Position numbers and translations under genes: made by a program. From assembly GCA_032718475.1 (NCBI GenBank), contig JAUCBJ010001974.1, positions 1-40,131 of the forward strand: a stretch of DNA of 40,131 nucleotides, read 5' to 3'. Under the pieces are notes generated by a model, which had not been told where the DNA came from, made no database searches, and worked only from the letters and a program-made list of their open reading frames with translations. Positions 1 to 40,131 of the stretch are shown here, piece by piece. This DNA is from Nemertoderma westbladi (taxonomy: Eukaryota > Animalia > Xenacoelomorpha). Position 1 is the first letter of the stretch; every line of letters begins with the position of its first letter.

Positions 1-54
1 TATTGGTCTGTTCAACAGTTCTGCTGTTAGTATAGAGGTCGCGGTTGTTTATCA

Positions 55-946
55 TTAACAGTTCCTTTAGGACGTGGCGCTCTATCTATTTAAACAGAGC
101 TAGGACTTATACTAAACGCAACGATAAGGCTTATGATTAAAGTATAAGTCGCATTCTTTAGGAAATGCTTTGTTACCAGTCACATCACACTCACAATCAT
201 GCACACTATTCTGCCGACCGTCAGTATTTGATCACACATAAAGAGAACAGCAATTGACTCAGGTAGTGTCTACTAAACAACATTAGATTCAATACACACC
301 ACATTGATATAAATCGCAATTGTTATATATAGCCTGTCTCTCTAACCTGTAGTGTATCAAGAAATTGGGAAATTTGGGTGATTTATCAATATTCTCCAAA
401 TGACAATATTTCATCAACAAATCGATACAATTAATAACTGACGGTAAATAGCAGTACAAACAATATGATTAGTGCAATTAAATTAAGTGAGGTAACACCG
501 CCGGTAACAGTTATACTTTCTATAATCTAAGCAGTTTTACTAGAGTTGTTCCAAAAGCCGGTGTTATGGCGAAAAATGGGAACACAACAACAGAAACATG
601 TGACTACTGCTCTATATGAAGATACCAACTCCCTTATTCCCCGAAGCTCCCGTCCAACACAGAGGATGAGCAGTGAGATAGGAAATTCAGTTCAGTAGCT
701 CTGGGATAGGTCGAAATCAACGCCTACGCAAATTCTATTGGCCGATACGGACAGCAAGGCTAAGGCAACCTCTCTAAGCTAGTTGGCCGATTAAACTGAT
801 CCCAGATATCTCCACACAGCACATCAGCCAATAAGCTGGTAGCTTGCACTATTTTAGTTATAAATCCCTTTGAGAGTATTCTAGCGACTGGGGGGGAACT
901 GGCCAGCAAAGGCAAACGTATCAGTTATCCCACAAAAGCTTTTACA
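55..946 (-). repeat. LTR-like block of BEL/Pao family A, copy 1 (element or solo LTR extends off the left edge)
   Basis: Homologous to 13342-14238 and 34980-35859 (shared CAGTTCCTTTAGGACGTGGCGC, GCATTCTTTAGGA, GTATCAAGAA-like blocks). All three end in AAAAGCYTTTACA, i.e. TGTAAA on the minus strand. Inner boundary not resolved. Confidence 0.65.
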
Positions 947-1420
947 ATATTACTTTCAATCGATTCAGCGCTCCAGAAAACCTATAAAATTTATTTAAAA
1001 TCAAAACTTTAGTGAATTTTTCGAATCTCGTATTTTTCAAAATTTGAAGTGCCACGCCCTAATTTTGGTGCACCAAAAATGGCGAACCACTAAGTCTTCA
1101 GGCTTCTATATTACTTTCAATCGATTCAGCGCTCCAGAAAACCTATAAAAATGCTTTGCAAATCAAAACTTCAGTGTATTTTCCGAATCTCGTATTTTTC
1201 AAAATTTGAAGTGCCACACCCTAATTTTAGTGCACCAAAAATGGCGAACCACTAAGTCTTCAGGCTTCTATACTACTTTTAATCGATTCAGCGCTCCAGA
1301 AAACCAATAAAAATGCTTCGAAATCAGAACTTTAGTAAATTTTCCGAATAAAGTAATTTTGAAATTTTAAAGTGCCACGCCCTAAATTTGGTGCTCCAGA
1401 AATGACGTACCACTACACTT
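947..1420. repeat. ~161-bp tandem repeat, about 3 copies
   Basis: ATATTACTTTCAATCGATTCAGCGCTCCAGAAAACC recurs at ~947, ~1108 and ~1270. Confidence 0.9.
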
Positions 1421-1745
1421 ACATACTTGTATAGAGCATTAGAGTGATCCAAACCAATGAAAATAAATAAAAATAGCCCAAACACAAATAATTACTAAAT
1501 CACGAATGACTTTGTAAAATTCGAAAATTTCAAAAAATTTGGTGCTGGAGACCAAATTTTGAGGTGGCACCCACATCGAAAAGTAGAAATCCAATTGCAA
1601 CGGCGTTTATTGCAAAAGATGCGGCATTAAATTTGACTAATTCTCACAAAAAATTGGGCCGGTACGTAATGTGGGTGCATAGTTACAGCAACTAAAAACT
1701 AGGAAGGGGCCGATTCGCCCCCCCCCCCCCCCAGTGGTAATAGGG
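947..1745. mobile_element. Right part of a piggyBac-type non-autonomous element (MITE), interrupted on the left by the family A LTR
   Basis: Ends AATAGGG|TTAA (TTAA 1746-1749), the same terminus as 33013-34575. Subterminal GGGGCCGATTCGCCCC plus C-run, and internal tandem repeats. Confidence 0.65.
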
Positions 1746-2484
1746 TTAATCGACTAGAATTGTTAAAGGATCTGAATTTTACAGATTTTGATTTATAGAT
1801 TTATAAATATTAAATAATTAATATTTGAGATGGGCACCAATTTATTCCAGAATTTGTCTGGAGACGTTAACCACTGATTCTAGAATTTGTCTTTCAAGTA
1901 TATCGGTGGGTGCCGCGATATCTTAATCGACTAGAATTACAGATGGTCAAAAGGTTTAACAGATTTATTTGCGTTTCACGCTACTGTTAGAGGGACATCA
2001 CGCTACTATATGTATTATTATATATGGTATGAGAGCAATATCGCACGAAGCAATGTCAGTGTGAAGAGGCAAGTCGTTTCCAAGGTCTACCCATAGCTTG
2101 GTTTAGCCGAGACACGAGGATCTGAACTTTGCATTCCTAATACTCTGCCTACCAATAATACTTAAATATAGTAGTGGCTTTATTGTACTTTAATAAGTAC
2201 GGACATTTCATCTTACTGTAGTCACGTATTTATAATAGGATACGGACAGTAAGGAAAGAGAAAAAATAATTATTTCTCGCCGTCGCACTAAATATATATT
2301 ATAAGTAATTACGTACGTAATAAACACTAATATATTGCACTAATCTATTAAATAATCACTAAAATAACATTCTACTAAATAAAATTAAAGAAAACGATTA
2401 TAATAAAATTACATAGATACATACATAAATATAAAATAAAAACAAATATAAAATGATATAGTCACACGCCCACTCCATATGTTA

Positions 2485-4170
2485 TTACGTTATGGAGTCC
2501 CTAGATATTTGTCGGATTAGGGAAGTGGTCGTAGGAAGAGTATCTTGCCTTCCATAGTTTCCGGACAGTTTTCGGTCTCTTTCCAGTAAACATAAACGAC
2601 CAGCTGGGCGATTGAGTTGTTGTGTTACTTTCTCCGCTCCCTTGGCCTGTCTAATCTCCGCCGTGGTAAGATGAGGAGGCCATTCTTCTTCTTCTTTACT
2701 TACGAAGTCGGATCCACCTAACCAGCCTGGAGTATCTATCAGTTCTTGAGGAGTTGCTCCTCTGGAAGCAATGTCGGCTGGATTAATCGTCCCAAGGCAA
2801 TGTCTCCATTGATCTACATTGGAGTTAATATCGTCATTATCTGAGGAGTATGGTGTTCCCTCAGTTAGTTCGTCCACCTCACTGCTCTCCACTTCCCATT
2901 CCTTTACTTGGTATACCTGTTGTTGAGGTAATCTCTCTTTGAGAGTTCTACGGGAAGGGCCAGTGAAGTACCAACCTACTCTAGTTCTTACTGCATAGGT
3001 TTGTAGTGGCTGTGGTTGAGCAGGCCGTTTCTCCAATGTCTCTAGCGCCTCATGCGCGTTTTGGCCGATGAGTATTTGCACTCCAGGATAATCTGTGTGG
3101 AATCGAGGTATCTTAAGCCGCTGGATGCTCTCGTCCTCGTCCCAGTTATAAGGTTCTACTTGGGTAGTAGCGAAGTTCTTTATAGCCACCATTTTTACTG
3201 ACCTTATACTTTGTTCTCCTAATTTATCCTGGGGGGTGGACAACGCACCTACATAGTAATCTGCCGTTATGGTAGATTTCCAAACCTGCATAATTCCTGA
3301 CATATTCAACTTAGTTCGGAATTTGGGTTGTCCAGCAAAGATTTCTTCGGCTAGTTCTTGATCGATGAATGTTCCTGTGCTGCCGGAGTCAAGGAGGGCG
3401 TTCACTATGTAACTTTTGTTAGGACCGTGAACTCTTACCTGCACTACAGGAAATTCTCTGATTCCTACGTTGGAAGTTGGAGGTTTCCAAGATGGTTGTC
3501 TGTCAAAGGTAGTTGGGGGGAACTCATTGTCGGTGTCCTTTTCATGCGTAAGTGCTCGATACACTGCGGTATTTATTAGGTAACAGGATTCGTTGGCGTC
3601 GGAGAATTCGTCCGTATAGAATCCTTCCATCTCAGATTCTTGATCAGTGTCATTTACATCACTGAATTGGACATGTAGTTCGGGCTCACTTACCTGACTC
3701 GGGTTGTTTCGTTCGAATTCACTGTGTAACAAGATGTGATGTTTCGCACCGCACTTTGCACACTTTACGTCGGAGTAACAGGTTCGCCGTTGGTGTCCTT
3801 GTCTGAGGCAATTATAGCATAACCGCTTATCCCACATGACTTCACGTCTGTCTACCAGGGATTTCTTTAGGAATTCAGCACACACACTCAAACGGTGGGG
3901 CCCGTCGCACAGCGCACATTTTGGTTTGATGTTACTCACTTTACCTTGGGTAACGTTATGCACTCTCGTTCTTTCTTCGGGCTTTCTTCCGTGAATTCTC
4001 TTAGGAGACGTAGGAGGAGTTGTTGTTACCTGTTCTCTCCTGTCACTGGTTCGAGACTTATATTTACTTACGTCTTTATAGGTCTTGTTGTCATAGTAAG
4101 ATTTTGCTGTGTCTTTCCCGCTGTCCTCTTCTTGAGAAGCTTGGCTTTCGCCGTCGTCAGTATAACACAC
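2485..4170 (-). pseudogene. BEL/Pao Gag C-terminus (3 Cys/His knuckles) + aspartic protease fused to RNase H and integrase remnants
   Basis: CALCDGPHRLSVC, CYNCLRQGHQRRTC, CAKCGAKHHILLH; ALLDSGS protease motif; WRHCLGTINPADIASRG (end of BEL RNase H); RPAGRLCLLE (BEL integrase tail). No RT motifs. Confidence 0.85.
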
Positions 4171-4205
4171 TGGTGTTACCCTTCTCCTAGAAACGGGTTT
4201 CTCAC

Positions 4206-6470
4206 TTACCTTATTTTCCGATGTTTTCTCTCTGGACTGCCCTGAATCTCATCGGAAAACTCTATAATCCCGCTACTAAGGAACTTTCGGGGGGCTACTA
4301 ATTTTGCATACAAATACTTAGCTATGTTATCCTTGTTACCATACCTGATGTTTAATGTATCCCAAACTTGTCTTAATCCGTCTGGATGTCCAATAAACTT
4401 TAACGCCATTAACTTGGGAGGTCCTTCCAAGCACTTGATGAGGAATCTAAGTTTCTCTCCGTTAGATAGTACAGAGTTCTGTATGCTATCTTTGTAATAT
4501 TCATTAAAAGGTAACCATTTCATCTCATCTCCATTGAATTTGACGATTTCTCCCACTTTGACCGCTTGGCGGGCTTCTGTTCTAGCCATCTGACGCGTAA
4601 AGCTTTCTTGGGCCATCGTGTTATTTAATATCGAATTATCGGTATATAAATTTCCCGGATTATTATCAGGTCTATAGGGAATATCATCAAGAACAGGTTT
4701 ATAATCACCCTTAATAGGGTTTGCTATAGGAGTTTCTACTTCACTAGCAGTATAGATGCGTGTAGGCTCCACACCTTGCGCATGTAATACTTCAGACCTA
4801 ACAGGTTGACACAATGTTACAGGGGGTATTGGTATACCCTTTTGTATATTGACTAATTTGTCGCGTTCTAGCGCGATACTTTGCTGCACTTCTTGCAATT
4901 CTAACATACTTTCCCTTACTGTTCCCTTGAGTTGGTGGACAGTCTCCTGCATCTGTCCGAGCAGGAGATTCATCCCCCGCCGTCCCTCCTCTACCCACTC
5001 GACCGCCGAAGCGGGAGTCGCCAACATTGTAGCGGGCAGACACGGGATGACGGGAGACAAATCTTTGATTTCTCTCTCAGTGTCCAGGACAGGGATATTC
5101 GCATGGACTGTTCTACCGGGTACGGGCAGTGTAGTACTGTGTAAAGGGAATTTAGAGTTAAGCTCTGGAAGTACAGGGGTCTCTAGCACAGGAGTGGCTT
5201 TGGGAACGACAGGACTAATTATTTCAGGCTCATCAACTATGGTAGGGAGTCTTTTGACCTTAATAATTTGGTCTGTGGGTTCTGTACTACCTAAGTCTGT
5301 GCTAGCTAGTTGTCTTCTAACCGCTGGGGGCAAATCAGGCAATTTGTGACGGTGAGATGTTTTTCTACGCCTGCTTAGACGAGATCTATTTCCTCCGCCT
5401 TCAGGATCGGTGGTCTCGCCTTCCTCCGATGATGTGTATCCTTGGCGTTTGGGAGTAGATCGACTCATCATCTGCATTTGACTAGCAGTTAACTGTTTAT
5501 TTATGCAGTCTTGCGTCTCTTGCAGATTTTCCAACTCCAGTTGGGTAGTCTCCTCAGACGCTCTCCGTTCTGCTTCTGCCACTGCCTTTGCCGCCTTTCT
5601 TTCTGCTTCTGCTTCTGCCATTGCCGCTGCCGCCTTTCTTTCCGCTTCTGCTTCTGCCATTGCCGCTGCCGCCTTTCTTTCCGCTTCTGCTTCTGCCATT
5701 GCCGCTGCCGCCTTTCTTTCCACTTCTGCCTCTGCCATTGCCGCTGCTACTGCTGCTGCCTTTCGGTCCTCTATCCATTTTTTCTTTACTTGTTCTTCTT
5801 GGACTCTAGCGAGGCGGAGTTTTTCATCAAATTTAGCTTGGTTCGCAGCTAACATTTCCGCATCGATTGCGTCCAACACAAGCTTGGTTCCTTCACTATT
5901 AGGGCGAAGTCCAGACAGTCGTCTCCTCAACTCTTCGTCTCCTAGGAATCGCTGATAGTCTGACAGATAGATGTCAATGGTGTCTCTAGTTCGCGGCTTC
6001 TCTGCTGCTGTTAATTCGCTTTCCACTTCGCTTTCCACTTCGCTTTCCACTTGAGAAGAAGTGGCGTCGGTTGATTCTTCATAGGTTGGCCGCTCATCAT
6101 AAACCGTATCCGCCATCTTCGCTCTGCGTTCGGGCGTCCGCTCAACAGTATCCGAACTACTGGAGCTATCGGGCCGCTGAGAACTAGGTTCTTGGCTAGG
6201 AGGTTGCTGCTGTTTGATAGCTGCTTCTTGATCCCGCTTGACTTGGGCCCGAGTGCCGATGATAGACCTACGCTGTTCTACTAGCCTAGGGTCTGACACT
6301 ACTACTGTAGGGATGGCCTTTCTTACAATAGTAGGTGACTTAGACTTGGATCTAGGATGTTCTATACTTTGATCTTGGTCACAGATCCTTTTAATACGCT
6401 GTCTAAGTCTAATACTCATTCTAACACTTTCTAAGAGACTATCTGACAGTGATTGGGTTGCGTCTGACAT
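4206..6470 (-). CDS. gag: BEL/Pao Gag N-terminal part (Ala-rich helix + DUF1759-like capsid start), frameshifted by a deletion
   Basis: 754-aa ORF with KFNGDEMKWLPF...EKLRFLIKCLEG...LNIRYG, typical of BEL gag. Lacks ~210 bp (29683-29895) present in the paralogous copy. Confidence 0.8.
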   Translation of the reverse strand: MSDATQSLSDSLLESVRMSIRLRQRIKRICDQDQSIEHPRSKSKSPTIVRKAIPTVVVSDPRLVEQRRSIIGTRAQVKRDQEAAIKQQQPPSQEPSSQRPDSSSSSDTVERTPERRAKMADTVYDERPTYEESTDATSSQVESEVESEVESELTAAEKPRTRDTIDIYLSDYQRFLGDEELRRRLSGLRPNSEGTKLVLDAIDAEMLAANQAKFDEKLRLARVQEEQVKKKWIEDRKAAAVAAAMAEAEVERKAAAAMAEAEAERKAAAAMAEAEAERKAAAAMAEAEAERKAAKAVAEAERRASEETTQLELENLQETQDCINKQLTASQMQMMSRSTPKRQGYTSSEEGETTDPEGGGNRSRLSRRRKTSHRHKLPDLPPAVRRQLASTDLGSTEPTDQIIKVKRLPTIVDEPEIISPVVPKATPVLETPVLPELNSKFPLHSTTLPVPGRTVHANIPVLDTEREIKDLSPVIPCLPATMLATPASAVEWVEEGRRGMNLLLGQMQETVHQLKGTVRESMLELQEVQQSIALERDKLVNIQKGIPIPPVTLCQPVRSEVLHAQGVEPTRIYTASEVETPIANPIKGDYKPVLDDIPYRPDNNPGNLYTDNSILNNTMAQESFTRQMARTEARQAVKVGEIVKFNGDEMKWLPFNEYYKDSIQNSVLSNGEKLRFLIKCLEGPPKLMALKFIGHPDGLRQVWDTLNIRYGNKDNIAKYLYAKLVAPRKFLSSGIIEFSDEIQGSPERKHRKIR
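5566..5760. repeat. 39-bp coding tandem repeat (EAEAERKAAAAMA)n
   Basis: About 4-5 direct units; a related array lies at 31261-31500. Confidence 0.9.
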
Positions 6471-6605
6471 GTTTGTTTACACAGTTGAATGCCTACGGCT
6501 ATAAATACAGTTAAAGCAAGTCTAGTAATTCAGTATCACTGTTAGCCTAATAATTAATTACCGATACTGCTACTCAGTGTAGCGTGATATATATATAATA
6601 TATTA

Positions 6606-6853
6606 GAATACCGGTATGCTTATAGTATATATATAAGTATTATTACAGACTAGATTTGTCACAGAGTACCGGTATATAATTTTAGCACAAATATATAAAT
6701 ATATAATAGGCCTATCGTGAATACCGGTATGCAGCTTACACTTATAGTATATATAAGTATAATTATGAACTAGAATTGATTACAGAATACCGGTATGATT
6801 TCAGCCCAAATTTATAGAAATAAATATAATAAGCCTATGGTAAATACCGGTAT
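6606..6853. repeat. ~118-bp duplicated unit with five TACCGGTA palindromes in the family A leader
   Basis: TACCGGTA at ~6609, 6667, 6723, 6788, 6846. About one unit is present in the paralog at 32810-32945. Confidence 0.75.
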
Positions 6854-7899
6854 GTCAATTATTTTAAATAATTGAATTTCTGAATTTTAAAGGTTACTTA
6901 GTTACTTTAACTTACTTTATTACCGTTATTTAAGCAGTAGTCCAACTGATATTGAGACCTAGTTGTTGTATGGCAGGCCTACTATTTATAAATCGTTTGA
7001 GTTGATTTATAATATATATATACCCGTTTAAAATGGGTTTTGTCAATATTTGAAATAAATGTTATTATTTCTGGGGGAGTCACTACACAGAAGCTGTGCG
7101 CTCTCAGTGAAGTGCTACTTATTGGACACTAAAACAGATAATTCTAATTTACCTAAGTTACTTAATACTACAATTACGTACAATTCGGGGTGAGATTACA
7201 ATCTCTAAATAAACACAAAAAATTACAAAAAACACAAAGACGAATTTTTAGGGTAATTTTACAAGAAGTCTACAAACCAGCCTAACAAAGGGTTAGAAAT
7301 CTGGTTATTACAAACGGACAGGATACTACGGTATTTGAAAATAATAAGTAGTAGTAAATACACTGCGTTGTCCAGATAGGAAAATACCACCGCCTGACGA
7401 CCTATAGCCGTATCGCTATAGGTACTACGTTATGTATCACGGAGTGTCCCTACCTAGAAGTTAATTACCGCGGTCTACCAGAACCAACGTGCCTATTAAC
7501 CACTTTACAACACAAATATACTGCCTACACACTAATTACTTTCGGAAAGCACTGTACACCAAACCCTAAATTAGGTACAAGTACTTATAAAACAGATAAC
7601 TAGCAGTTAAATATACTTGAACAGTTAAAAGAACCACGGCATCTGCTGGAGTGACCAGAGCACAAAGTCACCAGTCTTTACCTACGCCAAGCAGCCCGTG
7701 TAGTACCGGGGTTAATTTAACTATAACGGTATGTATAACAAGCACAATTACTGTAGGAATAAACTTGGGGACATGAATGTTGTGAATAATCGCATAAACT
7801 CTGAATAATAAATATTACGCTACCCGTACAGAATACTCAAACAAAATACAAACCAAACGCTGGCAGACTACTATCAAGCCTAAATAAACTACAGTATGT

Positions 7900-8099
7900 T
7901 GTGGCAACCCGCATACATAACACATGTAATATACAGTCCCGAAACTTTGTTATTACGGTTGCCTAGCAACCCTAGAGATTGAGTCTAGGCCCACCTACAT
8001 AATGGTACAACAGGACTGCAGTATGCCATCAGCGATCGCTCGAACTTGAATCCGAGTTTTTCATACGGTTTTATTTCGTGGCTAGACGCCATCTCCACA
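7900..8099 (+). repeat. Gypsy 5' LTR
   Basis: Identical to 12034-12233 except one base seen by eye (GAAACT vs GAAACA). Confidence 0.97.
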
Positions 8100-8100
8100 A

Positions 8101-8114
8101 TGGTGACCCAGCGT
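8101..8114 (+). promoter_or_regulatory. Primer-binding site, tRNA-Trp-like
   Basis: TGGTGACCC starts 1 nt after the LTR and is complementary to the ...GGGUCACCA end of eukaryotic tRNA-Trp; the match degrades after 9 nt. Confidence 0.7.
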
Positions 8115-8205
8115 CTCAGGACGAACTCTTGAGACCGCGACTCGCAACACGCAGACACGATCCTGCAAGCAAACTGGAACTGCCACCGAAACTGTGTTGA
8201 CGACA

Positions 8206-8910
8206 ATGGCCGAAGCGACCGCCAACGCCGTTTCTATTAAACTGCCTCCGTTCTGGACCACCCAACCCGAGGTGTGGTTCGCCCAGGCGGAGGCGCAGTT
8301 CCACATTCGTAGCATCACCGAGGATGCTACAAAATATTATTACGTGGTGGGGGCCCTCGACCAGGAGACAGCCGCTCGCCTCCTAAAACTCATCCGGAAC
8401 CCTCCCGCTACTGAGAAGTACCTCAAACTCAAGGGCCAACTTCTCAAATCCTTCGGGCTCTCCCGACGCGAGCGCGCAGCCCGACTCTGGGACCTCGACG
8501 GCCTCGGTGACCGGCGCCCCTCGCAACTCCTCGGAGAAATGCAGGCGCTCCTCGGCGACGACAACGCGGGACTCCTCTTCGAGGAGGCCTTCCTCCGGCA
8601 GATGCCCGCCGCAATCCGCCTCCAACTCGCGGAGGAGGACTTCCGCGACCTCGACAGGGTTGCGGACCGGGCCGACGCGCTGTGGGAGGCCTCCCGGCAG
8701 ACCTCACTCGCGGCCCACGCCGTCAGGAAACCGATGCCGGTCCCGCCGCAGCGAACCGGCAAGAACACCTCGTCGGCGTCGACTCCCGCCCCGCGGGCCC
8801 CGAACTCGAACCCGGACTGGTGCTATTATCACCAGACGTTCGGCCCCACAGCCAGGAAGTGCCGCCCGCCCTGCAGTTACCAGGGAAACGCCCCGGCCGG
8901 CCGTTTGTAG
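8206..8910 (+). CDS. gag: Gypsy Gag
   Basis: First ATG at 8206; KLPPFW...[10 protein letters not shown]-terminus; atypical knuckle [19 protein letters not shown]. Confidence 0.92.
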
Positions 8911-8928
8911 CAGCTGCAACGGCCGGCC
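8883..8928 (+). promoter_or_regulatory. -1 programmed ribosomal frameshift signal
   Basis: G_GGA_AAC in the gag frame (8883-8889), 5-nt spacer, stem GGCCGGCCGTT/AACGGCCGGCC (8895-8928). Pol is in the -1 frame. Confidence 0.88.
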
Positions 8929-11900
8929 ACACCGACCTGCTGCTGTTTGCCTGGGACCGCGTTTCCGGGCAACGCTTCTTGGTCGACACCGGGGCGGAGG
9001 TGAGCGTTATTCCCGCGATGACTCGCGAGGAACGTTCGGGACAGAGCGGGCCGCCCCTCCTCGCCGCCAACCAAACGTACATTCGAACGTACGGCGACCG
9101 CTCCGTCAAACTCGACTTCCACTCCCGCTGGTTCCAGTGGAAGTTTATCGCGGCCGACGTCGCCCAGCCTCTCCTCGGTGCCGACTTCCTCCGAGCGAAC
9201 AACATGTTGGTCGACCTGAGAGGCCGTTGTCTGGTCGACGCCGAGACGTTGACCTCGATCCCGTGCGGGCGGACTACGGGCCACGCCCCCCACCTCGGTT
9301 CGGTCACCGCCTCGGACGACGAGTTCGCTCGGCTCCTCGCCGAGTTCCCCGATATTAAAATCCCTCGGTTCTCCGACCCCACCGCGAAACACGGGGTCGA
9401 ACATTACATCCCCACCGAGGGACCCCCGGTCTACTCCCGCGCCCGCCGTCTGCCTCCAGACAAACTCGAGATCGCGCGGGACGAGTTCCGGAAGATGGAG
9501 GAGATGGGGATCATCCGCCGGTCCAACAGTCCCTGGGCGTCGCCCCTCCACATGGCCCCTAAACCCTCGGGTGGATGGCGGCCGTGTGGCGACTACCGAC
9601 GCCTCAACGACGCCACGACTCCGGACCGGTACCCCATCCCCCATATCCAGGACTTCTCCTCCAGACTGGCTGGGGCGAAGATCTTTTCTAAGATCGATCT
9701 GGTGCGCGGCTACCACCAGATCCCCGTAACCGAGGCCGACATCGCCAAGACCGCGGTTATAACCCCGTTCGGCCTGTTTGAATTCCTTTGAATGCCGTTC
9801 GGGCTGAAGAACGCGGCCCAGGCCTTCCAGAGACTGATGGACACGGTGTGCCAGGGACTCGACTTCCTCTTCGTCTACCTAGACGACGTCCTCGTCGCGA
9901 GTCGGTCCCCCAAGGAACACCGTGACCACCTCCGTCAGCTCTTCATGTGCCTCCAAGAGCACGGCCTCGTGATCAACCTCGCCAAGTGCGAGTTCGGTCG
10001 GTCGACCATCGACTTCCTCGGCCACCGAATCTCGGCCCACGGCGCCGTCCCGCTCCCCGACAAGGTCGCCGCCATCCGGGAGTTCACCCAGCCGACCACC
10101 GTCAAGGGCCTGCAGGAGTTCGTGGGGATGGTGAACTTCTATCATCGGTTCGTCCCCGCGGCCGCCGCCATCATGCGGCCCCTCTACGCGGCCCTTGCCG
10201 GTAAACCCAAGTCCCTCGACTGGACCCCCGACATGGCGGCGGCGTTCCGGAACGCCAAGGAAGCCCTCGCCAACGCCACGATGCTCGCCCACCCCAACGC
10301 CAACGCACCGACAGCACTCACCGTGGACGCATCCGGCACGGCGGTGGGCGCCGTTCTAGAACAGCTCGTCGGCGACTCGTGGCGCCCCCTGGCGTTCTTC
10401 AGCCGCCAACTTCGACCCCCGGAGGTGAAGTACAGCGCGTTCGACCGGGAACTCCTCGCGCTATACCTCGCTGTTCGCCACTTCCGGTACTACCTGGAGG
10501 GCCGCGTATTCACCGCCTACACAGACCACAAACCCCTGACGTTCGCATTCGCCAAGATCAGCGACCCGTGGTCGAATCGGCAACAACGACACATCGCCTA
10601 CATTTCCGAGTTTACCACGGCGATCAAACACGTCGCCGGCAAAGACAACTGTGTGGCGGATGCGCTCTCCAGGACTACCGTCAGCGCGGTTCGAACCCTC
10701 CTCACCGGCCTCGACTACACGGCTATGGCGGCTGCCCAACTCGCCGACCCCGAGCTGCCAACCTACCGCTCCGCCGTGTCCGGCCTCCAACTGGAAGACG
10801 TCCCGCTTGGCTCCGCCAACGCCACTCTACTTTGCGACGTTTCTCTCGGACGCTCGCGCCCCGTCGTCCCCGTCGCCTGGCGACGGCGCGTTTTCGACGC
10901 CCTACACGGCCTGTCTCACCCCGGCGCTCGTACCACCAAGAAACTCGTCGCCGACAGGTTCGTGTGGCACGGCCTCCGCAAAGAGGTGGGCGAGTGGGCG
11001 AAGACCTGCGTCCCTTGCCAGTCTTCCAAGGTGCAACGGCACGTCCGCGCGCCCCTCGGCACCTTCGCCAACCCCCACCGCCGGTTCGACCACATCCACG
11101 TGGATCTGGTCGGCCCTCTACCACCATCGCGCGGGTTCACTCACCTGCTAACGATGGTAGACCGGTTCACTCGGTGGCCAGAGGCCGCGCCTCTCAACCA
11201 GACCTCCACCGAGACTTGCGCCCGGGCTCTCATCTCCAACTGGATATCTCGGTTCGGCGTCCCCGCGGATCTCTCCTCCGACCGCGGTTCGCAGTTTACC
11301 TCCCAGCTCTGGTCCGCCGTCAACCAGCTGCTGGGCACCCAACTGCACCGCACCACGGCCTACCACCTGCAGGCGAACGGACTGGTGGAACGTTTCCACC
11401 GCCACCTAAAGTCCGCCCTGCGGGTCGACGAGTTGCCGTGGGTCCTCCTCGGAATCCGGACCGCTCCCAAGGATGACTTGGGGACCTCCTCCGCCGAGCT
11501 GGTCTACGGTGCCCCCCTCACCGTCCCGGGCGAGTTCCTTCCGCCGGCTACAGGCGCCCAGCACTCGCCGTCTACGATCCTCCCCCAACTCCGGGATACG
11601 GTCGGGCGGTTCGCTCCGGTACCGACGTCACGCCACGGATTGACTCCGTCGTCGGTTCCACCGGACCTCCACGACGCTACCTACGTTTTCGTCCGGCGCG
11701 ACGCCCACCGGACGCCATTCGAACGCCCCTACGAGGGGCCTTACAAGGTCCTCACCCCCGGACCCAAAACATTTAAGATCGAGATGGGCGGTCGAACTGA
11801 AACGATTTCAGTCGACCGACTCAAACCGGCCCATCTCGATTTTGCCGAGCCGGTCGTCCTCGGCCAACCGCGGCGCCGAGGTCGACCCCCGAACACACCT

Positions 11901-12008
11901 CCGGTACCTCCTACACCGCCGGTACTAACGCAAAGACCACCAACCCCAGCCCAACCGCCCGTACAAACTCGATCGGGCCGGACGGTCCGTCCACCCGAAT
12001 ATCTATAA
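8886..12008 (+). pseudogene. pol: Gypsy Pol (PR-RT-RH-IN) with one in-frame TGA at 9789-9791
   Basis: LVDTGA; GLFEFL*MPFGLKNA; YLDD; DASG and YSAFDRELLA; H-x3-H...CVPC; DLVGP, DRGSQF, VERFHR. Confidence 0.95.
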
Positions 12009-12022
12009 TACGTTTCGAGACT

Positions 12023-12030
12023 GGGGGGGG
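12023..12030 (+). promoter_or_regulatory. Gypsy polypurine tract
   Basis: G8 run 3 nt before the 3' LTR. Confidence 0.85.
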
Positions 12031-12033
12031 TCA

Positions 12034-12233
12034 TGTGGCAACCCGCATACATAACACATGTAATATACAGTCCCGAAACATTGTTATTACGGTTGCCTAG
12101 CAACCCTAGAGATTGAGTCTAGGCCCACCTACATAATGGTACAACAGGACTGCAGTATGCCATCAGCGATCGCTCGAACTTGAATCCGAGTTTTTCATAC
12201 GGTTTTATTTCGTGGCTAGACGCCATCTCCACA
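12034..12233 (+). repeat. Gypsy 3' LTR
   Basis: Direct repeat of 7900-8099. Confidence 0.97.
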
Positions 12234-12237
12234 ATGT

Positions 12238-12715
12238 GCAGATTCCAAAATGGTTAGTTAGTATGCGTTCTAACACGGTAGTACGACTTATTCTTTAGGA
12301 GGGGGTTGACCTTACAACTCAAGATGCCCCAACTTACTAACTGGCACTTTATCGGACAGACTCTACACACGCAGCAATCTCTTCAGACCTAATAACAGCT
12401 AGACAACAATCCAGCCTACAAAATATCTGAGTAATAACTATTACGGTACCTGAACAGACCACACAAACAAACACAGGCTAAAACGCTGGCAGACTACTAT
12501 CAAGCCTAAATAAACTACAGTATATGCAGATTCCAAAATGGTTAGTTAGTATGCGTTCTAACACGGTAGTACGACTTATTCTTTAGGAGGGGGTTGACCT
12601 TACAACTCAAGATGCCCCAACTTACTAACTGGCACTTTATCGGACAGACTCTACATGCACTGCAATCCGTTCAGACCCAACAACAGTCAGAACAACAGTT
12701 CAGCCTACAAATTAT
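12238..12715. repeat. 288-bp tandem duplication in the family A leader; unit 1 = 7855-7899 + 12238-12480 (split by Gypsy), unit 2 starts at 12481
   Basis: AAACGCTGGCAGACTACTATCAAGCC at 7855 and 12481; GCAGATTCCAAAATGG at 12238 and ~12526. Confidence 0.92.
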
Positions 12716-13118
12716 CTGTACAATCTGAGCAGGGTTACACGCCTTCTGCTCAATATTAGCCTACTAGTAAATAAAACTGACAGAAATAGACCTAAGTAAA
12801 ATCCCAATAAAAACCAGGCGTCCCCGATTTAATATCGAGACCTACCGGTATATAATTATCAAAATCGTATAATACTGCTGTACCTGTACTGCTGTAAGTA
12901 CCGGTCCGGATGATCAGGCAGTCAGGCCTACAGATTACCGGTCGACCGGTACTTTAGTCTTGATCGCTTACGCCGCAATCAAGATCCTACAAACTGTTAT
13001 TGTTCTTACCAGAACAATATTAAACTTTATTTATTGCCTACACTGCAATCAAGAATTTTACAAACTGTTATTGTTCGCGCTTTTAAGACCTTTGGCAGTT
13101 TAACCCGCCAAATCTATA

Positions 13119-14238
13119 TGTCTTCTAGGTTATAAATCTACTCCAGCCTATGACAAGTATTGAACACCTATAATAATTCTAACATTAGCCAAAGCCAGTC
13201 TGTGCGCGACCATTCACCCGCTGGATATACCCGGGAGACTGGATTTGGATGCTTTAATTTGATTGCGGTGCAGGCCTACCGTACTATTCGATTGATCGTT
13301 AATATATAATCTCTGACGAATATTATTCACTTTCGGGAAATATTAGCAGTTCCTTTAGGACGTGGCGCTCTATCTATTTAAACAGAGCTATGACTTACAC
13401 TATACACAACAGTATGTCTTATAGATCACCAAAGTGCATTCTTTAGGAAATGCTTTGTTACTCGGTCAATCACACACAGACTATTGCACACAATTGCACA
13501 CTGAATTGCCGATATTCACTGATTTTAATCATATATAAAGAGAATAACAACCGACATTTGTAGGGCCTATTAAGTAGCATTGAACTCATTACAAACCACG
13601 ATAATGTATGTCGCAAATTGTTATATGTAACCGGTCTCTCTAACCTTAGTGTATCAAGAAGATTGGGGTTTCGGATCGTTATCAATATTCTTCCCAATAA
13701 TAATATGTAAACGAACGATACAATTAACAACACAGTAAATAGCAGTAAATAATGCAAGTGTACTTAACCAAGATAACAGTTTGATGAACTTATAATTAAA
13801 GACGCTCTAATGTTAGAAAACATTCCACGGCCGGTGTTCTTAGGCGTGGGGGAAACGTCAGCACTGAATCATGGGATTCTGCTGTACAGCTTTTACACAA
13901 AGGGAAAATCTCTGATTGGTCGAACTGACGTGGACACAGCTGATAGATGTCGTCATTTGAGCTGAGCAGAACAAAGAACCAAGGCTCCGTGCAGAGGCTC
14001 CACGTGTACAGCTCAGCTATTAGCTGTCGTCTTAGTAACTACACTGTTCCAAGAGTATTTCGGCTTTTGCGTCATGGAATTGCGGATTATGTCCGCTAAA
14101 GTACACATACAGAAGAAATTACTTTTATGTCCTCTAAAACACCAGTACAGTAAGGACACGGCCCTTTTATGCCTGGTAAACCAACTACAGAGTACTTCAC
14201 GGGGAAAATAACTGGCTAATTACGCAAAAGCCTTTACA
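13119..14238 (-). repeat. Putative 5' LTR of family A, copy 2
   Basis: Starts TGTAAAGGC on minus; contains a CCAAT-type box; tentative end ...GACA, 8 nt, TGGCGGG, mirrored in copy 3. Inner boundary tentative. Confidence 0.55.
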
Positions 14239-14477
14239 AAGTATATCTATAGTATGAAACGGGCTTATCACCAAACTCTGACTAAAGGGTCTACAGTATG
14301 TAACTTTTATATTTGTAATGTTTTTTTTTTGTATACGTATCATTGACTCGTTTATTATCCCTGTATATTATTTCTTTTCAATAATTGTAAAAAAATACTA
14401 TAGTATTGTTTTGTAAATTGTTAATTTACGTTAATTGTTCATTTCGTTTTTAAATAACATCATGGTGGTTTTTTATC

Positions 14478-15803
14478 TTAAACATCACTTTCTGTAATTG
14501 GGCCTACTGTACTTTGTTTCAGAACTTCATAGGCAAGATCATTTTGGTTTGACTCAGTTAAAGCACGAGCGAACACACGGAAATCTTCAAATGATTTCTT
14601 CTTCATCATTTCAATTAGCTTAATATTTTTGTCTCGTCGTGTTCTGCATCTTCTGACCCTGTCGCATTCCAGCAAATCCAATACACCTCTTTGCTCGAGA
14701 ATAATAAGTAACACGCGGACTTCCATATACTCTGCCAACAAGGTTGTTAGGTTTGTTATAATTTCAACATGGGTTCTATTCTCATGAGCTGGAACCACCA
14801 GATCACTAACCAACCTCCCTGACTCCCCTTCAAGTTCTTTAGACTCCCTGTTTTCACCAGCTGTTGCACGATAGCGTGACTTTCTCGGTAGAGGCACTGG
14901 TGGGAGGACCGATGGACTAATAGTAAACTCCGCTGACCACGTTCCTTCTCCACTATTATTCCTGAGACGATCCACCCCCAATTCCTCAAATTCCCTGTTT
15001 TTACTTGCACCTGCAACATTTTTCGACATCCTCGGTGCTGCCACCGGTGGGCGCCCCGTTTGACTACTAATAAACCCCCATGACCCTGTTCCTTGTCCAC
15101 TATTATTCCTGAGACGATCCACGTCCAATTCCTCAAATCCCCTGTTTTTACTAGCACCTGCAACATTTTTCGATATCCTCGGTGCTGGCACCGGTGGAAG
15201 CACCGGTGCATGCGTCCAACTACTACCATGTGTATGCTGTACCGGCACCGGTGGAGAGGACGGTGGGTGCGCCAAACTACTAATACGTGATAGCCTCGGT
15301 GGAGACGACGGTGGGTTCGCCAAATTACAGTTTCCAGTCTGTTGCAGTTTCCCCAGTGGGTGTTCTCTTCCATTCCAAGTGGGATCATTTACAAGCGTAC
15401 AATTCAATTGAGATTGATCTTTGTCGATTTGGTTGAGTGCATCATAGAACTTATCAACATCGTCATGGTTATGAAATCCAATTACATAGGAGTTAATATT
15501 TTCTATGTTTACCCAATATGGGAAGTGTATGGGTAATGGAAATGGGTATGGGTAAACACCAGCGCGTATTGTAGTCTTTTGCTGTGGACCGCATTGTACA
15601 ATTTTTCCTTCGTTGGACGTATATATTTTGTTATTGAACGTATATAGTTTGCTCCAACACAGGGACATTGTTCTTTCATCAAAGGAAATCGCAAATTTTG
15701 AATTTTGGTAATCGCGTCTAATTTCGATAGCAACCTTGCCCATTTCATTAAGAGCAACAATTCCTTTCACTCTATCCGAAAGGGTACATGAATGGGAGGC
15801 CAT
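14478..15803 (-). CDS. Intronless protein: EVH1/PH-like N-terminus (tentative), proline-rich 49-aa repeats, C-terminal CARD/death-fold domain
   Basis: Intact ORF from ATG 15803. C-terminus LAEYMEVRVLLIILEQRGVL...TRRDKNIKLIEMMKKKSFEDFRVFARALTESNQNDLAYEV fits the CARD pattern. IGFHNHDDVDKFYDAL resembles the terminal strand-helix of EVH1. PPVPAPR repeats are 147 bp apart. Confidence 0.72.
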   Translation of the reverse strand: MASHSCTLSDRVKGIVALNEMGKVAIEIRRDYQNSKFAISFDERTMSLCWSKLYTFNNKIYTSNEGKIVQCGPQQKTTIRAGVYPYPFPLPIHFPYWVNIENINSYVIGFHNHDDVDKFYDALNQIDKDQSQLNCTLVNDPTWNGREHPLGKLQQTGNCNLANPPSSPPRLSRISSLAHPPSSPPVPVQHTHGSSWTHAPVLPPVPAPRISKNVAGASKNRGFEELDVDRLRNNSGQGTGSWGFISSQTGRPPVAAPRMSKNVAGASKNREFEELGVDRLRNNSGEGTWSAEFTISPSVLPPVPLPRKSRYRATAGENRESKELEGESGRLVSDLVVPAHENRTHVEIITNLTTLLAEYMEVRVLLIILEQRGVLDLLECDRVRRCRTRRDKNIKLIEMMKKKSFEDFRVFARALTESNQNDLAYEVLKQSTVGPITESDV

Positions 15804-15828
15804 AGCGTTGATATACACCAAAGTTAAT

Positions 15829-15996
15829 CACAAGAACTCAAATATTCACTTCAGTAACTACATGTACCTCCATTTAAAACGTTGCTTATGTTTAATTAAA
15901 TCATATGCAAGAACACAAGAACTCAAATATTCACTTCAGTAACTACATGTACCTCCATTTAAAACGTTGCTTATGTTTAATTAAATCATATGCAAG
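15829..15996. repeat. 85-bp direct tandem duplication upstream of the CARD ORF
   Basis: CAAGAACTCAAATATTCACTTCAG...TCATATGCAAG at 15831 and 15916. Confidence 0.95.
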
Positions 15997-16747
15997 GTAC
16001 TGTACAATGTTTCGAATATTTTTAAATATAATTATCAAAATTTAAGATAAAAACTAACATCAATCAATTACAAAAAATTCTAGAACAATGGAATATGTGT
16101 TACAATGTTACTCACTGTAGTTGGTGTAATTATCAGATCCACTTTATTAGATTGTGCAGACCCAGACTACAAAAATACGTTTACAACATCCATGGTGGTC
16201 CAGCCCAGACTCAAAATTATGACGAAAAGTCATACGTGTTAAGTTAACTTTATAAGTAACAACAATGTAAGTTGAATTAAATGTAGTTATTACTGATTTT
16301 ATAAATGGTAAAATATCTGACATGCTGCCACACATGACCACCATACAGGCTGAGTGGTTTCTACTGTCCTTGCGCTTGTTTTGTTTTGTTATTGGTTATA
16401 ATATCTAGGTTACATGTGGTATAGGGCATAAGTAGGCATACAGTACTCCCTGTATTGTATAGGGCGTACATAGAGTATAACATACAGACTAACATGTGTT
16501 TATGGTATTTACAAATGATGCACTACTCATGATGCGTCTAGGCGGCCATCTTCCCTATGCTTGGTTGTGCCAAAAGTGGACGTGCAGAAATACACATGTT
16601 TAGGAGTTTGCAGTATATTTACAGTTTACAAGACTTATCAAACAGATTTACCAAAATAGTTTCAACAAGAAACAAGTAACTAAACGAAGTTGCAAGTCAA
16701 GTGACAATAAGTGAATGTGTAAGTGATAACCGAAGGCAAACCAGCCC

Positions 16748-16885
16748 TTTATATACTAAATCTAGGACATAGAATCCCCTAGAACCTTCCAGAGTATTCC
16801 ATGGCCTCACATTGGAGCAATAAGATGTTCTATGCCCTATGATTGGCCCAACTCATCGTTCCATGTGTTGTACGCACCTCATTGG
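16748..16885 (-). promoter_or_regulatory. Pol II promoter-like cluster (three CCAAT + TATA)
   Basis: Minus-strand CCAAT at 16885, 16846 and 16815; TATATAAA at 16755-16748. Confidence 0.45.
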
Positions 16886-16933
16886 TTTATCAATTTGTAC
16901 CAAATGAAAATAAATTGCCCCAAAATGCAAATT

Positions 16934-17004
16934 TCCCGACCGGGATTCGAACTCGTAACCTATCTGTAATGCAACCAACGCCTTAACCATCTGACCACTA
17001 TGCC
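16934..17004 (-). pseudogene. tRNA-derived sequence (SINE head or tRNA-like module of a repeat)
   Basis: A box TGGTCAGATGG and B box GAGTTCGAATCC at tRNA spacing; acceptor and anticodon stems do not pair cleanly. Confidence 0.7.
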
Positions 17005-17667
17005 TTGAGATTAACTACGGGTTTTATGTGTACTAATATGAATAGGCATATTACATTACTGTAACTTAATCCAAATGCGTCGGATTTTAGAAAGTTTTTA
17101 CGTTAAACTACAAATGCTATCTTATAGTGAAATAATCCATCACCGCTCCATGAAAACAGTAAGTAAGACTGTTTTCACCAATCGAAATATAAACTATTTA
17201 CAAAATACTTCTAAATCTACTGGTGGGGCCTAAAATATATAATAATCACTACCTAATTATTGCATACTTAATATTGCAGGTACGGCGTAAATACAATCCA
17301 TCATACATACAAAATACAAATTTACCAATTAACTTTAGTGCATAAAATACAAAAAAAGGCTTTCGGTTATCAATATAAGCAAATTAAACAAATCAGAACA
17401 AAACAAATCAGAACAAATCAAACAAATAATTTTAAATCTTTCAATAAGCTTTATATATTGCAAATATACATAATAAACTTCACCAAATTAAATCAGTCTT
17501 AAATATAGAATAAACATAATACGCTAATATCTTCCAAGTAAGTCTTAAAGTGTCCTCCTGACGATCTTAAAAGTTCGTCCTGCTGGTCTGGATATCTTCT
17601 CCTGAGCACTAATTGCTAACGGTAGGCTCGCAAGCCTTCCTTCTCTATCTCGCTCCTCCAAAACCAA

Positions 17668-17768
17668 TGTCCAATATAAAATACCCAAATATAATATCCA
17701 AATATAAATATCCAATATAAATATCCAATATAAACATCCAAATAAAATATCCGAATATAATATCCAAT
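17668..17768. repeat. Degenerate ~13-bp minisatellite (ATATCCAATATAA)n between two copies of the 20-bp motif
   Basis: About 7 units read directly. Confidence 0.85.
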
Positions 17769-17804
17769 CGGTAGGCTCGCAAGCCTTCCTTTCTTCTCGC
17801 TCTC

Positions 17805-20800
17805 CTATTCCTTGGCCGAACGGGCTCGTCCACGTCCTCTAGTACGATTGGGTGGTGGTCGAGATCGAACTGAGCTCGGACTTCGGTGTCGAGTTGTCGG
17901 TGGTTCCAAAACGCTAGGAAAGGGGACGACGGGAGTTTCGCACATCCGTCGTGCACTCAGTCCTCTAAATCCTCGTCCGATTCCAATCGTTGGCTTAACG
18001 TCAGATCGAGTCTCCACAACGCTGGGAGGAAGTCGAAAGGGTGGGACTGTTCTGTCCGCTGACACCTCGCTCTCTGATGTCGTTTGGATCCTAATGGGTT
18101 CCGGCAAAGCGTATCCTGTCCCTCCGTGTGGTTCTCTAGCGAGGGAAACCATGCCCCGAGTCATCTGGATTTGCGACTTCGATGTCGTCCTCTCGGCGAC
18201 ATTTACTACTTTCTTTATCTCTTGTCCGGCCTTCTGGGCTCTAAGTATACGAAGTTGCGGATCATCCTGTGGGTGACGCGTCTTTTCGGCTAACGGCGTG
18301 GCCTTGAAACCAGTCTCACGCAAAACGTCGGTCTCGTCTAGAATACACGAGGTTACGCATTTGTGATAAAATGCGCTCCTGTATGCCCAAGCTATCGAAT
18401 GCCAGGCTCCTCGATTCCGCTGTTCGACTCGCAATTTGTCGAATTCCCCGGCGGTAATCTTGTTCGCCACAGTTTGAAAGTTCCAAGTGTTCTTGTTGTT
18501 GGGGTGTACCTGTAGAAAGTAGTCCCGCACAACCTTAAATCCGCTATCCAGTGGCAATATATCCAGCACCTCCAAGAGCTCATCGTATTGAGGCATAGCT
18601 GACACGTATCCTTCGTTATTATGAGAGGGTTTACGGCCCAAAATCCCAAGTGTGCTCTCATAGGGAAACGGCGTCGCTGTGTCAATACATGCTCGTCTGC
18701 TAGATTCTCCCAATGGTCGAATAGCTGGCGAATGATTTTAACTGACATGTGCTCATAGGGGACGTCCCTAAGTTGACATTCGGATGCCCTATGACCTTTA
18801 ATATTACAATACGTGCACTGCGCCACGAAACGCCAGCAAGTGTAGAAAGTGTGCGAACGCTGATCCCCGCACCAGTTACATACTAAGTCCGGTAGAGATA
18901 TGTGTTTCGCTCCCATTTCTTTGCGTGGTGGCCAGTTGCCCCGCATCTGCCACAAATAGTGTTGGCAGGGTACCAAACTCGCTCATAGATAAGATCTCCG
19001 ATGGGGCGAGCGTTACCATCCACGTGATAATTCTCACAATCCGGGTCAGTCAGTATGTTCGTCTCCGTAGGTTGTACACAAACCATGGCATCGCTTTTCT
19101 CCAACTCGCGTATCTCAGTTCACGTCTTCCTTGGAAGGTTCTCCTCTATCTCTATGAGTTGCCGCAACGGTTCGTCTATTATCGCAAACTCGGTCGGATC
19201 CATATCGTCGTGATGGGTAGTAGGCTCATGAGCCTTCCAGGCCTTTGAATTCCGCGTGGCATTCCCCGTTGTAGGGTACTAACATTAACATCGACGGTCT
19301 GTCGACTAGGCTTCCCGCGTGAGTGAGAAAGACCTCCCTGAAAATGCTAAGTTCCGCTCGTGTGAAAACTTCGCAGTGCGCATCGGTGTTGTAAAAGGGT
19401 TGGAGAAATCGTCGGAATACATCAGTATGTGTCCTTCCTCCGTCGTAAAAGGTATGTCCTTCACCGAGACATAACGGATGTCGCTTTAGAGTCCTAGACA
19501 CTACATCGGCGATGAAGCAAACGTTGACCGAAGATTCTATCACCAAATAGTATTGCAAGATTATTCATGGAGGTGAAGTAATCGCCCAGTACACGCAACC
19601 TCGCCACTTTAGCTGTGACTCGAACTTGTTTACGCCGGGGGTATCTCCCTCTCCGTATACGTCCATGTATTTGCTCCTCTTACTCTCCTTATAATCCCAA
19701 CTGAATATTAGGTATGAGATATAACCCGTCCCAGTTTTTAGAGTGTTATACTCCCTAAAATATCCTTGCTCAATAGCCCAAAGCAACAATGGTCTAGTAT
19801 CCACGTATGGCGTAGGCAATCGATCATCTTCCATGGGCATTCCTGTGAAATCGCTAATAAGGTCATCCCGTACACCGGATCCGATCTTGACGATGCTCTT
19901 GTCAAGCACAACATCTCGTACAGCCTTTGGCAACATCCTAGCTTCTATGCTACAAGCCAGGTCCATGGATTTAACTATCCATTTTATCATCGCGTGTCTT
20001 TGCGTCGTTCCTTCCGGCATAGGCATCTTTCTATTGCTCCTCTGTCGGCTGAAGACATGTAACACGCCATCTGGTGCTCGAATCTGTATGGTCTTCGAAG
20101 TGAGGCTTTGCTGATGGCTTCCTCCTTCATTATCGTAAAACATATAACCCTAAATAAAGACTACTAAATATAAAATATATTCTCCTTCAGAGATCGGCTA
20201 GTCACGTCCCAATCGTCGAGTAAATCGTTGGTAGGGTTCCAAATTCTCCCTATGGACTTTTCATCATCGAAACTAATAGGTTTACTGGTCCAATTGGTCG
20301 CAATATCAGTGTCGGTCTCAAACGTTCCGACTCCAATCCATAATCGAATCGTTTTCGTCAGATATCCTCGCAAGATACAAGGTGCGATATCTGTCCCCGC
20401 ACGATCCACTTCCTTAAATTCCGTAATATGTGGAGGCACATTGCGTACGATTTTCTGAACTATTGTTCTACACAATTCGGCTGACTCTAACACATCACCA
20501 AAGGTAACCGATGGGAGGAAATCCAGGTTCGAAATGATCTCCGGGTGTTCAACTATAGGAATCTCATAAGTTGTCTCCTCTCGGGTCGGTATACTAATAG
20601 GAAAGCTGGTTGGTCTCACGACCGGTACTATCGCTTTAGTAGGATGGGGCTGAGATTCTCGCGTCATCTCGACATGAGGTATCTGTAGTCTCTGCGACAA
20701 ACGCTGAGCAAAGGTGATACTATCGAAGAGCTCGGGTGTCATCTCCTTAGGTTCAGTTTGATCATGGGATATCCAATAAAATGGTAGGCTCGTGAGCCTT

Positions 20801-21603
20801 CCGCCGAACTCCTCGATCTCGCCTTTCTCGCACGCCTTGTACGCCCTGTAGAGGCTCAAAGCTTCCCGTTTCTCTTGCGTCGACTTATTAGACTCGTCCA
20901 CTATCATGCTGTAGACGTCTGGTTCGACTAATTTGGGTTCGTAAATAACGATCTCACCCGCGTTCGGTCCACTCATCTTAAACGAATGGTACGGATTCGT
21001 CAAAGGGTATCCGCCTTCTTGGTAACATAGACTTTGGTGGTATGAGCATCGCGCTAATATCGGCTCGGGGTTCTCCGAGTTCAATCGCATAGGAATCGCG
21101 TTGTCTTGCTCGCGCATACATGCTCCACATTTGTAAAATAGTTTGTATATGGAGAACGCGTCCTTTGTCTCTGGATCCGCTCCTCGAGCGCGTCTATAAA
21201 GATGCATTCCATCGAATTCGTCCCTAGCTGCAGGCAAGGGTTCGTTTACCGTCAAATATTGCAGCGTATGATATAATCGGCGTATGTCTGTGTCTGGATC
21301 CTCGCAAATGTCACTGGCGTCGCATAACGCATCGTAGGGATACAACGCATTGAACTCCGCGTGTAATTCCTCCGCTCTTTTGTTATAAGCATCCAATTGC
21401 TGTCGCGTAACATTCGGGTCCGCCTTGTCTTTAGCGAGCTTGGCTGTACTCCTAGCCATACTCTCCACTCCAAACACACTAAAGTTTTTAGCTCCATAAC
21501 GATTAAACGGCGCCTGGTGCTCCTGTTCCTGCGTAAACCCCTGACGTAACTCCTTATAAATCTTCTCCGCCATTATATACGCGTATATATGGTTACATAT
21601 CAT
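17805..21603 (-). pseudogene. Accessory gene (~1250 codons): unknown N-terminus, DEDDy/WRN-like 3'-5' exonuclease, 3 CCHC knuckles, basic/Pro-rich tail; disrupted
   Basis: Abutting minus-strand ORFs join via a 56-nt GT-AG intron (20205-20150), in-frame TGAs (19567-19565, ~19120) and single-base frameshifts (~19245, ~18914, ~18630). Motifs: YMFYDNEG, TIQIRAPDGVLHVF, LPKAVRDVVLDKSIVKIGSGVRDD, YVD; CGRCGATGHHAKK(C), CNWCGDQRSHTFYTC, CTYCNIKGHRASEC. Confidence 0.7.
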
Positions 21604-22264
21604 TACATTTCTACTAGATGAAGCACAAAATAGAGGTTAGATGTGAGGTGACTTAGAGTTTGTCGGCTTTTGGCTCAACTTTGCTCTAAAACCCCAACCC
21701 ATTTGCCTAATGACTTCGGGTTCGCGTGATTTCGCACTGGCTCCTAATCCAAAAAATTGTGCTGATAAAAAACGAATTCCGGGTAAACTAGCCACAAGTC
21801 TAAAATACTCACCTTTTAATTTCCCAAACTACATTCCCAAAGAAATAATGCAGTCGAGAATTAATTCGGTCTAAATAATAGTAGACACGACTACGTAGAA
21901 CAAGGCCGGTTTTCTTTTCCAAAAAAAATTTATCGGTAGGCTCGCAAGCCTTCCATCCGCTCTTGTCCTCCCCAATTTTAATTTTTATCTAGCTGTATTC
22001 TAGAATTCGCATTCACTGGAGAATCATTTTTCTTAAATTTAAATCCAACTAAATGGATTTGTCTAATAATTTTTGAAAAATTGTCTCACTTGTGGGTTCC
22101 AAGTGGAATTCCATTCCTACTGTACACACAATCCCGCTCCTATGTGATACATAAGGGTACTACCCTCCATGTTCACATATAAAGACAATGGAATTCCACC
22201 GCTGTCTCTATCTACTGTGAAGAGGATTACAAATGCACATACAGTAATACAAAATACCAAATTA

Positions 22265-23530
22265 CTAAAATAAGGTAAGTCTATGTGGAGATTTGTAGTC
22301 TCCTGTCTCGTTTCTAGTCTCCTCAAGGAGTATGAGACGTTGTACAGGTCTGTCTACGGTACATCCGTCGATAGTCCTTACAGTAACTGTCCTTACTACA
22401 CCAGTGGTCAAAATGACTCCAGTCAGCCAAAACCGTCTTTTCAGATCGGCTTCAGCCAATAAAACATGGTCACCGCGTCTCAAACATCGGGTATTAAGAT
22501 ACCAAGAGGTTCTGGTCGAAATAGAGGGCAAATAATACTTCTGCCATATTTCCCAGAATTTACATGCAAGTAGCTGAGTGATTTTCCAAGCTTTGTTGCC
22601 GTATCCGTCGCTATTAACGGGTACCGAAATGGGCAACAATGTCGTCGGCGCCTGCATAAGCAGGTGCGCTGGTGTCAAGGCAAACTGTGCGTCGTTATTG
22701 TCTGGGATCAAAGCGATCGGTCTAGTGTTCAAAATCGCTTCGATTTCTATTAACAATGTCGTCAGTTGGTCGTCTGTCAAGATGTGTTGCGTCGGTATTA
22801 ATTTAGCCATAGCTGTCTTGATTGAGCCAATCAGCCTTTCCCAAACGCCGCCTCTCCACGGACTGTCTGGAGTGTTAAAGTTCCAAACAATATGGTGAGG
22901 ACGTAGTTCCTCGGAAATCTGGTTTTGGTCCAACTTTCTTAAAGCTCTGGTTATTTCATTCCGTGCACCCACAAAGTTTGTCCCTTGGTCACAGTAAATG
23001 GATTTGACCAATCCACGTCTAGCGATAAATGGCCGTAAGGCTAGGATAAAGGCATTGGTGGTCAAGTCTGTCACATGCTCAATATGGACAGCTCTGCTGG
23101 CCATGCAAGTGAAGATTAATCCCCAACGTTTTACTTGTACCCTTCCGCGTTTCTCGATTATAGGTCCAAAACAGTCTATCCCTGTCTCAGTGAGAGGGGG
23201 TCTAAATGCCTGTATTCTCGCTAGTGGTAGTTCAATCATTTCTTGGTGTCCTATCCACGCGTGCACCTTCTTACAAATCATACAGTTCCGTGTTACCGAA
23301 CTCAGTGCCTTGCTAGGCCTAATCAGTACGAATCTCGTGCGTAAGTGTGATAAACAGTGATGTCTACCTACGTGTTTGAGTCGTACATGTGCGTCCAGTA
23401 TCATAGCGCGCTGTAACTCATGGTGTTGCGGTATGATGATAGGATACCTAAAGTCAAGTGCAAAGTCGATGTTTTGGAGTCTGAACTTGTGACAAAGTAA
23501 GCCCCTATAAATAATCGGACTCCAACTCAA
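22265..23530 (-). pseudogene. pol: BEL/Pao integrase
   Basis: HVRLKH...CMIC, GIDCFGP, FTCMASRAVH, CDQGTNF, WRGGVWERLI, RPVQRLILLE. Confidence 0.95.
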
Positions 23531-24114
23531 AATCGGTGAAGACTTGATCTGTTTACCTTGGTTGATCGCTGTGAATTCTCATGCGAAATATCGCAATTGA
23601 GAATGGCGAATGATATCAACTTCACAATGACCAACTTCCTTTAAGGTAAGTCTTCTAGGAAAGTCGCGTTTGCCTCTGGCATATTGTCTCAAACGTTTGA
23701 GCCATGCTAACTTGCGGCATGATCTAGTTAGGTTTACTATCCTGTCAACGTAAGTGTTAGTGACGTCATCAGGTAAGGTATAGTCATAGTGTGGATACTT
23801 GTCTGGACTTGGTAGGCCCACGGGCCTTCTGGTAGGTTTGTCTGAGTCCCCAAGTATGTCAATCTCCACGGTCTTACCCTTACTGTCCGCACACCTAGTG
23901 AGTCGACTGGCAGTAACGGTTTAAACTCTACAGTGTTAGTGTGTTCCTGTGAGCCTGTAAGCTTCCTAACCTTAGTTACACGTTTACCTGTAGGTGGTAA
24001 GTCAAGTATTTTCTTTGAGCGGAGTGTGATCGCTGTGGCCACACCTTTGTCGTCCAATGAAGTCAAATTCGGTAAGTTTCTAATTGTCCGCTCCAATGGG
24101 TCTTCTACTGGAGT

Positions 24115-24580
24115 GTCTAGTAGACAGTCTGGTGAAGCGTCCAGTGAACAGTCTGGTGAGACGTCTGGTGAGACATAGCGCGGAACTTCCGGCGAAATGT
24201 CCTGTCATCGGTCCTAAAGAAAGTCTGGCGTAACTTCTGTCGGAAAGTCTGGTCTAAAGTCTGGTCTAAAGTCTGGTCTAAAGTCTGGTCTAAAGTCTGG
24301 TCTAAAGTGTGGTCTAAAGTCTGGTGGACAGTCTGTCGAGATGTCTGGTGGAAAGTCTGGTGAGACGTCCGGTAGACAATCTGTCGAGAGTTCCATAAAA
24401 CAATCTGGCGAACAATCCGGAGAACAATCTGGTGTCTCTTCTGGTGAATAGTCTGGCGAGTAATCTGGTGAACAATCCGGCGAAACGTCTGGTGAAATCT
24501 CCCGCGGAACATCCGGTGAAAGATTTGTACAAGCGTCTGGACGAGATTCTGGTGAGACGTCTGGCATAATGTCAGGTCTA
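24115..24580. repeat. 12-bp coding minisatellite (AAAGTCTGGTCT and variants; Pro-Asp-x-x) between RNase H and integrase
   Basis: Five perfect units at 24244-24303 within ~38 degenerate units. Confidence 0.92.
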
Positions 24581-25560
24581 GCATCCAGGTCATCAGATTT
24601 CGTCCATCCTTGTTTCCTCTTGACCTTGGCATTGGCTTTCGCTTTAGATTTGACAACCTTGTCGCTTTTTATCTCGGCACCCTCTGGTATGGTATTGGTT
24701 GTCGCGTCGAATAACGGTGGCCATTCGTCTGATGGTCGCTGTAGGAAATCGGGTCCTCTAAACCAAAATGATTTATTGTCTGGTTTACAAAAGTCAAGCG
24801 GTTGCATCCCCCGTGACGCGATGTCAGCTGGGTTCAGCTTCCCGTGACAGTGACGCCAATCTTGTTTGAGCGACCGGTCTAATATTTCAGCCCGTCTGTT
24901 GGCTACAAAAGTCTTGAACTCAAATGCTTCGTTGTTTATGTACCAAAGTACCAACGTCGCATCCGTCCAATATGTGACCTTCAAGTTAGCCTCCAGCTTG
25001 TGTTGAACTAGACTGACAATATCGGTGGATATCGTCCCGGCTTGCAGCTCTCCACGAGGTACAGTCATATACTTCAAAGGCATTGTTCTAGCCCTAGAAG
25101 TAACGAGAGACACATCGTAGCTGTCCGATGTCACTTGTCGTCTAAGGTATAAGGTAACCCCCAACCCACCCTTGCTAGCATCACTAAAGCTGTGAAGCTC
25201 TAAATCAGCAGGAAAGGTGGTCTGCAAATGAAAGTATACCCTTGGTATGGTATAGTCTTGTAGGAACGTCAGTAGGGCTTCCCAGTCCCTCCATTGCTCA
25301 GCTAACTTTTCTGGGATGGGATCGTCCCATTCCAGTCCGGCTTGCCAAATGCTGCGGAGTATGATCCTAGCATGTACGATCACTGGACTAATGAAACACA
25401 ATGGGTCATACAATCGACTCATGGTCGATAAGCAAGTCCTCTTAGTGAGAGGTCTAGTCTGGTCGTTGGACCTTACACGTACCCTAAAATTGTCGGTGTT
25501 AGGGTCCCAACTAAGTCCTAATACTTTGGTCGTAGGTAGAGGTTCTAGGTCTAAGTCCAA
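24214..25560 (-). pseudogene. pol: BEL/Pao RT thumb / RNase H region
   Basis: KVLGLSW, YDPL, FSDAS, VPRGEL, YWTDA, NPADIASRG. Confidence 0.93.
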
Positions 25561-26390
25561 GTCTCCTCCACTGCGATCAGTCGGGTCAAATGAGTCGGGT
25601 CTAGTTCGGGTTCGTTGGAAGTGAACTTCGTCAGGCGGAATCCGCCCTCAGTGAGACAATCCTGGAGTTGGTGTGCTACGGTTGTAGTGCGCTCCAAAGT
25701 GTCACAACTCTTGAGGCCGTCATCCACGTAGAAATCTCGTTCCACGGTCCGAACTACTTCTGGGTCAAATTGATCTCGTCTGTCCAATGCTGTCTGTTTT
25801 AAGGCGTACATGGTGCAGTTGGGGCTGTCCCTGGCTCCGAAAACTCTTACCTGCATTTGGTAAGTTTCTGGCGGAAGTTCTAAATTTCCGTCCGGATACC
25901 AAAGAAACCTTAAACTGTCCCTGTCCCGCTCCAAAGCCTTAACCTGGTGAAACATGGCCTCTACGTCACAGGTGAAAGCCACTTTGCGTTGTCTAAAACG
26001 CATTAGGACTCCCATGAGGTAATTATTCATATTCGGCCCATCCATCAATTCGCTGTTCATAGACATTCCTTGGTAAAGCGCAGCGCAGTCGTTGACTACA
26101 CGCACCTTGCCAGGTTTGTCCGGGTGTCGAACAAAATGATGTGGCAGGTAATATGTCTGATCTGTGGTTACCTCGGGATTTAACATCCTAATGGCGTATC
26201 CCTTTTGGAGATATGTCTAAAGTTGCGCATTGTATTGCATATGGGCCGTCTCATCTCGCAACAATCGCTGTCTTATTGATTTGAGTCGCCTCAAAGCAAG
26301 CGGGTAATTGTTAACGAGCTTAGGTTGTCCATTGCGCCACAACATGCCAACCTCGTAGTGGCCATTCGCGGTCTGGCGAATGGTATCCCT
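25551..26390 (-). pseudogene. pol: BEL/Pao reverse transcriptase
   Basis: HYEVGMLW, YYLPHH, KVRVVNDCAA, DVEAMFHQV, FGARDSP, DFYVDD; stop codon near 26218. Confidence 0.95.
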
Positions 26391-26522
26391 CATAATATTT
26401 AATATATAATAATAATATATAATATTTAATGTATAATATTTAATATTTAATAATATTTAATAATATTTAATAATATTTAATAATATTTAATAATATTTAA
26501 TAATATATACATAATATTTAAT
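26391..26522. repeat. AT microsatellite expansion (TAATATTTAA)n interrupting pol
   Basis: CATAATATTTAAT at 26391 and 26510; 119 extra bp; removal restores KWSLNIMRDTIRQ. Confidence 0.9.
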
Positions 26523-29500
26523 GACCATTTCATTAATGACCCAGGTTCTGCTGAGTCCTGTTCTAACCATTGAATGTTCCATTCAGTCAGCAGTCGGTCA
26601 AGCGCTGCTTGCACTGCGCCATGGTCCTTGTCCACGTCTTCGTCCGCTGCGGTGGCTAGTGAGGCCAATGTGTCTGGTAGGCTCGCAAGCCTTCTGGTGT
26701 CACTAGTCGGCGTCGAATCGTCGTACGGCGGTTTGACAACTTCTTTATCTGTCGGTAGGCTCGCAAGCCTTCCAAGATCAACGACCGGTGTCGAAGCCTG
26801 GTGGGTGGGGTCAATGACCTTCGGATTTTTCGGTAGGCTCGCAAGCCTTCCAAAATCCTCATTCATCGAGTCATCCACAGCAACAACCCTTTGGTCTTCG
26901 GTAGTCAATACAACCTGGTTTACAGCAAGTAGTTGTAAGTCAGAGGTCCGTGTGGTTGTGTCCAGATCAGTTACGTCAGTATCGGTTACGTCTGCGTTAG
27001 CGACGCAAGTCTGTCGTAGTGCAGTATGTACAATTGGACCACAGGAGTGTGAAGGATAATTATCTATCGTGTTAGTCAGTAAACTACACGTACTCAAAAC
27101 GTCGTCCTCCTGGTCACTTACCTCTAGTGAACGTACTGGTGCTCTAGTATACCAACCTATGGGAGTTCTACATGCGTAGGGGTTGCCCGCTGTAATAACA
27201 GATGGGCGTGTCTCCCATACCTGATGTAAGTTAAACTGGTCTGTCCCAATTAACATCGCGATTGAACGATAATTAACAGGACATTCCGGTATTCCAAGGT
27301 GTCGGAAATACTTGCGATCTTCCGGTGATTGCTCTGGCACAGGGCCGAGCAAGTTACTAAAGTCCTTCATAGCTGCAAAGGTTAAATTTCTTACTGGAAG
27401 TAATGAGCGCTCTTCCTTGCTGTGTTCCGCTTTGGAAAGAAGAGTGTCTAAGGTTAGTTTTACTCTCGTCACTGGGATCGCTCTCTTACCATGCATGCTG
27501 CTTACAGTAACTGAGCAGTCTTACCTTGACTCATGTCCGTAACCACGTCGGCTACTTGTTCGTCGACATAACTATGCAATGACGCAGAGTCTAAGATAGC
27601 GTATATACGCTTGCTCCCTCGGGTTCCGGTAATCTTTATAGGAATCACGCTAAACCCTTTCAATTGGTTCTGTGTGAGGAGTGTTACCGATGGCTGTTCC
27701 TCCCCCGCATGCACATAAAATGTGTCGTCTTCCTCCTCGTCCTCGTCCGATGATCCCGATTGGTTCATACAATCCGCATAGAAAGTACGAATCTCTCGCG
27801 GCGCACGCTCCTTGTAAAGTACGTCGCATCTAGCCGCTTTATCTGGATGCTCTCGTCGAAAGCGTTTGGTCGGAGTATGACTGGTTGTGTGAAGTAACGC
27901 GTCATGGTTACGTCCACATAGAGAACATGTATCGTCGCTTGGGCAATCCTTCCGGACGTGTCCTGGCTTCGTACATCTCCAACAAGAATCCAAAGATCAA
28001 ATTTGAAGTCTTCTTTCTTCGATTCCTAACTCCCTAAAAGCGCGACATCCACGTAGTTTATGTCCGCTATGGTTCCTGCCGTTCCGCTCGCAGTATGAGC
28101 ATCCCACAAAGTCCACTGGCAACTGTTGTTGTGGCTGAACTAGTTGTCAGAACTTTAGAAGTCTCAGTAGAGGTGGCATAGGTAACGGCTTTCGCGCTCG
28201 TCAGAAGTGGTTTAGTCCGAGTCGGCGCAGAAATAGCTATCCCTTCTGCCGCGATATGGTGATCAGTGTAGTTCGATCAAGTCTCTATGACGGCCTCCCG
28301 CGAAATCAGTTAGTAGACGTCGGTGAGTTTCAGTAGACCGCCGGCCTCTTCACGCTGGTACTCGATGCGTCGCCATTCTCGTCGAAGTCGATGATGAAGT
28401 CTACCGATTATTCGAATGAGAACTGTCGGTGCGTTAGCGTAGTCGAGTTGTCCAATGGACCGTAAAGTCCCTATAGCGTTCTTTATTTCGTCCGCGAGTC
28501 GTAGAAGGTTGATAGGTTTCGAAATGCTGCCTCCTCTGCAGAGGTCTTCGATAATGGATTTAGCCATGGCGACGTTGCCACCATAAATCGAATATAGACG
28601 GTCATATGCCAACTCAAAGGCATCTGGAACACCGATGAAGGTTTCCGCTAATCGTTTCGGCTCACCAGACAGGACTTGTAGGAAGTAATTAAACTTCTCC
28701 GTCGAGGTGAAAGCACACATAGCGATCTGGGACTCTACGTAGTCTACCAGTGTACGCCAGTGTTTTGCGTTGCCAGAGAACTTCGGCGGTTGTTGTGCCG
28801 GTAATCCGTGTCTAGCCGCGAATTTTGCAATCTCGCTAACTAAATCCAACTGTCCGCGTCCCTGTTCGGTTGCGTCGTCCAGTCGTTCCCTTCCACGCGT
28901 TGTTCGTCGGTAGGAAATATTAATGGGATCTTCTTTTCGATGGTTCGGAGTCTGTCTAGTCTCCTGTTCTCTCCTTGGTGGTCGATGTTGTCTAGGTTGT
29001 TCTAACTCCACGCTGGTTCGTGATCGATCCGACGGTTGCGCTTCGAGTCGCTCTTCTATCTGAGCTAGTCGGTCCGTTACAGGTCGTATTATTTCGGCGA
29101 GTCTGTTGGTGCTGATCGCTTCCACTGGTTGCAACGTGGGTTTCTGTTGGGGTGTTTCTCGTGGAGGATTGTCGATGTATGGATTCGTCGATCTCTCCTC
29201 CCGTTTGTAATCCGCTGCCGCTGCCACTCCAGTACGGAATACTTCCCGTTCCGTCGACTCCGAGTCACTGGATGAGTCGCTGTCATCCGGATAAGGTGGT
29301 TGGCGGTTTCGCGTCCGGCGTATTACTCTTTGTCTTATTTGTTGAGGTCTAGAATCTACGGTTCTCCGTCGTTCGGTAGGCTCGCAAGCCTTCCACGAAG
29401 TCGTAGGTCTCGTTAAACATTGTTCGATCCTGTGGGTACTGTCCACATCCGTCCTCCTCCGTTGTTCAGTAGGCTCGCAAGCCTTCCACGAAGTCGTAGG

Positions 29501-29587
29501 TCGCGTCGAACATTGTGTCAAAGGTCTAATAAAGCTGTCGTGTTTTGTAGTCGGTCTATAAATAACTGGGTTCGCACAGCACGTCAC
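26523..29587 (-). pseudogene. gag: Family B Gag, zinc knuckles, protease and linker (frameshifted)
   Basis: PPKFSGNAKHW...EKFNYFLQVLSGEP; CWRCTKPGHVRKDC, CSLCGRNHDALLH; AILDSAS; MLIGTD...TPIGW. Confidence 0.9.
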
Positions 29588-32500
29588 AGGTTTAACTTAT
29601 CTGTATAACACACTGGTGTTACCTTTCTCCTAGTAACGGGTTTTTCACTTACCTTACTTTCCGGTATCTTTTCTCTAGACTGTTTTAGGAGCTGTAATCT
29701 TACCTCTCCGTTTAAGAACGACATAAGATCAGCCATGGTAGGGTCTCTATGTTGTTGGTCCATCAGATAGAGAACCTTTTTGTCTCAGCGAGTACCTACT
29801 CCACTCTTTGGTAAAGTTGATGCTACGGCTCCTACAACCATAGAACTCTGGTATTCCTGAGACTTACCCAATCAGTCTAGCTGTCTACAGATCTCCTGAA
29901 TCTCATCGGAAAACTCTATAATCCCGCTGCTAAGAAACTTTCGGGCCGCTACTAATTTCGCATGCAGATATCTAGCTATGTTAGTCTTATTACCATACCT
30001 GATGTATAACGTATCCCAAACTTGTCTCAATCCATCTGGATGTGCAATAAACTTTAACGCCATTAACTTGGGAGGTCCTTCCAAGCACTCGATGAGGAAT
30101 CGTAGTTTCTCTCCACTGGATAGTACGGAGTTCTGTATGTTATCTTTGTAATATTCATTAAAAGGTAACCACTTCATCTCATCTCCATTGAACTTGACGA
30201 CCTCTCCCACCTTTACCGCTTGACGGGCTTCCGTTCTAGCCATCTGACGTGTAAAACTTTCATGAGCCATCATATTATTTAATATCGAATTATCGGTATA
30301 TAAATTTCTCAGATTATTATCAGATCAGTATGGGATATCATTATCAACAGGCTTATTAATACCCTTAATAGGGTTTACTATCGGAGTTTCTACTTCGCTA
30401 GCAGTATAGATGTATATAGGCTCCACACCTTGCGCATGAAATACTTCAGACCTAATGGGCTGACACATTGTTACAAAGGGTGGTGGTATACCCATTTGTA
30501 TATTTACTAATTTATCGTGCTCGAGAGCGATATTTTGCTGTACTTCTTGCAGCTCTAACCTACTCTCTCTCACTGTTCCCTTTAACAGCTGAACAGTCCC
30601 TTCCAATTCTCGGACTTGTTTGGAAGATTTTATCTTGTTGTCTTCGAGTTGTCCGAGCAACTGCTCCATCCCCCGTCGTCCCTTGTCCATCCACTTAACC
30701 ATGGAGGCGGGAGTATTTGCCAATGTCGTAGCTGGATGGCACATTGGGACGACGGGAGACATTGCGTTTATTATCTCTTGCTTGGCGTCCATGACTATCT
30801 GAGATTCTGGCAGTTGTCTACTGGGCACAGGTAGTTTGGTACTGTGTAAAGGGAATTTCGAGTTAGATTCTGGAAGTAAAGGGGGTTCTATCAAAGGAGT
30901 GGCTTCGCTAACAGGCCTAATTATTTCTGACTCATCTACTATAGTAGGGAGTCTTTCTACTCTTATAATTTGGGCTGTTGGCTCTCGAATACTTAAGTCT
31001 ACACTAGCTAGCTCCCTTCTCACAGCAGGGGGTAAGTTAGGTAACTTATGCCTATGAGGTGCTCTTCTATGTCCGTTTGAACGAGATTGATTACTTTTAC
31101 CTTCGGGATCAGTTGTATCACCTTTATCCGAGGAGGTAAATCCCTGTCTTCTGGGAGTAGATCGACTCAGTAGTTGCATCTGAGTAGCTGCCCTTTGTTT
31201 ATTTAAGTAATCTTGTTTCGCCTGAAGGTTCTCCAACTCTAGTTGGACTGTTGCTTCAGATGCCTTCCGTTCTGCTTCTACCACTGCCGCTGCTGCTGCT
31301 GCTTTTCTTTCAGCTTCAGCCGCTGCCCCGCCGCTGCCGCTTTTCTTTCAGCTTCTGCCGCTGCCGCCGCCGCTGCCGCTTTTCTATCAGCTTCTGCTGC
31401 TGCTGCTGCCGCTGCCTCTTTTCTTTCAGCTTCTGCTGCTGCCGCTGCCGCTGCCTCTTTCCTTTCAGCCTCTGCCACTACCGCTGCCGCTGCCACTGCT
31501 ACCTTTCGGTCTTCTATTTGTTTTTTCTTTATTTGTTCTTCTTTGTCCATTGCGATGAGAAAGCTTTCATCAAATTTAGTCTGCTTCGCGGCTAATATCT
31601 CCGCATCTAAAGAGTCCAAAATAAATTTGGCACCTTCACTATTGGGGTGAAGTCCAGCTAGCCGTCTCCTTAGCTCTTTGTCACCTATAAATCGTTGATA
31701 ATCCGACAGATAGATGTCAATAGCATCCTTCTTCTTAGGTTTTTCGGATACCGCCTTGCCTTCCACATGAGAAAAGGTTGCATCTGTTGATTCTCCGTGG
31801 GTTATGCGTTCAGTTTGCTGAACCCTCCATTGTGTTGTTCCCTGGACTTTAACATTCACTCGTTGGAACCAAGTCTTTACAGCCACTTGCAACAACGTGT
31901 CTTGACTTCTCTTCGAGGCCTCTTCAAAGGCTGAAAGGATTAACCTGATTCTCAAGATACGTTCTCTCACTTGGTAAAGCAGCTCTCCCTGCTCTTGAGG
32001 TCCCTGAGGTTGTTGAAATAATTGAATTTCTATTCTTTCCAAGGAGTTGAAGAATCCCTGGACATATCCTGCTGCTGACCTCTTCCATGCAGCGGGATCT
32101 CTGGTGTCCCTCACTACCCCCATTTGGTATAAGTCTTCCCAGGCAGCTTCCGATAAGTTAAACGGGAGTCCGGGTCCAGGGAAGTTCCATTGAGTCTCTA
32201 CAATAGACCTTAGTTCTTCCATCGGGTATCCTGCATAACTGTCCCTGGTCGATCTCTTATTTCCCATCCAATCCGCTTGATGTTCTTCTACAGCTGCAAG
32301 TACTCTAGTGAGTATGGCCCCAGGAAGAATTAGAAGTGGGTCTGGATAAACCGCTTCTTCCATCCTTGTTCCGATCTCGGGCATTAACTCTTTGGTGTCG
32401 GAACTAGAGTTACTATGCAGTTGAGAAATAAGTTCTCGGTTCGGGTACTGTTGTTGTTTTGCAGCCATCTCTTGGTCTCGCTTAACTTGAGCCCTAGTGC

Positions 32501-33012
32501 CTATAATAGACCTATGGTGCTATAGTAGCCTAGGGTCCGATACCACTACTGTAGGGATAACCTTTCTTACAGTAGGAGGGGACTTAGACTTCGATCTGGG
32601 ATGTTCCATACTTTGATCTGGGTCACAGATCGTTCTTTCTAAGAGACTAACTGACAGTGTTTGTTTTGTGTCAGACATAATTTATTTTACAGTTGAATGC
32701 CTACTACTATAATGACAGTTAAAGAAAGTCTAGGGGAAATCAGTATCAACTGTCAGTCTAGTAGTTACCGATATCGCTACTCAATGTAACGTGGTATATA
32801 TTTAATATTAGAATACCGGTATACACCTGTAGTATATATAACAGTATTATTACAGACTAGGATCAGTCACAGAATACCGGTATATAAGTTTAGCCTAATT
32901 TATATAATTATAATAAGACTTCTGCTCAATATTACACTTACCGGTAAATAAAACCAACAGAAATATGTAAGCACTAAAAGAAATAAGGGGTGTACAGGCC
33001 CTACTCTCTTAA

Positions 33013-34575
33013 CCCTATTAAACCCGGGGGGGGGGGGGGTGGGGTCAATATGACCCTTCCCGTGGTTTTTTTATTATAATTCTGAAACAAACGCAGTTGG
33101 GAATCTGAAATTTTATGACTTTTCCTAAAAATCTATTGTCTTCCTAGTAGTGAAAACCGTTTTCAAAAATATTGGGTACTTATCGAGTTATAGCACCATA
33201 TTTTAACCCTACTTTTGGCACTTTTTTTGAGACGTTTTTTGAAAATTACATTTCATTAAATATGAATTGTAACATCTCTATTTTTGATTTACACCGGTTT
33301 TTTGGTGTTAGAAATTGGATGGAATTCATGTAAATTGATTTAGAAATTTCAAACTTGTTTTTTTCGGTGGGTGCCAAATTTTGGTGCCAGCACCAAATTT
33401 TGAAATAAGTCAATTTTGTAAATTGATTGTTTGAAACTTGTTTTTTACGTAATTGGGGTTTTTTGGGGTTCTGGATTCGATGAAATATATACGAGTTGCA
33501 CCAAGCGTATCAAACTTGTATTTTTCGGTGCTGTGTGCAAATTTTGGTGCTAGCACGAAATTTTGAAAATCCATTCAATAGATAAAATTGCTTGTGACAA
33601 TTTATTTCTTGCGGTTTAGAGGTTTATGGCTGTTCTGAATTCAATGGAAAATATAATTATCGAACTGGACATCTCAAACTTGTATTTTTCGGATGTGGGT
33701 GCAAAATGTAGTGCTAGCACCAAATTTTGAAAACCATCAAATATATCAATTGATTGTGTCACCTTGTTTCTTGAGTTATACGGGTTTGTGATGGTTCTGA
33801 ATTCAATGTAATCAGTAAAAATTTCATAAGAGTTCTCAAACTTGTATTTTTCGCCGGTGGGTGAAAATTGTTGTGCCAGCACCAAATTTTGGAAAATATG
33901 CAAATTGATAAGTAGATAGTATCGCCTTGTTTCTTGCGTTATACGGGTTTATGAGGGTCCTGAATCCGATGGAATCAATAAAAACAGCACTGGACATCGC
34001 AAACTTGTACTTTTTGGTGATGGGTACGAAATTTGGTGCTAGCACCAAAATTTGCCAAATTACGCCGAAAAATACAAGTAGCAATGATCTGGCATATTAG
34101 AAATGTATTCCATTAGAATCAGCGCCCTCGAAAACCTGAAAATGTGAATTTATAGCATCGTATAAGTGAATTAAAAATTTTGTGTTCTAACTGAAAAGTG
34201 CTGGTTACTTGTTTTTTTCATTTTTTTCCTACGCAGTGAGGACTAAACAGCCATTTATAGTAATCATATCATTTTTTAATATTTTCCAATGTATTTTGCA
34301 CCCCAGAAAACCTGTATTAAAAATATTTAGCCGAAAATGTAACTTTCAAATTTTGTGAAAATTGTGCACTACTTGTAATTTTGGTGCTGCAATATAACCA
34401 CCCCAGTACATTTTTTCGAAAATTTTTTTTTCGGTCGGATCCAGACAAGTGATACCTACGTACAAACAAAAAATCAGACGTTTTCGTAAATATTTGTAGA
34501 TTTTAGAGGGTGGGGTCAATATGACCCCCCCCCCCCGGTATTTGTACAACATTTTATAGCCCGGTACTAATAGGG
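33013..34575. mobile_element. piggyBac-type MITE, complete, with internal ~162-bp tandem repeats
   Basis: TTAA|CCCTATTA...TAATAGGG|TTAA (TTAA at 33009-33012 and 34576-34579). Subterminal palindrome GGGGTCAATATGACCC(C) near both ends. AAACTTGTWTTTTT units at ~33351, 33511, 33677, 33838, 34001. No transposase. Confidence 0.9.
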
Positions 34576-34766
34576 TTAAACAGCCTACTAATATACAATA
34601 TATACAATCAAATAATACTGGGTAAGTACCGGTTCGGGTTACTAGGCCTACAGTTTACCGTCCGACCGGTACGTTCGATTTTATTGCCTACTGAGCAATA
34701 AAGAAACTAAAATCTATTAATGTTCGCCCTTTCAGACCTTTAGCAGTTTACCCTGCCAATTTTAAA

Positions 34767-35859
34767 TGTCCTTTTTATTATGAATCGACTTTGCCCGTAC
34801 CAATTACCTGGTGCACTGAATTTACATCTGCCGAAGCCAGTCCGAGCGCGGCGTATGACCCACGGTGTGGGAGACTGGATTCGGGTTCCGGAGGAAATAT
34901 TGAGGTGTAAGCTACTTTGTATTATTCGATTGATCGCTACTATATAATCTCTGACAACTATATTTACTTTCGGGGAAATATTAACAGTTCCTTTAGGACG
35001 TGGCGCTTTAAGTATAAAAACAGAGTTATGATTTACACTAATCACAAATAGATGGCCACAGAGTTTCGTAAATAGCGCATTCTTTAGGAGATGCTTTATT
35101 AACCTTCACACGACTTCACACTACTTCACACTAATTTACACAAATTCACACTAATTTGCCGACCGTCACTGATTTTGATCATATATAAGGAGGATTGCAA
35201 CTGACACAAATAGGGATTATGAAATAGCATTTAATTCACACAAAACCCACTATAATTTGAGTCACAGTTGCAACCGGTAAACTCTTTCACTGCTTACCTC
35301 AGTAATCAAGAAGATTGAGGGGTTTACGATTATTTATCGGTATTTTCCAAATATAACATCCATTAATATAAACAACAATTAACACAATATAAAACAGGAT
35401 TAAAACAGTGCGGTGAACAGTCAGTATGTGTTCATGAAGTTCAGTGTTCCAGTATGACAAGTGTATGATCAGATATGCCCCGATGTGGTTTGCATGTGTC
35501 AAGTTAATAGATTTACGTCCTTATAACTCCAGCCATCAGATGTTCTAGGGCTAAAGTCTGAAACGTCCGTACTTAGTACAGAATTCTGAGAGGAATCTAA
35601 TTCTCAGAAAAACGATAACTAAATGCGCATGCGCTAGTTTCCTCAGGTAGGTCTCTACTGGTATAACTAGGAAGATTGCTCTGATTGGCTGAATAAGCTT
35701 GAACAAAGAGATCTCCACGTACACAAAGAATCAGCTGAAAGATTTAGTCATCTTGGTTCTAATTTCTTTCCGACGCGTAGTTGAACAAATTTAGGGCTAT
35801 TTTAGAGTATTCTGCGCATTGCGTAAAAATGACTTGTTATGTCCGCAAAAGCTTTTACA
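34767..35859 (-). repeat. Putative 5' LTR of family A, copy 3
   Basis: Starts TGTAAAAGC on minus; homologous to the other two copies; inner boundary tentative. Confidence 0.55.
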
Positions 35860-36275
35860 AACCCAGGATAAGACATATCGAGGTGCGAGATTACCTAGGA
35901 GAGCTGCTTTCAGAAGTGGCACATGATGTGGAAATAGAACCAAAGGTTTAAAACCTTTATGCGCTTCAAACCCAAGGACTATTAGCTCGGCATACCAAAG
36001 GCACGAGGGGGAAAAACGGCGCAAGTATGAAGAGCGCATCCAGGAAATCAAACATACAGGGTTTTGTTCATTTATTTTGGCTGCTACAGGCGGTGCCACT
36101 AGGAGTGCACATGCTCTTATTAATAGAATCGCACTCCTACTGTCTGTAAAAAGAGATGCACCATAATCAACCACCATCGGCCTAATTCGAACCCGCCTCA
36201 GTTTCGCCCTACAGCGTTCTGCGTTCATGTGCCTCAGAGGTGTCCGAGTCTCAAAGGCCAGACGTAGGCCTACTT
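35860..36275 (+). pseudogene. 3' fragment of a CRE-type (restriction-like endonuclease) non-LTR retrotransposon
   Basis: Manual translation: RHIEVRDYLGELLSEVAHDVEIEP...HEGEKRRKYEERIQEI...ILAATGG...IRTRLSFALQRSAFMCLRG, with stops and an internal deletion. Confidence 0.75.
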
Positions 36276-36382
36276 ATCAATCACAGGGCGAAACTGGAGT
36301 ATGGTGTGTAGTAGCAGAGGCCCATATCCCAGACAGGGATGTGTATTATCCTCTTTGGTTGTTAATACCTATTCTCGTATTG

Positions 36383-36816
36383 GGATAGTTATAAAACCCG
36401 AAAATAACGAAAAAGACGAATTTATCAGCGAAAATATCCAAATTATCAAACAATCTACAATATCTCGCTTTCCAGTGAGATCGGTATTATTAGAAGGCAC
36501 ACTTTACATTTTTAATTAATAAAATCCTATAATTTCGCCCCATTTTCGACCTTAAAGGTAATTTAATACCAAATACTGTCTGCTGGTTGGTTGTTGGGTG
36601 TTGACCAATAATGGCAGCTTGGATGAATCAACTCAGCATCAGCAGATCAGTATGGGGGCCTACAGGTGTGTTACTGTACAAGCATGGTACGGTAGAGCCT
36701 GAAGCGGCAAAGTTGAAAGAAGACTGGAAAGCGGGATTATATTTATAGTTTTATAATTTCGATATTTTCGTTAATAATTTCGTCTTTTTCGTTTTTTTCG
36801 GGTTTTATAACTATTC
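36383..36816. mobile_element. MITE with ~60-bp TIRs and 9-bp TSD (Mutator- or Merlin-like)
   Basis: GGATAGTTATAAAACCCGAAAA... and ...TTTTCGGGTTTTATAACTATTC; CTCGTATTG at 36374-36382 and 36817-36825. Confidence 0.88.
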
Positions 36817-37299
36817 CTCGTATTGGCATATTTATTGTTATTTTCTTTTTTAAGATATAATGTCGGATTGATTAAATACTATTAATTAATATGAAATTAA
36901 TTAATTTGCATTCCGTGTAAGGTTAAACAAAAAAACCTCCATTGGGTCATTGAGTTTGTAATTGTAATTTTTCAGATAATTGACTTTCTATATTCTGTGG
37001 TAATGAAAATAAATAGCATCATTGTAATCCTTCAGTAGGCCTAGTTATTGCAACATTGCTAGCTCTTATCAATATGTAACTGTAGTATCTAAACTGGGTT
37101 TGGCCGTCGTCACCCTGTATACTCACGCCTCATCCTGGTTATTACTGTACTCTTTTAATCATACCTACGCTATGATTCACGCTAAGTCAATATTACATCC
37201 ATGGTTATTACCCATCCTAATTATATTGTCTATTGGTTTGGTATTATTCACTAACAGTGTTTTTTGTCAATTGGCGGGGGGGGGGGGGGGGGGGGGGGG

Positions 37300-40131
37300 A
37301 TTTCCATCACGACCAACAAAGCCATTGGTGAATCTGAGGCAAGTCACTAGACTAGCCTCAGTAAACACCCTAACACTCGGGTCCCCAATGCGACAAGATG
37401 AGCTGACTGCCTTGGCAGATATGCTTTCTCTTAGCGCAGTGCGGGTGTTCTAAGAGCACCGAATGCAGACGGGACAGACTGATGAGGTTCTGATTAAGGA
37501 CATAGAGGGCGGTTGGCGACTCGCCCTCGCGTCAGCAGATGATAGTGGCAATGGTGGTATTGGTCTATTGATGAATCCAACTGCACATGCAGCATTGGAC
37601 AAAATAGACCAAATCTCTAACCGCATCATAAGTTGCGACTTCTCATGTTCTGGAAGACTGGCTAAGAAGTTTCCTAAGGTGGTTCTGCTTGTGTGCTACT
37701 CTCGAACTACAGTAGTGTTGCCCATGTAGAGGAGGTGGAAAATTTCTACCACAATCTACAAGCAGCTACTGATGGAGTGGATCAGCTTGCATTCTTAACA
37801 TTCCTGGGAGACTTTAATGCAAGTCTGCATCAATCACCTACATCGCCCTGGGTCTATAGCAATAGTGTTAACCGAAATTCCGTCCATCTTCAGGGTTTAA
37901 TCTCTGGAAATGGATTGTTTTCGGCTGGAACCCAGTTCAAGAAGCGAACTGGAAAGCTATGGACTCATAGTGGACCCAGTGGTCACAAGTCCCAGATAGA
38001 CCATATTCTGTTTCGTAGGAAATACAGGAGCTCTATACAAGACTGTAATGCATTTACACTTCGATCCTTCTCCAGTGATCACCGCCTTATTGTGGCCAAG
38101 GTAAGACTTAGTCTGCGTGCTAGCAGAACAACGAAATCTGCCTTGCCGCGGCATGACTGGTCCTCTCTGTTGCAACAGCCAAGTGTGAGATCCAGCTTCA
38201 CACTACAGCTGAGCAACAGGTATGAGGTTCTTGCCTCTGAGGCGGCAGATTACTGTGAGGGCTATACTGCCTTCACAGAAGCAGTTAAGTTAGCAGCTGC
38301 AGAAACAGTTCCTGTATACCCTCGAAACAGGAAAAGGGCCCCGTGGACTGACAACAAAATTCAGAAGTGCCGAAATGACCTTACTATAAGGCGCAGAAAG
38401 AGTCCCGACTCAAACAGACTACAGCGGCCAAGAATGCAGTTAAGGCTGCATCTAGGTCCCTGAACAGGCAGTACTCTGCTAATCTACAGGAGCTAATAAA
38501 CCAACAGGTTGATGCCATCAATGATGCTGACGACAGCAGGCAATCATCCCAGGCATGGAAATCGATCAACTTGCTTACTGGTCGGAAAAGCCAACCAACC
38601 ACCAAGGTTAAGGCTGAATCACCAGCCGATCGCCTCAATGGTTGGAAGGCCCACTTTGAAAAGCTCCTCAATAATGACAGGGTATTGCCTGATAACTTTA
38701 TAGAAGTAAAAGTGTCTGAGTCTGTACTCCCAGATATTCCCATTGGCGATATCTCCTTTGCAGAAGTGAAGGCTGCTGCAAAGAGCATTAAGACCAATCG
38801 TGCCCGTGGAGTAGATGGTGTTCCCCCTGAGGTCTTTAAAATACCTGAGTGTTTAAAGCTTATCTATCCCATCATAGTAGACATGTACCGAACAACAAGA
38901 GTCCCACAAGAAATGAAAACAAATAAGTTGGTGCCAGTTCCCAAGAAGGGCAACCTAACACTCTATGGTTCTTTTCGGGGAATCTCATTGATCTCGATTG
39001 CTGCAAAGCTATACAATAGGATTCTATTAAATCGCATCAGGGATCCCATTGAGAGACTGCTCCGTAGAAATCAGAATGGGTTCCGTAAAGGTCGTGGGAC
39101 CATGGAGCCCATTTTGGAACTTAGAAGGATAATTGAAGAGTTATCAAAAAAGAAAGACAGGCATCTGGCTGTTATCTTTGTTGACTTCTTCAAGGCATTT
39201 GATTCAGTCTCTCGCTCACGTATGTTCAGCATACTTTCATTATATGGTATTCCTGATGAAATTATTGCAGCAATCAGATCAGTATACGATGGTTCGACAA
39301 CATTTGTGTCTACTGTTGACGGTGACACAGAACCATTTGAAGTGTTATGGGGCGTCCCCCAAGGAGACACACTTGCACCATTCTTGTTCATTATTGTGGT
39401 TGACTATGTTCTACGCATGTCCTTAGATCATTATAATGATGATGAGGTGATGATAACTCCACCTACTGGCTCCAGAAGTCGAGGAAATCCTGCCAAGTAC
39501 CTAACTGATCTAGACTTTGCTGATGACTTAGGAGTACTCTCAGAATCATTAGAGGGAGCCCAACGGCTCCTCAGCTCATTAGAACATGCTGCTTCTAGTG
39601 TTGGTCTTTTTATTAACTCCAGAAAGACCAAAATTCTGACAGTTAACTTTGAAAGTCCTCAGCAAGTCTCTGATCGGATGAGCATAAGCTCAAAGAATGG
39701 TATGCTTGAGCATGTGGATGACTTCTGTTACCTGGGATCATGGATCCGGAAGTCAGGTGAGGACCTTCGAATACGTAAGGGAAAGGCATGGGCAGCCTTG
39801 AATAGGCTTTCCAGGATTTGGAAGTCACCGAGAATTAATCGGAAACTTAAGGTCCGATTATTTAGAGCAGCAGTAGTTCCAGTACTCCTCTATGGGAGTC
39901 CATGCTGGGCTCTAACTGCTGAGGACACCAAATCTCTGGATGGCACATTCACAAGAATGCTACGCCGGGTTCATTGTGTCAAGTACAATGCACACATCTC
40001 CAACCAGACACTATATAACATTGGAGGTGTCTCATTGGTTCCCCCAAGCTTGACACTAGAACAAAATCGCCTCCGCTTTGCAGGACATTGCTTTCGCCGT
40101 GAGGACCAGCCAGTGCATAATCTTGTACTTT
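37300..40131 (+). mobile_element. RTE-group LINE (APE endonuclease + RT), frameshifted, runs off the window
   Basis: APE motifs GDFNA, SQIDHIL, SDHRL. RT frame open from ~38415 to the window end with PVPKKG, QNGFRKGR, FVDFFKAFDSV, GVPQGDTLAPFLF, DFADD, YLGS. Stop at ~37451; frameshifts near 37705 and 38412. Confidence 0.92.

Follow-up and report, generated by a model that had tools for sequence, protein, structure and literature searches.

A near-invariant 20-nt near-palindrome dispersed through a BEL/Pao retrotransposon as a candidate cis-signal and possible hairpin self-tag

Introduction

To our knowledge, how LTR retrotransposons discriminate their own RNA or DNA from that of the host or of rival families is poorly known beyond a few models. 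The closest described systems are compared here.

MS2, the picornaviruses, and the pregenomic RNA of hepatitis B virus carry many dispersed RNA packaging stem-loops (PMC6281560). The motif described here resembles these signals in that many small stem-loops would lie along the genomic RNA, coding sequence included, and in the reading by the element's own protein that is proposed below. It differs in that the viral signals are degenerate, with differing affinities (PMC6281560), whereas here 20 nt are nearly identical and the hairpins are predicted. The VANC anti-silencing targets of the Arabidopsis VANDAL elements are also alike in having a family-specific motif with many internal copies, amplification through tandem repeats, and an extra element protein of unknown fold (PMC5735166). 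VANDAL, however, is a plant DNA transposon with non-coding motifs of 8 to 9 bp, while the present 20-bp dyad occurs in an animal retrotransposon and occupies coding linkers as well.

In Juno and Vesta, two LTR retrotransposons of bdelloid rotifers, a DEDDy-exonuclease ORF3 lies downstream of pol (PMC5408684), as does an exonuclease-like ORF here. The four rotifer clades named there are Juno, Vesta, TelKA, and Mag, whereas the present element belongs to BEL/Pao, has CCHC knuckles after the domain, and carries a second orphan ORF; the text of PMC5408684 contains neither "hairpin" nor "palindrom". By analogy only, the exonuclease-homology domain of Egalitarian contacts stem-loop localisation signals, that of the I factor retrotransposon included, without the use of its catalytic residues, but Egalitarian is a host protein needing LOTUS-like domains and BicD, and its signals have no overt shared sequence (PMC13186709). 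Domain d of the enterovirus oriL carries a tetraloop of the YNHG class, the viable loop class of this viral-protein-bound hairpin, UGCG and CACG being two of its most frequent members (PMC5633025). The loop class is shared with the motif, although domain d is one hairpin inside a cloverleaf, and its stem and virus are unrelated. A literature search found no paper with the literal motif and no report of dispersed near-identical hairpin signals in an LTR retrotransposon.

The host element

The window (the whole stretch of Nemertoderma westbladi DNA that was analysed, 40,131 nt) contains the motif within family B, a BEL/Pao LTR retrotransposon that is multicopy in its host. The element is ordered Gag (DUF1759, CCHC), protease, reverse transcriptase (RT), Pao RNase H (Peptidase_A17), integrase, and DUF5641, the protease being weak and recognized by eye.

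28310..29596, minus strand: gag-like ORF, DUF1759 (domain match, E 6e-09)
27502..27996, minus strand: gag zinc knuckle and protease start (protease motif by eye)
24214..26390, minus strand: RT and Pao Peptidase_A17 (RNase H) region, interrupted by stops and frameshifts (domain matches)
22265..23730, minus strand: integrase with H2C2 finger and DUF5641, closest relatives at most 42% identical (domain matches, homologue search)
16600..17200, minus strand: candidate 3' LTR, including a tRNA-like piece and no motif copy (contig depth peak, sequence by eye)
29600..29682, minus strand: junction at which the sequence changes to that of family A, 88% match to 4157-4239 (self-comparison)

This copy is without a 5' LTR and primer site, its 5' end having been replaced by family A sequence, and self-BLAST of the window found no LTR pair for family B. 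Both ARAGORN and Rfam returned nothing for the candidate 3' LTR and its tRNA-like piece.

Copies of the motif

The window holds 11 copies of the near-palindrome, each starting exactly where an earlier note on this DNA had placed it.

17621..17640, minus strand: copy in the 3' untranslated region, paired with 17770 over an AT-rich spacer (pattern search, both-strand scan)
17770..17789, minus strand: copy directly after the last accessory ORF piece (pattern search, both-strand scan)
19219..19238, minus strand: copy with 4 differences, lying in accessory ORF-B after the exonuclease-like part and before the knuckles (both-strand scan)
20783..20802, minus strand: copy with 2 differences, within accessory ORF-A, read GRLTSLP (both-strand scan)
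21935..21954, minus strand: copy in the non-coding gap from integrase to ORF-A (pattern search, both-strand scan)
23811..23830, minus strand: copy with 5 differences and a single compensatory pair, in the expanded linker between RNase H and integrase (both-strand scan)
26676..26851, minus strand: three copies (26676, 26754, 26832) in diverged 78-nt tandem units, protease-RT linker (pattern search)
29375..29487, minus strand: two copies (29375, 29468) at a spacing of 93 nt, in the 5' end of the gag-like ORF (pattern search)

Listed by coordinate, the copies have 0, 0, 4, 2, 0, 5, 1, 0, 0, 0, and 1 mismatches to the modal 20-mer. On the sense strand, the 20 nt 5' of copy 17621 are rich in purines. 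The motif is a contiguous 20-mer, because the pattern first proposed, with N at its dashes, had no match in the window, whereas the plain 20-mer did. Searching with the latter gave 9 matches at no more than 3 mismatches, where 100 shuffles gave 0.00, and scanning both strands of the window at up to 6 mismatches added no further copy and none that was inverted, as the claim of a single orientation had it. By construction, the 11 copies reach 30.6 to 41.5 bits under a covariance model; the highest score elsewhere in the window is 9.5 bits. The family A, Gypsy, LINE, and MITE sequences of this window are therefore without the motif, and its claimed confinement to family B is established for this window only.

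Since 17621/17770, 26676/26754/26832, and 29375/29468 are local duplications, the 11 copies reduce to 7 independent sites, spaced 1.2 to 2.9 kb apart. These three duplications account for 7 of the 11 copies, a tandem amplification of the kind seen in VANC targets; the restriction of VANC motifs to 8 to 9 bp of non-coding DNA does not extend to this 20-bp dyad, 8 of the 11 copies lying in open frames. Site spacing is evener than random (P about 0.011, a figure that ignores domain avoidance). Co-orientation is weaker evidence than had been implied: by simple arithmetic, all 7 independent sites would share one orientation with a chance of about 1 in 64, and copying within retroelement RNA would preserve orientation anyway.

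Conservation at the nucleotide level

Pairs of independent sites (n = 50 pairs) have identities of 0.26 in the left flank, 0.89 in the motif, and 0.25 in the right flank, so that the flanks are unrelated, as had been stated. The old 78-nt tandem units are 95 to 100% identical in the motif and 41 to 50% in the remainder (19/20 versus 29/58 matches, Fisher p 3e-4; 20/20 versus 25/61, p 8e-7). Within these coding units, 13 of 14 codons inside the motif agree at the third position versus 15 of 40 outside, where 1 of 20 and 6 of 20 residues are identical, and the proposal that conservation acts on nucleotides is supported. Three copies are non-coding and two coding frames are in use, for which reasons a protein-level explanation was rejected. 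The frames are those given in the earlier note, with those at 29.4 kb and 19219 being putative coding sequence only, as the first has no early Met and the second is an open stretch of 52 aa within a broken ORF. All five gag-pol copies fall outside conserved domains, and across the internal region the copies occupy variable linkers and gaps.

Judged from sequence comparison, the motif is supported as a nucleotide-level cis-signal. This much of the original cis-signal proposal stands, through the third positions, the use of non-coding DNA and two frames, and the avoidance of domains, while neither its RNA-hairpin branch nor its DNA-dyad branch is demonstrated.

Beyond the window, the motif gave 9 single matches in viral contigs and 2 in prokaryote genomes, which are read as chance; an RT search of the viral contigs found no match. 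An integrase scan of metagenomes recovered 9 BEL loci, 8 at 35 to 38% identity and one short match at 52%. The motif is absent from all 9, and two weak matches in one contig (L016) sit in unrelated flanking DNA. Its peptides, in any of three frames, occur in 0 of 150 BEL relatives.

The predicted hairpin

The predicted fold has a four-base loop on a 5-bp stem, with a 2-bp outer stem beyond an A-A mismatch, and a hairpin is predicted on both strands. Five of the 8 pairs are invariant among copies. The sense-strand loops are UGCG in eight copies and CACG, CAUG, and CGUG in the others, so that YNHG is found in 11 of 11 copies versus 3 of 11 on the other strand, a bias that may reflect a single event because the copies probably descend from one source. 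Outside CpG-linked columns, only 2 of 165 cells differ, and both are halves of one compensatory pair. This change, to which the earlier note had drawn attention in copy 23811, is real, but it is single and was equalled in 311 of 500 shuffles. The covariation test was not significant, the observed 92% pairing being reached in 493 of 500 shuffles. Of the 5 flank sizes used for folding in context, 2 favour the sense strand and 3 the other, and in copies 26676 and 23811 the outer pair cannot form on the sense strand and is G-U on the other.

Rfam covariance models gave 0 matches at gathering over the window and 0 at E<=1 over 16400-18200 and 19000-29700. Known Rfam families, among them the histone 3' stem-loop, to which the motif bears a presumed resemblance, were rejected as the identity of the motif because none of their models matched. 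tRNA genes were likewise rejected.

Accessory ORFs

Two accessory ORFs lie downstream of pol.

20164..21636, minus strand: accessory ORF-A, about 470-490 aa, orphan (homologue, family, and model searches empty)
17805..20149, minus strand: accessory ORF-B in pieces, with a WRN/EXD-like DEDDy exonuclease-like N-terminal part (19568-20143), CCHC knuckles (18.8-19.0 kb), and an orphan C-terminal part (fold-cluster and profile match)

Homologue, Pfam, and PDB searches of ORF-A returned no homologue, family, DNA-binding domain, or usable model. Homologue searches were likewise empty for the protease-RT linker and the ORF-B N-terminus, as was a phage search, and two single-sequence AlphaFold models were too poor for a fold search (pLDDT 30-35). 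The exonuclease-like part of ORF-B has an atlas score of 0.93 to DNA_pol_A_exo1/WRN-like clusters, and a bacterial WRN-like exonuclease profile (9 rows, one of which, L055, is in the wrong frame) places ORF-B first at 12.1 bits (E 0.003), the best of 500 shuffles reaching 3.1 bits. This match spans about 52 residues and aligns one of three exonuclease blocks, and the ORF is broken in this copy; Pfam and PDB searches for the exonuclease homology returned nothing. Together these data weakly suggest DEDDy-type exonuclease homology downstream of pol. One CCHC knuckle was found by Pfam below its cut-off, and two by eye.

A hairpin tag and its alternatives

We tentatively favour, with confidence somewhat short of even, the reading of the motif as a sense-RNA hairpin self-tag of the retrotransposon. 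A small hairpin repeated about every 1 to 3 kb on the sense RNA would be bound by an element-encoded RNA-binding protein, either the Gag knuckle or the exonuclease-fold/knuckle accessory protein, and the element's own transcript would be picked out, packaged, or shielded. New copies would arise through short templated copying and tandem duplication, and may be retained where the protein tolerates seven extra residues. This reading is favoured because the motif is conserved over its flanks, shows a YNHG loop on the sense strand, and keeps one orientation; because five pairs are invariant, the lone non-CpG differences are compensatory, and spacing is even; and because the element encodes candidate RNA-handling domains. 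It is weakened by the non-significant covariation, the lack of a consistent strand in folding, the two broken outer pairs, the shortness of the exonuclease match, the unusable models, and the existence of deletion derivatives, found in two runs (joint 17935-21011), without two sites and most of the accessory ORFs.

A fuller version is rather doubtful, namely that an animal LTR retrotransposon carries a matched pair in which an exonuclease-fold/zinc-knuckle protein reads a barcode hairpin, set every 1-3 kb with coding linkers included, and thereby sorts or transports self RNA or protects it from host surveillance. If true, hairpin and reader would form an RNA-level counterpart of VANC self-recognition. 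If the accessory protein reads the tag, captured DEDDy ORFs, the role of which is left open in PMC5408684, would gain a function, and tag and protein would make up a compact protein-RNA or protein-DNA pair. With one probe, two strands, and three candidate proteins, a near-invariant 20-nt tag present at seven sites lends itself to direct tests.

Alternatively, and with less but still appreciable probability, the motif could be a 20-22 bp dsDNA dyad for a dimeric protein (the orphan ORF-A or a host factor) that spreads open or unmethylated chromatin along the integrated element, similar to VANC. The dyad has no spacer, variants at its outer position are G-U on one strand in some copies and on the opposite strand in others, and copies multiply by tandem duplication like VANC targets (PMC5735166), although those are 8-9 bp and non-coding. 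Read mapping, which spanned 16500-26380 (6 of the 11 copies) in 4 of 7 listed runs, placed 9 of 16 listed T/A-for-C/G differences in a CpG-decay context versus a background of 0.23 (p 0.004). CpG sites thus appear hypermutable in family B copies, suggesting host methylation, and family B retains a CpG o/e of 1.08 versus 0.65-0.79 in family A; the Gypsy, however, retains CpG as well (1.18) without such a motif. No motif was hit among the 40 of 1158 substitutions and 12 of 128 indels listed, but with only about 0.5 substitutions expected there this absence is uninformative. A symmetric dimer site gives no reason for one orientation or for the fixed T/T asymmetry (11/11), independent half-sites would not predict the symmetric double change in 23811, and ORF-A yielded no DNA-binding domain.

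Quite unlikely is a neutral origin, in which template switching or gene conversion repeatedly carried an RT-stalling hairpin into tolerant parts of the element and homogenised the copies there. Copying is suggested by unrelated sites that share the entire 20-mer and would give one orientation for free; 3 of 7 sites are local duplications, and the centre of copy 23811 is the reverse complement of that of copy 20783, as strand switching would produce. Strand switching should, however, remove the fixed mismatch, which is retained in 11 of 11 copies, and conservation ends sharply at the motif edges in the drifted tandem units. Comparable dispersed words were absent from the window's 5 other regions and from 8 of 9 distant BEL loci, the ninth being a duplicated contig-scale repeat. 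Very improbable is a role in recombination or breakage, with the dyads serving as lox-like module joints or as motifs for DNA elimination through which modules are shuffled or lost. Palindromic elimination motifs are known in nematodes (PMC13370393), but none of the 15 of 105 joints listed connects two motif copies, none of the 24 of 1224 loose ends listed falls at a motif, and domain searches of the window found no recombinase domain; the position of copies near module boundaries is also explained by tolerance.

The host element

Family B, the element carrying the motif, is a BEL/Pao retrotransposon judging by its domain content, as Pfam and tblastn place a DUF1759 gag, a zinc knuckle, RT, Peptidase_A17, integrase and DUF5641 on the minus strand. 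Its integrase is at most 42% identical to the closest database relatives among the 150 listed. The linker between RNase H and integrase spans ~350 codons, compared with ~100 or fewer in relatives, and is enlarged by a long 12-nt coding repeat (PDFR/PDCS-type, 24090-24590). The copy in the window has decayed through stops and frameshifts, sequence of family A (a second BEL-like element) takes the place of its 5' end near 29600, and it is on this single copy that the base-by-base analysis rests. A putative 3' LTR is placed at ~16.6-17.2 kb. Inside it, a tRNA-like piece (16930-17010, minus strand) contains A-box and B-box-like words and coincides with the maximum of contig depth; neither ARAGORN nor Rfam called it.

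For one organism, the contigs of three studies span 30 of 30 bins across 16500-26380. In run X1, 11,379 contigs aligned to this region (2646 at ≥99% identity, 3745 at 95-99%, 3567 at 90-95% and 1421 below 90%), and so many contigs over so wide a range indicate that family B is present in its host in many diverged copies. Deletion derivatives lack two motif sites and most of the accessory sequence (joint 17935-21011; depth 1685 in run X3 versus ~20,000 around it), which shows that some copies can do without the full set of sites.

Distribution of the motif

The motif is a real and unusual feature of family B and probably functional. An earlier note had described 11 co-oriented copies confined to family B, and a both-strand scan allowing up to 6 mismatches bears this out for the window: all 11 were recovered in one orientation, with 0 further sites in 40,131 bases. 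Within the window, family A is without the motif. The contiguous 20-mer gave 9 matches at ≤3 mismatches against 0.00 expected, and a version with spacers gave 0 matches in the window. With a covariance model built from the 11 copies, the lowest copy scored 30.6 bits and the next site 9.5 bits. Thirteen of the 20 columns are invariant, and the preceding base is C or T in every copy.

The 11 copies represent 7 independent sites at intervals of 1152-2943 nt, a spacing more even than random (P 0.011) to which avoidance of domains contributes. All gag-pol copies lie where alignment among 81 long BEL polyproteins is near zero (coverage 0; 4/81 in the bin of the 23811 copy); the chance of three gag-pol clusters all avoiding conserved blocks is 0.036.

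Purine-rich 20-mers (16-18/20) adjoin the three non-coding copies on the sense 5' side (17641-17660, 17790-17809 and 21955-21974), compared with only 8-13/20 beside coding copies, and may serve as an accessory signal or one resembling a polypurine tract. Both units of a 93-nt duplication (29350-29525, minus strand) open with a third-frame ATG (MFDATYDFV, MFNETYDFV); a short upstream ORF running through the motif is possible there.

Rfam holds 0 families matching the motif. Full-text searches, thin on subscription papers, found neither the literal sequence nor, in titles and abstract openings, a repeated motif of this kind in a BEL/Pao element. As distant BEL loci and proteins do not have it, the motif appears lineage-specific in a comparison made up of such distant sequences.

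Accessory reading frames

Two accessory ORFs lie downstream of pol:
20164-21636, minus strand, ORF-A
17805-20149, minus strand, ORF-B

ORF-A yielded no homologue, protein family or usable structure model. At its N-terminus, ORF-B is similar to WRN/EXD-type 3'-5' exonucleases, the family found in 24 of 30 atlas matches (score 0.93), and an exonuclease profile scores 12.1 bits against 3.1 for the best shuffle; Pfam and PDB searches missed this likeness. CCHC-like knuckles come after this part, one a Pfam match below cut-off and two identified by eye. DEDDy ORFs downstream of pol are described for rotifer LTR elements in PMC5408684, and an exonuclease-homology domain in Egalitarian that binds stem-loops non-catalytically in PMC13186709.

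RNA hairpin, DNA site or copying

We tentatively favor the motif as a hairpin tag on the sense RNA. Counted for this are its loops, which belong to the YNHG tetraloop class in 11/11 copies on the sense strand versus 3/11 on the other, a fixed asymmetry, the uniform orientation and the candidate RNA-binding domains that family B encodes. YNHG is the loop class tolerated in a protein-bound enterovirus hairpin, according to PMC5633025. Folding is less decisive, as both strands are alike in isolation (~-9 kcal/mol for the modal copy), and in context, of 5 flank sizes, 2 favor the sense strand and 3 the other. Where the outer pair varies, two copies keep a G-U on the sense strand and two have a mismatch. 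The compensatory change previously claimed for the 23811 copy is present as a pair, but covariation over the copies is not significant.

A DNA site is a possible reading that we consider less probable. In its favor are a dyad without spacer, signs of CpG methylation by the host, and multiplication by tandem duplication like that of the targets of VANC, the anti-silencing proteins of Arabidopsis VANDAL transposons (PMC5735166). The motif would work similarly to these targets, or to the dispersed packaging signals of PMC6281560, but as far as tested is a member of neither group.

Neutral copying is unlikely to account for the copies. Over 50 non-tandem pairs the motif is 89% identical and its flanks 25-26%; in the 78-nt tandem units (26676-26851) it is identical at 19/20 and 20/20 positions, versus 29/58 and 25/61 in the remainder (p 3e-4, 8e-7). 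Third codon positions match at 13/14 within the motif and 15/40 outside. CpG is hypermutable in family B (9/16 near-fixed transition rows of one class, among 18 rows listed), and departures from the modal 20-mer fall in 11/55 cells of CpG-linked columns versus 2/165 elsewhere, those two being the compensatory pair of the 23811 copy. Selection on the motif is the simplest reading of the sequence, and gene conversion between copies could also have kept them the same. That the motif is a site of recombination or breakage is very improbable.

For the sense-RNA hairpin, the motif's position, orientation, conservation and tolerance sites form the established basis of the following proposal. A 20-21 nt unit would have been copied during replication by template switching or slippage, its copies surviving in gaps that are not translated and in linkers tolerant of seven residues. 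Full-length RNA would display a row of identical hairpins to Gag or ORF-B, which would give family-specific selection into particles, or protection.

Neighboring elements

The window also holds the following:
2485-6476 and 29620-32519, family A, BEL-like, gag and protease nearly abutting the end of RNase H
54-456, 13030-13747 and 34680-35256, LTR-like copies of family A
7900-12236, young Gypsy element inserted upstream of gag in family A, its two LTRs (203 bp) sharing 99.5% identity
14478-15827, minus strand, single open frame of 449 aa, its C-terminus a CARD domain (E 6e-09), containing an internal repeat of 147 nt
33010-34580, MITE with TTAA at both ends and internal tandem units of 162-164 nt

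Family A here retains gag and protease with most of pol missing, and since these join almost directly to the RNase H end, it is probably non-autonomous. At ~29600 its second copy joins the 5' end of family B. The CARD-domain frame, just past the family B 3' end on the same strand, may be a host gene, a retrocopy or cargo. From its ends we take the MITE to be piggyBac-like, and a related repeat lies at ~950-1750.

Follow-up and report, generated by a model that had tools for sequence, protein, structure and literature searches.

A probable third gene with a likely DEDDy exonuclease domain and zinc knuckles in a decayed BEL/Pao retrotransposon of Nemertoderma westbladi

Introduction

Exonuclease domains of the DEDDy type have been captured independently by several kinds of selfish element, among them Terminons (PMC6431247), Dada transposons (PMC3706591) and closteroviruses, whose versions are WRN_exo genes (PMC8297929; these three sources, like PMC5408684, PMC3118150, PMC10309623 and 10.1101/2025.08.03.668247, are cited for the part of their text that was available to us). 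The closest described cases are the third open reading frames (ORF3s) of the bdelloid Juno and Vesta elements and of Terminons, which are of DEDDy type and have a putative activity (PMC5408684). An earlier note on the DNA considered here had pointed to such ORFs in both bdelloid and nematode LTR elements. The bdelloid precedent stands, in the gypsy-type Juno and Vesta (PMC5408684), but no nematode case was found in the literature searched, and neither 'nematode' nor 'BEL' occurs in the available part of PMC5408684.

For BEL/Pao elements, the ICTV profile of the Belpaoviridae gives gag, pol and env only and makes no mention of an exonuclease (PMC8742986). The word 'exonuclease' is likewise absent from the available main text of a BEL/Pao survey whose supplements could hold such elements (PMC3118150). 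No BEL/Pao element with an exonuclease ORF was found in the open literature that we searched, a body of work outside which Repbase reports and supplements lie.

Here we describe a locus of Nemertoderma westbladi in which a large gene downstream of a BEL/Pao pol probably encodes such a domain. The window, meaning the whole stretch of DNA analysed, is 40,131 nt long (GCA_032718475.1 JAUCBJ010001974.1:1-40131), and the gene, also called ORF3 below, lies at 21603-17805 on the minus strand.

Results

The carrier is a decayed BEL/Pao retrotransposon

The studied locus belongs to a repeated family of BEL/Pao LTR retrotransposons, of which it is a decayed member. It occupies at least 13 kb of the minus strand, from 29596 or beyond to about 16597, with these features:

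28310-29596, minus strand: gag of the studied element, 5' part missing (Pfam DUF1759, E 6e-9)
22265-27996, minus strand: pol region (zf-CCHC, weak RVT_1, Peptidase_A17 at E 5e-39, DUF5641 at E 7e-14)
16597-17220, minus strand: candidate 3' LTR, limits uncertain (TATA-like box; tRNA-like segment with A/B boxes; terminal CA)
17622-29486, minus strand: 18-nt imperfect hairpin in 11 copies, all in element sense (invariant stem, variable 4-nt loop)

The order DUF1759, Peptidase_A17, RVT_1 (under its cut-off) and DUF5641 is that of a BEL-type gag followed by PR-RT-RH-IN, as in the Belpaoviridae. Integrase matches are BEL polyproteins as well, so that both lines of evidence agree with the BEL/Pao assignment made in the earlier note. 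Among the best 120 of 749 integrase relatives, identity does not exceed 42%, which makes this a distinct BEL/Pao lineage, and none has an annotated exonuclease domain.

The 5' end of the element, where a primer-binding site would be expected, is absent, and at about 29600 gag adjoins, on its 5' side, a copy from a second BEL family, making the locus chimeric. At the opposite end, contig depth drops from repeat to flank level near 16600-16750, close to the provisional limit of the candidate 3' LTR. No LTR pair is present in the window, the candidate being without a second copy (Belpaoviridae LTRs measure 0.2-1.2 kb), and inspection by eye revealed no clear polypurine tract. Rfam returned no match over 16000-24000, and thus no hammerhead there. 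Repeat depth peaks at a tRNA-like segment of the candidate LTR (16940-17010, minus strand), which has A- and B-box-like motifs and may be a SINE head; neither ARAGORN nor Rfam calls it. A 12-nt tandem array is found at 24092-24590, inside pol between RNase H and integrase.

Several other features share the window. The second BEL family, which has a long coiled-coil gag, is represented by two minus-strand copies that are 73-88% alike: one at 2485-6836 with an internal pol deletion, and one at 29600-32920 that matches 4157-6836 and is fused to the gag of the studied element. A TTAA-ended element, probably piggyBac-like and with internal repeats of 162 nt, has copies at 947-1757 and 33001-34326. 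A young gypsy-type element (7900-12236, plus strand) has 203-nt LTRs that are 99.5% identical and a G+C content of 63-66%, compared to about 35-50% for the window outside it. Lastly, an intronless ORF of 449 codons (14478-15827, minus strand) carries a C-terminal CARD (E 6e-9); its N-terminal domain, judged by eye, may be EVH1/PH-like, and the proline-rich part between the two contains a 147-nt repeat.

A single long frame with predicted splice signals follows integrase

The earlier note had joined six ORF fragments past integrase into one frame of about 1250 codons. The broken single frame and its length hold, at about 1,247 codons once a putative intron of 56 nt is left out, but the pieces number seven. 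The frame runs from an ATG at 21603, 661 nt past the integrase stop (22265), to a stop at 17807-17805, and has the following parts:

21614-21640, minus strand: predicted canonical splice acceptor, with branch point and pyrimidine tract, shortly before the ORF3 ATG (from sequence)
20206-21603, minus strand: ORF3 N-terminal region, 466 codons, with a Cys/His cluster (open frame)
20150-20205, minus strand: probable 56-nt GT-AG intron, phase 0 (inferred from sequence)
19500-20149, minus strand: likely DEDDy (WRN/EXD2-type) 3'-5' exonuclease domain (ESM Atlas, ordered-block test, motif positions)
18776-18954, minus strand: three zinc knuckles (18954-18913, 18880-18836 and 18817-18776)
17805-18737, minus strand: ORF3 C-terminal region, basic, with a Pro/Arg-rich tail (open frame)

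Two in-frame stops (19567-19565 and 19122), frame shifts at three places (near 19250, 18915 and 18600-18740) and one further junction (20205-20150) separate the seven pieces. The junction starts with GT and closes, after a run rich in pyrimidines, with AG; it is also the sole AT-rich 50-nt window of ORF3 and preserves phase 0. For these reasons it is probably an intron and not a lesion. Contig pieces from other copies have small gaps across the frame-shift regions, in line with the shifts being lesions of individual copies. Taking into account the splice signals ahead of the ATG, ORF3 is likely expressed from a spliced RNA. The earlier note had missed these signals.

Other copies of the element were examined in Logan contigs from four runs of three studies, which cover the whole stretch; one run is possibly the window's own source. 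The coding test used 40 of 1,008 differences, of which 25 fall in ORF3 and 24 were classifiable, one being dropped for an ambiguous frame. In the proposed frames 13 of the 24 differences were synonymous against 7.4 expected (P 0.012), while the alternative frames gave 6 and 4; once clustered sites were removed, 8 of 18 were synonymous (P 0.17). These differences between copies give moderate support to ORF3 as one coding gene.

The regions that flank the central domain resemble no known family: the N-terminal one had no Pfam, PHROG or usable ESM Atlas match and two NCBIfam scores far below cut-off, and the C-terminal one no match in Pfam, PHROGs or NCBIfam. A hydropathy scan of ORF3 detected no signal peptide or clear transmembrane (TM) segment, in accord with what the earlier note had said of this gene in the env position. 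The highest 19-residue value, 1.61, falls on the helix of the ExoIII candidate, and the six other pieces reach 0.84 at most. With the family searches added, ORF3 has none of the marks of an env, namely a signal peptide, a TM anchor and similarity to a fusogen.

The central domain resembles WRN/EXD2-type exonucleases

Three motifs that the earlier note had likened to those of WRN, EXD2, MUT-7 and RNase D exonucleases are all present on the minus strand: YMFYDNEG (ExoI) at 20146-20123, IVKIGSGVRDD (ExoII) at 19894-19862, and LQYYLVIE (ExoIII candidate) at 19558-19535. ExoI keeps its catalytic Asp and Glu and ExoII its Asp, and the ExoII stretch mirrors the WRN sequence. The ExoIII candidate, which follows the in-frame stop at 19567-19565, reads YxxxE and not YxxxD, and ExoIII is either this atypical motif or a site a few residues further on (19516-19502). 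The ExoI and ExoII part of the claim is likely, on the evidence of the two methods described below, but its ExoIII part is not established.

In the first of these methods, an unbroken 194-residue piece of ORF3 was submitted to ESM Atlas. The best three of 30 matches were eukaryotic PF01612 clusters (0.93, a score to be read against the tool's own figures, by which 4-10 in every 100 shuffled proteins attain 0.9; 173 of 256 features; recognition 2886), and 24 of the 30 belonged to the PF01612 exonuclease set. The second method used ordered blocks of a profile built from 74 bacterial EXD2/WRN-like domains, the seed protein of which matches WRN, mut-7 and EXD2 in the PDB. Five blocks, taken in order, fall on ExoI, strand 2, strand 3, ExoII and strand 5; the chain scores 21.6, of which ExoII contributes 16.6. 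Scores at least as high came from 3 of 1000 shuffles, from 1 of 779 tiles of the window, from 2 of 581 tiles of BEL proteins and from 1 of 90 bacterial ORFs. The value lies inside the range of five true distant members of the exonuclease family (15.8-46.3); the P value is optimistic, since the test was devised after a whole-domain test had failed. A chain of eight blocks was weaker (5 of 1000 shuffles), with the ExoIII block placed elsewhere than on LQYYLVIE. These results place the ExoI DxE and the ExoII Asp in the conserved strand-helix order of PF01612.

Whole-domain comparisons were less favorable. With hmmsearch --max and a 20-sequence profile, the exonuclease region ranked at the top among 798 tiles of the window, though with an E value of 3.9. 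Whole-domain scores under six gap settings were not significant (z -0.3 to 1.9, versus 4.9-14 for controls), and hhalign gave E 0.0074 at a probability of 5%. Pairwise BLASTP of the exonuclease piece aligned RNase D in the correct ExoII register (E 0.19) and returned no match to a bacterial EXD2-like protein. PF01612 did not match unbroken ORF3 pieces above the Pfam cut-off, and the exonuclease region had no match in Pfam, PHROGs, NCBIfam or PDB sequences. The same piece had no homolog in a 5.8-billion set (longer proteins), JGI metagenomes or plasmids, and its single match among 1.84 billion representatives was a spurious repeat protein. A single-sequence AlphaFold model (pLDDT 32) did not have the quality that a fold search requires. 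Because every alignment-based library search missed the domain and no fold was recovered, we hold the call to 'likely': on its motifs and their order, this is probably a DEDDy 3'-5' exonuclease domain of the WRN/EXD2 type.

Of the three CCHC knuckles claimed for ORF3, two are complete and the first lacks its last ligand, at which point a frame break cuts it. The second reads CX2CX5HX4C, one residue over the CX2CX4HX4C consensus, and the third is an exact CX2CX4HX4C; zf-CCHC scores the third only, weakly and under cut-off (E 0.002).

Hairpin repeats and contig depth support a link between ORF3 and gag-pol

A 20-bp motif common to ORF3 and gag-pol had been reported in the earlier note. A search for it yields 11 matches in the element and none in 100 shuffles, and each match forms the 18-nt imperfect hairpin listed above, a property that had escaped notice. 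The copies lie at 17622, 17771, 19220, 20784, 21936, 23812, 26677, 26755, 26833, 29376 and 29469, and are spread over gag, pol and the spacer as well as ORF3 and the 3' region. There are none elsewhere in the window or in 173 other fetched loci, the exact sequence is absent from viral contigs, and no description of it came up in the literature searched. The stem is paired in 97% of cells and is kept, with one two-sided change, while the loops are of four types. Its presence in two coding frames as well as in non-coding parts points to a nucleic-acid signal. Since stem covariation amounts to one pair and does not rise above shuffles (191/500), and the z-scores for folding, from -2.6 to +0.15, are weak, a DNA site is also possible; the hairpin may be an RNA signal or a DNA-binding site, and is a candidate for either.

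Contig depth remains hundreds of times above flank from integrase through ORF3 in four runs of three studies. In run X1 the summed depth, which according to the tool's warning is not a copy number, was 14,000-42,000 for ORF3, 17,000-32,000 for integrase and about 40 for the flank contig; in runs X2 and X3 integrase depth was about twice that of ORF3. Strand and position, a hairpin of eleven copies found only in the studied element, and this continuous high depth together support the linkage of ORF3 to gag-pol. Three runs from three studies also contain, at a few percent of local depth, a derivative without 17936-21010 (17935 joined to 21011), indicating that some copies can do without ORF3 in cis.

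For comparison, we examined the best 80 of 573 metagenome BEL loci, 21 of which extend at least 1.5 kb past integrase. None of these loci has an ORF3 relative or an exonuclease. Where a long ORF follows integrase, it is a further BEL gag-pol in 8 loci and otherwise a DUF3504 piece or an ORF with no family assigned. In the 8 loci (L102, L106, L108, L138, L141, L148, L152 and L153), a second BEL gag lies at most about 1 kb past integrase on the same strand, reflecting either tandem copies or circular assembly.

Such loci raise the question of whether ORF3 is itself a separate repeat or passenger beside pol, or an unrelated gag-like or other protein whose likeness to exonucleases is due to chance. 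The missing LTR pair, the chimeric 5' side, the blank alignment-based searches and the ESM Atlas scores of shuffled proteins all leave room for this explanation, as does the fact that none of the contig pieces listed bridges integrase and ORF3. We nevertheless consider it unlikely: the hairpin recurs from gag to the 3' region and occurs nowhere else in the DNA examined, depth is continuous, two independent methods arrive at the same exonuclease family, and ORF3 has neither a DUF1759 nor any tblastn match under E 0.1 to the 80 BEL loci. It is likely that ORF3 is one gene, is part of the element and carries a DEDDy domain.

Discussion

A proposed role in 3'-end trimming

We propose, with a probability of roughly 0.45, that the third gene encodes a non-envelope exonuclease-knuckle protein that binds element RNA and trims 3' ends during the replication cycle. 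Knuckles of nucleocapsid proteins tether these proteins to genomic RNA. By this account, a spliced subgenomic RNA would yield a soluble ORF3 protein, and its knuckles would tether it to the element's genomic RNA, possibly at the eleven hairpins. The RNA-bound knuckles would then bring the protein into the particle, and the nuclease, working on the element's own RNP or cDNA, would trim away 3' nucleotides of cDNA or RNA that are mismatched or non-templated. Processing of 3' ends is the role proposed for the bdelloid DEDDy ORF3s (PMC5408684) and for the DEDDy domain of Dada transposons (PMC3706591). The ORF3 described here may work like the bdelloid ones. The present data do not tell 3'-end trimming from rival mechanisms.

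It is possible, though doubtful, that ORF3 is an anti-silencing factor, as the earlier note had suggested, its nuclease degrading or over-trimming the small RNAs or slicer products that the host directs against the element and its knuckles giving RNA affinity. WRN-, mut-7- and EXD-type domains work in small-RNA pathways, and the BEL/Pao family studied is highly repeated; knuckles beside a nuclease, however, fit the binding of long single-stranded RNA equally well. A small-RNA role was also raised for DEDDy ORF3s in PMC5408684, the available part of which nonetheless reports no unambiguous link between these ORFs and copy number.

Least probable is an RNA adaptor that binds the hairpins through its exonuclease fold without cutting and exports or localises unspliced genomic RNA: the eleven same-strand hairpins with fixed stem and variable loop, the export problem that the predicted splice signals would pose for unspliced element RNA, and the atypical ExoIII favor it, as do by analogy Egalitarian, which binds a localisation signal via a 3'-5' exonuclease domain (10.1101/2025.08.03.668247), and Cer1 CERV, a spliced accessory product required for gRNA export (PMC10309623), but three catalytic acidic residues are retained, the covariation and folding results for the stem are weak, and a DNA-binding role for the motif is just as possible.

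The trimming proposal could be extended, at the price of becoming improbable, to a complex BEL/Pao retroelement in which the exonuclease-knuckle product of a doubly spliced accessory gene would read the eleven hairpins; the export or packaging of unspliced RNA would thereby be coupled to editing of 3' ends or to evasion of small RNAs.

Comparison with known systems

Like the ORF3s of Juno and Vesta, as these are described in the available text, the ORF3 studied here is exonuclease-like, lies downstream of pol in the place of env and has no TM segments (PMC5408684). Those elements are of gypsy type, whereas the carrier here is BEL/Pao, and the present gene differs from theirs in its about 1,250 codons, zinc knuckles, long flanks and probable internal intron. 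With Belpaoviridae that have an env-like third gene, the element shares a gag, the PR-RT-RH-IN order and a third gene after pol (PMC8742986; PMC3118150). It differs from them in its length of at least 13 kb, versus 4.2-10 kb for the family (PMC8742986), and in that its third gene is not env-like.

At the level of the domain, ORF3 has in common with the WRN_exo, EXD2 and mut-7 members of PF01612 the ExoI DxE, strands 2 and 3, and the helix-strand-ExoII Asp order. It departs from them in about 30 extra residues ahead of the ExoII helix, in the YxxxE of its ExoIII candidate, and in falling below Pfam detection. Terminons, Dada transposons and closteroviruses belong to other element classes, and the available parts of the sources cited for them describe neither knuckles nor dispersed hairpins. 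Cer1 CERV, a spliced accessory protein acting on its element's own RNA (PMC10309623), and Egalitarian, whose exonuclease domain binds an RNA signal (10.1101/2025.08.03.668247), are functional analogies only.

If our reading is true, enzymatic third genes extend from rotifer gypsy-type elements to the Belpaoviridae, apparently through independent capture. In the literature that we searched we found no counterpart of the fusion of nuclease and knuckles, of the probable ORF3 intron, or of a hairpin that recurs along the genome as a candidate cis-acting signal. A repeated family with both a putative protein and a putative RNA site would thus offer a tractable system in which to study the role of retroelement DEDDy nucleases.
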